A stretch of 64,000 nt of DNA from Candidatus Eiseniibacteriota bacterium (GCA_963792585.1 CAWBWI010000006.1:800001-864000), one strand, 5' to 3'; positions 1-64,000 are shown, counted from the first letter of the stretch. The notes: generated by a model from the sequence alone, not told the origin. Translations and numbers: made by a program.

Positions 1-918
1 GCGGTGGCGATCCTCATATGCGGGTGTGGCGGCGGGGATAAGTCCGAGGCGAAGAAGGACACGACGAAGGGACCAACCGCCACGATCGGCGTCTCCCTTC
101 TCACACGAACCCATCCCTTCTACCAGGATCTCGAATCGGGGCTGCGCGAGGGAGCAGCCGCCCACGGCTACGAGTTGATCGTCCAGGCGGGCGAGTTCGA
201 CGTCGCCAAGCAGAAGGACCAGCTCGAGAACTTCATCGTTCGCAAGGTCGCGGCGATCATCGTCTGCCCGTGCGACTCGAAGTCGATCGGCACCTCGATC
301 GCGGCGGCGAACCAGGCGGGGATCCCGGTCTTCACGGCCGACATCGCAGTGCTCGCCGAAGGTCCGAAGGTCGTCTGCCACGTCGCATCCGACAACGTCG
401 CCGGCGGCCGCCTGGCGGCCAAGGCCGTGATCGACGCCCTCGGCGGCAAGGGGAAGGTGGCGATCATCGACCATCCCGAGGTCGAATCGGTCATCCAGCG
501 TGTGCGCGGTTTCGAGGAGGGGATCGCCGAGGCGGCGGGCATGCAGATCGTCGCGAAGCTGACCGGGCGCGGGATGAAGGACGTCGCCTTCCGCACGGCG
601 GAGGACATCCTCCAGGCGCACCCCGATCTCGACGCGATCTTCGGGATCAATGACGACTCGGCCCTCGGCGCCCTGGCGGCGGTCGAGAAGGCGGGCAAGC
701 AGGGACGCATCACGATCATCGGCTTCGACGCCGTCCCCGAGGCGCGGCAGGCGATCCGCGACGGCAAGATCCACGCCGACGTGATCCAGCAGCCGAAGGT
801 GATCGGCAGCACGACGATCCAGGCGATCGCCGACTACATGGCCGGCAAGACGGTCCCCCCATCGATCCTGATCCCCTGCGATCTGCTGACCAAGGATAAG
901 GCTTCCGCCGACAAGTGA
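1..918 (+). CDS. Sugar ABC transporter substrate-binding lipoprotein (RbsB/LacI-type periplasmic fold), 5' end probably outside the window
   Basis: Lipobox-like ILICGC; HPFY; SDNVAGG; GINDDSALGA; GFDA; QQP motifs typical of ribose-family binding proteins. Confidence 0.9.
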   Translation, partial: AVAILICGCGGGDKSEAKKDTTKGPTATIGVSLLTRTHPFYQDLESGLREGAAAHGYELIVQAGEFDVAKQKDQLENFIVRKVAAIIVCPCDSKSIGTSIAAANQAGIPVFTADIAVLAEGPKVVCHVASDNVAGGRLAAKAVIDALGGKGKVAIIDHPEVESVIQRVRGFEEGIAEAAGMQIVAKLTGRGMKDVAFRTAEDILQAHPDLDAIFGINDDSALGALAAVEKAGKQGRITIIGFDAVPEARQAIRDGKIHADVIQQPKVIGSTTIQAIADYMAGKTVPPSILIPCDLLTKDKASADK

Positions 919-2413
919 GCGGGTCCGGGATCGAGGACGCGCCGATCCTCCGCCTCACCGGCGTCGAGAAGGCGTTCCCCGGCGTACGCGCCCTGCGCGG
1001 CGCGCACCTCGAGGTCCGCGCGGGCGAGGTGCACGCGCTCGTCGGCGAGAACGGCGCGGGCAAGAGCACGCTGATCAAGGTCGTGACGGGCGCGCACCGG
1101 CCGGATCCGGGGCGGATCGAGATCGGCGGCGCGCCGGCGGCCTTCGCGGGGCCGATCGACGCCTTCACGTCGGGGATCGCCGCCATCTACCAGGAGTTCA
1201 ACCTCGTCCCCGCGTTGACGGTTCGGGAGAACCTCTTCCTCGGCCGCGAGCGGAGTCGTCTCGGCCGCGTGGATGCGACCGAAGAGCGCCGGCGGACCGC
1301 GGACGTCCTGGGCCGCCTCGGTGGAGGGGTCGATCCGGACGCCCGCATCCGCGACCTCGACGTCGCGCGGCAGCAGATCGTGGAGATCGCCCGGGCGCTG
1401 CTCGCGGATGCGCGCCTTCTGATCATGGACGAGCCGACGGCGACGCTCGCCCCGAGGAGGTGGAGCGTCTCTTCGGAATCCTCCGCGAGCTGCGCCGCCC
1501 GGCCACGGGATCCTCTTCGTCAGCCACCGCCTGGACGAGGTTGCCGCCATCGGCGATCGGATCACCGTGATGCGCGACGGCGAGACGCTCGGGACCTGGA
1601 CGGCCGCCGATCTTCCGGAAGCGAGGCTGATCGAGCTGATGGTCGGCCGCCCGCTCGGGACTTCGTTCCCCGCCCGGTCGCCCCGTCTCGGCCCCGAAGT
1701 GCTGCGCGCCGAGGATCTGCGCGGCGGCCGCGTCCGCGGAGCCTCCTTCGCATTGCGGGCCGGGGAGGTCCTCGGGATCGCCGGCCTCGTCGGCGCCGGA
1801 CGCACCGATCTCGCGCGGCTGATCTTCGGCGCCGACCGGCCGGAGGGAGGACGCCTCCTCCTCGACGGCGCGTCGATCACGGTACGCAGCCCCGCGCGAG
1901 GCGATCGGCCACGGCATCTGCCTGCTCACCGAGGATCGCAAGGGGCAGGGGCTGGTGCTCGGACTCTCCGCGCGGGAGAACTTCGCGCTTCCGAACCTCG
2001 GCCGCTGGTCGCGCTTCGGCTGGATCGACGCCGGGAAGGAATCCTCGGCTTTCATGCGCTACGTCGAGAGCCTCAACATTCGGGTGGCCGGTCCGGACCA
2101 GGCGGCGCGCAACCTCTCGGGTGGCAACCAGCAGAAGCTCCTGATCGCGCGCTGGCTCGAGAACGACGCGCGCGTCCTCTTCTTCGACGAGCCGACGCGC
2201 GGGATCGACGTCGGCGCGAAACACGAAATGTACAATCTGATCCGCGACCTCGCGTCGCGGGGCAAGGCGATCGTCATGATTTCATCCGAGCTGCCCGAGG
2301 TCCTGGGCATGAGCGATCGGATCCTCGTCATGCACGAGGGGCGTATCACGGGAGAGATCACCGACGTGGAAAGCGCGACCCAGGAGCAGCTGTTGCGCCT
2401 GGCGGTGGCGTGA
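915..2413 (+). CDS. Sugar ABC transporter ATP-binding protein (RbsA-type, two ABC domains), split by frameshifts
   Basis: Walker A GENGAGKST and MDEPT in the 915 frame; VLGIAGLVGAGRT in the 1567 frame; LSGGNQQK, DEPTRGIDVGAK and SSELPEV in the 1955 frame. Breaks near 1455, 1500 and 1900. GTGA overlap with the upstream gene. Confidence 0.88.
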
Positions 2414-3804
2414 CCGGCTGCGCCCCGCAGCCGGCGGGCGGTCCTTCGACCGGCTGGCGCGCGTCCATCACCCGCGCCCTCGGCCCCTACGGGATGCTCG
2501 GTGTCCTTCTGCTGCTCGTCATCCTCTTCTCGGCTCTCACGGTGCGCGAGCAGCACCCGACCGGCGATGCAGCCGCGCACGCCGTCGCCAAGAAGATCGC
2601 CGCCATGCCCCCGAGCACCGTCGTCATCTTCGCCCGCACCGGCGCGGAGGACGAGTCCTTCGCCCACAGCCTGAGGGACCGCCTGCGCGCCCGCGGCACC
2701 CCCGTCATCGGGATGGTGACCGGAGATCCAACGGACGTGAAACGCGAGATCGCCGCGCTCGCGTCGCAGCCGCAGACGGCGCTGCGGATCGCCACCCTCG
2801 AATCGTATGCGCCGATCGTCGCCTCGATCCTCGAGCAGTTCCCGGCGCTCTCAGGAGTTCCCATCCTGACGCCCCCCGCATATCGTTGGCCTACCTTTCT
2901 CTTGAAGGAGAACCTTCGAAACGTGGCCAATCAGATCGCGGTGATCGCGATCGTCGCCGTCGGGATGACGATGGTGATCATCACCGGAGGGATCGATCTC
3001 TCCGTCGGCAGCCTCATCGCGCTGGCGGCGGTGAGCGTCGCGGGGATGATCGGCTGGATGGGCGGGACGAGCGCGGGCGCGGGCGCGATGATCCTCGCCG
3101 GTCTCGGGGCGATCGTGGCCTGCGGCCTCTTCGGCCTCTTCTCGGGCTTCACGATCACCCGGTTCCGCGTGCCCCCCTTCATCGCGACCCTGGGAATGAT
3201 GCAGGTCGCGAGCGGGCTCGCGTACATCCTCTCGAAGGGCAAACCGATCTACCGGCTCCCCGACAGCTTCGTCACCCTCGGCCGATCGGCGGATCCGCTC
3301 CTCGGGATCCCGTACGCGGTGATCGTGATGGCGGCGCTCTTCGCCCTCGCCCACCTGTTGATGTCCCGGACGGTCCTCGGCCGGTACATCTACGCCGTGG
3401 GCGGCAACGAGGAGGCCGCACGGCTCGCCGGGGTGCGCGTCAAGGACGTCCTGCTCTTCGTCTATACGATTTCTGGACTGCTCGCGGGGCTCGGCGGCGT
3501 CGTCATGGCATCGCAATTCAAGAGCGGCGCGCCCACATACGGGGTCATGTACGAGCTCTACGTCATCGCGGCGGTGGTGGTCGGCGGCACTTCGCTCTCG
3601 GGCGGCGAGGGAAAGATCCTCGGAACCCTGATCGGGGCCTTCATCATTGCCGTCATCCAGAACGGGATGAACCTGACGAACGTGGAGAGCTACACGCAGA
3701 AGGTCGTGCTCGGGCTCGTGATCCTGGGCGCGGTGCTGATCGACCGGGTCAAGCAGCAACGGGGGTGGTGGCGGTGGCGGCCGGGCCGCGGGGCCGGCAT
3801 CTAG
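2410..3804 (+). CDS. Sugar ABC transporter permease (RbsC-type) with a soluble insertion after the first TM helix
   Basis: GTG at 2410 overlaps the ATPase stop; GMTMVIITGGIDLSVGS, PPFIATLG, GRYIYAVGGNEEAARLAG, IAAVVVGGTSLSGGEG. Confidence 0.9.
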   Translation: MTGCAPQPAGGPSTGWRASITRALGPYGMLGVLLLLVILFSALTVREQHPTGDAAAHAVAKKIAAMPPSTVVIFARTGAEDESFAHSLRDRLRARGTPVIGMVTGDPTDVKREIAALASQPQTALRIATLESYAPIVASILEQFPALSGVPILTPPAYRWPTFLLKENLRNVANQIAVIAIVAVGMTMVIITGGIDLSVGSLIALAAVSVAGMIGWMGGTSAGAGAMILAGLGAIVACGLFGLFSGFTITRFRVPPFIATLGMMQVASGLAYILSKGKPIYRLPDSFVTLGRSADPLLGIPYAVIVMAALFALAHLLMSRTVLGRYIYAVGGNEEAARLAGVRVKDVLLFVYTISGLLAGLGGVVMASQFKSGAPTYGVMYELYVIAAVVVGGTSLSGGEGKILGTLIGAFIIAVIQNGMNLTNVESYTQKVVLGLVILGAVLIDRVKQQRGWWRWRPGRGAGI

Positions 3805-3821
3805 TCGGAGGAGGCTGTCCA

Positions 3822-6800
3822 ATGCGGGGAATCTTGGTTTCGATCGTCGGGATCTTCATGGCGATCGCGGTCGGCACTGCTGCCGGAGCAGAGACGCCGG
3901 AGGCATTATCGGCGGCGCGGCCGCAGCTCTACGTGGTCGGCACGTCCCACTTGGACACCCAGTGGCGGTGGACCATCCAGAAGACGATCGACGAGTATAT
4001 CCCCGCCACCATGCGGGATAACCTCGCCCTCCTCGAGAAGTATCCCGACTACGTGTTCAGCTTCGAAGGGGCCTTCCGCTATCAACTGATGCGGGAGTAC
4101 TACCCGCAAGAATACGAGCGCGTGAAGAAGGCGATCGCCGACGGACGATGGCGGGTGGCCGGAAGCTGGGTGGATGCCGTCGACACGAACATGCCATCCC
4201 CTGAGGCATTGATGCGGCAGGCGCTCTACGGAAACGGCTTCTTCCGCCGCGAGTTCGGCAAGACGAGCTGCGACATCTTCCTCCCCGACTGCTTCGGTTT
4301 CGGGTACGCCCTCCCGGGAATCGCCAACCACTGCGGGATCACCGGATTCTCGACCCAGAAGCTCACCTGGGGATCGGCGGTCGGCGTGCCGTTCGACATC
4401 GGCCTCTGGGAGGGAGTCGACGGGTCGAAGCTGGTCGCCTCCATCAATCCCGGTGAATACGTCTCCCGTATCAAGACCGATCTATCTGCCGACTCCGCCG
4501 TCGTCGCGACGGTGACGAAGCAGGGCGAGACCTCGGGGCTCTATGCGGGCTTCAAGTACTTCGGAACCGGGGACGAAGGCGGCGCGCCGACGGAGGAGTC
4601 GGTGCAGTGGCTCGAAAAGAGCATCGCAGGAGCCGGTCCGGTGCTGGTGCGCAGCGTCGCCTCCGATCAGATCGCCCGCGATATCATGAGCCTTCCCGCG
4701 GCGTCTCTGGAGCGACTCCCCCGCTACAAGGGGGAACTTCTCATGACCGACCACGGAACCGGCTGCTACACATCCCAGGCGGCCATGAAGCGCTACAACA
4801 GGAAGAACGAGCGCCTCGCCGATGCGGCGGAGCGGGCGTCGGTGGTCGCCCAGTGGCTCGGATCCAGTCCATATCCGCGCGAGGCGCTGCGGGATACCTG
4901 GATTCGCTTCCTCTGGCACCAGTTTCACGACGATCTGACCGGAACGAGCATTCCCGAGGCATACGTCTACTCGTGGAACGACGAGGCGATCGCGATGAAC
5001 CAGTTTGGTTCGATCCTGAACGACGCGGTCGGCGGCGTCTCACGCGCCCTCGACACGCGTGCCACCGGAGTTCCCATCGTCGTCTACAACGCGCTCGGCA
5101 TCGATCGCGAAGACATCGTCGAGGCGGACGTGGTCTTCGAAGGGGCCGCGCCCCGTGCGGCGCGGGTCTGGGGTCCTCTCGGACAGGAGATCCCCTCGCA
5201 GACGCGCGCGAATGGAACTGGTCTTCACGTGACCTTCCTCGCCGCGGTACCGGCCGCGGGGTTCGCAGTCTATGACGTGCGCCCCTCGGATACTCCCTGC
5301 GATATCCAGACCGGTCTAAGCGCAAGCGAGGCGGCTCTCGAGAACGCCCGCTACCGCCTTCGCATCGACGCCAACGGCGATATCGCCTCGGTCTTGGATA
5401 AGCGGGCGAACCGGGAGCTCCTCGTATCCCCGATCCGACTGCAGATGATCGCCGACCAACCGTACGACTGGGCTGCCTGGGAAATCGACTACGACGACAT
5501 CATGGCGCCGCCGCGAACGCTCGTCGCCTCACCGGCCACCATCAGGATCGTTGATCACGGACCCGCCTGTTGCGCGATCGAGATCGTGCGTTCCGCCGAC
5601 GGCTCGGTCTTCCGCCAGACGGTGCGCCTCGCCGCGGGGGGCGCGGCCGATCGGATCGAAGTATCGAATGACGTCGACTGGGGCTCGAAGGGCACGCTGC
5701 TGAAGGCGGCGTTCCCGTTCACGATGGCGAACGAGAAGGCGACCTACGATCTGGGCCTGGGCACGATCGAGCGCGGGATCAACCGCAAGGTGCTCTACGA
5801 AGTCCCCGCCCAGCAGTGGGCCGATCTGACCGCCGCCGACGGCGGCTACGGCGTGGCCGTCATGAACGATTGCAAGTACGGGTGGGACAGGCCGGACGAT
5901 CACACGCTGCGACTCACCCTCGTCCGGACACCGGAAGTCAGCGAGCGCTGGAGCTGGATCAAGGACCAGCGCTCGATGGACCTCGGCCGCCACCGGTTCA
6001 CCTTCGCGGTCTGCGGGCACGCGGGAGACTGGCGCGACGGAAATATCCCGCTCGAGGCGGACCGTCTAAACCAGCCGCTCCTCGCGTATCAGGTCCCGAG
6101 TCATCCGGGTGAACTTGGCAGTTCCTTCTCCTTCTTCCACCTGAGCCATCCGTCGATCGCGGTCCGGGCGATTAAGATGGCAGAAGACGGCGACGAGATC
6201 ATCGTTCGATTGCAGGAGCTGCATGGCAAGGAGGCGCGGGCGGTCCGTTTCGACTTCGCCCGGCCGATCGTGAACGGGCGCGAGGTGAACGGAGTCGAGG
6301 ACGGCGTCGGGCCGGCGCTGATCAACAATGGCGGAATCTTCTGCTCGTTCGCTCCATACCAGCCTCGAACGTTCGCCGTGCGACTGGACGGGCCACCGAT
6401 CCATCTGGCCCCCCCCGACGCGCGCACGATCGAACTGCCCTTCAACATGGAGGGCGCCACGCTCCATGGCGTCCCGGCGACGACTCCCTTCGACGGGGCC
6501 GGCAACGCGCTTCCCGGCGAACTCCTCCCCGCCCGACTCACCTGCGGCGCCATCCCATTCGACCTGGGAGTTCCCGGCCGGCCGAACGTCCTGGCATGCC
6601 GCGGTCAGAGGATCGCGATCCCGGCAGGCGCCTTCGATCGCGTCTGCCTGATCGCCGCCGCGGTCGGCGGCGACCGGAAGGCAACCTTCTCGATCGACGG
6701 CCATCGGACCGACCTGTGGATCCAGGACTACGCCGAACCGATCGGGCAATGGGACAGCCGCCTCGCGACGGGGAGGTTTCTCGAGGAGCGTTCCGAGATT

Positions 6801-7745
6801 CTTCCCGCCTACCTCAAGATGGACCCGATCGCCTGGGTCGGGACCCACAGACACGCGAAGGATGGGAAGACCGAGGCATACGCGTTCGCCCAGATGTACC
6901 GCTACACGCTTCCGATCGCGCACGGCGCGCAGATGCTGACGCTCCCGGACGATGATCGTATCCGAGTTCTTGCGATCACCGCGGCCCATGATCCCAACGC
7001 CGCGACACGGCCGGCACAGCCGCTCTTCGATCTGCCCGGACGGACCGGAGTCCGCGTCGTCCCCGAGTCCCCGGACTTCCTGGAATCCACTCACGTCTCG
7101 ATGAGCTCCCCTAATGGGAGGGCGACCATCCGGTACACCCTCGACGGCGCCGATCCGACTGTCGATTCCCCGACATACCAGGAGCCGATCCGTATATCGA
7201 AACCGACGACCGTCAAGGCGCGGGCCTTTCTCGAGGGGATGGACTCTTCCTTCATCGCCCACGTTACCTTGAACAAGCTAACTCCACGCGCGGCGACCTC
7301 CGTCCCCGGCGCGATTCAGGGCCTCACCTGCCGCTACTACGAAGAGAGCTGGTCCAAGGTGCCCGACTTCCGGGCGCTCACGCCCGTCCGCACCATGATC
7401 GCCGATCGCGTGGCCGCGCCGGCATTCGCCCGTCAGGAGAACTACGGTCTCTTCCTGACGGGATACCTCAAGGTCCCGCGTGACGGCCTCTACACCCTCC
7501 ATCTCTGGTCGGATGACGGGAGCACACTCCGGCTGGGTGATGCGCCCCTGATCGACAACGATGGACTCCATGGCAGGGGTGAAGTTCCGGCGTCGTTCGC
7601 GCTGAAGGCCGGATTCCACCCGCTCGAGATCTCGTTCTTCCAGAAGATGGGGGACCAAGCGTTCGAACTGTGGATCGAGGGACCTGATCTGCCCCTTCAG
7701 CAGGTCCCCCCCGAGATGCTGGCGCATGCGGGGGCGGACCGGTAG
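3822..7745 (+). CDS. Secreted GH38 alpha-mannosidase with C-terminal chitobiase/FN3-associated and PA14 domains
   Basis: GGAGG RBS before ATG 3822; signal peptide; SHLDTQWRW, LPDCFG, QFHDDLTGTS; IRYTLDGADP (CHB_HEX_C-like); SDDGS and IDNDGLH (PA14). Confidence 0.9.
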   Translation: MRGILVSIVGIFMAIAVGTAAGAETPEALSAARPQLYVVGTSHLDTQWRWTIQKTIDEYIPATMRDNLALLEKYPDYVFSFEGAFRYQLMREYYPQEYERVKKAIADGRWRVAGSWVDAVDTNMPSPEALMRQALYGNGFFRREFGKTSCDIFLPDCFGFGYALPGIANHCGITGFSTQKLTWGSAVGVPFDIGLWEGVDGSKLVASINPGEYVSRIKTDLSADSAVVATVTKQGETSGLYAGFKYFGTGDEGGAPTEESVQWLEKSIAGAGPVLVRSVASDQIARDIMSLPAASLERLPRYKGELLMTDHGTGCYTSQAAMKRYNRKNERLADAAERASVVAQWLGSSPYPREALRDTWIRFLWHQFHDDLTGTSIPEAYVYSWNDEAIAMNQFGSILNDAVGGVSRALDTRATGVPIVVYNALGIDREDIVEADVVFEGAAPRAARVWGPLGQEIPSQTRANGTGLHVTFLAAVPAAGFAVYDVRPSDTPCDIQTGLSASEAALENARYRLRIDANGDIASVLDKRANRELLVSPIRLQMIADQPYDWAAWEIDYDDIMAPPRTLVASPATIRIVDHGPACCAIEIVRSADGSVFRQTVRLAAGGAADRIEVSNDVDWGSKGTLLKAAFPFTMANEKATYDLGLGTIERGINRKVLYEVPAQQWADLTAADGGYGVAVMNDCKYGWDRPDDHTLRLTLVRTPEVSERWSWIKDQRSMDLGRHRFTFAVCGHAGDWRDGNIPLEADRLNQPLLAYQVPSHPGELGSSFSFFHLSHPSIAVRAIKMAEDGDEIIVRLQELHGKEARAVRFDFARPIVNGREVNGVEDGVGPALINNGGIFCSFAPYQPRTFAVRLDGPPIHLAPPDARTIELPFNMEGATLHGVPATTPFDGAGNALPGELLPARLTCGAIPFDLGVPGRPNVLACRGQRIAIPAGAFDRVCLIAAAVGGDRKATFSIDGHRTDLWIQDYAEPIGQWDSRLATGRFLEERSEILPAYLKMDPIAWVGTHRHAKDGKTEAYAFAQMYRYTLPIAHGAQMLTLPDDDRIRVLAITAAHDPNAATRPAQPLFDLPGRTGVRVVPESPDFLESTHVSMSSPNGRATIRYTLDGADPTVDSPTYQEPIRISKPTTVKARAFLEGMDSSFIAHVTLNKLTPRAATSVPGAIQGLTCRYYEESWSKVPDFRALTPVRTMIADRVAAPAFARQENYGLFLTGYLKVPRDGLYTLHLWSDDGSTLRLGDAPLIDNDGLHGRGEVPASFALKAGFHPLEISFFQKMGDQAFELWIEGPDLPLQQVPPEMLAHAGADR

Positions 7746-7830
7746 GCGCGTCGCGGATCGGGTGTAGGCTCTTCCGGTCGCTTCACCGGGTGCTGAAGGC
7801 CGTACGGCGCCCAACGGAAAGGGACCCACC

Positions 7831-8763
7831 ATGCCCAAGTACCGCATCCTCAGCCTCGACGGCGGCGGCATTCGAGGCATCATCACCGCCGTGCTCTTGC
7901 AGCGACTCAGCGGTCAGCCGACCCTGTCCGGATGGCTGAACTCCGTCGATCTCATCGCCGGAACGTCGACCGGAGGATTGCTCTCGCTCGCGCTGGCCGC
8001 GGGGCTCGACCCGAAGGAAATCCGTGAGCTGTACGAAACGAAGGGAAAACAGATCTTCGACGATTCCTGGCTTGATGATCTCGTCGACCTCAGCAAGCTC
8101 CGCGGGGCCGACTACGGGATCAAGAACCTGCGCAACGAACTCCACAAGATCCTCGGCGATCGAACCCTCGCGCAGTTGCGCAAGCGCGTCCTCATCACGG
8201 CGTTCGATCTCGACAACGAAGCAGCCGATCCCGCGGATCGCACATGGAAGCCGAAGATCTTCCACAACTTTCCAGGTTCCGACAGCGACGGCGCGGAGCT
8301 GGCATACAAGATCGGAGTCTACACGAGCGCCGCGCCGACCTACTTCCCGGCCGAGGACGGTTACATCGACGGCGGCGTCTTCGCCCCGAACCCCAGCATG
8401 TGCGCCCTCGCCCAGTCGCAGGACGACCGGATTCCATCACCCCCCGCGCTCTCCGACGTCGTCCTGCTCTCGCTCGGCACGGGGACGACCTTGCAGTACA
8501 TCAAGGGAAAGACCCTCGACTGGGGATATGCCCAGTGGGCGAAGCCGCTCGTCAGCCTGATGCTCGACGGGGTCTCGGGAATCGCCGATTATCAATGCCG
8601 CCAAGTCCTGAAGGATCGTTATTGCCGCCTCGCCCCGACGTTTCCTCCGGGGACAGCGATCCCGATGGATGCCGTCGACAAGATCCCCTCGATGGTTCGG
8701 TTTGCCGGATCGGTCGATCTGAGCGCAACCGTCAGGTGGATCGAATCTCGCTGGATGCGGTAG
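7831..8763 (+). CDS. Patatin-like phospholipase
   Basis: LSLDGGGIRG, GTSTG, SAAPTYF and IDGG motifs. Confidence 0.93.
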   Translation: MPKYRILSLDGGGIRGIITAVLLQRLSGQPTLSGWLNSVDLIAGTSTGGLLSLALAAGLDPKEIRELYETKGKQIFDDSWLDDLVDLSKLRGADYGIKNLRNELHKILGDRTLAQLRKRVLITAFDLDNEAADPADRTWKPKIFHNFPGSDSDGAELAYKIGVYTSAAPTYFPAEDGYIDGGVFAPNPSMCALAQSQDDRIPSPPALSDVVLLSLGTGTTLQYIKGKTLDWGYAQWAKPLVSLMLDGVSGIADYQCRQVLKDRYCRLAPTFPPGTAIPMDAVDKIPSMVRFAGSVDLSATVRWIESRWMR

Positions 8764-8859
8764 GCATGCCGGAAGGCAGGGTCGCAAAGACCGTCCGTCG
8801 AGGGCCTATCCGCCGTCCCTGTCTCGTGGCATGATCATGCGCGGAATTGGAGGCCAACC

Positions 8860-10819
8860 ATGACCAACCGCTGGATGTCGCCCGCAGTCGCCGCCGCCCT
8901 GATCGCAACCATTCTGAGCGGTGCCATCCCCGCGGCGCCCGCGCGCGCCGAACTTCCCCCGCTGATCCCGCGGGAGGTTCTCTTCGGGAACCCGGAACGT
9001 CTGGAGCCTCTGATATCGCCCGGACGGGAGCCGGTTGGCCTATCTACGGCCCGACACGAGTGACGTCCTCCAGATCTGGCTGCGAACCATCGGGAAGACC
9101 GACGACCGGCAGCTCACGCAGGATCCGAAGCGCGGCATCTTCCATTACGGATGGACCTGGAACAACCGCGAGCTCTTCTACCTGCAGGACAACAATGGGG
9201 ACGAGAACTTCCACCTGTACATCACCAGTATCGAGACCAATGAAACGAGGGACATGACGCCGATCATGGGCGTCCAGGCGACACCGCGCGCCCTCGAACC
9301 CGATCACCCGGACGAGTTGATCGTGGAGATGAACCGCCGGGATCGATCGTTGATGGAACCCTGGAAGTGCGACCTGCGAACCGGCGCGCTCACGCTGATG
9401 GCCGAGAACCCCGGCAACGTCCGCACCTGGCATGCGGACGCGCAGCTCGCGATCCGCGGCGCGACCGTCGGGCACCCGGACGGCGGCGGCGAGTTCATCG
9501 TGCGCGACGGATCCGACGGCCCGTGGCGGACGCTGACGCCTTGGAAACTGGGCGACAAGTTCGAGCCGCTTGCCTTCTCGAAGAACGGCCGGACCGTCTA
9601 CGCCAAATCCAACATCGATGGCGACACGCAGGGGCTCTACGGCATCGACACCGCAACCGGAGATCGGACCCTGATCGCCTCCGACCCGGGCGCCGACGCC
9701 GACCAGGTCGTGATCGACCCGAGAACGCACGGGATCCAGGCCGTCTCCTTCGATCGACTGCGGCCGGTGTGGAAGGTCCTCGATCCTTCGATCCAGGCCG
9801 ACTGGGACGCGCTTACGAATGTCGCGCCCGGCAGCATGAACCTGGTGGGCCGCGACCTCGCCGACCGCATCTGGATCGTCAGGTTCGACACCGATATCGC
9901 GGGGATGAAGTACTACGCCTACGATCGCCCCACGAAGCAGGCCACCTTCCTCTTCAGCGCCTCCCCGAAGTTCGAGCAGTTCGTTCTCGCACCGGTGAAG
10001 AGCTTCGAGATCCGCTCGCGCGATGGACTGAGCCTCCCCTGCTACTTGACCCTACCGGTCGGCATCCCGTCGAAGAACCTCCCCATGGTCCTCTACGTTC
10101 ACGGGGGTCCCTGGGCGCGCGACTTCTGGGGCTTCGAGCCGAACGCCCAATGGCTCGCCAACCGGGGCTACGCGGTCCTTCAGGTCAACTACCGTGGGTC
10201 GGCCGGATTCGGGAAGTCCTTCCTCATGGCGGCCCGCAAGCAGTTCGCGGGGAAGATGCACGACGATCTGATCGACGCCGTCAACTGGGCTGTCGGAGAA
10301 GGGATCGCCGATCCCAAGCGGGTCGGGATCCTGGGCGCCTCGTACGGCGGATACGCAACGCTGGTTGGTCTCTCCTTTACGCCCGACGTCTTCGTCTGCG
10401 GCGTCGACATCGTGGGCCCCTCGAACCTGGTCACGCTCGTCGAGAGCTTCCCCGATTACTGGAAGCCGTTCCTGTCGGCTCGCTGGTACCCGATCGTCGG
10501 CGACCCCAGCAATCCAGAGGACCGCAAGGACATGCTCGCCCGCTCACCGATCACCAAGGTGGACCGGATCCGGGCGCCGCTCCTCGTCGGGCAGGGAGCC
10601 AACGACCCGCGCGTGAAGCAGGCGGAGAGCGACACGATCGTCGCGGCGCTGCGCAAGCGCGGCGTGCCGGTGGAGTACATCGTCTTTCCGGATGAGGGAC
10701 ATGGATTCGCGCGACCTGAGAATCAGTTGAAGTTCTCCGCCGCGGCGGAGGCATTTCTCGCCAAACACCTCGGCGGGCGGTTCGAGCCGGTGACGGCCCC
10801 CAAGGAGGTCGAGAGGTAG
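8860..10819 (+). CDS. Secreted S9 family (dipeptidyl/acylaminoacyl) peptidase, one frameshift near 9025-9035
   Basis: Signal peptide and PPLIPREVLFGNP in the 8860 ORF; VHGGP, GASYGG, GANDPRV and DEGHGF in the 9035 ORF. Confidence 0.9.
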
Positions 10820-10851
10820 GCGGGTCCTGTCAACCGCAGTCTGATTTCAAC

Positions 10852-11835
10852 TCAGGGTCGCAGGACCAGCGCCCCGCGCACCCGCCCTTGCCGGAGGGCG
10901 TCGAGCGCCTCGTTCGCCCGCGCGAGCGGGTAGACTTCGACCTCCGTCCGCACGGGCACGCGCGGCGCGAGCGCGAGGAACTCCTCGCCGTCGCGGCGCG
11001 TCAGATTCGCCACCGAACGCACCACGCGCTCCCCCCAGAGGATCGAGTAGGGGAACGTCGGAATGTCGCTCATGTGGATCCCGGCGCAGACGACCGTCCC
11101 GCCCTTCCGCACAACCCGCAACGCCGCGGGAATCAGGCCTCCCACCGGCGCGAAGATGATGGCCGCATCGATAGGTTCGGGAGGCGCTTCCTCCGATGCC
11201 CCTGTCCATTCCGCGCCCAGATCGCGCGCGAACCGCCGGCTCTCCTCATCCCCGGCGCGCGTGAAGGCAAAGACCCGCCTTTTCTGCCAGAGGGCGACCT
11301 GCGCCACGATGTGCGCGGCCGCGCCGAAACCGTAGAGGCCGAGCGTCGCCGCATCCCCCGCCGCCACGAGCGACCGATAGCCGATCAGACCGGCGCACAG
11401 CAAAGGCGCGGCCTGGACATCGGAAAACTCATCGGGGACGGGAAAACAGAAGCGCGCGTCCGCGACGGCGAACTCCGCGTACCCCCCTTGGATCTGATAG
11501 CCGGTGAAGCGCGCCCGATCGCAGAGGTTCTCCCGACCCGCCTGACAGAACCCGCAGACGCCGCAGGTCCAGCCGAGCCACGGCACGCCGACCCGCTGGC
11601 CGACCCGGGCCGGGTCGACCCCGGCCCCGACCCCGACAACCGTTCCGACGATCTCGTGCCCCGGAATGATCGGCAACGCCGGATCGGTCAGGTCGCCGTC
11701 CACGACGTGGAGGTCCGTGCGACACACGGCGCATGCATGGACTTTGATGAGGAGTTGGTCCGGACCGGCTTCGGGACGCGGAAGATCCGCATCCCGAAGC
11801 GGGCGCGAAGGAGCGTCGAGAACCATCGCGCGCAT
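10852..11835 (-). CDS. Zinc-dependent alcohol dehydrogenase (MDR family)
   Basis: CRTDLH, GHEIVG, CGVCGFC..ENLC, PLLCAG, GFGAAAH; start MRAMVLD at 11835. Confidence 0.92.
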   Translation of the reverse strand: MRAMVLDAPSRPLRDADLPRPEAGPDQLLIKVHACAVCRTDLHVVDGDLTDPALPIIPGHEIVGTVVGVGAGVDPARVGQRVGVPWLGWTCGVCGFCQAGRENLCDRARFTGYQIQGGYAEFAVADARFCFPVPDEFSDVQAAPLLCAGLIGYRSLVAAGDAATLGLYGFGAAAHIVAQVALWQKRRVFAFTRAGDEESRRFARDLGAEWTGASEEAPPEPIDAAIIFAPVGGLIPAALRVVRKGGTVVCAGIHMSDIPTFPYSILWGERVVRSVANLTRRDGEEFLALAPRVPVRTEVEVYPLARANEALDALRQGRVRGALVLRP

Positions 11836-11864
11836 GCGCGCGCTTCCGGCTCCGGACGTGATGG

Positions 11865-14800
11865 CTACTTCTCCTTCCGGAACGACTCCCTGCTGTGGTC
11901 GGGAGCAGGGGCGAATGCCGGGGCGAGCGGCGGCTTCTCTCGATGGAGCCGCATGACTTCTACGATCGCCCGATCGAGCTGCGCATCGATCCCCCTCGCG
12001 AGATCCTGCGGGGTGTTGTCGATGTCGATATCGGGATCCACTCCGTGATTCTCGATGCCCCACCCCAGCTTCGGGCTGTACCACGCGAACTCGGGCTGCG
12101 TGAGCATGCCGCCGTCGACGAGCATCTTATCGCAGCGGATCCCGACGACGCCGCCCCATGACCGCTTGCCGATCACCGGCGCGAGCGCCCGCCGTCTGGA
12201 TCGCCGCCGGGAAGATGTCGCCGTCGGAACCGGCGAACTGATTGGTGAGCACGACGAACGGGCCGTTCAACACACGGACGGGGTAGGTGAAGACCGCGCC
12301 ATTGCGCTGCGGGTCCCACCAGATCAGCTTGCGAAGCAGCCGCTCGACGATCAGCTGGGACACGAACCCGCCGCCGTTCCAGCGGACGTCGACGACCATT
12401 CCCTCCTTGTCGAGCTGCGGGTAGAACCAGTTGTTGAACGCGACCAGTCCCCCGTCCACCATGTCGGGCAGATGGATGTAGCCGATCTTTCCGCCGGACT
12501 TCTGGGCGACGTACTCGCGATTCCCTCGCACCCAGTCGGCGTAGCGCAGGCGCGCTTCGTCACCGAGGTTCATCGGCGTGACCACGACGTCTCGCGCGCC
12601 CCCCATGTCGGGCTTCGTGTTGACCGTGAGCACGACCGGCTTGTCGGCCAGGTTCTGCGAGGCTTGCCTCGAAGGGAAGACCCGACCGAACGGCAGGTGA
12701 TTCACCGCGAGGATGTACTCGCCTTCCTTGACCCACGCCCGGCTCCTGCAGTGGCGATCGGACGTGATCGGCCGCGTCGCCCCGGTAGATACGCGTCGAC
12801 CTTGTAGACGTCGCCCTGCGCTGGAGACCTCGCCGCCAAGCAGTCCGGTGGGAATCGCTAGCGAATCCGCAGCCGGAGGTCGCCGCCCCAGACGTAGGTG
12901 TGCGAGTTCGTTGAGCTCGCCGATCATCTCGCCGATCAGGTCGCTCAGGTCGGCCCGCGTCGCCAGGCGCGGCAGCAGCGTCGCGTACTGGTCGCGGATC
13001 GCGGTCCAGTCGAGGCCCGACATCCCGGGTCCCAGAAGAAGTCACGCATGTTGCGCCACGCCTCGAAGTAGATCTGCGCCCATTCCTCGCGCGGGTCGAG
13101 GTCGATCACGACGTCGTCGAGACTGCAGCTTCGCTTCGGCAAGATCATCGGCCCGGCGGCGCGCCGGCATCGAGGACGAAGATCTCGCCCCGCTCCTTCA
13201 TGATCGCGATCTTGCGCCGCCCTTGGCCGGGAGGATCGTAGCCGGAGATCCCCTCGACGAAGGGCTTGGCCTCCCTCTTCTCGAGGTCGAATGCCATCAG
13301 GGTCGCCTTCGGCGCGGTTCGTCGCTCGCAGCGCGGCGCGCTGCTCGGCCATACCCTGATCGGGAACGAGATGTAGAAGAGCGTCTTGTCCGTGGCCGCG
13401 AGGCCGTAGTACCGTCCCGCCTCTACCGGGAGCTCGACAAACGCGATCGGCGAGACCATCGAAGTCGATCTCGACCGGCTTCGGCTTCGTCCTCCTTCGT
13501 CGTCCTTCTTGTCCTTGTCGGCCTTCTTCGTCCTTGGCCTTCTTCTCCTCCTTGGCCTTCTCGTCGCTCCTCCTTGGGCGGCAGCCCCGCGCTGTTCGCC
13601 AGCGGATTCTCCACGTCGGTCCGCAGCAGGACCATGTACGGGCGCGTGGCGCGCCTCGATGATTGTCTCAAGTCGCGCCTGTCGATCGATCGGGTTCGTG
13701 GTGCGATCGCGAGGAAGAACAGGTAGCGGCCCTCCGGATCCCAGGTCGGCGAGTCCGCTCGTCGGTGTGTAGGTCGTCACCTGGTGGATCGATCCGTCCT
13801 TCGTGTCGTAGATGAAGATCGCCCCGAGTCTGTCGTTGTTGGCGCGCTTGCGTGTAGGCCAGCCAGCGGCCGTCCGGGCTCCACGCGTACTCGCGGATCT
13901 CGGCCTGGACTCGCGGTCGACTTGCATCGGCTCTCCGCCGTCCGCCATCACGACGTACAGCGCATGGTCTGATCGCCGTAGGCGATCCACTTGCCGTCCG
14001 GCGACCAGATCGGCGGGAAGTGCCAGGCGCTCTGGCCCCGGGCTTGGTGACCTCCTTGGCCTCGCCGCGGCCCCAGGCGTCGGCCGTCCGATCTGCTCTT
14101 CGCCCGACCTCGTCGGTGACGTACAGGATCTGCTCCCCCTTCGGCTCGAAGATCGACGCAGCTCTCGCGCGCGCCGCTGCCGGGCGTGATCGGCAGGGTG
14201 ACCCCTTCCTTCTTCGCCGGGACCGAGTAGATCTCGCCGCGCGCCTCGACCGCCAGCGCGCTCGCCGTCGGGGGCGAGGGCGTAACCGGTCAGGTACTGC
14301 TGCGGATTCGGGTAGCGGGACGCGGGTCAGCGATTCGGTCGCTCGGCAGGTCGATCGCCAGCTTGCGCGCTCCTTGCCCGTGGCGGGATCGTACACGTGG
14401 ATGTCGCCGGCAAGCATGAAGACGATGCGGCCCTGCCTGTCCATGGACGGCCATCGGGCGTCCCAGGTCGCCCAGGTCGGTCAGCTGCTTGCGGTCCGTG
14501 CCGTCCGGCTTCATCGACCAGAGGTTCGCGGTGCCTCCCTGATCGCAGAGGAAGTAGATCCGCCCCTCATGCCACATCGGAAACGCGTCCATCCCCTCGA
14601 AGGTCGTGATCTGCTTGAAGTCTCCCTTTACGGGATCGCCGACCCAGATGTCGTCGGCCGTGCCGCCGCGATAGCGCTTCCAGGTGCCGCCACCACCCGA
14701 ACGGGTGAAGGCGTAGGCGCCGCTCACCGGATCGATGGAGAAGCTGACGATGTAACCGACCGGCAACTTCTGGGGATCGCCGCCCGCGGCGGGGATCTGA

Positions 14801-15234
14801 TAGAGCTCCCAATTGAAGTTTGGATGCTCGCGCCAGCTGCGGAAGAGGATCGACGTGCCGTCGGCCGTCCACCCGATCGGTTCGTCGTCGGCCGGGTGCC
14901 ATGTCAGGCGACGGGGCTCTCCTCCCTCGACGGGCATGACGAAGACGTCCCGGTTACCGTCGTATTCTCCCGCGAACGCGATCCACTTCCCGTCCGGCGA
15001 GATCTTCGCAAGGTACTCGCTGCCGGGATGAGAGGTCAGACGCCGGGCCGTCCCGCCGTCGAGCGGCGCGGTCCAGAGGTCCCCCTCCGCACCGAAAATA
15101 ACCTGGTTCCCGGAGAGTTCCGGGTATCGCAAGTACCCCGGCCCTGCCTGGGCCGGGGAGCCCGTCACGATCGCCGTCACTGCCAGAATTCCCAGAATGG
15201 CCGGCCAGCGAGCCGGGCCGCGAAGCATCCTCAT
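11865..15234 (-). CDS. Tricorn protease homolog (S41; beta-propellers, PDZ, catalytic domain), heavily frameshifted in this sequence
   Basis: N-terminal signal peptide, YLRYP..GDLW and WKRYRGG; EWAQIYFEAWR; GYIHLPDM, DVRWNGGG, AGSDGD; WGGVVG and IENHGVDPD are spread over successive minus-strand ORFs. Confidence 0.88.
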
Positions 15235-15652
15235 CACGCATCCCCCTTCGATCAAAGGTACCGGGAGGGCCCCATGCCATCCCCCCGGCGGCAAGAGGCT
15301 CTGATTCTAGACGGATTTCCGGAGAATCTGTTTCAAGGAAAACCGGCCAATTTGTATGGCGGGGGGTGACAGGGATCATTCCGTATTCATGGTCTCGATA
15401 CGAGGTTGGCGGATGGACGCGCGGCCGCGACGGGACGGGATGGGACCATTCGAATTCCCCCCGGGGCCTCGGGCCTGCATCGTCTATCCTGGGCGCCAGC
15501 GCGCACCCGCCGGCCGTCGGCAGGAGGTCTCGATCGGAGAGCGGCCCCCGGCATTCGGCTCGATCCGTCGACCGGCACCACGCACGCTCCGAGAGGTCAC
15601 AATCTCCGTAAACGTCGGCGGCCGGTTCGCAGGCGTGCTTGGGGGGCATGGC

Positions 15653-16345
15653 ATGAGACAGCTAGGACTCCGGACTGGAGCGGGGCTCCGCGCCGGGATT
15701 CTCTCCGGTGTCTTGATCGCCGGTTGGGCCACGGTCCCGCCACCGGCTCTCGCCGGAAACTCCCAGGACGGCGGGATGGGAACCTCGCCGGCCGTGGGGG
15801 TGGAACCGACCAGCCTCGGGGTGAAGCAGGCGGCTCTTGTGCCCGCCGACTCGACCGTGATCTTCCCGACGGTCGAAGGATCGAATCTGGAGGGTACGCC
15901 GTATGTCCTTCCCCGCGATCTGGAAGGCCGCTGCAACCTGCTCTTCATCGCCTTCCTGAGAGAACAGCAGGAGATGGTCGACACTTGGTTGCCGGCAGCC
16001 CGCTATCTCATGGGGGTATATCCAGAACTTCGATACTACGAGCTGCCGACCATTGCGCGGCTGAATCCGGTGACCAGGTGGTTCATCGACCGAGGGATGC
16101 GGGGCGGCATCTCCGATCCCGCCGCCCGCGCCGCCACGATCACCCTCTACATCGACAAGGAGCCCTTTCGCCGAGCGCTGGGAATCGAGGGCGAGCGGAC
16201 GATCACGGTCCTTCTCCTCGACGCTCGGGGACGCGTGGCCTGGAGGACCGAAGGTCCGCGGACGGATGCGCTGACGCAGGAACTGAATCGAGCGGTCCGC
16301 CGCTGGATCCGTGACGCAAGTCCGTCCGCCGTGGATGCCCGATGA
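15653..16345 (+). CDS. Exported thioredoxin-fold protein without CxxC (ATP10-like), function unknown
   Basis: Signal-like N-terminus; FPTVEGSNLEG..LPRDL, AFLREQQ..VDTW, LLLDARGRVAWRTEG. Confidence 0.6.
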   Translation: MRQLGLRTGAGLRAGILSGVLIAGWATVPPPALAGNSQDGGMGTSPAVGVEPTSLGVKQAALVPADSTVIFPTVEGSNLEGTPYVLPRDLEGRCNLLFIAFLREQQEMVDTWLPAARYLMGVYPELRYYELPTIARLNPVTRWFIDRGMRGGISDPAARAATITLYIDKEPFRRALGIEGERTITVLLLDARGRVAWRTEGPRTDALTQELNRAVRRWIRDASPSAVDAR

Positions 16346-16931
16346 TCCCCGGCCGAGGAGCCCGATCAGGGTGAAGCAGACTCCGCCGGGCGACCCATGG
16401 GCGACCCTCGGCGCGAACGCCCTCCTGGTCGAGCTCGTATCGCACCGGCCGGAATGGGCAACCATCTTCCGCGGGGAAGCCAAACGCATCGCCCGCGCCT
16501 GCGGGGGACTTGTTCCTACCATCGAGCACATCGGGAGCACGGCCGTCCCGGGTCTGATCGCCAAGCCGATCCTCGACATGATGCCTGGAATCGCCCGGCT
16601 GGAGGACGGACCCGCCACGATCGATCCGATGGAGTCGCTCGGCTATGCCTGCAAGGGAGAACACGGAATCCCCGGCCGTCTCTACTTCGAGATGCACCGC
16701 GACGGCCTGAAGGTCGCCCACGCGCACATGTTCGTGATCGGGACCGAGGATTGGGAGCGCCATCTCCTCTTCCGCGACTACTTGCGAGATCATCCCGACG
16801 CGGCCCGTGAGTACGCGGAGCTGAAGCTGGAGCTGTCGGCGCGTTACCGCAACGATCGTCCCTCGTACACCGACGGCAAGACCGATTTCATCCGCTCGGT
16901 CGTCGAGCGCGCGCGGGATACCCGACGATGA
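16311..16931 (+). CDS. GrpB/UPF0157 family nucleotidyltransferase-fold protein
   Basis: IEHIGSTAVPGLIAKPILD, FRDYLR, YAELK..L, YTDGK; exact start uncertain. Confidence 0.9.
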   Translation: MTQVRPPWMPDDPRPRSPIRVKQTPPGDPWATLGANALLVELVSHRPEWATIFRGEAKRIARACGGLVPTIEHIGSTAVPGLIAKPILDMMPGIARLEDGPATIDPMESLGYACKGEHGIPGRLYFEMHRDGLKVAHAHMFVIGTEDWERHLLFRDYLRDHPDAAREYAELKLELSARYRNDRPSYTDGKTDFIRSVVERARDTRR

Positions 16932-17003
16932 ACTCCTCGGAATGCTGATCGCGGAACATCCACACTCGGATTGCAGCCGGGGCAAATCGCGACGAGCGCG
17001 CGC

Positions 17004-17243
17004 CTACCTGCGTTTGCTCTCGACGAGGCGCGCGACGGCCGTGAAGGTCTCGAAGTTCTCCGGAAGGACGTCCGCGTCGCCGATTCGGATCGCGAAACTC
17101 CGCTCGAGGAAGGCGATGAAGTCGATCATCGCGATCGAGTCGAAGGTCTTGTAGACCGGAAGGGCGGCAATATCGGGCGCCTGCGAGGCGCGCGGCGCGT
17201 GACCGCGCACGTAATCGATGATGGTCTCGAGGGTCTTGTCCAT
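17004..17243 (-). CDS. Acyl carrier protein
   Basis: 79 aa; DSIAM phosphopantetheinyl-Ser motif; FLE..F.I.I..DVLPENFET. Confidence 0.85.
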   Translation of the reverse strand: MDKTLETIIDYVRGHAPRASQAPDIAALPVYKTFDSIAMIDFIAFLERSFAIRIGDADVLPENFETFTAVARLVESKRR

Positions 17244-17245
17244 TC

Positions 17246-18730
17246 CTAGGATTCCTTGAGCTTGGTTCTGTCGAGTTTGCCGTAGAGGGTCCGAGGCAAC
17301 GCATCCACGATCCGGATCTCGCGCGGGACCTTGTAACCGGAGACCATCAGCCGGCAGTGCTGGAGCATCGTCTCCGGCTCGACCGCCGCGCCCGCCTCCA
17401 CCACGACCTTTGCCCGGACCGATTCGCCCGTCACGGGGTCGGCGACGCCGAAAACCCCTGCCTCGGCGACTCCCCTCACCTCGAGAAGGACGCGCTCGAT
17501 ATCTTCGGGCGAGACCTTTTCGTTGCCTACGTTGATCACATTGCTCGCGCGTCCCGTCAGGACAAGTCGATTCCCTTCGTCGAGGTATCCCAGATCACCG
17601 GTGTGCAGCCAACCGTTCCTCAGCTTGGCGGTTGTCGCCTCTGCATCTCGCCAGTAGCCGCGCATCAGACTCGTGCCGCCCACGACGACCTCCCCCACCT
17701 CGTGGACGGGGACGGGTCGATCGTCGTCGGAACGGATCTCCATGCGGGTGCCCTGGACCGTGATTCCGACCGGATAGAATCGGGCGGGATCATCGCTTCC
17801 CTGGTCCTCGACCCAGTGGTAGCTGATGCGCGGAGAGTTCTCGGAGGCCCCGTACATATTGACGATTCGGGTATTCGGGAAGCGCTCGCAGAGCCGCCTG
17901 ACCAGACGTCCGTCGAGGAACTGCCCGCCCGACATGACATAGCGCACGCTGCGGAGATTCCAATCGGTGGGTATATCCAAGCCCAGGATAATCCGGAAGG
18001 AGGTGGGGTTCGCCGCCAACCCAGTCAGTCCATGGACGGAGCACGCCTGGGGAACGACCATCGGGAAACGCAGATAGGACGGGATTGGGAAGATCGCTGC
18101 GCCCGCCAGCGCGTGGGTCAGAAACTGGGATACTGCGTATGCATAGCAGGTCGGCGTGAATACCGCAGTCGAGTCGGACTTAGACAGTTCCAGATAACAA
18201 GCTACCGCCCTGACATTCGCCGATATTGCGGACTCGGGAAGGACCACACCCTTCGGAGCCCCGGTCGTGCCGCTGGTATAGATGATGATCGCGTCGTCCG
18301 GATCGGACGGCGCGGGCTCCGGCAAGTGTGGGAAGTGATAGAGACGGGCGTCCGCCTCGTCGGCCTCCGACACCGCCTCCGGCGTTTCTCCCACGGCCGG
18401 CTCGGCACCGGCGAGCATCCACGTCGGCTGGGCGTGAAGAAAGCAGCGCCGCTGCTCGAAGGGCGTCCACGAGGTGCCGAAGAGCACGGTCGTCGCGCCG
18501 GCCGCACGGATGGCGAGCAACCCCACGAGATACCCGGCTCCGGGATCGAGGCAGAGTCCGATGCGCGCGCCCGGCCCCGCTCCCGCTTCGGAGAGCCTTC
18601 CCGCGAGACGATCGACCCTGCGGCGCAGCTCACCGTACGTCGCGGCGTCCTTCCCCAGGATCGCGGGCCGGTCTCCGTCATCGGTTTTACCGAGGATCTC
18701 TTGATAGATGCTCGCGACGGAGACGCTCAT
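17246..18730 (-). CDS. AMP-forming acyl ligase (ANL/class I adenylate-forming enzyme)
   Basis: YTSGTTGAPKG, NMYGASE, TGDLG, YKVP, GKLDR; ATG 18730 overlaps the upstream stop. Confidence 0.92.
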   Translation of the reverse strand: MSVSVASIYQEILGKTDDGDRPAILGKDAATYGELRRRVDRLAGRLSEAGAGPGARIGLCLDPGAGYLVGLLAIRAAGATTVLFGTSWTPFEQRRCFLHAQPTWMLAGAEPAVGETPEAVSEADEADARLYHFPHLPEPAPSDPDDAIIIYTSGTTGAPKGVVLPESAISANVRAVACYLELSKSDSTAVFTPTCYAYAVSQFLTHALAGAAIFPIPSYLRFPMVVPQACSVHGLTGLAANPTSFRIILGLDIPTDWNLRSVRYVMSGGQFLDGRLVRRLCERFPNTRIVNMYGASENSPRISYHWVEDQGSDDPARFYPVGITVQGTRMEIRSDDDRPVPVHEVGEVVVGGTSLMRGYWRDAEATTAKLRNGWLHTGDLGYLDEGNRLVLTGRASNVINVGNEKVSPEDIERVLLEVRGVAEAGVFGVADPVTGESVRAKVVVEAGAAVEPETMLQHCRLMVSGYKVPREIRIVDALPRTLYGKLDRTKLKES

Positions 18731-19398
18731 GGGAAACGGAGCTCCACGGGATCCTGGTACCGGATCACCCGCCCCGGATTCCCGATCACGAAAGCATTGT
18801 CCGGAACGTCCCGCAGGACCACCGTACCCGCGGCCAGCTGCACGTTGCGGCCGATTCGAACGCCCCCCGAGCGGATCACACACCCCACGCCGCACGCGAA
18901 GTTCTCTCCGATCGTCGCAGTCGAGCCGATGACCGAACCGCCCCCGACCACGCAGTTGCGCTCGATCGTCACGTCGTGGAGGATCTTCACGCCGCTGCCG
19001 ATGAAGGCATACGGCGCGATCGTTACCTTGTTCAAGATAATCGTCCCGAAGGAGATCAACCCGCCCTCCCCGATTACGAGATCCGAGGCGGCGACGACCG
19101 ACGGCTCGATCGCCGTGATCGCCTCCAACCCGTTCTGCTCGAGGAGCGCGAACATTCCGAGCCGCAAGCCGAGATCCCCCAGGACCGGGAGCCCACCCAC
19201 GACACCCTCATCCTTCAGCCGCGGGAGAAGGTCGAATCCCCCGAGAACCGGAATGTCGTAGTAGAGCTGTCCCTGCTTCGCGGGATCCGTGTCGAGGTAG
19301 CCGACGCACGAGAACGCGGGCAGACGGCGAAGGATCTCACCGAGCAGCCGGGCCGACTGCCCTGCGCAGAGGATGACGATCGTCTTGCGGCCGGTCAC
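18727..19398 (-). CDS. NeuD/PglD-like hexapeptide-repeat acyltransferase
   Basis: Rossmann-like N-terminus (IVILCAG..), left-handed beta-helix repeats, HD motif, C-terminal VPDNAFVIGNPGR; GTG 19398 overlaps the cimA stop. Confidence 0.85.
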   Translation of the reverse strand: MTGRKTIVILCAGQSARLLGEILRRLPAFSCVGYLDTDPAKQGQLYYDIPVLGGFDLLPRLKDEGVVGGLPVLGDLGLRLGMFALLEQNGLEAITAIEPSVVAASDLVIGEGGLISFGTIILNKVTIAPYAFIGSGVKILHDVTIERNCVVGGGSVIGSTATIGENFACGVGCVIRSGGVRIGRNVQLAAGTVVLRDVPDNAFVIGNPGRVIRYQDPVELRFP

Positions 19399-21044
19399 CG
19401 GGTCGAGGGTCCCTCCTTGGCGTCGGCGCGGGCCATCGCCTCGTCGAGCGTTCCCTCGCTCCGGAGGATCGCATACTCGTAGCCCTCGAGCAGGCATTGC
19501 CAGATCGCGCGGTCAAGGTCGGTCGAGACCGCCACGGTCCCCCACCGGTGCTCGCCCCTCTGGAATTGCAGCGTGACGCGCACGCGCTTGCCCTTCTCGC
19601 TGCGAGAGTGAACGAAGTAGGCATGGAAATCCGAGACCGCGACCGACCCGATCCATGGATAGTCCGTCGCCAGCGCCGCGGAGAGCGCTCGGGAATGGGT
19701 CTGGACCGGGCCCTGAGCCTCCGCACCGCCTTGGCGCATCAGGTCTCCAACCGTGATCTCGACGGTGGTGCGCGTCGATCCGCCGTTGTCGGGCTTGCCG
19801 GAACTCAGCGTCTCGCAGCGCGAGATCGTGAAGGGCGCGTGGTAGATCCCGAGATGCTGGCGAACGATGAGTTCGAAGCTCGCCTCGGCGCTCTCGAAGA
19901 CGTATCCCTCGTTCTCGAGATCCATCACCCGATCGAGGATTCGCTTGAGGAGAGCCTTGTCCGAACTGCGCTCCCCGATCATCTTCGTCAACTTGTCCTG
20001 GACGTTGCTCGTCCCCGACAGCTCGCTGATCAGCATGTGGCGCGCGTTTCCGACGCTCTCCGGCGGCACGTGCTCATACGTAGAGACGTTCTTCAACACC
20101 GCGTGCACGTGCATCCCGCCCTTGTGCGTGAAGGCGGCGGGCCCGACGTACGGCTGATGGATCTGAGGCGAGAGGTTCGCCAGCTCGTCGACGAAGCGAC
20201 TCACCGAGACCAGGCGCTTCAGGCTTTCGGGACCGTCGAGCACTTCGTAGCCGAGCTTGAGCGCGAGGTTCGCGATCACCGGAATGAGGTCGACGTTTCC
20301 GCACCGCTCGCCGACGCCGTTGATCGTCCCCTGGACCTGAACCGCGCCGTGCTTGACCGCCGTCAGCGCATTCGCGACCGCGACCCCGGAGTCGTTGTGA
20401 AGGTGGACGCCGACGCGCGCGCCGGGCATCGCCGCGCGGATCGCCGCGAAGATCTCGGCCAACTCATCCGGCATCGTCCCACCGTTGGTGTCGCAAAGGC
20501 AGAGCAGCCGCGCGCCGTTGGTCGCCGCCGCCTTGAGCGTAGCGAGCGCGTACTCCGCGTTGCGCTTGAAGCCGTCGAAGAACTGCTCCGCGTCGTAGAT
20601 CACCTCACGCTTGCTCGCGGTGAGAAACGCCACGCTCTCGCCGATCATCTTCAGATTCTCGTCCAAGGAGACCTGCAGGACCTCGCGCACGTGGAAGTCG
20701 GAGGTCTTGCCGACGAGGGCGATCGCCGGGGCCTGGGACTCGACGAGGGCGACCATGCCCGGATCCTCGGCGGCGGGGATCCCCTTGCGTCGGGTCATTC
20801 CAAAAGCGGCGACCTTGGCGTGGCGGAGAGGCTGCGTGCGGATCTCGCGAAAGAAAGCGACGTCCTTCGGATTCGAGAGTGGATACCCCCCCTCCACGTA
20901 GTCGACGCCGAGGAGGTCCAGCTCCCGGGCGATGGCCACCTTGTCCTCGAGGGACAGGTTGAAGCCCAGACCTTGGGTTCCATCGCGTAACGTGGTGTCG
21001 TATATTTCGATGCGACGTCCTGGCACGATCGTTCCTTCCGGCAT
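19395..21044 (-). CDS. cimA: Citramalate synthase (DRE-TIM metallolyase with C-terminal regulatory domain)
   Basis: DTTLRDGTQG, HLHNDSG, GERCGN, FTHKGGMH, YEHVPPESVGN, SELSG, WGTV; GGAGG RBS upstream of ATG 21044. Confidence 0.88.
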   Translation of the reverse strand: MPEGTIVPGRRIEIYDTTLRDGTQGLGFNLSLEDKVAIARELDLLGVDYVEGGYPLSNPKDVAFFREIRTQPLRHAKVAAFGMTRRKGIPAAEDPGMVALVESQAPAIALVGKTSDFHVREVLQVSLDENLKMIGESVAFLTASKREVIYDAEQFFDGFKRNAEYALATLKAAATNGARLLCLCDTNGGTMPDELAEIFAAIRAAMPGARVGVHLHNDSGVAVANALTAVKHGAVQVQGTINGVGERCGNVDLIPVIANLALKLGYEVLDGPESLKRLVSVSRFVDELANLSPQIHQPYVGPAAFTHKGGMHVHAVLKNVSTYEHVPPESVGNARHMLISELSGTSNVQDKLTKMIGERSSDKALLKRILDRVMDLENEGYVFESAEASFELIVRQHLGIYHAPFTISRCETLSSGKPDNGGSTRTTVEITVGDLMRQGGAEAQGPVQTHSRALSAALATDYPWIGSVAVSDFHAYFVHSRSEKGKRVRVTLQFQRGEHRWGTVAVSTDLDRAIWQCLLEGYEYAILRSEGTLDEAMARADAKEGPSTR

Positions 21045-21345
21045 TTCACACCTCCCGAGAGCGGTTGCTTCATGGGAATTCGGCCGATGCTCGGGCCTCC
21101 TGAAGCCATGGCTTCCCGCCCCGGACTGTGGAGAATAGACGCCCCCGGGGGGCGCGACAACCGCGGGATCGGGTTCGCGAGGGCGGGCGGGCCTGCGGGC
21201 CGGCCCGCGGGGGACGACCCGTGGTGATCGGCCGCTCGAGGCCCGCTCGGGATCCGCGCCGGATCCGCGCGGGCACACGGCAACGACCACCGCGCCGCAT
21301 GCCACCTGTCGGACGGACCGTTCGTGCGGTAAGATTCGGACCGCA

Positions 21346-22341
21346 ATGCCAGCCAACCTGACGCCCCAATACCAGGCCGCCGAAGAGCGCTTCCGGGCCG
21401 CGCAAACGGTCGAGGAGAAAATCGAAGCGCTGCGTGAGATGCTCTCCACGATCCCCAAGCACAAGGGGACGGAGAAACTCCAGGCGGACATCAAGCGGCG
21501 ACTCGCGAAGTGCCAGCAGGAACAAGAGCAGCGCAAGAAATCGGGCGGGAGGCGCCACGACCCCGGCCATATCCCCCGCGAAGGGGCGGGTCAGGTCGCA
21601 TTGATCGGGCCTCCCAATTCCGGGAAGTCCTCCCTGCTCGCTGCGCTGACCCACGCCCGCCCGGAAGTCGCCGACTACCCCTTCACGACCTCGGCCCCGT
21701 TGCCGGGCATGATGCCTTACGAGGACGTGCAGGTTCAGCTGATCGACACGCCTCCGATGACCGGCGAGCCTTTCGATCCGCTGTTGATCAACATCGCGCG
21801 CAACGCCGACTGCCTTCTGCTCGTCGTCGACCCGAACGACCCCGAGGCGCTCGAGCAGGTCGAGCACGTGCGCGCCTTCTTGACGCGCAGCCGCATTTCC
21901 CCGATCGGACGTCCCGTGCCCGAGGAGTTCACGATCTCCGGGCGCGTGATGCACGTGCATCTGGCGCTGAACAAGCTCGACCTCGAGCCCGACGGGGAGA
22001 TCGTGACGATGCTCCACGAGGCGATCGGGGCAGACCTGCCGCTCCACCGGATCGCCGCAGCCCACGGCGCGGGCCTCGAAGAACTCAGGGGCGCGCTCTA
22101 CAGGCTCCTCGACGTTCTGCGCGTCTACGCCAAGGAGCCGGGCAAGAAGCCCGACATGGCACGACCTTTCGTCATGAAGCGGGGCGCCACGGTCCACGAC
22201 CTGGCGATGATCATCCACAAGGACATCGCCGCGAGCTTCAAGTACGCGCGGATATGGGGATCGGCAAAGTTCGACGGGCAACAGGTCGATCGCGACCACG
22301 TGCTCGCGGACCGCGACGTCGTCGAGATCCACGCGGTCTGA
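21346..22341 (+). CDS. OBG-superfamily DRG-like GTPase with C-terminal TGS domain
   Basis: PKHKGTEKL N-terminal domain; GPPNSGKS, YPFTT, DTPP, NKLD; TGS ..YARIWG....GQQV..DH.L.D.DVVEIH. Confidence 0.9.
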   Translation: MPANLTPQYQAAEERFRAAQTVEEKIEALREMLSTIPKHKGTEKLQADIKRRLAKCQQEQEQRKKSGGRRHDPGHIPREGAGQVALIGPPNSGKSSLLAALTHARPEVADYPFTTSAPLPGMMPYEDVQVQLIDTPPMTGEPFDPLLINIARNADCLLLVVDPNDPEALEQVEHVRAFLTRSRISPIGRPVPEEFTISGRVMHVHLALNKLDLEPDGEIVTMLHEAIGADLPLHRIAAAHGAGLEELRGALYRLLDVLRVYAKEPGKKPDMARPFVMKRGATVHDLAMIIHKDIAASFKYARIWGSAKFDGQQVDRDHVLADRDVVEIHAV

Positions 22342-22400
22342 TCCAATCTCGGCGCGGGCGCTTCCCCGCACCGAGCCTCACGTAGACCGACGGCGGCGCC

Positions 22401-23081
22401 TCAGGCCGGGGCGACCTCGACGCGGCCGCCCGCGATGCGCACCCTCCCGCCCGCGATCCAGCCGATCGCTTCGGGATAGAGCTCGCGCTCCGCGGTCTGG
22501 ACCCGTTCGGCGAGCGAATCCGGAGTGTCCTTCGCGAGCACCGCGATCCGTCTCTGGGCCAGGATCGGGCCATGATCGTATTCCGGATCGGCGAAGTGGA
22601 CGGTGCAGCCGCTCTCCCGTTCTTCCGCGGCCAGGACCGCCTCGTGCACGTGGTGCCCGTACATCCCGGCGCCGCCGAAACGCGGCAGCAGGGCAGGATG
22701 GACATTGAGGACCGCATAGCGATCGAAGAACGCGCGACCCAGCCGACTCATGAAGCCGCCGAGCGCGACAAGATCGATCGCGAGCGGAGCAAGGAGTTCG
22801 ATCAGCGACGCAGTGTAGGCGTCGTGGTCGAAGACGCCGTCGTGAACAAAATCTCTGCGGGCGAGGACGCGCGTCTCGACAGCCCGCCGGCGCGCGAGCT
22901 CGATGCCCGGCACACCCTCGCGACTGCTCACGACGATCACGAGCTTCGCATCCAGACGCCCCGTACGAATGGCATCGGCGAGGTTCGCCATCGTCGTCCC
23001 TCCACCCGAGATCAAGACGGCGAGACGGAGGGTCCGAGGGTGGGACGGAAGCTGATCGGGTCGCGGGAAGGTCGTTTCCAC
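22401..23081 (-). CDS. purN: Phosphoribosylglycinamide formyltransferase
   Basis: AVLISGGGTT, LNVHPALLPRFGGAGMYG, SGCTVHF, YDHGPI; start approximate. Confidence 0.92.
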   Translation of the reverse strand: METTFPRPDQLPSHPRTLRLAVLISGGGTTMANLADAIRTGRLDAKLVIVVSSREGVPGIELARRRAVETRVLARRDFVHDGVFDHDAYTASLIELLAPLAIDLVALGGFMSRLGRAFFDRYAVLNVHPALLPRFGGAGMYGHHVHEAVLAAEERESGCTVHFADPEYDHGPILAQRRIAVLAKDTPDSLAERVQTAERELYPEAIGWIAGGRVRIAGGRVEVAPA

Positions 23082-23230
23082 GGTCCGCAGTCTACCATGT
23101 CCGGCTCCGTATCGCGGCCCGCGCCGGAGCGCGCCCGTGATCGAGGGCATGGCCGCGGGAGGTGCGGCGAAGAGACGACCCCTCATCCCCACCTACCCAG
23201 CCACGGGAGAGTCGTATCCGAGGGCGCAGA

Positions 23231-24766
23231 TCAGCGAAAGAAGTCCGCCGCGTGAACGACGGCCAGATGCCCCATCCCCAGCGCGAGCTTCTCGATCTCC
23301 GCGTCCTTGGCGCGCACATCCTCGGGCGCGCTGCCGCCCGAGTAGACGATCGGGGTACGACCGCCTCCCTCGAGAAGCCCCCGGATCGAGTCGGCCTGCG
23401 CGCAGACGAGGACGGCCCGCAGATTCCTGCCGTCGAGATGCGTCTTGAGGGCGGCGTTCACTTGCTCGAGGGTCATCGTATCGAGCGCCGCATCCAGCTC
23501 CGCGACGGTATCGCCTGCGCCACGATGCGCGTCGTCCATCGCTAAGCCGAGCCTTCTCTGCAGGGTCTGCTTCCACAGCCGGCTCACGTTACGCACATGT
23601 TCCCGCGAGATCTCGAACTCCTGCCGGGTCAGCCCGTCGTCGATCAGGTGGCGCAGTTCCCAGATGGCATGGCGCAGGGCGAAGGCTCCGTTCGCGGGTT
23701 GTACCGGACGGATCCAGATCGAGAAGTAGGGGACCGCGCGCCACAGGTTCGTCCTCCCGAAGCGTCCCCAGCCCTCCTGCTCGAAGTGGTCCAGATAGGC
23801 ATAGTCGCCGTAGTTCAGCCCCCGCCTCGAACGCATCTCCCTTTGCAGGCGGCCGTGGAAGGTCCGATGCTCCCCGAACGCGGTCGCCGCAACGTAGAGC
23901 GGCCAATAATCCGGATCGCCGCGCGTGACCGTGTGGGGGAAACCGATCGAGATCGCCGTCGAGCGGGCCGCTTTGTCGATCAACAGGACATCAACTCCGG
24001 CGGGCGGGGGCGCCGTGAACGACCGGACCCGGGCAGGGAGCGGTCCATCGGGAAGTTCCGCGAGGTCATCGCGGACGCGCGCGGCGAAATCCGCGTCGTA
24101 GCTGCCGGCGATGCCCACGTGGACGAGCGGACGGACCATCATCCGCCGGTGGAATCCGCGAACGTCTTCGGCATGGATCGCGTGCAGCCCCGACTCGGTG
24201 CCGATCGCCGCGTGCTCCCAGGGCGTCCCGTGGAAGAGCTGTGACTGGAGCGCCTCTTTCCCGAGTCGCTCGTCTTCCGTTGCCTTGAGGTCGTTGACCA
24301 AAGAACTCAAGGTTGCGTCGCGGAGTCTCTCGATGTCCGTCGACTCGAAGCGCGGATGGAACACGGTCTCCCAGAAGATCGGGTAGAAGGCCGGGAGGTC
24401 TTCCTTTCGCACCCGCGCGCTGAAGACCGTTGTTTCGCGGTCGACGTGGACCTCGATGGAGGCCGCCATCGGGTAGAGTCGCTCGGCAACCTGAGCCTTC
24501 GTGAGGTCGGATGTTCCCCCTTCGGCCGCCGCGCGCATGGTCAGATTGCACAGGCCGAGTCTTCCGTCCGGATCATCGACCGAACCGGTCTCCACGACCA
24601 CGCGCAGCGCCACGGTCGGCGACTCGGCGACCGGAATCTCGACGATCTGCGTGCCGACAGCCGTTTGGGCCGATGCCGCCGCGGCGGGGAGCGACGACAC
24701 GAAGAGAGTCGACACGAGGAGAGCCGACACGAGGAGAGCGAGCGCGATCGGCAACATCCGCTTCAT
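23231..24766 (-). CDS. M16B peptidase, non-catalytic partner subunit (exported)
   Basis: Signal peptide; TGSVDDP with no HxxEH; RLQREMRSRRGLNYG R/Y motif; ATGA overlap with the catalytic subunit gene. Confidence 0.85.
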   Translation of the reverse strand: MKRMLPIALALLVSALLVSTLFVSSLPAAAASAQTAVGTQIVEIPVAESPTVALRVVVETGSVDDPDGRLGLCNLTMRAAAEGGTSDLTKAQVAERLYPMAASIEVHVDRETTVFSARVRKEDLPAFYPIFWETVFHPRFESTDIERLRDATLSSLVNDLKATEDERLGKEALQSQLFHGTPWEHAAIGTESGLHAIHAEDVRGFHRRMMVRPLVHVGIAGSYDADFAARVRDDLAELPDGPLPARVRSFTAPPPAGVDVLLIDKAARSTAISIGFPHTVTRGDPDYWPLYVAATAFGEHRTFHGRLQREMRSRRGLNYGDYAYLDHFEQEGWGRFGRTNLWRAVPYFSIWIRPVQPANGAFALRHAIWELRHLIDDGLTRQEFEISREHVRNVSRLWKQTLQRRLGLAMDDAHRGAGDTVAELDAALDTMTLEQVNAALKTHLDGRNLRAVLVCAQADSIRGLLEGGGRTPIVYSGGSAPEDVRAKDAEIEKLALGMGHLAVVHAADFFR

Positions 24767-26103
24767 GGCTTCGCCTCCTTCCCGACGAGGGTGACCGTGA
24801 TCGTTCGAAGCGGGTCGAGATAACGCTCCGAGGTCTTCATCAGATCCTCCGATGTCACCGAGGCGACGTTCGCGTAGTGCCGTTCGATGCTTCCTGCATC
24901 GCCCGTGAGCGATATGAATTCCGATAGCCTCCACGCGACGCCTCCGGAAGTTTCCAGCGTCAAGGCGAGGGAGGCAAGGGCCCGGCGCTTGGCGTCCTCG
25001 AGTCGCCTTCCTTCGACCGGCTGTTTGGCAACCTGCGCCACCGTGGAGAGGATCCTCGCGCGCACGCTGTCCAGTGCGGAGACCCGCCGAAGGTGCGCCG
25101 AAACGATGAACAGACCCGGATCGCGGGTCCGCTCGAAGTTCGCGCCGATCGACTCGGCCACGCCGCGATCGAGCACGAGATCTCGGTAGATCTCCGATGT
25201 CTCCCCGAACCATAGGTCGCGGATCAACTCGAGGGCGGCCGTCTCCTTCGTCGATTCATCATATGCCGGGGCGCGGAAAGAGATGTCGATCACCGGTCGC
25301 GTCGGGCCTTCCCAGGTCAGGTCTTCACGGACGGCCCCCGCCAACGGCGGTTCCTGCTGCACCACCGGAACGGGGCCGCCGCGCCGCCAGCCGGCATACT
25401 GCTCGCGGACGCGCCGCTCGACGTCGTCGGGATCGAAGTCCCCGGTGACGAGGATCACACACGATTCGGGACGGTAGTAGTGATCGTAGAAGGCGAGCGA
25501 GTAGTCATAGCCGTTGGGCATGCCGCGCACGTCCGCCTCGTAACCCATCGTCGTGTGCCCGTAGGTGTGCTTCTTGAAGGCGAGGGCGGACCGGGTCTCC
25601 TCGATCATCGTTCCCGGATCTCCGCGTCCGATCGAGAACTCGCCCAGCACGGCTCCGGCCTCCTTCTTGAACTGCTCCTCCGTGTAACGGAGGTTCATGA
25701 ATCGGTCCGCTTCCATCTCGATCACCTGAGATAGACCCGACGCGGGGAGTGTCATGTAGTAGCCGGTCATGTCGTTGCCGGTCGACGCATTCCCGTCGGA
25801 GCCCAGCATGTCGAGGACCCGCGCGTATTCCGTCTGCGGAAACTTCGGCGTGCCGCGAAACATCATGTGCTCGAAGAAGTGCGCGTAGCCGGTTCGCCCC
25901 GGCTCCACCTCATTGCGGGACCCCGCCCGCACGATCGTCTCGTAATTGACCACTCCGGGTGTGGGCATCTTCACCATGACGAGGCGAAGCCCGTTCTCGA
26001 GCGCGGCCGTTCGAATCGGGTAGGGAAGCACCTCCCCACGCGCGCGCGGGGCGCGGGCAGAAACCGCGATCAACAGGACCAACAGGCCGACGATGCGCCG
26101 CAT
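24763..26103 (-). CDS. M16B zinc peptidase, catalytic subunit (exported)
   Basis: Signal peptide; LENGL, GSRNE, AHFFEHMMFRGT, NAST. Confidence 0.92.
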   Translation of the reverse strand: MRRIVGLLVLLIAVSARAPRARGEVLPYPIRTAALENGLRLVMVKMPTPGVVNYETIVRAGSRNEVEPGRTGYAHFFEHMMFRGTPKFPQTEYARVLDMLGSDGNASTGNDMTGYYMTLPASGLSQVIEMEADRFMNLRYTEEQFKKEAGAVLGEFSIGRGDPGTMIEETRSALAFKKHTYGHTTMGYEADVRGMPNGYDYSLAFYDHYYRPESCVILVTGDFDPDDVERRVREQYAGWRRGGPVPVVQQEPPLAGAVREDLTWEGPTRPVIDISFRAPAYDESTKETAALELIRDLWFGETSEIYRDLVLDRGVAESIGANFERTRDPGLFIVSAHLRRVSALDSVRARILSTVAQVAKQPVEGRRLEDAKRRALASLALTLETSGGVAWRLSEFISLTGDAGSIERHYANVASVTSEDLMKTSERYLDPLRTITVTLVGKEAKP

Positions 26104-26244
26104 GAACCCCCCTTTCGCGGGCGGGGGGCGGAATCCCGGCGGGCCGCACGGCCCGCGACTGCCCCGGTCACCCACATGGACATGGAGGAGCGTACTCGGA
26201 ATACGCTGCATAGGAAAGCAAGACAAGCAGTTGAGAGATTTTCG

Positions 26245-26284
26245 TTGACGTCTTTGACTTGCTGTACTATTCTGTACTAGTACA
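26245..26284 (+). promoter_or_regulatory. Sigma70-type promoter overlapped by a YtrA-type palindromic operator
   Basis: TTGACG (26245) - 17 nt - TATTCT (26268); inverted repeat TGTACTA-N8-TAGTACA (26263-26284) just upstream of the GntR gene. Confidence 0.7.
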
Positions 26285-26297
26285 TAGAGGAGCAAGC

Positions 26298-26711
26298 ATG
26301 CGCTATCTCATAATCGACACGCAAAGCGCCGTTCCGGTCTATCTCCAGATCATGGAGCAGGTCCGCACGCGCGTGACCGATGGCGACCTCCCGCCAGGAT
26401 CGCCCATCCCCTCGGTACGCCAGATGGCGACGGACCTCGGGATCAACCCGAACACCGTCGCCAAGGCCTACATGCTTCTCGAGCGGGAGGGAATCATCCT
26501 CACGGTGCGCCGTCGCGGGACCTTCGTATCCGAGATGGCCCTCGCCCGAGCCCGGCAATCGCTGGATGCTCGAATCGACACCACCGTCGATCGGATCGTC
26601 GACGAGGTCGTCGCGCTCGGGATCGACAAGACACAGCTCCTCGCCGCACTCCGCCGTAAGCTGGGCGGCAGACCTTCCGACGACGACCCTACCGGAGGTA
26701 CGAAGCGATGA
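26298..26711 (+). CDS. GntR family transcriptional regulator, YtrA subfamily
   Basis: PVYLQI, PSVRQMA..LGINPNTVAKAY..LE.EG, GTFV; short helical C-terminus; GAGGAG RBS. Confidence 0.92.
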   Translation: MRYLIIDTQSAVPVYLQIMEQVRTRVTDGDLPPGSPIPSVRQMATDLGINPNTVAKAYMLLEREGIILTVRRRGTFVSEMALARARQSLDARIDTTVDRIVDEVVALGIDKTQLLAALRRKLGGRPSDDDPTGGTKR

Positions 26712-27610
26712 AGATCCCCCTTCTCTATTTGACGATCTCGCTGCAGGTGGTGGCGTTCCAGCTCATCTGGATTCGCATCAACCGCCGCCTCCCCGATCTG
26801 CTCATCGGCACTCCGACAATGCCGGAGCCGACCGCGCGCCGCGTGGCCGCCTTTCGAGAGCGCACCGGCCGGACCCGCATCCTCCTCGGCGTCCTTTACC
26901 TGATCCTGGCCGCCCTTGCCGCGTTCGTCGTGCCGCTCGATCTCGGCCACCGCAAGCTCGCGCTCGGCGTGATCTCCCTCCTGTCGAGCGGAACCCTCGT
27001 CGGGGGATTCGTCTCCGATGTGCGGACGGTCAACCGGTTCCGGACGGGCCTGCCCGACCCGCAGGTGCGGGTCGCGGGGCTGAAACCCCGCTCCATCTCG
27101 CTTGCCTACCCCCCTGCGTGGGAAGCCCTCCCCATCGCCCTCATCCTGGCGACGCTCACGGCGACGGTCTGGGCAATGCACCATGGCGTCCTCGAGTTCG
27201 GGGTCCGCGTATTGGCAAGGCCCACCGTCCAGATCTTCTATTTCCTCATTACCATGGCCCTCACGGTCTTTCAGGTCCGATCCGGTTCTTGCCTGACCTG
27301 GAGGGCACGGAACTTCCAGGTCTCTCCCGATCAGGCTCTGGCTCTCTCCGAGAGGATCAACCGCCGGGAGATTCTCTTCCTGTTCTACTGCCGCGTCGCG
27401 ATTGTCCTCATGCTCGGGGTCGGGCAGACACGGATCATCCGCGAAGCGATGGGGCATCCCCGCTCGACGATCCTCGAGATCGCCGAGGGCGCCATCCTCC
27501 TGGCGCTCCTCGGTCAACTGATCATCCAATTGCTGCGGCATCCCATTCGAACCATGAGAGCGTCCGCCCCGCTCGGCGATGCGGACCGGAGAAACGGAGG
27601 CGCCTCGTGA
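26708..27610 (+). CDS. Multi-pass membrane protein co-transcribed with the YtrA-type regulator
   Basis: About 7 hydrophobic segments; ATGA overlap with the GntR stop. Confidence 0.7.
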   Translation: MKIPLLYLTISLQVVAFQLIWIRINRRLPDLLIGTPTMPEPTARRVAAFRERTGRTRILLGVLYLILAALAAFVVPLDLGHRKLALGVISLLSSGTLVGGFVSDVRTVNRFRTGLPDPQVRVAGLKPRSISLAYPPAWEALPIALILATLTATVWAMHHGVLEFGVRVLARPTVQIFYFLITMALTVFQVRSGSCLTWRARNFQVSPDQALALSERINRREILFLFYCRVAIVLMLGVGQTRIIREAMGHPRSTILEIAEGAILLALLGQLIIQLLRHPIRTMRASAPLGDADRRNGGAS

Positions 27611-27733
27611 ACAGGTCCTCTCCCCCGCCGCCGCTTTCCTTCAGTGAGAAGGTCGGCCGGCCGAAATCGTGTATGATTTCGTGTTCGCAGAAATGAGTGA
27701 CGGTACACGGCCGCGCCGAGGAGAGGAGGGGCC

Positions 27734-29101
27734 ATGCCCGATCGACGGATTGACCTGACGGAGCGGGAGATTCCGCGCCAGTGGTACAACATTGTGCCCG
27801 ACATGCCCGTGAAGCCGCCCCCTCCGCTGCATCCGGGGACCGGACAACCCATCGGCCCCGAGGCGCTGACGCCGATCTTTCCGATGGGACTGATCCTGCA
27901 GGAGGTTTCCACTGACAGATGGATCCCGATTCCGGAGGAAGTCCTCGACGTCTACCGCCTCTGGCGGCCCACCCCTCTCTTCCGCGCGGACAGGCTCGAG
28001 AAGGCCCTCGGAACCCCGGCGAAGATCTACTACAAGTACGAAGGGGTCAGCCCCGCGGGAAGCCACAAGACGAACACCTCGGTTCCGCAGGCCTACTACA
28101 ACATGAAGGAGGGAGTGAAGCGGATCGCGACCGAGACCGGCGCCGGGCAATGGGGATGCGCGCTGGCCTTCGCCACCCAGAAGTTCGGCTTGGAGTGCAA
28201 GGTCTACATGGTGCGCGTCTCGCACGATGCCAGAAGCCCTATCGCCGGTCGATGATGCGGACCTGGGGCGCCTCGGTCGTCGCCAGCCCGTCGAATGAGA
28301 CGGCCGCGGGGCGGAAGTTCCTCGAACAGGACCCGAACAACCCCGGCAGCCTCGGCATCGCGATCAGCGAGGCGGTCGAGGACGCCGCGACGCGCGAGGA
28401 CACGAAGTACGCCCTCGGCAGCGTTCTGAATCACGTGCTTCTGCACCAGACCGTGATCGGACTCGAGGCGAAGAAGGCGTTCGAGAAGACGGGCGATTAC
28501 CCCGACGTGGTCATCGGATGCACCGGCGGCGGCAGCAACTTCGCCGGCATCACCTTCCCGTTCCTCGCGGACAAGTTCGCGGGACGCAAGATCCGCATCG
28601 TCGCCGCCGAACCGGCCTCCTGCCCGAGCCTCACGCGCGGGGAGTTCCGCTACGACTTCGGCGACACGGCCCAGACGACGCCGCTCTTGCCGATGTACAC
28701 GCTCGGGCACACTTACATGCCGCCCTACGATTCACTCCGGGGGTCTGCGCTACCACGGGATGGCGCCGCTGGTGAGTCAGCTCGTCGCGAGCAAGCTCGT
28801 CGAACCGGTCGCCTACATGCAGACGGAGTGCTTCGATGCCGGCGTTCTCTTCGCCAGGACGGAAGGGATCCTCCCCGCGCCGGAGTCGATGCACGCGATC
28901 CGCGCCACCCTCGTCGAAGCGGAACGTTGCCGCAAGGATGGCAAGGCGGAGACGATCCTCTTCAACCTCAGCGGCCACGGGCACCTCGACCTCGCCGCCT
29001 ACGACGCCTACTTCGCCGGCGAGCTCGGGGACCATGCCCTCGCCCAGTCCGACCTCGACGCCGCGATGGCGGCGATCTCGGGCCTGCCCAGGATCACGTA
29101 G
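27734..29101 (+). CDS. trpB2: Tryptophan synthase beta chain type 2 (TrpB2), two frameshifts near 28230 and 28730
   Basis: [21 protein letters not shown] (PLP Lys), [42 protein letters not shown] across three consecutive frames. Confidence 0.92.
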
Positions 29102-29121
29102 GCGGAAGCCCGTAGGAGCGA

Positions 29122-29158
29122 CGGCTCCGGGCCGCCCTCCGGGCGCGGTCCGGAGCCG
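29122..29158 (+). terminator. GC-rich hairpin after trpB2
   Basis: CGGCTCCGGGCCGC ... GCGGTCCGGAGCCG inverted repeat; no clear U tract. Confidence 0.45.
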
Positions 29159-29207
29159 GATCCTTAGTTGCCCCGCCCCGACAGTCTGGGGATAATCCGT
29201 CCAATGC

Positions 29208-30256
29208 GTGGATCGGAGCTCCTTCACAGGATCGGAGCAGACGAGACGGGCCGGCGCGCCGCCGCAGGCCCACGGACAGCTCCTCCCCGTCCTGGCACTG
29301 GTGTTCCTCTTCCTGCTCTGGTCGAACTCGTTCCACGCCATCGCCTACCTGCGTCGGTCGGTGGGGGCGTGGGACCTCGTCGTTCTTCGCTTCGCTCCGG
29401 TCGCGGTCTTCAGCCTGACCTGGATCCTCCTGCACGATCCGCTCCACAACCTCCGGATTCTGATCGAGAACCCCGTTCGAATCGCCCTCTTGGGGCTCTT
29501 GATCGTCCCGATCTACAACGTGCTCCTCAACTGGGGTCAGGGTCAGGTGCCGGCGGGGACCGCCTCGCTCCTGATCGCGATGAACCCGTTGTTCACCTAC
29601 GCCCTCGCCCTGGTGATCCGACAGGAGCGGCATCGCCTGAGGAAGTCGGTCGGGCTCATGCTCTCCTTCACGGGCGTCTATCTCCTCCTGATCCAACAGG
29701 GGCGATCGTTCGGGCCGGGCTACGGGCTGCACGCGCTGTCGGTCCTCGCGGCCCCTCTCTCGTGGGCGATCGCGACGATCGTGGCCAAGCCTCTCGTCAC
29801 CCGAGAGTCGCCGCTTGGGGTGACCTATCTCTCGCTCGGCGTCGGATCGATTCCGTTCCTGCTGATCGCCCCCTTCGACCACACGCTGCGGGTCGCGATC
29901 GGCCGCTTCACGCTCGAGGATTGGTTCGCGATCACGCATCTCTCGTTGATGTGCACCATCATCGGCTTCGCGATCTGGTACGCCTCGCTCCGGAGGCTCC
30001 CCGCGAGCAGCGTGGCGGCCTTCGTCCTCCTGAATCCCCCGATGACGATCGCATTCGGCCCCCTCTGGGGAACCGACCAGCCGACCTCATCCGTGATCGG
30101 GTTCGGCGCGTGGATCCTGGCCGGCATCATCCTGAGCACCTGGAGGATCCCCGATACCGTGACGAACGCCGGAAACGCCGTGCTCGGCGTATTCGACTCG
30201 ATCGAACCGTCGATGCGGCATGTTCGGGATCGCTTCCGGGGAAACCCAAGAAGTGA
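29208..30256 (+). CDS. EamA/DMT family transporter (3' end ambiguous)
   Basis: Two EamA repeats with about 10 TMs (LLWS, LRF, AGTASLL..NPLF, VAAF.LLNP); the annotated frame reads on to 30596, and an alternative stop lies at 30256. Confidence 0.8.
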
Positions 30257-30281
30257 TCCTCTCGATCGGACCGAGGCGGTC

Positions 30282-31822
30282 ATGAGCCAGTCGGCGGTCC
30301 GCGAGGTATCCCGCGGCGGCTTCTACCTCGGGCTCGAGCAGCTCACGCATGATCGTGGGCGGCGTCTTCTACTCGATCGTCGTCCTGCGAATGCTCGGTC
30401 CCGCCACGTACGGGATCCTGAACCTCGGGCAGGCGGCGATCGGGCTCGCGGGCGTGCTCACGACAAACGTCGAGACTTACCTCGAGCGCTTCGTCGCGGA
30501 GCTCGACGCCCGCGGCATGGCGCGCGTTCTGCGACCCCTCGTGCGCGAAGATTCTCGTCGTCAAGACGCTGCTCGCGATCGCCGCGGGGGTCCTGATCGT
30601 CCTCCTGTCCGACACGATCGCCACAGCCTACGGCTACCGCGACCTGCGCCGCCTCCTCCCCGTCCTCGCCCCGCTCGTCCTGCTGGAGGGCGCCTACATG
30701 GTCCTGCGGACGACCCTCTTCGGTCTGCAACGCTTCCGCTCGATCTGGATCGTCGCGCTCGCGAACAACTTCATGAAGCTGGTCATCGTCGTGATCCTCT
30801 GGCGGATGCACGAAGGGGTCGTCGCGCTCGTCGCGGGGATCGTGCTCGTGCAGGCCATCACCGTCGCCGGACTCGCCCTCCTCTGCATTCGCTATTTGCC
30901 CCGTGAGCCGGTTGTGGAGAGCGATGTCCCGACGCACCGGAAGATCTGGGGATACGTCTTGCCCTTGTTCGGCGCGCGCGCCTTCTTCCTCTCCGGCCAG
31001 CATCTCAACCGACTGATTCTCGGCGCGCTGCTGTCGGCGAGCGAACTGGGTCTCGCCGCGTTCGCCTTGATGACCCTCGAGCGCTTCATCGCCCTCGCGG
31101 GATCGATCCCCAATGCGCTTCTGCCGACCCTCTCCAGACTGCGCGGCGAGGGGCGCGAGGACGCGATCGAGCAGGTGGTGACGCAAGGCTACCGACTGGT
31201 CGCCGGTCTGGCCGCCGCGATGACGATCGGCATCTACTGCCTCGCCCGAGAGATCACGCTCATCACCGGCGGCGGGGAGTTCGTCGGCGCGATCCTGCCC
31301 CTGCAGGTGCTCGCCCTGATTCCGCTCTTCCGCACGATGCAGCAGCCGATCAACATGAGTTTCTACACGTACGAGAAGACCCGGACGGTCTTCTGGCTCG
31401 CCGGGCTGAAGTTCGCCGTCGAGCCGATCCTCTACCCGCTCCTGATCCCGCGCTTCGGGATTGCGGGCGTGGCCCTCGCGAGTCTGCTCTCTTCCGTCGT
31501 CGTGTTCGGGCCGACGCTCTCGATCGGCGACTGCCTCTTCCCACGCACGGCATCCGAACGGCGCCGGGCGACCCTGACGGCATGGGCGATCAGCGGCGCG
31601 ATCCTTCTCGCCGCATTTGCAGCCGGACGCCTCCGGGAACCCTGGCCGGGACTCGCTGCCCGCGGGCTCGTCCTGCTCGCCGGTCTCGGGGCGATCGTTC
31701 TGCTGGGTCGCCTGATCCGCGGCGACGACCTGCGCCGCCTCGCCGAGGCAAGCCAACGCGCCCGGATCGGCCGCGTGCTGCGGGCGAGCGCCGGGCTCCT
31801 CGATCGGGTGCACGGGGGCTGA
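30282..31822 (+). CDS. Wzx/MOP-superfamily oligosaccharide flippase, frameshifts near 30346 and 30550
   Basis: GAGG RBS before ATG 30282; RMLGPATYG; LILGALLSASELG; ALLPTLSRL; LIPRFGIAGVALA. Confidence 0.8.
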
Positions 31823-31823
31823 C

Positions 31824-32090
31824 GTGCGCGCCGGCGCCGCTGCCGTCATGATCACCCGGAGCGCCCGCCGCGAGGATGTATCATGGTCCGCATATGCGGT
31901 CCCGTCTTCGGTGGCCGCCGCGCGGGTGATCCAGGACGTCCACTGGGCCTCGGACGTCGTTGGCGCCGCCATCCTCGGAATGGGGATCGGGTGGATCGTC
32001 ACCACGGGCCATGAAGATGGGCGAGCCCTGCGCCTTGCGCCCTCCTTCGACCCGCCGGGACTCTCGCTCGTCCTGACCTTCTCCCGCTGA
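31824..32090 (+). pseudogene. C-terminal fragment of a PAP2 family phosphatase
   Basis: AARV...HWASDVVGAAILG (PAP2 motif 3) present; motifs 1 and 2 absent. Confidence 0.55.
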
Positions 32091-32112
32091 TCCGGCTTTC
32101 CGGAAAGGAGAC

Positions 32113-32144
32113 GGCGGCGCGGACCCTCACGAGTCCCCGCCGCC
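32113..32144. terminator. Hairpin between convergent genes
   Basis: GGCGGCGCGGAC-cctcacga-GTCCCCGCCGCC with one mismatch. Confidence 0.45.
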
Positions 32145-32169
32145 GCCCTTGGAATCGAACTCCTGCCCG

Positions 32170-35100
32170 CTACTCGAGCAGCATCATCTTCTTCGTCGCG
32201 GTCTCGCTCTCGGACTGGATCTTGTAGAGATAGATCCCGGATGGGACCGCGTGCCCCAGGTCGTCCCGGCCGTCCCAAACAACGGAATGCTCACCGGCCG
32301 ACAGGACGCCATCGACGAGACTGCGAATCGCACGCCCGCTCACGTCGAAGACCGTCAGCTGCGCCGCGCCGCCCACCGCCAATGAGAAGCGGACCGTCGT
32401 CCTCGGATTGAAGGGGTTGGGCCGGTTCTGATCGAGCGAGAAGTGCGCCGGCACGGACCCATCCGGCGCGTCCGCCCCGAGGAATCCCGTCGCGAGGATC
32501 GCGAAATCGTCCACGGCGGCCTCCACGATCGACTCACCGAGAACGTCCTGTGCGATGAAGCGCACCCTCACCTGGGTGGTCAACGGGATGTAGTCGCTCA
32601 AATCGAATTCCATCAGACGCCAGCTGCGGTCGCTGTCGGTCGTGTTCTCCAGATCGACCCAGCTCGACCCGTCGTTGGCGGACACCTGCACGATCCAGGC
32701 ATCTTCGTTCGGGTTGTTGGCCGTGTTGTTCGTGAACCAGCGGTAGTACCGCAAGACGACGATGCCATCGACATCCACGTTGATGCGAGGAGAGGTGACC
32801 GTGGTCCGCCCCCCGTCGACGTCGTTGGCGCCCTGACCCGCGCCCACGGCGGCGTTGCCGGTCACCCAGCACGAACGCCCCGGATCGGCGGTGTGGTCGC
32901 TCTCCGGCTGCACCGGATCACTCCCGCTGTAGGTTCCGTTCGGATCGACCCGGACCCACAGACCCGTTGTGGCGGTGTCGTTCGGACCGCCCACCGTCCA
33001 ACCTCGATCGAATTCCATGTCGTCGTCGAAGAGGGCGACCACGGGCTCGACGTAGAAGTGGTAGAGCTGCCCGGGCGCACCGGCGGGGCTCACGCCGATG
33101 TTGTCCCCCGTGTCCCGCGCCTGAATGTAGTACTCGACCAGCGTGTGCCAGGGCTGGCCGGGGATTTGCCCGATATAGACATTCGGCCCCTGGCTGGCGA
33201 GGCTGGTTGGAGTGAAGGCGCCACCGTTCGTGCGGTAGAACAGGGTCGCCTCCGCGAGCGGAGAGAAATCGGTGATCGTCGCCTGCGCGACATAGGGGCC
33301 GATCGTATCGCTGCGGCTCACGAGGACCGCGTGCAGGATCTGGGGGACCGAGATGTCCCGCAGCGAGAAGTTGACCTGCTCCGTCGATCCGGCCGCGATG
33401 ACGATCCCGCTCACCGAATCCGGGGCGAAACCAACGTGCGTCGCCCGCAGCGAGTAGGTCCCGGGAGCCTCCTGCGCGGAGTAGCTCCCATCGGCGCCCG
33501 TTGTGTACTGATGCCCGTTCTCGATCACGGTGATCGTCGATGCGGGAAGCGGAGCCTCGTTGGCCGACTGGTTACTGACGACTCCCGAGATGATCCCGGC
33601 GATCACCTCGCGTGTCGGAATGAAGCGGATGGCCCTTCCCGCCACGACCTGCGCGGCTCCCGGCGGATACTGGTTGAAGAAGGTGATCAGGATGCCGTCA
33701 TCCTGCAACTCGTTCTCGATGCCGACCGTCGCGTACCCGTCGGTATTGTCGGGGAAGCTGACCGTGTTGTACTGGAACAGGATCTCGCCATCCCCCGTCT
33801 CGGTCGGATGGTAGGCGGGATCGTACAAGATCATCTCGACGGTTTCAGTGGCGTTGCCGACCATGTTCTTCATCCGACTCCACTCGACAATGAAGGTGTG
33901 GTTGTCGGTGTCGTGCTTCGTCAGGATCTTCGAGGTGCCGCTCTGGATGTACAGGTCGTCCCAGAAGGCTGCGATCATCGCTTGCGGGCCGCCCGCGCCC
34001 GGGATCGTCCAGTTGCGGTACTCCTGATTGTATTGCGACCCCATCGCGAGCCATCCGTTGGAACAGAGGGTCGCCTTGTAGTAGGTGCCGCCGTAGTAGG
34101 TGAACGGGAACGGCAGATCGATCAACTTCGACTTGTCCTGCTGGTCGCCGTTGTCGGCGAGGTTGTGCTGTACGGCGTTCGGATCACCGTCGAGCTCGAT
34201 CCAGCTGTAGGTCGGCGCCTCCGGATAGGCGGTATCCGTGTTGTCGAATGCGTAGTAGCCGTACCGGTCCGGTCCGCACGGATCGGTCGTGGCGCGCGTC
34301 CCGATGGGGATCTCCACCGTGGTGGTGTCGATCGTTCCGTTCGAGAAGCTGAGGAGCACCTGGATCTTCCCCCGATACCCACGATACGTCTCGGGCGCGG
34401 CGTGAATCGTGAAGGTGTCGGCCGTGTTCTCCTCGATCGCGCCCACATTGATCGTGGCATAGGTGCCCAACCCGTCCGGCACGTCGATGAACTCGCTCTG
34501 TGTCAAAAGGGTCGCGGTCGGGTTGACTGCGGCCGCCCCGCCGAGATTGCGCAGGGAGATCTTGAGGGTTCCCGTCTCGCCGGGATCGAGCAGCCCGTTG
34601 CCGCCAACGTCTGTGAGTTGGAAGCTCTCCGCGACGAGATCGGCGGAAACGACGGTCACGTCGATGATGGAGTGATAGTTGTTGGACCCCGACTGCGCAT
34701 CCAAGTTGAGACGGACCGTCTGGCCGTGAGGACAGGCTCTCGCCACGCTGAAGATGAACGGGTCCGAGGCCGTTGCGGTTCCCCCCGCGGGAATGTCGCC
34801 GAAGATCACATCGGCGCGCGTGATCTGCACGTATGGATCGGCGGAGCTGATGTGGGCCGTCACGCCGGGCGCGAGCTGGGTGCCGAAGTTCTTCAACACC
34901 ACCGGCAGCTCGATCGTTTCGCCCGGATTGACCGACGCATCCCCGTTGCCTGAGCTTCCCCCGACACCATCGTCGTCGATCGTGGACCCGAAGTAGGAGA
35001 CATAGGCCGTGGCCCCGGCGACGGGGATCGACGCAAAGTAGGGGTAATGGTTGTGCTTGGTCACGGTGATCTTCAGATCGCCGGCCGTCGCAGCGTTGAC

Positions 35101-36999
35101 CGGCAGGTCGACGAAGCCCTGCGCATCGGTGAGCCCTGTAACGTAGATCTCGCTTCCCTTCCAGAGACAGACCTGCGCGTCCGCGATGGCGACATCCTGC
35201 TCCGTCATGACGGTGACGCCCACGGCGTTCGTGCCGATGGCCACGCTGGCGGGATGGCTGACGTTCATTGCGTCGGGATAGCCGGTGAAGCACTCGCCCG
35301 CCGGATCGCCCATGAGGTTGTTCCACTGCGACCAGATGACCACGCGGTTCGGGTCGACACCTTGATAGTTGGCGTAGAGCTCGTATTTCCCCCGCGTGAG
35401 CGCGGAGCCCATCGTGAAGAGATCCTGATAGGTCAGCCCATACATGATGCCGTAGTGGACGCAGTTGTTGAACCGCGTGTGAGTCCCCGTGGTGGCGGTC
35501 CCGATCGCGCCGAGACCTCCCTTCGGCGCGGTCGCAGTCCCCGCGCGGAGGAAGCCCTCGGACCGCGACGTCCCGCCGGAGAAGGAGCCGGTATCACAGG
35601 TGATCGTGACAACGAACGGCAGCTTCCAACCGTTGCTGAGGGCGTAGGTGTTGCTGTTCCCCCAGCCGCTCATCTGCCAGTAGCCTCGGTAGCTGAAGAT
35701 CGTGTCGCCGCGGTTCAGCGCGGTGGACATTTGACTGACGAAGTTGCCGCCGAAGATGGTGTCGATCTGGGTGTAGCCGATCTCCCTGAGGCGGTGCTTG
35801 ATCCACTGCTGGACTTGGATCGTGCTGATCCCCGAGGCGCCGGCGTCGCCGACCAGGCAAGCGCGCTTGAACCAGTCCGGATCCGACTGCACGTACGGCG
35901 CGCTTTCGTATCCGACGACCTTTGCGACCTCGGTCTCCAGTTCGGCCAGCGAGCTGATCGAGAGGCGGCCGATGTGCGCGTCGGCGAGGATGTCCCCGCC
36001 TTCGAGCTGCGTGTAGGGATGGTCCCCTTCCCCGTTGTAGCCGGAGAGGTTCTCGAACCAGGTCTGAATCGCAAAGCTGCCGTCCGCATCACCGACCAGG
36101 CAGATGTACTCGGGCGGATTCGGCCATGTGTTGTATGCGTTCTGTATCCAGTTCTTGATGCTGCTGGTGCTCGTCCCGGTTTGCGCGGTCGTCGCGAGGA
36201 CGACCGGAGATCCCTTGCGCGTGCGCCAGTCGACGAGGGGCTGCAACCGGGAGATCACGCCGTTGTCGTTCGGGCAGATGATCAGGTACGTCCCATTCTG
36301 GATGGTGACTCCCGCCGGCGGACCCGAGTAGTTGACAACAAGACCCCGGTAGAGCTGATCGAAGCTCGGCGCCATCGTGGACCGGTGGATCGTGCGGACG
36401 TTCTCCTCGCTCTTACCCTGGAAGCTCACGTCGACCCGCATCCGCTCGGCGACGCGGAGCGTCCCGGTGGAGGGGTTGTAGCGAACCGGATGGAACTTCA
36501 AGCTCACGAGGCGCAGATCACGGGCGATCGCGGGGCTGCCGGCCTTCACTGCCGGCGCCTCATCGAACCCGTTGTGCGCATACGACGCCGCATCGAGAGC
36601 GAATGCGCCTCCCGGCTCGTCCGACTGCATCGGGACGACGCGGTAGCCGGCCAGATCTTCCTCCGCCTCGGGGACAACCGTGACCGACACCGCGGCGTCG
36701 TCGGGGATCGCGAGCAGCCTGCTGAACGTGGGCAGGGCCGGCGACCCGATATCGCCCTCCACGATCCCGCCCGGGATCGTCACCATCTGGAACGCTTCGG
36801 TCCCATTGGTGACTTCCTCGACCGTCAACGTGGGCATCTCGAATACGAGACTCACCCCGCGGCTGTCCGAGGAAATGACCCGAATCTGCGGGAGATCCTC
36901 GGGTTTGTCGGAGGGGGTGGTGCGGATCGTCGGCGCACCCTGGGCCACCGTCGCGGAGATCAGGATGCAGACCAGACCAAGGGCAGAAAGCAGACGCAT
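32170..36999 (-). CDS. Gingipain-like C25 cysteine peptidase with propeptide, Ig/carboxypeptidase-regulatory-like domains and a FlgD-Ig C-terminal domain
   Basis: GGAGG RBS before ATG 36999; signal peptide; G.P.LP propeptide; YICLVGD, HIGRLS, ITCDTG, NLMGDP; C-terminal QNRPNPFNP..WDGRD..SGIYLY..KKMMLLE. Confidence 0.9.
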   Translation of the reverse strand: MRLLSALGLVCILISATVAQGAPTIRTTPSDKPEDLPQIRVISSDSRGVSLVFEMPTLTVEEVTNGTEAFQMVTIPGGIVEGDIGSPALPTFSRLLAIPDDAAVSVTVVPEAEEDLAGYRVVPMQSDEPGGAFALDAASYAHNGFDEAPAVKAGSPAIARDLRLVSLKFHPVRYNPSTGTLRVAERMRVDVSFQGKSEENVRTIHRSTMAPSFDQLYRGLVVNYSGPPAGVTIQNGTYLIICPNDNGVISRLQPLVDWRTRKGSPVVLATTAQTGTSTSSIKNWIQNAYNTWPNPPEYICLVGDADGSFAIQTWFENLSGYNGEGDHPYTQLEGGDILADAHIGRLSISSLAELETEVAKVVGYESAPYVQSDPDWFKRACLVGDAGASGISTIQVQQWIKHRLREIGYTQIDTIFGGNFVSQMSTALNRGDTIFSYRGYWQMSGWGNSNTYALSNGWKLPFVVTITCDTGSFSGGTSRSEGFLRAGTATAPKGGLGAIGTATTGTHTRFNNCVHYGIMYGLTYQDLFTMGSALTRGKYELYANYQGVDPNRVVIWSQWNNLMGDPAGECFTGYPDAMNVSHPASVAIGTNAVGVTVMTEQDVAIADAQVCLWKGSEIYVTGLTDAQGFVDLPVNAATAGDLKITVTKHNHYPYFASIPVAGATAYVSYFGSTIDDDGVGGSSGNGDASVNPGETIELPVVLKNFGTQLAPGVTAHISSADPYVQITRADVIFGDIPAGGTATASDPFIFSVARACPHGQTVRLNLDAQSGSNNYHSIIDVTVVSADLVAESFQLTDVGGNGLLDPGETGTLKISLRNLGGAAAVNPTATLLTQSEFIDVPDGLGTYATINVGAIEENTADTFTIHAAPETYRGYRGKIQVLLSFSNGTIDTTTVEIPIGTRATTDPCGPDRYGYYAFDNTDTAYPEAPTYSWIELDGDPNAVQHNLADNGDQQDKSKLIDLPFPFTYYGGTYYKATLCSNGWLAMGSQYNQEYRNWTIPGAGGPQAMIAAFWDDLYIQSGTSKILTKHDTDNHTFIVEWSRMKNMVGNATETVEMILYDPAYHPTETGDGEILFQYNTVSFPDNTDGYATVGIENELQDDGILITFFNQYPPGAAQVVAGRAIRFIPTREVIAGIISGVVSNQSANEAPLPASTITVIENGHQYTTGADGSYSAQEAPGTYSLRATHVGFAPDSVSGIVIAAGSTEQVNFSLRDISVPQILHAVLVSRSDTIGPYVAQATITDFSPLAEATLFYRTNGGAFTPTSLASQGPNVYIGQIPGQPWHTLVEYYIQARDTGDNIGVSPAGAPGQLYHFYVEPVVALFDDDMEFDRGWTVGGPNDTATTGLWVRVDPNGTYSGSDPVQPESDHTADPGRSCWVTGNAAVGAGQGANDVDGGRTTVTSPRINVDVDGIVVLRYYRWFTNNTANNPNEDAWIVQVSANDGSSWVDLENTTDSDRSWRLMEFDLSDYIPLTTQVRVRFIAQDVLGESIVEAAVDDFAILATGFLGADAPDGSVPAHFSLDQNRPNPFNPRTTVRFSLAVGGAAQLTVFDVSGRAIRSLVDGVLSAGEHSVVWDGRDDLGHAVPSGIYLYKIQSESETATKKMMLLE

Positions 37000-37191
37000 C
37001 GGTTCCTCCAGAATTCCTAATGGGAAGATGCGGGAGTGAAGCTTCAAGAAGATGTAACCCCTCTATCCATGGGTCGACACGGCCATTCCTATAGTACTCC
37101 TTTCGATCGGCTTGGGGAAGAAGTGGCCGCGAACCGGGGCGTTCAGGATCGTCCCGCAGTGGGTTTCCGGCTCGTCCCAAAGGCCGCAACA

Positions 37192-37200
37192 TGCTATAAT
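37192..37200 (+). promoter_or_regulatory. Extended -10 promoter element
   Basis: TGcTATAAT 47 nt upstream of ATG 37247. Confidence 0.6.
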
Positions 37201-37246
37201 TTGGGTGCTTCGGTCCAGGGCCTGAAACAACTGCGAGGAGCCATCT

Positions 37247-38902
37247 ATGAACCGCATATCTGCTGTCGTGCTTGTCCTGATTCTGTTCGCCGTGCCGGCA
37301 GGCGCAGTCACCCGTAACGTTCCGGGGGACTATCCGACCATTCAAGCGGCCGTCAACGCCTCCAATGCCGGAGACGTCGTCCAGGTCGCGGCCGGGACCT
37401 ATGGGGATGTAACGCATCAGCCGGGCAATGGCGACACGACACGGTGCGCCGTGATCATGAAATCAGGAATCACCATCGACGGCGCGGGCCCCGGGCAGAC
37501 GATCATCAATGCCGACTCCCTCGGCCGGGGAATTCACTGCCAGCGGGTCACGAACGTGACGATCCGCGACCTCACGATCCGGAGGGCCTATGCCCCCGTC
37601 CACGGCGCAGGCATCTTCATGAGGGATACCTCCACGGTGGCGGTCTTCAATTGCGAGATCAAGGACTGCTTCGACGGCGGCGTGATCTACCTCAATGGCT
37701 GCTCCGGCACGCTCAACTTGTGCACGATCACCAACAACCTCTCCAAGCAAGGTGGCGGGGTGGCGATCGAGGATAACTGCAGCCCCATCGTCAACAACTG
37801 CACGATCTCGGGCAATCAGGCCCCCGTGGCCGGAGGCCTCTTCATTCGCGCCTTCTGCGCGCCCCGGATCGAGAACTGCACGATTTCGAACAACCAACTG
37901 AACTCGGCCAACGGCGCGGGAGGCGGGGTCGCCGTCCTGAACAGCGCCCCCATTTTCATCAATACGAAGATCCTGAACAACGTGGGCGACGGGATCGGCG
38001 GCGGGATCGAGATCGTCGACAGCGCGGACGTAACGATGAGCGGGTGCACGATTCAGGGCAATTCGACGAGCGCGGCATACGGCCCCGGCGGCGGCGTCTA
38101 CCTCGAGTTCTCCAGCCTGGCCATGACCAATTGCCTGATCAGCCGCAATACGATGGCTGGCAGCGGCTCTGACGGCGCCGGGATCTTCGCCTTCTTCGCT
38201 AACACGATCACCCTGAGCCAGGTGACGATCGCGGCCAACGCCAACAACAGCGGCCAGGCCGGGGGCGCGGGCGGAATCGCCGTCTGGTTCGGATCTCCGA
38301 CGATCTCCAAGTCGATCATCGCGTTCAACAGTCCGGGAGCAGCGCTCGTTTGCCTCGACGGCGGCGACAATCCCACCGTCTCCTGCTCCGACATCTATGG
38401 GAACCAGGGCGGCAACGCGATCTGCGGGACGGACGGGGGTCACAACTTCTCCCTCGATCCGTTGTTCTGCGACCTGGCGAACAACAACTTCCGGCTCCAG
38501 ATGACCTCTCCCTGCTACCCGGGACATCATCCGGACGGCGGGTTCGCGTGCAACAGGGACCGGATCGGCGGCGTCGACCCGGGCTGCAATCCCGCCGACG
38601 CGGACGAAGCCGCCGCGATCCCGGCGGAGACGCGTCTTATCCGCAACCTGCCAAACCCGTTCCATCCTCCCACGACGATCGAATATGAAGTCGCTCGGGC
38701 CGGGCACGTCGTCCTGCGGATATTCGACGTCTCGGGCCGTCAGATCCGGAGCCTGGAGAATCGGGACCTGCCGGCGGGCCGTTACACGGCCCAGTGGGAC
38801 GGGCGCGACGAGGACGGCAAGGCCGTCTCGAGCGGCGTCTACTTCTACCGGCTGAGAGTCAACGGCGCCGAAGCGACGCGCCGGATGGTCCTGACCCGAT
38901 AA
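37247..38902 (+). CDS. Secreted right-handed beta-helix repeat protein with FlgD-Ig C-terminal domain
   Basis: GAGGAG RBS; signal peptide; VPGDYPTIQAAV; repeated NCTISxN..GGG; DPLFCD..SPC; PNPF..WDGRD..SSGVYFY. Confidence 0.9.
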   Translation: MNRISAVVLVLILFAVPAGAVTRNVPGDYPTIQAAVNASNAGDVVQVAAGTYGDVTHQPGNGDTTRCAVIMKSGITIDGAGPGQTIINADSLGRGIHCQRVTNVTIRDLTIRRAYAPVHGAGIFMRDTSTVAVFNCEIKDCFDGGVIYLNGCSGTLNLCTITNNLSKQGGGVAIEDNCSPIVNNCTISGNQAPVAGGLFIRAFCAPRIENCTISNNQLNSANGAGGGVAVLNSAPIFINTKILNNVGDGIGGGIEIVDSADVTMSGCTIQGNSTSAAYGPGGGVYLEFSSLAMTNCLISRNTMAGSGSDGAGIFAFFANTITLSQVTIAANANNSGQAGGAGGIAVWFGSPTISKSIIAFNSPGAALVCLDGGDNPTVSCSDIYGNQGGNAICGTDGGHNFSLDPLFCDLANNNFRLQMTSPCYPGHHPDGGFACNRDRIGGVDPGCNPADADEAAAIPAETRLIRNLPNPFHPPTTIEYEVARAGHVVLRIFDVSGRQIRSLENRDLPAGRYTAQWDGRDEDGKAVSSGVYFYRLRVNGAEATRRMVLTR

Positions 38903-38919
38903 TCTCGGAAGTCACCCCA

Positions 38920-38962
38920 CGCCCCCCGCATCCGGTCGGATCGCGGGGGGCGCTGCTTTTTT
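38920..38962 (+). terminator. Rho-independent terminator
   Basis: CGCCCCCCGC-ATCCG..CGGAT-(C)GCGGGGGGCG stem followed by CTGCTTTTTT. Confidence 0.75.
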
Positions 38963-39059
38963 ATCTTCTTGCGGCGCTTGATGGTATCATCGGGAACGCG
39001 ACCGGACCGCTGCGACGGTGGATGGCGGGTTGGGGCTTGTTGGACACATGGGAGGAGCG

Positions 39060-42000
39060 ATGCGGACCATCCTGATCCTGTCGGTAATGCTGTCACTGGC
39101 GACCGCCGCGGTCGCCGTCGAAATTGCGGGGCCACCCGCCGGTTCGGCGATTCACTGCACTGCGCAAGTCTCGTCGGGGCGGACCATCTTGACCCTTCAG
39201 GATGACGCCAGCAGTCCCTTTGCGGATGCAATCTCGCGGCTCGTGGTCCTCCCCCCGGAGGGGACGCCGCGGGTCCGTCTTCTCTCGACCGATGACGGCG
39301 ACGATCCCCCGATCGACGTGACGACGGGACCGCCGATGATCCTGCGGGGCCTTCGCGTTCTCCCCGTGACGATCACCGCGCGCGCATCGGAGTCCGGCAA
39401 GACGAGCGAACCGATGCCGCACACGATTCAGATCGATGTGCGCTGCGACGAGGCGGGCGCGTCGACCGCGATCGACTCCCCCGCGCTTCGGTTCAGCCGC
39501 GGGTTCTTCGAACCGCTCGCCGGGGTGATCGCGCCCGAGCAGCTCGCAATGATTCCCGCGACCGCCGAAGGCACCTACCTGATCGTGACCGATCCCCAGT
39601 TCCTTGCGGCGGTGGAGCCGTTCGCCGCCTGGAAGCGGGCCAAAGGGCTGGATGTGGTCGTCGTCACGACCGACGTGACCGGTCACCAGAACAACGAGAT
39701 CCGCAACTACATCCAGGGTCTCTATGACTCCCAGACGCCGCCCCAGTATGTCCTTCTGGTCGGCGACACGCCCGACGCCTCGTTCAACGGCGGAGTCCCC
39801 GGCTTCGACTTCGCGGGAACGATCTCGGATCTCCCGTTCAGCTTGATGGACGGTGACGACTTCCTTCCCGATCTACTCGTGGGACGCCTCTCCGCCCGGT
39901 CTCTGGAGCAGGCTCAGACAATCGTCGCGAAGATCCTCCGGCACGAGCAAAACCCCTACACGGAGGAAGGGACCGACTGGTTCCAGCGCGGTCTCGTCGT
40001 CGCGGCCGACTACGCCTCCTCCACACCGGTCCCGGTGTCCCGGTGGTGCCGCAATCAACTCCTGGACCTGGGATACGCCGCGGTCGACTCGGTTTACTTC
40101 CCGCCGCATTGGGGCACGGGCGCGATCCTCATTCCTAGATCGATCAACGCCGGCGTTTCGGTCGTGAGTTACCGCGGTTGGGCGTACGGGATCTTCGGGT
40201 GGGAACCGCCCCACTTCACCCTGACCGAGATCGCCGGCCTCACCAACGGCTGGAAGCTTCCGGTCGTCTTCAGCTTCGTCTGCCAGAACAACGACTTCAA
40301 GGAGCCCGAGTGCTTCGGGGAGGCATGGATTCGCGCCGGCACGGCGACGGAACCCAAGGGCGCGGTGGCTTTCGTCGGGAATAGCGAACCGTGGTCGCAC
40401 ACCCGTTTCAACGACGCGGCAGCGATCGGCGCCTTCGAGGCGATGTCCTCGGGCACCCGCCGGATGGGCGAGATCCTCACATCGTTCAAGATGGGGTGGC
40501 TCACCCAGTTCCCGGCCGAGGTCCCCTTCAGCGGCGATGGGAAGGAATCGGTCGAGTACTACTTCTACATCTACAGCCTGCTCGGCGATCCGGAGATGGA
40601 GATGTGGATGGCTCCCCCCCGGCCCATCACGGTCTCCTATGCCAATCCTCTCCCGATCGGCGGCAACTTCCTGGATGTCTCCGTCACCACCTCGGGCGAT
40701 CCGGTCGCGGGAGTCCGCGTCGGGCTGACCCAGAACGGGGCTCGAATCGGGAGCGGATGGACGGATGCTTCGGGAATCGCCCACGTCCCGGCCGCGCTCG
40801 CAACGGCCGGCGAGGTCATCGTCACGGTCACCGGAAAGGGCGTGGCCCCGTTCGGCGGAACGGCCGAAGTGCAGGCGGGCCTGCCGTTCCTCTCGGTCCA
40901 GTCGACCGGGATCGATGACGACGGCCAGGGCGCCAGCTCGGGCAACGGAGACCTCGTCGCCAACCCCGGAGAGACGATCGAGCTCCTCGTGAGCCTCCGA
41001 AATCAGGGATCCACGGCCGCAACGGGAGTGCAAGGGACGCTCTCACCCGTCGGAGGAATCTCCATCATTTCGGGCGCGGCCGACTTCCCGGACATCCCCG
41101 CCGGCGGAACGGCAGCGAGCAGCTCGCCCTTCGTCGTGCGCGTCGATGCCGGCGCCGAGAACGGCCTCGTGGGGCGTCTGCGCCTCGATGTCGGGGCCGG
41201 AGCGATTCACTCCGTCTCCGACCTGGTTCTCGATGTGGTTGCCGCCGATCTCATCGCGGCTCAGGTTGTCGTCGACGGCGACGGCGTGCTGGATCCGGGC
41301 GAAGAGGGAAACCTGAGTGTTTCCTTCCGGAACGCGGGAGCCGTCCCGACCGGAACCATGTCCGGCATCCTGCGAACCAGCACCCCCGACCTCGTCGCTC
41401 TGGTCGATTCCACCGCCGACTATGCTTCGATCCCGTCAGGTGAACTCGGCGGGCTCGTCAACGCATTCCGCCTGAGGGTGGCTCCGGACGCCGGGATCGG
41501 GCGTGTGGCCGTGCTCCGAGCGATCCTGACGTGCGGGGGCGGCCAGATCATCGAGACGTCCTTCTCGGTGTCGATCGGCAGCGTCGACCACAGCGCCCCG
41601 TTGGGTCCCGACGCGTTCGGCTATTACGCCTACGACAACAGCGACACGGACTATCCGGCCGGCGCCCCGACGTTTGACTGGGTGACCTGCTCGACGGTCT
41701 ACGGCGGGCAGGGGACGAAGCTGTCGCTGGCAGACAATCAGGTCGCCGTCGTCGACTTGCCCTTCCCGTTCACCTACTACGGGAGCTCCTACGACCGGAT
41801 CGCCGTGAGCGACAACGGGTGGGTCTCGTTCGATACCTCGACCTACTACGACTACTACAACTGGCACATGCCCAACATCTACGGCAACGGCGCCCAGATC
41901 GCCCCGTTCTGGGACAACCTGGACCCGATGAAGAAGCGGTACGGGGTCGGAATCGCGGACGGGGTCTATACCTGGTTCGATGAAGCACACCATCGATTCG

Positions 42001-42866
42001 TGATCGAGTGGAGTCGCATGCCCAACTTCAACCCGAACTTCGACGAGCTGCAGACCTTCGAGCTGATCATCGAGGATCCGCAATACCACCCGACCGGTTC
42101 GGGAAACGGGAGTTTTCTGTTCCAGTACAAGCAGGTCACGAACAACGACAGCGACCGCATGTTCGCAACGGTCGGGATCGAGAGCGCGGCCGAGGATGTC
42201 GGGCTCGAGTACACCTACTCGAACCTCTATCCGGGCGCCTGCTCGCCGTTGGGATCGGGCCTGGCGATCCGCTTCGCGACCGATCCCCCGCGCTATGACC
42301 CGGCGAAGCTTCGCACCTTCTCCGCCCGAGAGTTCGGCTCCGGCATTGTGCTGTCCTGGGAGCCGTCCGACGATCGCCCGCGAAGCGGATACCGCGTGTA
42401 TCGCGGACCGGTGGACGGCGGCTACGGGCTGCTCACGGAATCCCCGATAGAGGCTTCGTCGAGATCGTTCGTCGACACGATGGCCGATCCCGACTCCAGT
42501 TACTCCTACCGGATCGGATCCCTGGATCCGTTTGGTCGGGAGACCCTGCTAGGGCCGTTCCCATACCTGGGGCGCGGGGCGGCCGGTCCGACGCTCGCCC
42601 TCGACACACGGACGCCGAACCCGTTCAAGGGTGTGGTCGACCTGACCTATGCGCTGCCCCGACGGGGAATCGTCGAACTTCGCGTCCACGATCTCTCGGG
42701 CCGCCTCGTCCGGACCCTGCTGAGCGGAACGGCGGACGCAGGGCTATGGACGACGAGTTGGGACGGGAAGGACGACGCGGGCCGCGATCTCCCGAGCGGG
42801 ATCTACCTCTGCAGGCTGAGCGCGGGAAGGGAATACCGAAACCTCAAGCTGACGCTCCTTCGATGA
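39060..42866 (+). CDS. Second gingipain-like C25 cysteine peptidase with FlgD-Ig C-terminal domain
   Basis: GGAGGAG RBS; signal peptide; YVLLVGD, LVGRLS, FVCQNN, CFGEAWIR, LLGDP; shares GPD.FGYYAYDN.D with the 32170 paralog; PNPF..WDGKD..SGIYL. Confidence 0.9.
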   Translation: MRTILILSVMLSLATAAVAVEIAGPPAGSAIHCTAQVSSGRTILTLQDDASSPFADAISRLVVLPPEGTPRVRLLSTDDGDDPPIDVTTGPPMILRGLRVLPVTITARASESGKTSEPMPHTIQIDVRCDEAGASTAIDSPALRFSRGFFEPLAGVIAPEQLAMIPATAEGTYLIVTDPQFLAAVEPFAAWKRAKGLDVVVVTTDVTGHQNNEIRNYIQGLYDSQTPPQYVLLVGDTPDASFNGGVPGFDFAGTISDLPFSLMDGDDFLPDLLVGRLSARSLEQAQTIVAKILRHEQNPYTEEGTDWFQRGLVVAADYASSTPVPVSRWCRNQLLDLGYAAVDSVYFPPHWGTGAILIPRSINAGVSVVSYRGWAYGIFGWEPPHFTLTEIAGLTNGWKLPVVFSFVCQNNDFKEPECFGEAWIRAGTATEPKGAVAFVGNSEPWSHTRFNDAAAIGAFEAMSSGTRRMGEILTSFKMGWLTQFPAEVPFSGDGKESVEYYFYIYSLLGDPEMEMWMAPPRPITVSYANPLPIGGNFLDVSVTTSGDPVAGVRVGLTQNGARIGSGWTDASGIAHVPAALATAGEVIVTVTGKGVAPFGGTAEVQAGLPFLSVQSTGIDDDGQGASSGNGDLVANPGETIELLVSLRNQGSTAATGVQGTLSPVGGISIISGAADFPDIPAGGTAASSSPFVVRVDAGAENGLVGRLRLDVGAGAIHSVSDLVLDVVAADLIAAQVVVDGDGVLDPGEEGNLSVSFRNAGAVPTGTMSGILRTSTPDLVALVDSTADYASIPSGELGGLVNAFRLRVAPDAGIGRVAVLRAILTCGGGQIIETSFSVSIGSVDHSAPLGPDAFGYYAYDNSDTDYPAGAPTFDWVTCSTVYGGQGTKLSLADNQVAVVDLPFPFTYYGSSYDRIAVSDNGWVSFDTSTYYDYYNWHMPNIYGNGAQIAPFWDNLDPMKKRYGVGIADGVYTWFDEAHHRFVIEWSRMPNFNPNFDELQTFELIIEDPQYHPTGSGNGSFLFQYKQVTNNDSDRMFATVGIESAAEDVGLEYTYSNLYPGACSPLGSGLAIRFATDPPRYDPAKLRTFSAREFGSGIVLSWEPSDDRPRSGYRVYRGPVDGGYGLLTESPIEASSRSFVDTMADPDSSYSYRIGSLDPFGRETLLGPFPYLGRGAAGPTLALDTRTPNPFKGVVDLTYALPRRGIVELRVHDLSGRLVRTLLSGTADAGLWTTSWDGKDDAGRDLPSGIYLCRLSAGREYRNLKLTLLR

Positions 42867-42912
42867 GCCCGCCGGACTGACCGGGGCCGGGAGCGCATAT
42901 CGACAATGACTT

Positions 42913-42940
42913 GGGGCGGACCGCGCAGGCGGCCCGCCCC
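42913..42940 (-). terminator. Hairpin between the convergent C25 and STAS genes
   Basis: On the minus strand GGGGCGGGCCGC-ctgc-GCGGTCCGCCCC is a full stem with one G-U pair. Confidence 0.5.
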
Positions 42941-42978
42941 GATTCGTTGAAGCCCCCTGGCCATGATGCGCCGGGAGC

Positions 42979-43344
42979 CTACGTGCAGACGATCTTGACC
43001 GCCGCGTCCTCGTCCGGGGCGTTCGGAACCACGTCGAGGATGCGCACGACATTCAGGATCGTCTGCGCGCGCCCCTGGACGGAGGCGATGCACATCTTTC
43101 CGCCCGCATTGGTCACGGATGTATAGCAGGCCGCGATGATCCCGACCCCTGCGCTGGAGATCATGCTGACGCCCCGCAAATCGATCACCACGCGTGCGGG
43201 CCCTTTGCGGGACTCCAGTTGCACCTGCTCGAGGAACGCATACGTTTCGGGGCCGCTATCGAGCATCCCACTCAGGCGGAACACGGACACACCCGCGTCC
43301 GCCCGCTCGGTCCGCTCCACCTGGAGTTTGTCCCACTTCGACAC
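42979..43344 (-). CDS. STAS domain anti-sigma factor antagonist
   Basis: LSGMLD, VVIDLRGVSMISSAGVG (phosphorylatable Ser). Confidence 0.88.
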   Translation of the reverse strand: MSKWDKLQVERTERADAGVSVFRLSGMLDSGPETYAFLEQVQLESRKGPARVVIDLRGVSMISSAGVGIIAACYTSVTNAGGKMCIASVQGRAQTILNVVRILDVVPNAPDEDAAVKIVCT

Positions 43345-43519
43345 GGTCGACTCCTTCCCGCCACTCGGGGCGACGGGAGATGCTGGTCCGTCCGGGCGCC
43401 GGTGTCAACTCGCCGATTGCACTGCCATCCAACCCATTGTTCAGGCACCGCTCCCTCCCTGCCGACAATTGCCTCGGTATGCAGGCCGCCCCGAGGGATC
43501 GGGCGGCCGTGGAGGCAGC

Positions 43520-44035
43520 ATGAAATTCTACGCGATCGTGGCCGCACTCGCTCTTCTGCTCGGGATGGGATGCGAGACTGCAAGTACCAGCACTGAGGTT
43601 CTCAAGCACTTGCCGGTGGACAACACGGACGGGCTCCTCACGCAGTCCGGCGTCGCGCTCGATCATGCCGTCACCAGCGACGGCGCCGGGGCGCTCCGCA
43701 TCGACGCCGCGGGACCGACCGTCGTCCGGCTCTACGAGGTCTCGGGGCTTTCGATCGAGGACGCGCGCCTCATCTACCGGGCGAGGGTGAAGACGGAGAA
43801 CCTGGAAGGCCAAGCATTCCTGGAGATGTGGTGCGTCTTCCCGGGGACGGGCGAGTTCCTCTCCCGCTCGCTCCAGAGCCCCATGAGTGGCACGGTCGAT
43901 TGGTCCACTCAGGAGACTCCATTCTTCCTTCAGAAGGGGCAGAAGCCCGAACTCGTGAAACTCAACGTCGTCGTCAACGGCCGCGGAACGCTCTGGATCG
44001 ACGACATCGTCCTCTCGAAGGGACCGCTGAAGTAA
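43520..44035 (+). CDS. Lipoprotein with a jelly-roll/CBM-like fold, function unknown
   Basis: GGAGG RBS; lipobox LGMGC; ARVKTENL, GTVDW, GTLWIDDI. Confidence 0.7.
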   Translation: MKFYAIVAALALLLGMGCETASTSTEVLKHLPVDNTDGLLTQSGVALDHAVTSDGAGALRIDAAGPTVVRLYEVSGLSIEDARLIYRARVKTENLEGQAFLEMWCVFPGTGEFLSRSLQSPMSGTVDWSTQETPFFLQKGQKPELVKLNVVVNGRGTLWIDDIVLSKGPLK

Positions 44036-44122
44036 GTCCTGCGGGCCTGGTTCCATCGGTCGCGGATACGCCGTCGGACCTCAGAACGCGGCCCGACGGC
44101 GTTTGCAGCTGCGGAAGGGCGG

Positions 44123-46576
44123 CTACCGGATCGTCCGCACCACCCGGAACCCCAGAACGTCATCCTTCGAGTTCGGATAGAAGGCGTCCCGGGAAGCCGA
44201 TCGGCAGTACTGAGCCCATGCGTACCAGGACCCTCCACGGCGAACCCGCTGCACGCCGGTGGCCGGCCCCTCGGGGTCGATCACGACCTGGGTCCCGAGA
44301 TCCCCGTACCAATCCCAGCACCACTCCCAGACGTTTCCGTGCATGTCGTAGGAACCGGATGGGCCGGCGCCCTTCGACTTCACATCGTGTGTCGTGTTGC
44401 CGGAGTTCCCGCAGAACCAGCCGACTGCATCGATGACGGGGTCCGGCGATCCGAGGGAGTCGACGCAGGCGGGTTCGTCCAGATCGCCGCCCGGGAGGGC
44501 GGTCGCGCTGCCCGCGCGGCAGGTGGACTCCCACTCGGCTTCCGTCGGGAGCCTCCATCCGTCGGCTTCACGGTCCCAGGTGACGTTCTCCCCATCGATG
44601 ACATACGCCGGGGTCTTCCCCTCCAGACTCGAACGGGCATTGCAGTACTCAACCGCCTCGAGCCAGGTCACGCTCTCGACGGGACGCTGCGGCCCGACGA
44701 AGCGGGAGGGATTGGCGCCCATCAGGGCCTGGTACTCCGCCTGGGTCACTTCATGGTCGGAGATTTCAAGTTCCCGTGTGAGGACGACGGTGTGCAGGGT
44801 CTCGTCAGGGTCCCGGCCGACCTCCCCCGATGGGCTGCCCATCACGAAGGACTCGCCGACGAAGGGCCCATCGAAGACGTCGGTTCCAACGGGGTGTCCG
44901 TGTCCGTCGTTGAAGTGGAAGGAATAGGCGTAGCTGCCGCTGGGCCGGGTCGTTTCGTACTGGTAGACGGCCCCCGCCCTGTGGTCCCCGCTCACGAACC
45001 GCATCTCGAACGACAGGTCGCCGACCATCAGCATCGCTTCGACGGGAACGTCCCCGTCACCGTCGGCATAGGTGACCGAATAGACGAAGGGAGTCGCGCC
45101 GGGAGAGCCGGTCAGCGGGGTGACCGATCCTCCCTGAAGAGTCGGCGCCACGTTTCCGGACGGGGTGGTCTCGGAAGCCACGTTCGAGAGCCCGGACACG
45201 TTGCCCGCGCCGTCGGATGTTTTCATGGCGAAGTAGTAGAGGGTCGCCGGGATCAAGCCGTTGACCTCGAGCTGCTGCTCGGTGCCGCTCCGCTCGGGCG
45301 ACGGCTCGCCGCTGCAAGGGGTCGCGACTTCCCACGTGTCGTTCGTGATCGCTGAAGTCGCGTAGCGGATGTCGTATGCCGTCGCCGTTCCGGTGTAGAG
45401 ATCGTTGCCCGGCGCGGTCCAGCTCACGCGCAGACTCGTCGAGTCGACGGGAGCGACCGCCAGGTCCCCGACCGCGGCCGGCGGGGTGCGGTCCACGAAG
45501 GAGTCACCGCCGCTGACGACCAGCAAGCCATCGAAACGATCGCTGACGGCGATCGTGCCCGAGGATGCGAGGCCGACGCCGGTCGCGTATGTCGTCACGA
45601 TCGTTCCGGTCAGGACCGGATTCTCGGGATCGCGAACGTCGATCGTGTGGAGTCCGCCGTCCTGCGCCGCGATGAAGGCCGTCCCATCGCGCACAAGGAT
45701 CGCGCGGCAGGTTCCGGGTAGGGCAAGCGTGCCCACGATGACCGGCACATCCGATTCGTGGATGGCCATGATCACGAGGCCGTTCAGGCCGTCGGCAACG
45801 TAGGCGTAGCCGCTACGGCTGACGGGGTCGACATCGATCGCGACACCGAGCGCCTTGCCGGGAGTGTCGGTCGCGGAGACGAGCTTCACCACACCGAGCG
45901 TACGCACACGGACGTCCATGACCGCGAGACCCATTTCATCGTCGGCGACATAGGCCCAGCCGTTCGCCACCGCGATCGACTTCGCATACCCGCGCGTCGG
46001 GGCGAAGACACCGTTGTAGCGCAGCAGACCGGGGATGCTCGGGTCTGATTCGAAGATGCGGATCCCGTGCCAGTTCTCGGCGAGGTAGACGATGTAGGGG
46101 TTCGCGGGACTACTTGGGAGCTCGATGAAGAGCCCGTTGCCGTCTACGGCCGTCGTCCCCTGCTGGAAGGAAAAGGCGCTGTCCGGTTCGGAGACGTTGT
46201 AGGTCGTGATCCCCTCGGTCCCCTCCACGACGAAGGCGATGTCGGTGGCGCCCGTCGCTGTGGGAGTACTGGCGACGCGGACCGACTCGGCGAACTTCTT
46301 CGTGTCGGTTGTCGTGACGAGGACCGGGTTGTGCGGGTCGGCGATGTTCACGACCGCGAGCCCTGCCTCACCGCCGGCCACATAGGCATAGTCCCCCAGG
46401 ACGGCCACGTCCTCGGGGCCGCTCGGAAGCGGGATGCTCGCCACGACTTGATACGGAGAATGGGGCGGCTTGTAGAGGTCCTGCTCGCCGCAGCCCGCCA
46501 GCAAGGCGACGACCAAGATCGGCAACGGCAACGCCCATCGACATCCCTCGAAACCCGTCTTCCCCGTCCGCGTCAT
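44123..46576 (-). CDS. Lipoprotein with LVIVD repeats, FN3 and a C-terminal FGE-sulfatase (SUMF1) domain
   Basis: Lipobox LAGC; repeated YAYVA.G..GL; WTAPGND; FVMGS, HEVT, RLPTEAEWE, DMHGNVWEWC, RGGSW, GFRVV. Confidence 0.88.
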   Translation of the reverse strand: MTRTGKTGFEGCRWALPLPILVVALLAGCGEQDLYKPPHSPYQVVASIPLPSGPEDVAVLGDYAYVAGGEAGLAVVNIADPHNPVLVTTTDTKKFAESVRVASTPTATGATDIAFVVEGTEGITTYNVSEPDSAFSFQQGTTAVDGNGLFIELPSSPANPYIVYLAENWHGIRIFESDPSIPGLLRYNGVFAPTRGYAKSIAVANGWAYVADDEMGLAVMDVRVRTLGVVKLVSATDTPGKALGVAIDVDPVSRSGYAYVADGLNGLVIMAIHESDVPVIVGTLALPGTCRAILVRDGTAFIAAQDGGLHTIDVRDPENPVLTGTIVTTYATGVGLASSGTIAVSDRFDGLLVVSGGDSFVDRTPPAAVGDLAVAPVDSTSLRVSWTAPGNDLYTGTATAYDIRYATSAITNDTWEVATPCSGEPSPERSGTEQQLEVNGLIPATLYYFAMKTSDGAGNVSGLSNVASETTPSGNVAPTLQGGSVTPLTGSPGATPFVYSVTYADGDGDVPVEAMLMVGDLSFEMRFVSGDHRAGAVYQYETTRPSGSYAYSFHFNDGHGHPVGTDVFDGPFVGESFVMGSPSGEVGRDPDETLHTVVLTRELEISDHEVTQAEYQALMGANPSRFVGPQRPVESVTWLEAVEYCNARSSLEGKTPAYVIDGENVTWDREADGWRLPTEAEWESTCRAGSATALPGGDLDEPACVDSLGSPDPVIDAVGWFCGNSGNTTHDVKSKGAGPSGSYDMHGNVWEWCWDWYGDLGTQVVIDPEGPATGVQRVRRGGSWYAWAQYCRSASRDAFYPNSKDDVLGFRVVRTIR

Positions 46577-46635
46577 CGATCGTCTCCTGTTTCGCCGGTC
46601 CGCCCGGCGGTCCGCTCCACGCGTCGCCTATCCCG

Positions 46636-47829
46636 CTAGAACGGGTAGACCGCGCTCACCCAAACTCGGTTGTTCTTGTAGTCCTTTTCGTCCGCTGCAT
46701 CGGCGCCCTTGTTGGCGGGCAAGGAACTCACCCGCTGCGTGTAGCGGTATCCCGCAGAGAGCGCTACCGGGCCGAAGAGCGGCGCGGTATCCACACCGCC
46801 CTCGAACACGTTCACCTCGTCCTTCCGGCCTACGTGAAGATCGTCTTCCCAGGGGGGACGGTCGGCCGTGAAGAAGTAGGCTTGGTACTGCCCCACCACG
46901 GAAATCGCCGTGAGCTTCCAAAGCCGGCCCTTCGGAAGCAGATTCACCTCGAACTCATAGAGGTCGCGCTCATAGGAAGGATCCCCGTCGTCGGATACAT
47001 CCTGGGTTTCCTGGACCGAGTCGCGCGCGCGCGCACGTACATTTGAGTAGGCGTAGCGCCCATTGAGCTTCACGGAAGGTCTAAGGCTGTAGCTCACATT
47101 TCCGACGGCATTCCATTCCCAGTTGTCGTTCTCCATGAAGGGACGATTGTAGAAACGGATCGTCCGCCCCACGTCGAGACGTGCCGTGACCTTGTCGCTG
47201 ACCCGTCGCGAGTATGCGAGGATGAAAGCGTTGCGGGCCGACTTGAAGGGTATCCAAGCGATCGGGACCGTCCGCGGGGTGTAGGGGGGACGATCCGACA
47301 GCTGGCGGATATAGGCCGACGGCGCATAGGTGTAGCTCGCCTCCAGGAAGTCGCGCGGGAACGTCTGCTGGCGCACACGGACCGACCATGCATCGTTGTT
47401 CTTGATGGGATTCTCGGCGTATTGCCATCGGGTCAGACCGAATCGGATGCTCGCGTTGCGGCCGCCGAAGAGCTTCGTGGCCATCGAGAAGGCGAGCTTC
47501 GGACTGACGATCATGTCATCGTAGGTCTTGGTGCGGAACTTGTAGGGCACGACATGCTGGCGAAATTCCAACAGCGTCCCTTCGGAGGATCGCAGGATGT
47601 TGTCGTCGTAGATGACCTGAAGCTCGAAACTCCCCGAGAGCTTGATCGATGGGGACTTTTTGGACTCGCGTGCCGCCGCCTTCGATTTGGTCTTGGATCT
47701 TGCCTTGGAGCTGGGTTTGGCGGCCAGATCCGTGGATCCGGCGGCGCGGTCAGCGGCATGTGCGTCGGCACCGCCCGCCCACAAGACGAGCGAGAGCAGA
47801 ATGACTCCCATCCGGATTTTCGCGTGCAT
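46636..47829 (-). CDS. Putative outer-membrane beta-barrel protein
   Basis: Signal peptide; YDDNI motif; alternating beta strands; C-terminal aromatic VSAVYPF. Confidence 0.7.
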   Translation of the reverse strand: MHAKIRMGVILLSLVLWAGGADAHAADRAAGSTDLAAKPSSKARSKTKSKAAARESKKSPSIKLSGSFELQVIYDDNILRSSEGTLLEFRQHVVPYKFRTKTYDDMIVSPKLAFSMATKLFGGRNASIRFGLTRWQYAENPIKNNDAWSVRVRQQTFPRDFLEASYTYAPSAYIRQLSDRPPYTPRTVPIAWIPFKSARNAFILAYSRRVSDKVTARLDVGRTIRFYNRPFMENDNWEWNAVGNVSYSLRPSVKLNGRYAYSNVRARARDSVQETQDVSDDGDPSYERDLYEFEVNLLPKGRLWKLTAISVVGQYQAYFFTADRPPWEDDLHVGRKDEVNVFEGGVDTAPLFGPVALSAGYRYTQRVSSLPANKGADAADEKDYKNNRVWVSAVYPF

Positions 47830-48788
47830 GGACCGGTCCCTTCCGGTTTCCTGTGGCCGAACCGAAGCGCGGCGCGCGGGCGCCATCCCCCCCTCCGCCG
47901 GCAGCCCATCCCCGCCTTGGGGGATCTACCGCCGGTCAGGATACCTCATCGGAGAGGGCGGGCAAAGCTTCATCGCCTGCCCGCGTTACCGGTATTCCCG
48001 GGCCTCCCCCGGCGGGAGAGCCGGCAGCGGGTCTGCACTGTGAGGGCGGCCGACTTCATTTTTCAGTGATCTTAGCTATTTTTGACATGATCTCGGTGAC
48101 GCGTCCGGCCTGGGCCGGATCTCCGTGGGCGAAACGGGATTCGCGTCAGTCGTGCTTCCTCGAGATCGGATCGCGGCCGGCCCTGCGGCATCGGCTGTCA
48201 CCAATCCCCCACCACCGAGCCGGGGCGGAGCGTGGAGGTCCGCCTCCACCCGGGAACGCGGCATGATCTCGGCCGGGGTGGATCTGGGCGCGATCCCGGG
48301 GCGCGGCCAACAGGCGGGCGACCCGGCGATCCGAGGCCGCGCCCGTATCCGGCTTTGGCGGCGCAGCCATGTACGGGTGCCGGTCGCCGGCGCCGTCGAG
48401 GACTGCGAGATCGCGTTCGCGCGGGGGATCCTCGTTATCGTCCAGCGACTGCGCGCGCCAGACGATCGAGGCTCGACGACGCGGAGCAACGAGGGTCCGC
48501 GCGGACACAAGGAGCATGTGCGTGCGCATGACCGCGCGTATCGAGCTCCTCCGGGCACCGAAAGTAACTAATGTTAGGTGATGAATCCGCAGAGCTATTC
48601 GCCGCGATTCCGCGGTTCTCTTGCACGCTTTCACATAAGTCACGTGTTAAATCAATGTACATGATGTCATGATATCGCGTATAGTCGTCCCACGGGCACA
48701 ACACGGCGACCAAGGCACGGGCTAGGAACAGGGACGGCACCAGGCCCCGGGGGGGGAACCGTCGTATGGGTCCGTAGAAGGTACGGCT

Positions 48789-49835
48789 ATGCCGCGTCCG
48801 ATGCTCACCCAATCCCAGTGCTCCGAAATCAGCGCCTCCGTCGACACGATCCTGAGTGCGAATCCCCGAGGGAACGGGGAACTCCACGCCTACGCGACCC
48901 GCTTCGTCCACCCCGTGCTGTCGAGGCAATTCCCCGAGATTCCGGCGCTATCCCTGAGGGTGGCCGGACTCATGGCACTACTTAAGCCTATTGGGGGGGG
49001 ACCGCCGCCCCCGATTCTCCATCACGACCTGGACAACCGGGTCGAGTGGATCCTGAACGCGACACGGTCCACACCGTTGAATCCCGCCGAACTGGAGACG
49101 CAAGTCGCCATCGCCTACGGATGCGGTTGGAGGCGAAGTGCCCGGAACGTCCGCCAGCCCCAATGGGATGCCGTTCACTGGGCCGATGCTGTGCGGGAAC
49201 TGGTCATTCCCGCAAAGAAGCACATCAGCAGAGTCTGTCGGCGATTGGAGACGGATGTCCCCGGATTCCGCCTTCCGGGCCACCTGGACGTCGAGATGCT
49301 GGGTAACTACGCCGTAGGGGTGTTCGTGGGAATGCGGCCCACGACCACCCGGGTGTACCACCACCTTCAGTCGATCCACAACTGGAACCCCATGATGGGA
49401 AGCCTCTATGGGTGGCTATTGAGGGCTATCGACGGCTTTGGCACCGTCAAAGGAAACCTACAGGTCAATCGCTTCCGCAATGGCATTCTGTACCCCGTCC
49501 TCGAGGACGACGGTCTGCTCGCGATCGGCCGGGTTGCCTACCGGGAGTGCGCCGACTGCACGACGAGGACCGAGTACGACACCGCCGGTTCATGCAGATC
49601 CTGCCGGCACGGCGCTTCGGGCAAGCAGTCGTTCATTGTCGACAATGTCCGGTTGATCTGGCCACCAGCCTACATCACCATCACCTTCCGGAAGTGCCGG
49701 AGACCGAAATGCAAAACCTACGTCCGTGGAACGCAAACCCACTGCCCGCGCTGCGGGGGAAACCTCTCCCCCCGACTGACTCATCTCTACGTCCACAGGT
49801 ATCTGATCGAAGAGGACACTCCGCAGACCCCGTAG
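48789..49835 (+). CDS. Hypothetical protein with C-terminal double zinc ribbon
   Basis: 348 aa open frame; CADC, CRSC, CRRPKC, CPRC; central WNPMMGSLYGWLLRAI weakly resembles ECF sigma region 2. Confidence 0.65.
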   Translation: MPRPMLTQSQCSEISASVDTILSANPRGNGELHAYATRFVHPVLSRQFPEIPALSLRVAGLMALLKPIGGGPPPPILHHDLDNRVEWILNATRSTPLNPAELETQVAIAYGCGWRRSARNVRQPQWDAVHWADAVRELVIPAKKHISRVCRRLETDVPGFRLPGHLDVEMLGNYAVGVFVGMRPTTTRVYHHLQSIHNWNPMMGSLYGWLLRAIDGFGTVKGNLQVNRFRNGILYPVLEDDGLLAIGRVAYRECADCTTRTEYDTAGSCRSCRHGASGKQSFIVDNVRLIWPPAYITITFRKCRRPKCKTYVRGTQTHCPRCGGNLSPRLTHLYVHRYLIEEDTPQTP

Positions 49836-49848
49836 GGGGGATTCACCG

Positions 49849-50538
49849 ATGAGTGCGGCAACAAACCGACGACTCGACGATCTCGCCTCGCTCTTGACCC
49901 AGGTGCGTTTCAGTCACGAGCACGCTGACTACAAGGAAAGCCGCATCTGGAGGATCTTCGTCTATCCCCGCAAGGGAAAAGGAGATCGCTTCGACGCGCT
50001 CCTTTCCGTAATCCCGCGCAGGGGCCGCGAGGAACTCGGCGCCGAGCTGCTTCTCACGCTGAGCGGAGGCGGAAAGTTCTGGCTCGTCAACGGGCCGACC
50101 AATGCCAAGGGCCAGGTCTGGTTCCGGGATCTGCCGTCCGGCGAATATGCTCCTCATCTCGGGACGATGCCGCTCCTCCCACCCCGCGTCCCCGTGGCGA
50201 ACGAGCGTCCCGCCGCCTCGAGCAAACGCAATGTGAATCCCCATCCGCCCGACGCTTGGCCATCCTACGTACTCGCGGATCGACGCATCTCCGCCGCACT
50301 CCAACAAGAAACATCCGGCCTTGCCGTGCTCACATGGAAGACCCTCGAACCGGAATTGGCGGGTATGCGCATCGGCTTCCAGATTGCCGGCGAAAGCGGC
50401 GAGGTTCTCCTCAATCCAAGAGGGCGATCGACGCGCCCGACCGCGCGATGGACCTTGCAGCAATCCTATGAGCAAGTCGCCGCGTTCCTTCCCCGTTTCA
50501 CAATTAAGAAGAGGAGACGAGGCGTGCGGAGCAGTTGA
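49849..50538 (+). CDS. Hypothetical cytoplasmic protein, possible transthyretin/carboxypeptidase-regulatory-like beta sandwich
   Basis: GGGGGA RBS, 13 nt after the previous gene; TNAKGQVWFRDLPSGEY motif; no signal peptide. Confidence 0.6.
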   Translation: MSAATNRRLDDLASLLTQVRFSHEHADYKESRIWRIFVYPRKGKGDRFDALLSVIPRRGREELGAELLLTLSGGGKFWLVNGPTNAKGQVWFRDLPSGEYAPHLGTMPLLPPRVPVANERPAASSKRNVNPHPPDAWPSYVLADRRISAALQQETSGLAVLTWKTLEPELAGMRIGFQIAGESGEVLLNPRGRSTRPTARWTLQQSYEQVAAFLPRFTIKKRRRGVRSS

Positions 50539-50657
50539 CGCGCCCTGCGCGGGCCCGGTCCGATCGCATCACGAAACCGGCCGTCCGCCGACCTCACCCG
50601 AGTTTCCACGAGCGCGAAGATTCTTCATTTTTCCTGCCGGTCCCCCGCCAAGAAGAC

Positions 50658-50674
50658 ACTAAGACATTCTTAGT
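50658..50674. promoter_or_regulatory. Palindromic candidate operator
   Basis: ACTAAGA-CAT-TCTTAGT perfect 7-bp inverted repeat in an AT-rich patch upstream of the Ubl/Pup cluster. Confidence 0.45.
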
Positions 50675-51099
50675 CACTCCAGGCGCAGACGCGTCAGAAG
50701 GGGGTCCTCTCATGTCGTCCCGCAGTTGTCTTCCAGCCAAGCTCCACCCTCGTTGTCCCGGCAGGCCCGGCCTCTACTCGAACTCCTCCACCCTCCACCT
50801 CTCTCCTGCGCTCCCCTCGGCCATCGCTCTCGAGTCGATCCTCGCCCTGCGCGACGCGGACATACGGATTCGTCGGATCCGCCACGCGGCCGCGATCTCG
50901 ATCCATGTTCCTCCCTCGGAAACCAAAGCGACCCTAGAGACTCGGCGCGCGGCATAGCCCGCGCTCCGCGGACGCGACCGCATCCCCGGTGAAGGGACGG
51001 GCGCATGCGTTGCTGCGCGAAAGCGGGCGCGCGCTCCCACTCACCCGGGCTGAAAGCAGTCTCGTCGTGGTCGCCCACGATGGAAGGAGGAACCGCACC

Positions 51100-51726
51100 A
51101 TGGGGAAGGAACCGAACGCATCCGACTTCGACGATTCGGACGTCACCGAGCGGATTCGCAGGCTCGTGCGCCAGTTACGGATTCTGCACGAGAGGCTCAA
51201 CCGGATCGAGGAGTACGCGTATACCATTCTCGCGCTGCTCGAGGAGTTGGTCCAGGAAGTCGACACGAACCATGTTACGGCTCCCGCGGCCGCCTCGGGG
51301 CGGCCCGGCCGGATGATCCACGACCGGGCTGCGCTCCGTCGCATGGCCGAGTCGGGAGTCGCCTCGGTCAAGATCGAACGCCATGTCGACGGTTCGGCCA
51401 GTGTCCGCATCGACCGAAGCGACCCGTTCGAACTTTCGCCGGTCCTGGCCGACCTGCTCGAGATCCTCAGTCACGACTTCGGACGGATCACGGATGGCAT
51501 GGTTGGCTGGAAGTCCCGCGAGGAAGTTCGGCTTCTTCTGTCGAAGCAGGCGAACCGTGAAATCACCGAACACGCGCTCACCAACTCGATCTATCGACTC
51601 CGGAGCGAGTTGGAGTCGCGCGGCGGAGTGAATCCGTTCCTTCTGCAGACGACCAGGCGCGACGGGATCCGCTTCGCCGTCCTGCGACCGGGGCAATCAA
51701 CGGAATCGAAGGGAATCACCGAGTAA
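51100..51726 (+). CDS. Transcriptional regulator: N-terminal coiled coil plus OmpR/PhoB-like winged helix, no receiver domain
   Basis: AGGAGG RBS before ATG 51100; LSPVLADLLEIL..SREEV..LTNSIYRLRSELE..LLQTTRRDGIRF. Confidence 0.72.
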   Translation: MGKEPNASDFDDSDVTERIRRLVRQLRILHERLNRIEEYAYTILALLEELVQEVDTNHVTAPAAASGRPGRMIHDRAALRRMAESGVASVKIERHVDGSASVRIDRSDPFELSPVLADLLEILSHDFGRITDGMVGWKSREEVRLLLSKQANREITEHALTNSIYRLRSELESRGGVNPFLLQTTRRDGIRFAVLRPGQSTESKGITE

Positions 51727-51737
51727 GGAGGTCTTCC

Positions 51738-52280
51738 ATGGCTCTGATCTGGATGAAGCGCGACACGATGGCCTGGGCGGCCCTGCCTCTCGAAGCCGGG
51801 AGAATCCGTCTCGATACGGATCCGCCCCGTCGTCTGGAGGACGAGGCGATCGGATCCTCAGACGCGGACGGGGTCCTGCTGCTGAGGCAGTCGGGGGAGG
51901 ATGGAACCGTCTGGATCCTCCTTGCCGACACGAGGTGGAACGTGCGCGTCAACGGGCTCCCCCTGCCCGCCGGAATTCGGGCCCTCGCGGACCGCGACGA
52001 GATCCGGATCGGGGGCATGGAGTCCTGGTACTTCTCGACCGAGGAGTCACCACAGGTCGTCCCATTCCCGGAGGGCGGCGCGAATATCCACTGCCCTCGC
52101 TGCACGTTGGAGATTCAACCCGGGCGGCCGGCCGTCCGCTGCCCGAACTGCGCGGTCTGGCACCACCAAGATCCGGACAGGAAACTCCCCTGCTGGACCT
52201 ACGGGGAACGCTGCGGCGGGTGCGATCTGCAGGAAACCTCTTCCGAGGCGGAGTTCCGGTGGACTCCGTGCGGGTTGTGA
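51738..52280 (+). CDS. FHA-like domain plus prokaryotic RING-type finger (candidate E3/adaptor)
   Basis: AAGGAGGT RBS; VRVNG..L.D.DEIRIG (FHA C-terminal strands); C-x2-C-x12-C-x2-C-x4-H-x8-C-x6-C-x2-C from 52092. Confidence 0.75.
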   Translation: MALIWMKRDTMAWAALPLEAGRIRLDTDPPRRLEDEAIGSSDADGVLLLRQSGEDGTVWILLADTRWNVRVNGLPLPAGIRALADRDEIRIGGMESWYFSTEESPQVVPFPEGGANIHCPRCTLEIQPGRPAVRCPNCAVWHHQDPDRKLPCWTYGERCGGCDLQETSSEAEFRWTPCGL

Positions 52281-53389
52281 AACGCGTGGTGATCGTCGGG
52301 GCCGGCAACATCGGCTCGCACCTGGCGCCCATGATCGCCCGAATTGCCGAAGTCGGGCGGATCCTGGTGATCGATAGGGATCGATACGAGGGGAAGAACC
52401 TGACCGGGCAATCGATCACGGCCGCCGAGGTGGGTGGCGCGAAAGCGCGCGTGCAGGCGGCCGCGCTCCGCCGGATCTCTCCGGAGATCGAGGTTTCGTC
52501 GTTCGTCGGGGAGTTCGAGCACGTCCCCCTGGGATGGCTGCGCAGCGAGTTGATCCTTGGCTGCCTCGATTCGCGGCGCGGGAGGCAGAGCGTGAACGAA
52601 GCAGCCTTCCACCTCGGCATCCCATGGATCGACGGCGGCGTTCATCCCGACGGCCTCCTCGCGCGGGTGAACGTCTACCTCCCCGGCGCGGATCGTCCCT
52701 GCCTCGAGTGCGCCTGGGATGAGAACGACTACAGGAACATCGAGCAGGAGTATCCGTGCGAATCGGGCAAGGCCGGCGCGGTTCCATCGCCTCCCTCGAC
52801 TCAGGCGACGAATGCCCCTGCCGCCCTCGGCGCTCTGGCGGCCGCCTTGCAGGCGATCGAGGCCGGGAAGATCCTGACGGGTCGCGATGACCTCGTCGTG
52901 GGGGGTCGGCAGATCCAGATCGACGCCTCCCACCATACCCATTACGTGACGGCGTTTCGCCGAAACCACGCCTGCCGCTTCGGCGACCACGCCCCATGGA
53001 CGTTGATCGACCTCCCATCGGCCCCATCGAAGCTGAGGCTGCGCGACCTGGCGGCTCGTCTCCCCGGCAGTCCGGAGCCCCGCGATTGCGCGTTCTCGAT
53101 CGAGGGCCGGTCGTTCGCCCGCGCCCTGACATGTTCCGGGTGCGGTCGAAGGCGCGCCGTACTGCGCTTGGCGAAACTCCCGCCGGGTGGAGAAGGTCTC
53201 TGCCGGTCCTGCGGCGGTCGCATCGTGATCACCGGCGTCGACCGTCTCGATTGCATGGAGGGGAGCGAATTGCCCGCAAGAGATCTCGATCGCCCGCTCG
53301 GCGCGATCGGCGTCCGACCCGGCGACATCGTGCGCGCGGTTGCGGGAGAGGCGACTGCGCGCTTCGTGATCGGCGGAGATTCGGGGTGA
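52277..53389 (+). CDS. ThiF/E1-like ubiquitin-activating enzyme with a C-terminal Zn-ribbon-containing extension
   Basis: GTG 52277 overlaps the RING stop (GTGA); GAGNIG, DRD....KNL, K(A), CLDS...R, PCLEC, candidate catalytic Cys in EYPC, CRFGDH, CSGC..CRSC, LGAIGVRPGDIV. Confidence 0.88.
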   Translation: MKRVVIVGAGNIGSHLAPMIARIAEVGRILVIDRDRYEGKNLTGQSITAAEVGGAKARVQAAALRRISPEIEVSSFVGEFEHVPLGWLRSELILGCLDSRRGRQSVNEAAFHLGIPWIDGGVHPDGLLARVNVYLPGADRPCLECAWDENDYRNIEQEYPCESGKAGAVPSPPSTQATNAPAALGALAAALQAIEAGKILTGRDDLVVGGRQIQIDASHHTHYVTAFRRNHACRFGDHAPWTLIDLPSAPSKLRLRDLAARLPGSPEPRDCAFSIEGRSFARALTCSGCGRRRAVLRLAKLPPGGEGLCRSCGGRIVITGVDRLDCMEGSELPARDLDRPLGAIGVRPGDIVRAVAGEATARFVIGGDSG

Positions 53390-53522
53390 CGGAAGATAGA
53401 CCCGGGCGCGAAGCGATTGCGCTCGGACCTGTTGCATTCGGACGACACGTGATTTCCCGGCGCGAAACCGGAACGGGGGCCGAGCCGTGAAATCATGAGG
53501 TCGCGTCCAAGGAGGGGACCAA

Positions 53523-54047
53523 ATGGAAGACCGGATCTATGAAGCGTTCCTCGAAGAGCAGTTCGTCAGGGGAATGGAGCTCGCGCGCGCGAGCGACTTC
53601 CTCGAACTCGTTCCGGTGCACGGTGCGCCTCCGTCGATTTACGTCGCCACGTTCCATTCGAAGGGGCTCCTCCGCGCCCCGGATGGCGAGATCGTCGAGG
53701 GCGATCTCTTCGAGGTCGGCATCCGCTTGCCTCCCGAATACCTCCGTCGGGTCCATCCAGCCGAGATTCTGACCTGGCTCGGGCCTCCCACCATATTCCA
53801 TCCAAACGTGTCGTCTCCGTTCGTCTGCGTCGGCCGCATCGTGCCGGGCACGCCTCTCGTCGACATCCTCTACCAGGTCTTCGAGTTGATCGGCGGGACC
53901 AAGATCACGATGAACGAGGCGGACGCGCTCAACTTCGCCGCCTGTCAGTGGGCGCGGGCGCATCCGGAACGATTTCCGGTCGAGCGAAGACCTCTCAAGC
54001 GCCGCGCGATCCGCGTCGAGGCGCAGCCGGTGTCGGAGGCGTCATGA
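53523..54047 (+). CDS. UBC-fold E2 ubiquitin-conjugating enzyme-like protein
   Basis: AAGGAGG RBS; I.LP.EY...P, IFHPNV..FVC (HPN plus catalytic Cys), ALN.AA..W helix. Confidence 0.85.
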   Translation: MEDRIYEAFLEEQFVRGMELARASDFLELVPVHGAPPSIYVATFHSKGLLRAPDGEIVEGDLFEVGIRLPPEYLRRVHPAEILTWLGPPTIFHPNVSSPFVCVGRIVPGTPLVDILYQVFELIGGTKITMNEADALNFAACQWARAHPERFPVERRPLKRRAIRVEAQPVSEAS

Positions 54048-54952
54048 ACCGCTCATGGGAACGCCAGGAGACCGGAATCGCCCGCGCGATCCGGAAATCG
54101 GGCGCGGCATTTGCGAGGCCGGCGCCCGGCCGCTGGGAGCTCCACCTGTCGAACGGACATGCATTCAGCGTCGGCGCCGTCCTCGACACCGGCTGGCTCG
54201 TCCTCGAATCGCCGCTGCCCCGCTCGATGAGGATCCCGCCCGCGCCCGACTTGCTCTGCTCCAATGCCCACCTCCCGGGGCTGGCCAAGTTCGCCGACCG
54301 CGCATGCGGTAGGACCGTGAGCATCCAGGCGGAAATTCCGATCGGAGACGGGATCGACCTTGCCGCGCGGCTTCACGAGACTTTGAACGGCTTCTCTCGC
54401 GGCCATGCGATCGCCTCCGGGAAACCGATTCCGTACGGGGAGGCGTTCGGCGCGCCGGCGGACGACGCCCGAGCCTCTGCGGACCTCGCCGGCGGGGAAG
54501 CACTGGTGGCGCCCCGAGCGCTCGTTGCAGCGCTCCGGTCGGTCGGGTGGCCATACCTCGAACGCATCGACGGTTCGATCAGCGTGGAGCTGGAATCCGA
54601 TCACGGCTACCACCAGGCGCACCTCACGGCGGATCCGGAAGGGGCCTTCGCCGCGCGCGTCGGAGTGGCCGACTGGCGCGGCGCGTCGCCTCCCTCCCGG
54701 GAGGCCGCCGCATCCCTGCTGCTCGCGGCCAACAACGGTATGCGCATGGCCCGGGCCGTGGCGGTGGAGCAGGAAGAGCGCTGGGCGGGCCGATTCGAAG
54801 TCCGCCTCGGCAGCTCACCGTGCGACGCGGAGCTGCGTCACGTTCTCGCGGCGCTTTCCGTCGCGTGCCGTCACTGGGCGCGGGAGTTGAGATCACTAGA
54901 ACATCTTTCGACCGCCCAGGCATACCTGGCGGTTCGAGGGGGTCGGTCATGA
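54044..54952 (+). CDS. Hypothetical protein, probable tandem YbjN/type III chaperone-like domains
   Basis: ATGA overlap with E2; two similar halves (LLCSNAHL..AKFA..SIQAEIP and LLAANNGMRMARA..RFEVRL). Confidence 0.55.
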   Translation: MNRSWERQETGIARAIRKSGAAFARPAPGRWELHLSNGHAFSVGAVLDTGWLVLESPLPRSMRIPPAPDLLCSNAHLPGLAKFADRACGRTVSIQAEIPIGDGIDLAARLHETLNGFSRGHAIASGKPIPYGEAFGAPADDARASADLAGGEALVAPRALVAALRSVGWPYLERIDGSISVELESDHGYHQAHLTADPEGAFAARVGVADWRGASPPSREAAASLLLAANNGMRMARAVAVEQEERWAGRFEVRLGSSPCDAELRHVLAALSVACRHWARELRSLEHLSTAQAYLAVRGGRS

Positions 54953-54994
54953 ACACCCGACTCGGCCGGAGGGAAATCCACACAGGAGGAAACC

Positions 54995-55285
54995 ATGGGA
55001 TCGGATGAGAAGACGGGACTCGCGCTCCTGGTGAGTGACGCGTCTCAGCAGAAGATGGCCAATGTTCGCGACGTGCCGCCCGACGCCAGCATCGGCGAAC
55101 TGGTCCAGGGGCTCCTGGAGTCGTTGAGGCTTCCGAGTCAGGACGCCTCGGGACGTCCCCTGACCTACTGGGCCCGCCTCGACCGGGAGGGGCGCCATGT
55201 CCACGCTTCGGAGCGGGTGGGAGAAGCGCTCCTGCCCGGCGACCACCTGATCTTGAGCCCGAACATCGACGCCGGAGGTTGTTAG
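54995..55285 (+). CDS. Ubiquitin-like (beta-grasp, YukD/EsaB-like) modifier ending in Gly-Gly-Cys
   Basis: AGGAGG RBS; 96 aa; DVPPDASIGELV..L, LP......Y..., L.PGD.LILSPNIDAGGC; codons GGA GGT TGT TAG at 55274-55285. Confidence 0.85.
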   Translation: MGSDEKTGLALLVSDASQQKMANVRDVPPDASIGELVQGLLESLRLPSQDASGRPLTYWARLDREGRHVHASERVGEALLPGDHLILSPNIDAGGC

Positions 55286-55364
55286 GAAACCCGCTCGCGC
55301 AGACGCGCCGCAAGCGGCGCGCGCGTGCGGCGGCCGCGGATCACCACGGGGGAGGGACGAATCG

Positions 55365-56396
55365 ATGCTGACCAACCGGTGCCGTTTCGTGCTGCACGTC
55401 TTCCAGGGCGACGGGACGTCCCTCGGGCAATCGCCGGCCGAGATCGACTTCGAGCCGGCCCGTGAATGGACTCGGCTCCGAGCCATCCGACAGGGTTGCA
55501 CGCCCGCCGCCCTGTCCGGCGCGACCGAGTCCATCCTCCCCGTCTGGCACACCGAGATCGGGGAGCCGTATCTCGCGGGCTTTCGGGTCCGCCTCTCATT
55601 CGAGGACGGCGGGGTCACGTGCGCCTTTCCAATCACCTACTTCAAGGAAGCGGGCCAGGACGCCTCCAGGGCATACATGAAACGCGGCCACCTCAAGGAG
55701 GGCGATCGCTTCCTCTTCCTCGTAGCCGCACTTCCGGCGGATCCGACCGCGCGGCCTCGCAGGACCCTCGCGCTGACGACCGAGGAACTCATCCCGCAGC
55801 TGCCGATCCTGGAAACTCCGCTAACGGGCTTCGGCTGCGGCGTCGAATTCGCCGGACCCTCTGCGGACCGCGAGTTTCCCGTCTTCATCCCCCGCACGAT
55901 CCTGCAGGAGGCAGAGGAGCTCTGCCGTGCGGCGGGATCGATCGAGACGGGCGGGATCCTGATCGGCCGTCTCCATCGCGATCCGTCGATCCCGGAGGCC
56001 TTCCTCGAGATCACCGCCCAGATCCCGGCGCGGCATGCGATCGGGGAGAAGGCGAGCCTCACATTTACGCCCGACACCTGGGCGGACGCGCGCGCGGCAA
56101 TCGCCCTGCGCGCCCGCAATGAACTCAACGTCGGGTGGTGGCACTTCCACCCGGTCCGGTCCTGGTGCGATGGGTGCCCGCCGGAGAAAAAGCACGATTG
56201 CACCCTCGCCTGCAGCTTCTTCAGCGAGCAGGACCGGAAGCTTCACCGTGTCGTGTTTCCGGCCGCGTACAGCGTGGCCCTCGTCGTCAACGCCATCAAC
56301 TCGGGATCGATGACACCCTCGCTGTTCGGTTGGCGCGAAGGAACGATCACCGCCAGGGGCTTCTACCGCATCGACGCGCCCGTCACCGTCAACTGA
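55365..56396 (+). CDS. JAB/MPN+ (JAMM) metalloprotease with an N-terminal extra domain
   Basis: GGAGG RBS; ETGGILIG, VGWWHFHP, FSEQD...H. Confidence 0.88.
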   Translation: MLTNRCRFVLHVFQGDGTSLGQSPAEIDFEPAREWTRLRAIRQGCTPAALSGATESILPVWHTEIGEPYLAGFRVRLSFEDGGVTCAFPITYFKEAGQDASRAYMKRGHLKEGDRFLFLVAALPADPTARPRRTLALTTEELIPQLPILETPLTGFGCGVEFAGPSADREFPVFIPRTILQEAEELCRAAGSIETGGILIGRLHRDPSIPEAFLEITAQIPARHAIGEKASLTFTPDTWADARAAIALRARNELNVGWWHFHPVRSWCDGCPPEKKHDCTLACSFFSEQDRKLHRVVFPAAYSVALVVNAINSGSMTPSLFGWREGTITARGFYRIDAPVTVN

Positions 56397-56426
56397 GCCA
56401 GTCCAACGGCTGTTCAAGGAGGAAAG

Positions 56427-58130
56427 ATGCCCCGTGCGGCCCGCACCCAGCCCTCGCTTCCGTTTCTTCTGGACATGCTCGTTCACAATGCCGGGGAGGA
56501 GCCGCTGGACGGGCCGTCGTTCCACCACCTCCAGAGCCTGCGCGGTCAGTCGCCGGAGGTGAACCGCGAGATCGACATGATGCTCCTCGATCGCATGCGC
56601 CACCTGCACCGCGGGATGGCGGAGATCCAGGCGAGGCAGGACGAGCTGCGCGCGGTGATCGAGAAGCTGGGGGCTCCCCCCTATCATCCCGCCATCTATC
56701 TGGGGACGACGGAAACGGCCCGCGGCACGCTTGCGGTCGTCCACCACGGCAATGGGCGACGGTTCGTATCGGTGTCCGATTCGTGCGACCTCTCCTCCCT
56801 GTCGAGAGGCGACGGCGTCCTCCTGACCAATGAGCTGAATTGCCTTCTCGAGCGCGCGCCCAACCCTTCGCTCGCATGCGGCGAGACGGCCGTCTTCGAC
56901 CGCCTCGTCTCGGAGGATCGGGCGGTCCTCAAGTCGCGCGACGAAGAGACCGTCGCATGCTTGAGCGGCCCGCTCTCGGAGATCGGGCTGCGCGCGGGCG
57001 ACATCGTGCGGTGGGACCGGGGCGCAGGACTTGCGTTCGAAAAGATTCCGTCATCGAACGAGTCGAGCTTCTTCCTGGAGCACACCCCGCAGGAGACCTT
57101 CGCCGACATCGGCGGGCTGGACGACCGGATCGAGAAGATCTGCACCGTGATCCGACTCCAGATGGAGTCCCCGGATCTGTCGCGAAAGTACCGACTGCCG
57201 CCGAAACGATCGATCCTCCTGGTCGGTCCCCCGGGGACCGGCAAGACCATGCTGGCGCGCGCTTTGGCCAACTGGGTCGCAACGTTGGCTCCGTCGGGGC
57301 GCAGCCGTTTCATGTCGATCAAACCCGGCGAGATGAACTCGATGTGGTACGGCCAATCGGAGGCGATCATCCGTCAGACCTTCCATGCGGCGCGCGAGGC
57401 GGGAGAGACCGATCCCGATGTGCCCGTCGTCCTCTTCTTCGACGAGGTCGACTCGATCGGCGCGGCCCGCGGCGGGGCGCTGGGCCACATCGACGATAAG
57501 GTCCTCGAGGCGTTCATGGTCGAGCTCGAGGGACTCCAGGACCGCGGGAACGTGCTCGTCGTCGCCGCCACGAACCGACGCGACCTGCTCGACAGCGCCC
57601 TGGTGCGGCCCGGACGCCTCGGGGACCTGGAGATTCGCGTTCCGAGGCCGGGGGTCGAGGAAGCGCGGGAAATCCTCCGCAAGTACCTGCGGGACGACAT
57701 GCCGTACGCCGCGAACGGAAACGGCGGCGACCCGGATCTCGAGCGCGCCGCGATCGTCGACGCCACGGTCTCCCGGATCTTCGCCCAGAACGGCGAGAGC
57801 GACGTGGCGACGGTCGTCTTCCGCGACGGGAAGCAGCGCACCGTCCAGATGAAGGACATCGTCAGCGGGGCGATGATCAAGAAGCTCGCACGGGACGCCT
57901 CGGAGGCCGCGTGCATCCGCGAGGGTTCCACCGGCGAGGCGGGGATCCGTCTCGAGGACATGCTGACCACACTCACGGCCGAAATGGAGATGGCCGCGCT
58001 CTCCCTGACCCCGGCCAATTGCCGGAGCCAGTTGGAGAACCTCCCTCAGGATGTCGACGTCGTACGGGTCGATCCGGTCCGCCGCCGCGTCGCAGGCCCG
58101 CACCACTACATCCGTCTACAGGAAGTCTGA
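56427..58130 (+). CDS. arc: ARC/Mpa-type AAA+ ATPase (coiled coil, OB domains, AAA)
   Basis: AGGAGG RBS; coiled coil ending EKLGAPP; FADIGGLD, GPPGTGKT, VLFFDEVDS, ATNRRDLLDSALVRPGRL, VSGAMI. Confidence 0.85.
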   Translation: MPRAARTQPSLPFLLDMLVHNAGEEPLDGPSFHHLQSLRGQSPEVNREIDMMLLDRMRHLHRGMAEIQARQDELRAVIEKLGAPPYHPAIYLGTTETARGTLAVVHHGNGRRFVSVSDSCDLSSLSRGDGVLLTNELNCLLERAPNPSLACGETAVFDRLVSEDRAVLKSRDEETVACLSGPLSEIGLRAGDIVRWDRGAGLAFEKIPSSNESSFFLEHTPQETFADIGGLDDRIEKICTVIRLQMESPDLSRKYRLPPKRSILLVGPPGTGKTMLARALANWVATLAPSGRSRFMSIKPGEMNSMWYGQSEAIIRQTFHAAREAGETDPDVPVVLFFDEVDSIGAARGGALGHIDDKVLEAFMVELEGLQDRGNVLVVAATNRRDLLDSALVRPGRLGDLEIRVPRPGVEEAREILRKYLRDDMPYAANGNGGDPDLERAAIVDATVSRIFAQNGESDVATVVFRDGKQRTVQMKDIVSGAMIKKLARDASEAACIREGSTGEAGIRLEDMLTTLTAEMEMAALSLTPANCRSQLENLPQDVDVVRVDPVRRRVAGPHHYIRLQEV

Positions 58131-58131
58131 C

Positions 58132-59772
58132 ATGAGGAGACAGGGAAGACGTCGGAGGCGTGTGAACTCGTCGAACTTCGGTCCGCAGATCCCAAAACTG
58201 TGTGGGGCGGACGTCGAGCTGGGCAATTTCGTGCTCGGCGTTGGGGCCGGCGATGACACATGCGCGGAGGCGGCCCATGCGCTTCTCTACCGGATCGAGG
58301 GATTGCCGCGACGACGGTGGTACCAGCAACAGGCGCTCGCCTACACGGACTCCATGGGGGTGCTGCACATCACCCCCGGCCGAACCAATCCGCAGGACTG
58401 GGGACGGCGGTACCTCTCCTCGAACGGGGGTTGCGTCTACATCGATCTGAATCACCTGGAGATCTGTCTCCCCGAGGTCCGGAGCGCCTGGGATCACGTA
58501 GCCGCCTGGCACGCGATGCTCCGGATCGCCCGCGCGGCGCAAGAGGCCACGATCGCACACCGCTCGTCCGAACGCCGGATCCAGGTCCTCGCGAACAACA
58601 GCGACGGCCGGGGCAACTCCTATGGGAGCCACCTCGACCTTCTCGTGACGCGGCAGGCCTGGGACAACATCTTCGAGCGCAAGCTCCAGTATCAGCTCTT
58701 CCTCGCCGCGCACCAGGTGTCGAGCATCGTGTATGCGGGCGCGGGCAAGGTGGGGAGCGAGAACCGCGCCCCCGACGCGACCTTCCAGCTCTCGCAGCGG
58801 GCCGACTTCTTCGAGCGGATTTGCGGGGTGGAGACGACCTTCAACCGGCCGATCGTCAACTCGCGCGACGAAGCCCTGTGCGGGCGCTCGTCGATCCAAG
58901 AAGAGAACGTCCCGGCCGATCGGATGGCCCGCCTCCACGTGATCTTCTACGACAGCACTCTGAGCCATGTCGCCTCCCTGCTGAAGGTGGGCGCGATGCA
59001 GATCGTCCTGGCGATGATCGAGGCCGAGTGCGTGCCGATCCGGTTCGCGCTGGAGGATCCGCTGCGGGCCCTGCGGGAGTGGAGCCGGGATCCCGCGATG
59101 CGGGTCCGGGCCGAAACCGTCGGCGGGGCTCACCTGACCGCCGTCGAGCTGCAGATGCGGATCGTAGAACAGGCCCGTCGCTTCATCGATCGTGGTGGTT
59201 GCGACGGCATCGTCCCGCGGGCCGAGGAGATCCTCTCCCTCTGGGAGGAGACCCTCACCCTGCTCGAGGCGGGGGACATCGCGACCCTCGCCCCACGCGT
59301 CGACTGGGCGTTGAAGCTCACGGCGCTGACCCGCGCTCTCGACCGCAGGAGGGATCTGGACTGGGGATCCCCGGAAATCAAATACCTCGACCACCTGTAT
59401 TCGAGTCTCGACCCGAACGAGGGGCTCTATTGGGGCTACGAACGCAGTGGGGTCACCCAATCGGTGGTGTCCGAACTCGAGATCGACCGTTTCGTGTCCG
59501 AGCCGCCCGCCGACACGCGCGCATGGAGTCGCGCGCACCTGATGCGCCTCGCTGGTCCCGACCGGATCGACGATGTGGATTGGGACTCGATCCGCTTTCG
59601 TCTGAACGGGGACGGCGCCTGGACACGGCGCCGCACCTTCGAGATGGCCGATCCCCTCGCCTTCACCGAGGCCGAGGCCGCGTCGATCGTCTACAGCGGC
59701 GCCGACCTGGAGACCGTCCTGGATGCACTCGAAGAACTCAATGAAAGGAGCGTGAGCCATGTCACCGGGTGA
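58132..59772 (+). CDS. dop: Pup ligase/deamidase family protein, Dop-like
   Basis: GADVE (GhExE variant), Dop-loop-like insert, NGG.VYID..H.E, NNSDGRG.SYGSH, FQLSQRADF...GVETT..RPIVNSRDE, RLHVI, DW.LK, P..TRA..R, DW..I, DP. Confidence 0.78.
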   Translation: MRRQGRRRRRVNSSNFGPQIPKLCGADVELGNFVLGVGAGDDTCAEAAHALLYRIEGLPRRRWYQQQALAYTDSMGVLHITPGRTNPQDWGRRYLSSNGGCVYIDLNHLEICLPEVRSAWDHVAAWHAMLRIARAAQEATIAHRSSERRIQVLANNSDGRGNSYGSHLDLLVTRQAWDNIFERKLQYQLFLAAHQVSSIVYAGAGKVGSENRAPDATFQLSQRADFFERICGVETTFNRPIVNSRDEALCGRSSIQEENVPADRMARLHVIFYDSTLSHVASLLKVGAMQIVLAMIEAECVPIRFALEDPLRALREWSRDPAMRVRAETVGGAHLTAVELQMRIVEQARRFIDRGGCDGIVPRAEEILSLWEETLTLLEAGDIATLAPRVDWALKLTALTRALDRRRDLDWGSPEIKYLDHLYSSLDPNEGLYWGYERSGVTQSVVSELEIDRFVSEPPADTRAWSRAHLMRLAGPDRIDDVDWDSIRFRLNGDGAWTRRRTFEMADPLAFTEAEAASIVYSGADLETVLDALEELNERSVSHVTG

Positions 59773-59968
59773 TGAATTGAGGATCCGGCCCGCGACCCAA
59801 CGACAGGGGCCCGGCAGCGAAGCGGCGGCAGAGGGGGGAGGATCCCTCGAAAGCCTCCGCGCCCAGGGAGAACGGCTTCTGGCCGCGAGCGATGAGGCAA
59901 TCGACCGGGCCCTCTCGGGAGACAGCGAGGCATTCCACCGCGCGAACAGGCAACACGGAGGTCAGTAG
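59759..59968 (+). CDS. pup: Pup-like prokaryotic modifier ending GGQ
   Basis: AAAGGAG RBS; 69 aa; low-complexity N-terminus; C-terminal SDEAIDRALSGDSEAFHRANRQHGGQ parallels Pup LLDEIDDVLEENAEDFVRAYVQKGGQ; lies between the dop-like and pafA-like genes. Confidence 0.85.
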   Translation: MSPGDELRIRPATQRQGPGSEAAAEGGGSLESLRAQGERLLAASDEAIDRALSGDSEAFHRANRQHGGQ

Positions 59969-59970
59969 CC

Positions 59971-61623
59971 TTGGTTCCGCGCCTCATGGGGTTGGAGTCG
60001 GAGTACGCCCTCGCCGGCCATGGACCGGCGAGGGATTCCGCGGGCCCGGACGCGTTGCTCTCCCTGCTGCAGGAAACCGCCAGAAATCGGCTGCTGCATC
60101 TTTCCGGCATGCGGGACGCCGGGATCTTTCTGGCCAACGGATCGCGGTTCTACATCGACGCCGGCGGACACCCTGAGATGTGTTCTCCCGAGTGCACCAA
60201 CCCTTGGGATCTCGTTCGTTACTGCTTTGCAAATGAGCGCACGCTCTCCGGACTGCTCGACGCCATGCGTGGCTCCCTGCCGCCCGGCGCCGACCTCGCC
60301 CTGTACAAGTGCAACGTCGACTACGGCGGGACCCGCGCGACCTGGGGATGCCACGAGAGCTATCTCCACCGGATGGACCCCTGCCCGCTCCATGAGCAAC
60401 TGATCCCCCACCTCGTCTCGCGTGTCATCTATGCGGGGGCCGGAGGTTTCGACTCGACCTCTTCGGGTCTGACATTCCTGCTGTCGCCGCGCGCCGCCCA
60501 CATCTTCCGCGTCTCCTCGGATCAATCGACCGGGGACCGCGGGATCATTCACACGAAGGACGAATCCCTGACGAACCGCCGCTATCACCGCCTCCATCTG
60601 ATCCTGGGGGAGAGCCTCTGCTCCGAGACCGCGCTGTGGCTGAAGTTCGGGGTGACAGCGCTGATCGTCGGCATGGTCGAAGGAGGGCTCCTCCCGGGGC
60701 GCGACGTCGAACTCGCCGATCCGCTGGCCGCGTTCCGAACCTTCGCCGGGGATCCCACGTGCCGGGCGACCGCCCCATCCCGCGACGGGCGCCGGCTGAG
60801 CGCCCTCGCGATCCAGCGTGTCTACCTCGCGTATGCGGAATCGCACCTGGGCGCCGCGTTCATGCCCGAATGGACGGAACGTGTCTGCGCCGCGTGGCGG
60901 GGCTGCCTGGATCGCCTCGAGGGGGCCCCGACCTCGGTCGCAACCACCCTCGACTGGGCGATCAAGTACGCCCTCTTCACCGCCCACCTCCACCGTCAGG
61001 GAACGAGCTGGGAAGCAATGCTTTGCTGGACGGAGGTGATCGACGAGATCTATCGCTGCGCCCGGTTGGGTGGCATGACGGAGCGGCCCGTCACACTGGA
61101 GAAGCTGATCGGTCCCCGGGGGCCGATGCGCATGACCGCGGTCGGCCTCTCGCCGCTCCTGCGCGAACACGGCGAGGCCTGGGACCGGCTACCCCGTTTC
61201 CAGCAGGTGCGGCGCGAGCTGTTCGAGCTGGATGTGCGCTTCGGAGAGATCGGAATGCGCGGGCTCTTCAGTCGGATGGATCGCGCCGGCCTCCTATCGC
61301 ACAAAGTCGAAGGGGTGGAGCCGATCGATCCGGCCACCTCCGTTCCCCCGGCGGAGGGGCGGGCCCACCTGCGCGGAGAGTGGATCCGCCATCTCGCGAG
61401 CGCCCGCAAGCGGGCACAGTGCGACTGGGAGTCGGTCATGGACTATGAGCGCGGCCGGGTCCTCGATCTCGGCGACCCCTTCGCGACGGAGGAGACATGG
61501 ATGGACTTCCCGGAGTACGAGCGCAATGCGATGGGTCCGTCGGGATTCGGGCTCGCGGAGGACTCCCTCCGAATCCGGCGCATCCTCCTCCGTCGTCACC
61601 TGGCCGGCACGGAGGAGGGCTGA
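59971..61623 (+). CDS. pafA: Pup ligase/deamidase family protein, PafA-like ligase
   Basis: RLMGLESEY, FLANGSRFYIDAGGHPE..SPEC, LYKCNVD..WGCHESY, SPRA.HI, RLHLILG, LDWAIK, RAHLRG, DW..V..DPF; TTG start 9 nt after a GGAGG. Confidence 0.82.
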   Translation: MVPRLMGLESEYALAGHGPARDSAGPDALLSLLQETARNRLLHLSGMRDAGIFLANGSRFYIDAGGHPEMCSPECTNPWDLVRYCFANERTLSGLLDAMRGSLPPGADLALYKCNVDYGGTRATWGCHESYLHRMDPCPLHEQLIPHLVSRVIYAGAGGFDSTSSGLTFLLSPRAAHIFRVSSDQSTGDRGIIHTKDESLTNRRYHRLHLILGESLCSETALWLKFGVTALIVGMVEGGLLPGRDVELADPLAAFRTFAGDPTCRATAPSRDGRRLSALAIQRVYLAYAESHLGAAFMPEWTERVCAAWRGCLDRLEGAPTSVATTLDWAIKYALFTAHLHRQGTSWEAMLCWTEVIDEIYRCARLGGMTERPVTLEKLIGPRGPMRMTAVGLSPLLREHGEAWDRLPRFQQVRRELFELDVRFGEIGMRGLFSRMDRAGLLSHKVEGVEPIDPATSVPPAEGRAHLRGEWIRHLASARKRAQCDWESVMDYERGRVLDLGDPFATEETWMDFPEYERNAMGPSGFGLAEDSLRIRRILLRRHLAGTEEG

Positions 61624-61804
61624 AGGCGGCGGAGGACGCAAGCCCGCGCCGCGCAGCTGCGCTTGCCGTTCGACTGAGTCTGTAAGACGCAGGTAAGAGG
61701 CGCCTGGGATCTTCCTCTCATCCACCCGACATCGGTTCCGTCACGCGCTCGGACGAGGGCGGAGAAGGGACCGGAGCCGTCGGGAGGAGAAAAGGAGGTC
61801 CAAG

Positions 61805-63343
61805 ATGACCACCCATGGGGCACTCGATCGGTTCTCCAGGTCCGACTCGCCCTCGAATCGAACCGCGGGATGGATGGCAGCGGCCGCGACGGCGGCGAGC
61901 GCACTTCTGCTGCTCGCTGCGATCGTGGGTGTCGCACAAGCCCGGATCTGTCTCTCGAACATGAAGATCAACAATGCGTCTCCGGTCCTGATCCACTGCG
62001 GGGACACGGTGAATCTCGACTGCTCCGTCGACTACGAGATCGACAACGAGACGATGAGCGCGGGCCCCTGCATCAATGTTGCCGCGCCCGCCGACCTCAC
62101 GGCGCAAATCTGGGACGACGACGGGTGGTTTGGACACGAATGGTACAAGTCATGGATGGTCACCATTCCGGATGACCCCCCGTCGGGGACGGTCAACTTC
62201 ACCATTCCGTTGGACTGCACCAGCGCACCCGAGTGCGAGGACTGCAAGATCCTGGGGGACGAAAACGAGGCCGAGGTCTTCCTAGCCTTCTGGAATGAGC
62301 TGAGTTGTCCGGGTTCCGCGGTCACGATCGCCCGCTGCATCTGCGGCAATTGCGGCCACCGGACCTCCCTGGGAGACGGCGGCGGCGTGCGGGGCACGGT
62401 GGCGACGTTCGACTGGAACACCGACGCGCCATTCCAGGCGGTGATGGGCTTCAGCGGCGCGATTCGGTTCGACCCGAACGCCTACCAGTACTCATCGCTG
62501 GTATTCACCGATCCCTTCGTCCAAGCCCACGCGCAGGTGACTCCGACCGCGACCGGCGTCGCATTCCAGGCTCATTTCCCGGCCCCGTACGACCTGCTGG
62601 TCGGCTCCTTCGGGCAACTGGATCTCGGAATCCTGCCGAACGCCCCGCTGGCGGAGACTTGGATCGCGTTCGATCCTCAGACGGTCTTCTTGGATCAGGC
62701 CGGGCAGTCGATTCCTTGCTGCAAGGTGGATGGAGTCGGACGCACCCTTCCGGTCGACCAAACCGCTCCGCAGATCATCGCGCCCCTCGTGACCTTCGAT
62801 TCCTGCACGCTGATGGGGCGGCCGGGAAGCATCGTGGATGAATACCTTGGGCTCGTTCCCAACTACGTCACGGTGGATGCGTACATGGGCAACGAGTATC
62901 TCGGATTTCGGGATGTCGATCCGGACGGGAGTTTTTCCTTCCCGAATCTCACGCTTCCGGCGGGATCGGTGATTCAATTCTTCGCGCACGACCGCAACGG
63001 AAACACGGGGCAGACCCAGTTCGGCCCGGCCGGGTCCTGCACCGCGACCGTCGATGAACCGTCTCTCGAGGCCGGCGGGATTCGGCTCGCGCCGAATCCG
63101 TTGCGTGATCGAGGGGTCATCACCTTCCATATCCCCGAAGCGGGCTCCGGGACGCTGGAGGTCCTGGACGCCGCCGGCCGCTCGGTGCGACGGATGGATC
63201 TGCCCGCACTCCGCGCGGGAACGCAGGAACTCCCGTGGGACGGCCGGGACGATCGTGGGGAGCTGCTTCCGTCGGGCATCTACTACTATCGTGTGCGGAC
63301 GGCCGATCGGCTGTTCCGTGGAAGCCTCGCGGTCATTCACTGA
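61805..63343 (+). CDS. Secreted Cys-rich protein with a cohesin-like/Ig region and FlgD-Ig C-terminal domain
   Basis: AAGGAGG RBS; signal peptide ending AQA; PNP..WDGRDD.G..LPSGIYYY. Confidence 0.8.
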   Translation: MTTHGALDRFSRSDSPSNRTAGWMAAAATAASALLLLAAIVGVAQARICLSNMKINNASPVLIHCGDTVNLDCSVDYEIDNETMSAGPCINVAAPADLTAQIWDDDGWFGHEWYKSWMVTIPDDPPSGTVNFTIPLDCTSAPECEDCKILGDENEAEVFLAFWNELSCPGSAVTIARCICGNCGHRTSLGDGGGVRGTVATFDWNTDAPFQAVMGFSGAIRFDPNAYQYSSLVFTDPFVQAHAQVTPTATGVAFQAHFPAPYDLLVGSFGQLDLGILPNAPLAETWIAFDPQTVFLDQAGQSIPCCKVDGVGRTLPVDQTAPQIIAPLVTFDSCTLMGRPGSIVDEYLGLVPNYVTVDAYMGNEYLGFRDVDPDGSFSFPNLTLPAGSVIQFFAHDRNGNTGQTQFGPAGSCTATVDEPSLEAGGIRLAPNPLRDRGVITFHIPEAGSGTLEVLDAAGRSVRRMDLPALRAGTQELPWDGRDDRGELLPSGIYYYRVRTADRLFRGSLAVIH

Positions 63344-63460
63344 TCCGGGGGCGGGTTCACCAGTCGGGTCCCGGTGATCGCGGCGTGCGATCGCCGGGAC
63401 TTGACGCTATCCTGAGATCCACCCCCAGCCGATAGGGTGCCGCCGACCAGGGAGGACCTC

Positions 63461-63844
63461 GTGAACCGGGAACCGATCGACCCCGCCGGGCTCGCCACGC
63501 TCGCCACGATCGAGCGGTTCAACGCGGCATTCAACCTTCACGACGTACCGGCCATCATGGCGCTGATGACGGATGACTGTGTCTTCGAGAGCACGCGTCC
63601 GACGCCGGATGGACAGAAGGTCGCCGGCCGGGTCGCAGTGCGGCAATTCTGGGAGGAGTTCTTCGGTCGATCGCCCCATGCGAGATTCGAGACCGAAGAG
63701 GCGTTCGCGACCGGGGATCGCGCCGTCGTCCGTTGGGTCTACCACTGGGTACGGGATGGCGTTCCAGGACATGTCCGCGGAATCGATCTCTTCCGCGTCC
63801 GGGACGGTAAAGTGGCCGAGAAGATGTCGTACGTGAAAGGGTGA
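63461..63844 (+). CDS. SnoaL/NTF2-like protein
   Basis: GGAGG RBS before GTG 63461; FN.AFN.HD.....ALMTDDCVF, G.D.F.VRDGKV.EK.SY. Confidence 0.88.
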   Translation: MNREPIDPAGLATLATIERFNAAFNLHDVPAIMALMTDDCVFESTRPTPDGQKVAGRVAVRQFWEEFFGRSPHARFETEEAFATGDRAVVRWVYHWVRDGVPGHVRGIDLFRVRDGKVAEKMSYVKG

Positions 63845-64000
63845 TCGCCGGATCCGATCCGCGCGTCCATGATTCTCGGAGTGGACCCTGATCGCCGGCG
63901 GATCCCGACGCTCCCGGCCCTAAGGCCGTCCCGTCACTCGAGGATTCGCCATTCCACACGCGACGGATCGCTCCGTCCGATTCTCTTGAGTTCATCGAGC

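Follow-up and report, generated by a model that had tools for sequence, protein, structure and literature searches.

Introduction

Pupylation and conjugation of the ubiquitin type are regarded as analogues that are independent of each other. Within actinobacterial pupylation, ARC is known to drive the disassembly of ferritin. On the ubiquitin-like side, prokaryotic tri-ligase Ubl systems with a Prok-RING E3 were reportedly described by Burroughs in 2011. These tri-ligase systems are recounted second-hand in a section of Kaur et al. 2020 (eLife, PMC7159879), in which one sentence concerns the coupling of Ubl and Pup and the discussion of outcome leans to degradation of the target. As set out in the parts of the pupylation literature that treat these points, the disordered N-terminus of Pup threads into Mpa (PMC8755798), and pupylation is also present in corynebacteria that lack a proteasome (PMC2588565, PMC7947786, PMC8223512, PMC8755798). 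The Bil/Bub literature states as an open question how a Ubl tag affects its target in bacteria that have no proteasome (PMC11601603). Here, we describe an operon of approximately 10.5 kb that combines a Ubl-type tagging kit, a proteasome-type motor, and an unrelated Pup-type kit. It lies in a window of 64,000 nucleotides, the whole stretch of DNA that was analyzed, from Candidatus Eiseniibacteriota bacterium.

Results

Architecture of the operon

The operon consists of 11 co-directional ORFs on the + strand (51100..61623), all of which are open at the positions given here:

51100..51726, +, putative winged-HTH regulator with an OmpR-type C-terminal domain, accessory (Trans_reg_C at E 0.039 only)
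51738..52280, +, predicted E3, a Prok-RING_1 finger (2e-4) with an N-terminal domain of unconfirmed fold
52277..53389, +, E1 of ThiF/MoeB fold with an extra C-terminal Cys cluster (ThiF, 6e-30)
53523..54047, +, E2 with HPN motif and Cys102 (UQ_con, E 0.07)
54044..54952, +, tandem YbjN/type-III-chaperone-fold protein, predicted substrate adaptor (two-repeat model, pLDDT 73.5)
54995..55285, +, Ubl (tag 1), beta-grasp, predicted mature end A93-G94 (A93/G94 in 41/41)
55286..55364, +, between two of the ORFs, a GC-rich stem-loop that follows the Ubl stop and lacks a U tract (-36.6 kcal/mol, without a shuffle control)
55365..56396, +, long JAB/JAMM peptidase with an unassigned N-terminal domain of ~160 aa and a Cys-rich insert (Prok-JAB, 3e-3)
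56427..58130, +, ARC/Mpa-type AAA+ ATPase with coiled coil, OB domains, and AAA domain (pup_AAA, 1e-90; proteasomal OB domain)
58132..59772, +, predicted Dop-type deamidase/depupylase (TIGR03688 at 1e-82 over TIGR03686 at 9e-66)
59759..59968, +, Pup-like tag (tag 2) with a low-complexity N-terminal leader, a C-terminal GGQ, and no lysine
59971..61623, +, predicted PafA-type ligase with an insert of ~70 aa at residues ~350-418

The junctions named in the original prediction proved exact, with GTGA at 52277, ATGA at 54044, 30 nt between the JAB and ATPase genes, 1 nt between the ATPase gene and dop, a 14-nt dop/pup overlap, and 2 nt between pup and pafA. Wider gaps, absent from that prediction, separate E1 from E2 (133 nt), YbjN from Ubl (42 nt), and Ubl from JAB (79 nt). 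In line with its claim that no terminator lies between the modules, a scan found two sites, both intragenic, where shuffles expected 7.6; the sequence of the stem-loop at 55286..55364 was not conserved. A DNA contig from a ~95%-identical strain covers positions 48512-62500 unbroken. Coverage of the operon and of the sequence on either side of it was even and low in metatranscriptome assemblies from a relative (three assemblies), a pattern indistinguishable from DNA carry-over. Homologs of the winged-HTH protein stand first in the operon at many loci. No tRNA genes were found in the window.

Both tagging kits retain their predicted catalytic residues

In the ubiquitin-like kit, the Prok-RING_1 finger was found in 33/35 homologs of the predicted E3, its seven Cys and H143 were kept in 32-33 of 33, and the top PDB match was the RING-H2 protein EL5 (E 6e-4). 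The earlier FHA-like label of this protein was not confirmed: of 30 Pfam families for the 35 homologs and 65 PDB matches, the 25 and 60 listed included no FHA domain. For the E1, C161, C142/C145/C233, and C286/289/309/312 were present in 34/34 sequences, and the position of C161 makes it the likely catalytic Cys. The E2 carries H93-P94-N95 and C102 in 35/35 sequences, and its profile matches eukaryotic Ubc (E 0.004). The model of the tandem YbjN protein was matched by Foldseek to YbjN 6vu7 with a probability of 1.00 at E 0.02, none of its matches reaching E <= 0.001; YbjN clusters of the ESM Atlas were matched at 0.89.

The Ubl tail had been read as GG-C. That conjugation end, Gly-Gly-Cys, was rejected in favor of Ala-Gly, which is the end conserved in 41/41 sequences. 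Because A93-G94 is invariant and 13/40 homologs end immediately after it, the mature end of the Ubl is likely Ala-Gly, and G95-C96 is likely a leader. Furthermore, a profile comparison with MoaD-like 2m19 aligned AG on the C-terminal GG (E 0.014). The JAB protein possesses E194, H260, H262, S287, and D290 in 45/45 sequences, and its model (pLDDT 93) matched Rpn11/CSN5 in Foldseek at E 5e-9 over alignments of ~170 columns. The kit contains the features that mark tri-ligase systems: an E1 with nucleotide motif and Cys, an E2 with HPN..C, a RING, a JAMM peptidase, and a Gly-ending predicted beta-grasp tag.

In the Pup kit, Pup_ligase was matched twice (1e-91 and 3e-87), and criteria for the active-site spacing of Dop and PafA were taken from the corresponding part of PMC7947786. 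When compared with structures, the Dop paralog matched Dop at 2e-59 and PafA at 1e-28; it shows D-x2-H spacing in 67/67 sequences and a GhExE motif whose first Glu is replaced by Asp (GhDxE; D27 in 67/68). The overall likeness of the PafA paralog to Dop and to PafA was about equal; E9, E11, and D63 were present in 49/49 sequences, D-x3-H spacing in 45/48, and the alpha-loop His in 40/49. The catalytic Asp was invariant in both paralogs. The Pup-like tag, whose gene lies between the two paralogs, has no Pfam match, and its homologs end in GG[QE] in 58/62 cases and in G[QE] in 62/62. A G-[EQ] tag, Dop and PafA paralogs, and an OB-AAA ATPase with intact motor motifs are thus all present, as in a pupylation system, with all three enzymes scoring under the TIGR03686/03688/03689 cut-offs (305/505, 278/492, and 231/551 bits). 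In both kits the catalytic residues are near-invariant, and both chemistries appear intact, in line with the original reading.

The ATPase lacks a docking tail and no 20S proteasome was found in its hosts

The motor residues of the ARC ATPase (K273, D339, E340, N383, and R397) were intact in 51/51 sequences. None of 50 ARC homologs has the hydrophobic-Tyr/Phe-X end (HbYX/GQYL); the window ARC ends in LQEV, and a canonical ARC in locus L035 ends in GQYL. The original observation that proteasome genes are missing extends to the whole assembled genome (84% complete), in which the sole PF00227 match is HslV. No 20S proteasome was found in 16/16 host genomes, these being assemblies 75-100% complete or of unstated completeness: PF00227 was searched in six genomes, where HslV was the only match (6/6), and TIGR03691 in ten (0/10), a search in which only archaeal controls were matched, with no bacterial positive control.

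Degradation of the target, the outcome suggested in the passage of Kaur et al. 2020, would require ARC to hand tagged proteins to HslV, Clp, or a proteasome missed in the assemblies. The HslV found in each of the six genomes tested is in line with this, as are a conserved Tyr-Leu a few residues upstream of the ARC C-terminus and a Clp-D1-like AAA gene that often follows pafA. However, the Clp-like protein has a single AAA domain whose Walker B is degenerate and its gene is missing from this genome, no peptidase other than JAB was found as a conserved operon member, and both the HbYX end (0/50) and the 20S proteasome (16/16 genomes) are lacking; we therefore regard this outcome as highly unlikely. 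No support was found for the idea that the N-terminal domain in the Clp-like protein is an inactive E2.

The two kits are linked across three phyla

Linkage was examined in metagenome loci, which represent the best 80 of 284 matches and were not dereplicated. Among these best 80 of 284, the gene order was violated in 0/80, JAB lay upstream of the Dop gene in 45/49 informative loci, E2, Ubl, and JAB were all present in 24 of the 25 loci whose upstream sequence reached 6 kb or more, and Pup and PafA were each present in 54/55. The JAB-ARC junction had a median of -8 nt over 50 loci with automatically chosen starts, overlap being usual. E2-clade matches occurred in 6/206 genomes of the same phylum and in 7/401 genomes of a Planctomycetota sample; the Pup module is present in 11 of these 13, and contig ends cut off the remaining 2. 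In a Gemmatimonadota sample (401 genomes), the Pup module was present at 5/5 JAB matches examined (of 8). The linkage of Ubl and Pup genes, for which a search of other genomes had been proposed, is strongly conserved and far beyond chance. A patchy, probably mobile operon whose flanks vary among loci might suggest two unrelated cassettes inserted next to each other and functionally unconnected. The invariant order at 35-60% protein identity in genomes of three phyla, together with the usually overlapping central junction, largely refutes this by synteny counts, leaving it barely credible.

Some loci deviate from the full set. YbjN-ARC-Dop is kept without Ubl or JAB in L081, together with a RING gene, and in L085, together with Pup and PafA; L088 has both kits and no ARC in the locus. 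L069 holds Dop and PafA alone, ARC is truncated in L056 with nothing upstream, and RING and E1 are absent from loci L045, L046, and L048. Planctomycete RING-E1-E2-Ubl-JAB operons without ARC or Pup genes in the stretch examined were also found (L172, L173, L175, L176, and L178). The partial loci L081, L085, and L088 and these ARC-less operons would be expected if the kits were co-regulated parallel pathways with different targets, the Ubl blocking some proteins (Bil-like) and Pup, or the second Ubl described below, sending others to ARC, each kit having its own maturase/eraser. In a quick E1 tree, however, the ARC-less kits (L172-L178) branch apart, though the divergent Pup-linked L207 and L208 join them, and ARC remains next to JAB and the first Ubl kit where the Pup kit has been replaced. 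We consider such parallel tagging possible but somewhat doubtful.

A sister operon exchanges the second tagging module

A sister operon, found in 8 genomes, keeps RING-E1-E2-YbjN-Ubl-JAB-ARC. In 6/6 sister loci that extend past ARC, genes for a second Ubl (Ubl2), an E2-like protein, a second JAB (JAB2), and a second ThiF protein (ThiF2) replace Dop-Pup-PafA; PF03136 was absent from 5/5 sister-operon genomes tested, and in one genome (G607) the operon is split over two contigs, one half on each. The sister ATPase aligns with the window ARC over 512 columns (probability 99.9%), so it is the Ubl kit, rather than Pup, that ARC accompanies. With the Pup kit replaced and the rest kept, the fixed core is made up of the Ubl kit and the unfoldase, and the second tag can be swapped. 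That the Pup half can be exchanged as a module was not visible to the original prediction. A Clp-D1-like AAA gene occurs with the Pup-type operon (28 loci) and with the sister operon (2 loci) alike.

Ubl2 has a leader of 36-39 residues with low hydrophobicity and Pup-like low complexity. Scored with a Pup-leader profile against 477 control N-termini (bias correction off), each of the six Ubl2 leaders ranked within the top 7%, the numbers of controls scoring as high being 0, 0, 2, 11, 31, and 33; the six are related rather than independent cases, and the likeness may be compositional. The second-kit E2-like protein is nearest to Prok-E2_D clusters, 13-20% of whose members carry Prok-E2_D, an assignment that is weak (recognition 1651 < 2300; no Pfam match). 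JAB2 matches PRTRC_A at 8e-11 and 1.5e-7, below cut-off.

In the quick E1 tree, the sister clade forms one long-branched group (97), with L200 omitted as short and a careful search unfinished. It is also one group (99, with a long-branch warning) in a quick ARC tree, which had a single canonical ARC plus two fragments of paralogs as its outgroup. No direction of the module swap is claimed, because the tree root is unreliable. No plasmid match to the sister ARC was found at 1e-20, and a pattern-based, low-sensitivity search of viral contigs gave no relative of E2, Dop, or the second-kit E2. The module swap was not found in the literature searched, which covered few subscription journals.

The Ubl as a possible substrate of PafA

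The original prediction included pupylation of the Ubl by PafA. In a strict relay of this kind, PafA would modify the Ubl at K20 to give substrate-Ubl-Pup chains; K20 is the sole conserved Ubl lysine (34/41), and the 70-residue insert of the PafA clade could bind a specific partner. This claim is weakened by a folded core without lysine in 5/39 Ubls, by the L038 Ubl, which has no lysine at all, and by an equivalent lysine in 4/6 Ubls of loci without Pup genes in the stretch examined and in only 1/7 Ubls of the sister clade. Such a relay therefore appears distinctly unlikely.

Discussion

We tentatively favor, at a little under an even chance, a proteasome-free machine with two tags, in which the Ubl marks a predicted substrate, Pup threads it, and ARC unfolds or extracts it. 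The chemistry as a whole, the idea that both tags meet on one substrate, the sequence in which they are added, and the role are inferred. JAB would trim the Ubl to Ala-Gly, and the E1 would adenylate it and hand it via C161 to C102 of the E2. The RING and YbjN proteins would pick the substrate, and the folded Ubl would be attached to the chosen protein. Dop would then deamidate Pup-GGQ, PafA would ligate Pup onto this same protein or its complex, and the disordered leader of Pup would likely be threaded by ARC, leaving the substrate unfolded or extracted. JAB (Rpn11-like) and Dop may recycle both tags. The arrangement would be a bacterial equivalent of the two-part signal on eukaryotic proteasome substrates, in which a folded tag is combined with an unstructured initiation region, but with no 20S barrel. 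The original suggestion that ARC unfolds or disassembles the target is upheld as the likely output.

A more speculative extension, which we think possible but rather unlikely, is that the operon is a mobile, proteasome-free counterpart of 19S/p97, in which an E3-selected Ubl mark and a chemically interchangeable threader tag are placed one after the other on one substrate, which an ARC ring and its own Rpn11-like JAB then extract or dismantle. The threader would be Pup, joined by glutamine-synthetase-fold ligation, or a leader-bearing Ubl joined via a second E1/E2, and the target might be an invader's protein complex. If so, the two-part degron would be encoded as two tags that are ligated separately.

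The patchy distribution makes a role in conflict or stress likely. The defence role originally proposed finds no clear support in the neighbors, and an antiphage or defence function is only weakly indicated. Among 107 flanking ORFs at 26 loci (crude coding filter, no random control), one full-length AbiEi was found, the other PADLOC matches being to generic domains; Pfam gave four DUF4062-NACHT or WD40-repeat ORFs in three loci, two PIN, two TIR, and three transposase ORFs, and otherwise mostly housekeeping genes.

The conserved operon wires both tags to one motor, so one construct of 10.5 kb would suffice to test their cooperation directly. The sister operon amounts to a module exchange carried out by nature, one that tells apart two functions a tag may have, recognition and pore threading.

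Comparison with known systems

The UBact systems combine a UBact-type tag with linkage to proteasome genes, a linkage absent from the operon here. The PRTRC cassette (TIGR03735-8) shares JAB2, ThiF, and an E2-like protein with the second kit of the sister operon, and the Ubl2 tail presumably resembles PRTRC protein C. Unlike in PRTRC, none of the sister scores reaches cut-off, the leader of Ubl2 is long, and the kit is joined to ARC and the first Ubl kit. Tri-ligase systems share with the operon a separate E1, E2, RING, JAB, and Ubl, and the Ubl family and AG end are common to the window operon and the planctomycete operons L172-L178; compared with these systems, the operon further contains the tandem YbjN protein and the long JAB, as well as ARC and another tagging kit.

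According to the corresponding sections of the literature, actinobacterial pupylation has the same arc-dop-pup-pafA order, G[EQ] end, Dop/PafA spacing, and OB-AAA ATPase (PMC2588565, PMC7947786, PMC8223512, PMC8755798). The operon differs from it in lacking prcBA and the GQYL end and in having Asp in the GhExE motif of Dop, the PafA insert, and a complete Ubl cascade upstream. The Bil/Bub systems (Gong et al., PMC11601603) share bacterial E1/E2/Ubl/JAB conjugation; their gene sets, as given in the relevant part of that paper, include DUF6527 as an extra in Bub and are without RING, AAA ATPase, or Pup genes. PADLOC, in a 2023 library from which Bil models are perhaps absent, gave partial-domain matches for the E1 and JAB and none for the E2 and Ubl. 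The operon addresses the fate of Ubl-tagged targets in proteasome-less bacteria.

The closest description is that of Kaur et al. 2020, a Ubl kit coupled to a Pup kit in Planctomycetes; the operon here also occurs in Planctomycetota, and the two are very probably the same system. The passage gives no gene list and is silent on ARC, YbjN, the missing proteasome, and a swappable module. The original prediction knew of no characterized system that combines the two chemistries. This stands in that neither a characterization nor a bench test of a combined Ubl-Pup operon was found in the literature searched, and falls in that the pairing was already in print in that passage. What is new here is the sister operon with its swappable second module.

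An intact operon with two tagging kits

Eleven open reading frames lie on one strand at window positions 51100-61623, encoding, in order, wHTH, RING, E1, E2, YbjN, Ubl, JAB, ARC, Dop, Pup, and PafA proteins. Checking of the sequence confirmed that all were open, with junctions as originally predicted; a terminator scan returned zero terminator-like sites between the Ubl and Pup modules, and one DNA contig from a close strain covered the whole stretch, including the JAB-ATPase junction. Library matches were strong for ThiF, ARC/Mpa, and two Pup-ligase-family proteins and weak for RING, E2, JAB, and wHTH. Deeper tests support the weak RING, E2, and JAB assignments: Prok-RING_1 was found in 33/35 homologs of the RING protein, which also matched RING-H2 structures; an E2 profile retrieved eukaryotic Ubc enzymes; and the predicted JAB structure (pLDDT 93) matched Rpn11. 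The Ubl profile aligned with a MoaD-like beta-grasp protein, and moderate evidence identifies the 302-aa protein as a tandem YbjN fold. Two details of the original prediction were not upheld. The FHA-like label on the RING protein gained no confirmation, and the conserved end of the Ubl is A93-G94 (41/41), where 13/40 homologs terminate, instead of GG-C. The E1-E2 gap (window 53390-53522, 133 nt) is predicted to fold into two hairpins (-59.6 kcal/mol, computed without a control); in homologs this junction accepts insertions of up to 2.5 kb.

Judged by conserved residues, both kits look active. E1 kept C161 and the Cys ligands (34/34), E2 kept HPN..C102 (35/35), and JAB kept its JAMM motif (45/45), while the Walker A/B, sensor, and Arg finger residues of ARC were present in 51/51. 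By the criteria of Hecht et al. (PMC7947786), residues downstream of the catalytic Asp are spaced as in Dop in the first Pup-ligase paralog (67/67), which has a variable loop at the Dop-loop site, and as in PafA in the second (45/48). Dop deviates in that Asp replaces the first metal-binding Glu (67/68). The Pup-like tags ended in G[QE] in 62/62.

Recurrence and spread of the operon

Pup_ligase matches occurred in 11/206 host-phylum genomes, 5 of which, the host among them, carried the whole operon; it was also present in one Planctomycetales and one Gemmatimonadales MAG. A metagenome scan with Dop returned 284 relatives. Among the best 80 of these 284, counted without dereplication and biased toward close relatives, JAB lay upstream in 45/49 informative loci, Pup and PafA were each found in 54/55, and gene order was never violated; where at least 6 kb of upstream sequence was available, E2, Ubl, and JAB occurred together in 24/25 loci and all six Ubl-side genes in 21/25. 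Searching from the Ubl side placed this E2 clade in 6/206 host-phylum genomes and in 7/401 genomes of a Planctomycetota sample, with the Pup module in 11/13, the remaining 2 being cut by contig ends. A JAB profile matched 8/401 genomes of the Gemmatimonadota sample, and the Pup module was present in all 5 examined, the 3 weakest matches being left out; each of the two 401-genome samples includes its own selected center genome. The operon is thus real, widespread, and intact. Hitchhiking of unrelated cassettes is extremely improbable.

Because the distribution is patchy, flanking genes differ between loci, and phyla are intermixed in a quick E1 tree, these sequences suggest that the operon spread horizontally. 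The patchy spread also suggests a role in conflict or stress; no clear defense-island signature was seen among 107 flanking ORFs, and three scans found no relatives in viral sequences. Genes seen beside the operon were as follows.

Window 48789-49835, + strand: unannotated gene upstream of the operon, Cys-rich C-terminally
Window 49849-50538, + strand: second unannotated gene upstream of the operon
L037:13616-14869 and 27 other loci, L199:9774-11027, and L200: Clp-D1-like accessory gene, single AAA domain
L054:14514, L066:12848, L075:12255, and L088:16534: conserved protein of ~680 aa, after the Clp-like gene in one subgroup

A paralog of the 48789-49835 gene, 80% identical to it, lies at about 155.9-156.9 kb of contig C2, within an island whose ORFs, by eye, resemble SAVED-HNH, CD-NTase-like nucleotidyltransferase, ImmA/XRE, and IS21 genes. 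The Clp-D1-like gene, missing from the host genome, accompanies both operon versions, following pafA or, in the sister operon described below, ARC; its product has a mostly intact Walker A, a degenerate Walker B, and an N-terminal domain without assignment. The ~680-aa protein had no Pfam match. Additional pafA-like paralogs follow the operon in L038 (11783-16606, three ORFs) and L088 (14931-16550, two ORFs), the latter with no ARC within the locus. Single divergent Pup_ligase-family genes occur at L031-L034 (G003, G036, G035, and G046:C14); inspection of roughly 9 kb around them revealed neither ARC nor Pup nor a Ubl kit.

Long HTH/sugar-binding-type regulators, presumably SorC-like, often flank the operon (L069, L080, L093, L095, and L099), as do sigma-54 activators in L038, L101, and L164. 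Genes for large, probably secreted proteins surround it in the window (37247-42863, 44123-46576, and 61805-63343), and several large flanking proteins carry FlgD-Ig C-terminal tails. GC content is about 63% at 46-51 kb and about 66% elsewhere in the window.

A sister operon with an exchanged second kit

Weaker E2 matches led to a sister operon, in which RING-E1-E2-YbjN-Ubl-JAB-ARC is retained in 8 genomes from two phyla.

L181, L182, L198, L199, L200/L203, L201, L202, and L204: sister operon, an ARC-like ATPase with a Ubl kit on either side

Past ARC, all 6 loci with continuing sequence encoded Ubl2, an E2-like protein with one conserved Cys, JAB, and ThiF, and none of the 6 had Dop, Pup, or PafA; the contig of L204 ends before ThiF, the divergent Ubl2 of L202 was assigned from position, and the halves in G607 lie on two contigs. 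PF03136 had no match in 5/5 sister-operon genomes tested (G301 and G369 left out). G046 carries the sister operon and separate Pup loci, including a canonical ARC(GQYL)-Dop-PafA locus elsewhere (L035, contig C18). The sister ARC aligned with the window ARC over 512 columns, with Walker motifs kept, and the first Ubl ended in HLG in the 7/7 identified, one of which is slightly extended. Similarity links the second kit to PRTRC cassettes, with scores below their cut-offs; the Atlas clusters closest to its E2-like protein consist largely of viral sequences. Ubl2 begins with a leader of 36-39 residues of low hydrophobicity. Scored against a profile built from 57 Pup leaders, it ranks within the top 7% relative to 477 control N-termini, a likeness that may be compositional; the six Ubl2 sequences are related to one another.

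Since the sister operon keeps the core and replaces the Pup kit, we infer that E3-Ubl-JAB-ARC is the constant core and that the second module is exchangeable, the Pup kit occupying a position for tags that carry a disordered leader. Two divergent Pup-linked operons (L207 and L208), whose Ubl ends in PG, not AG, have E1 proteins grouping with those of Pup-less planctomycete Ubl kits; here the kits may have been brought together a second time, independently.

A proposed two-tag model

In Mycobacterium, Pup attaches to the coiled coil of Mpa and is fed into the pore by its disordered N-terminus, whereas eukaryotic substrates require ubiquitin plus a separate unstructured region (PMC8755798). We tentatively favor a model in which the first Ubl, a folded protein that has no long leader, would be the mark chosen by E3; Pup or Ubl2 would serve as threader on the Ubl-marked substrate; ARC would unfold or extract the doubly tagged substrate; and JAB and Dop would recycle the tags. 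Partial loci that have lost one side (L056, L069, L081, L085, L088, and L045/46/48) count against it. Parallel tagging, with the two tags on different targets, is somewhat unlikely. A relay in which Pup is attached to Ubl K20 is improbable because 5/39 Ubls have no core lysine and one Ubl has no lysine at all.

Comparison with known systems

No proteasome genes were found: HslV was the only PF00227 match in 6/6 host genomes, and a 20S alpha model had no match in 10 further genomes. The HbYX-type motif, described in PMC8223512 and PMC8755798 as docking Mpa onto the 20S core, was found at the C-terminus of 0/50 ARC homologs. Hand-over of tagged proteins to another protease is rated quite improbable.

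The original prediction knew of no characterized combined system. None was found in the searched literature, although three Burroughs papers may bear on novelty. The Ubl-Pup pairing itself is already in print, mentioned once by Kaur et al. (PMC7159879), the only source in the searched literature to name Thermofonsia, Pup, and Ubl together. The proteasome-unlinked Pup ligases of Rhodopirellula and Plesiocystis (Iyer 2008) differ in having membrane segments, and the portion of that text available mentions no Ubl kit. The operon does not qualify as a Pup-proteasome system by that system's defining tests, nor is it a Bil/Bub system; from its sequence, it is predicted to combine the workings of pupylation with those of a tri-ligase Ubl system. 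What is new is that the second tag can be swapped, together with the division of labor implied by the swap.
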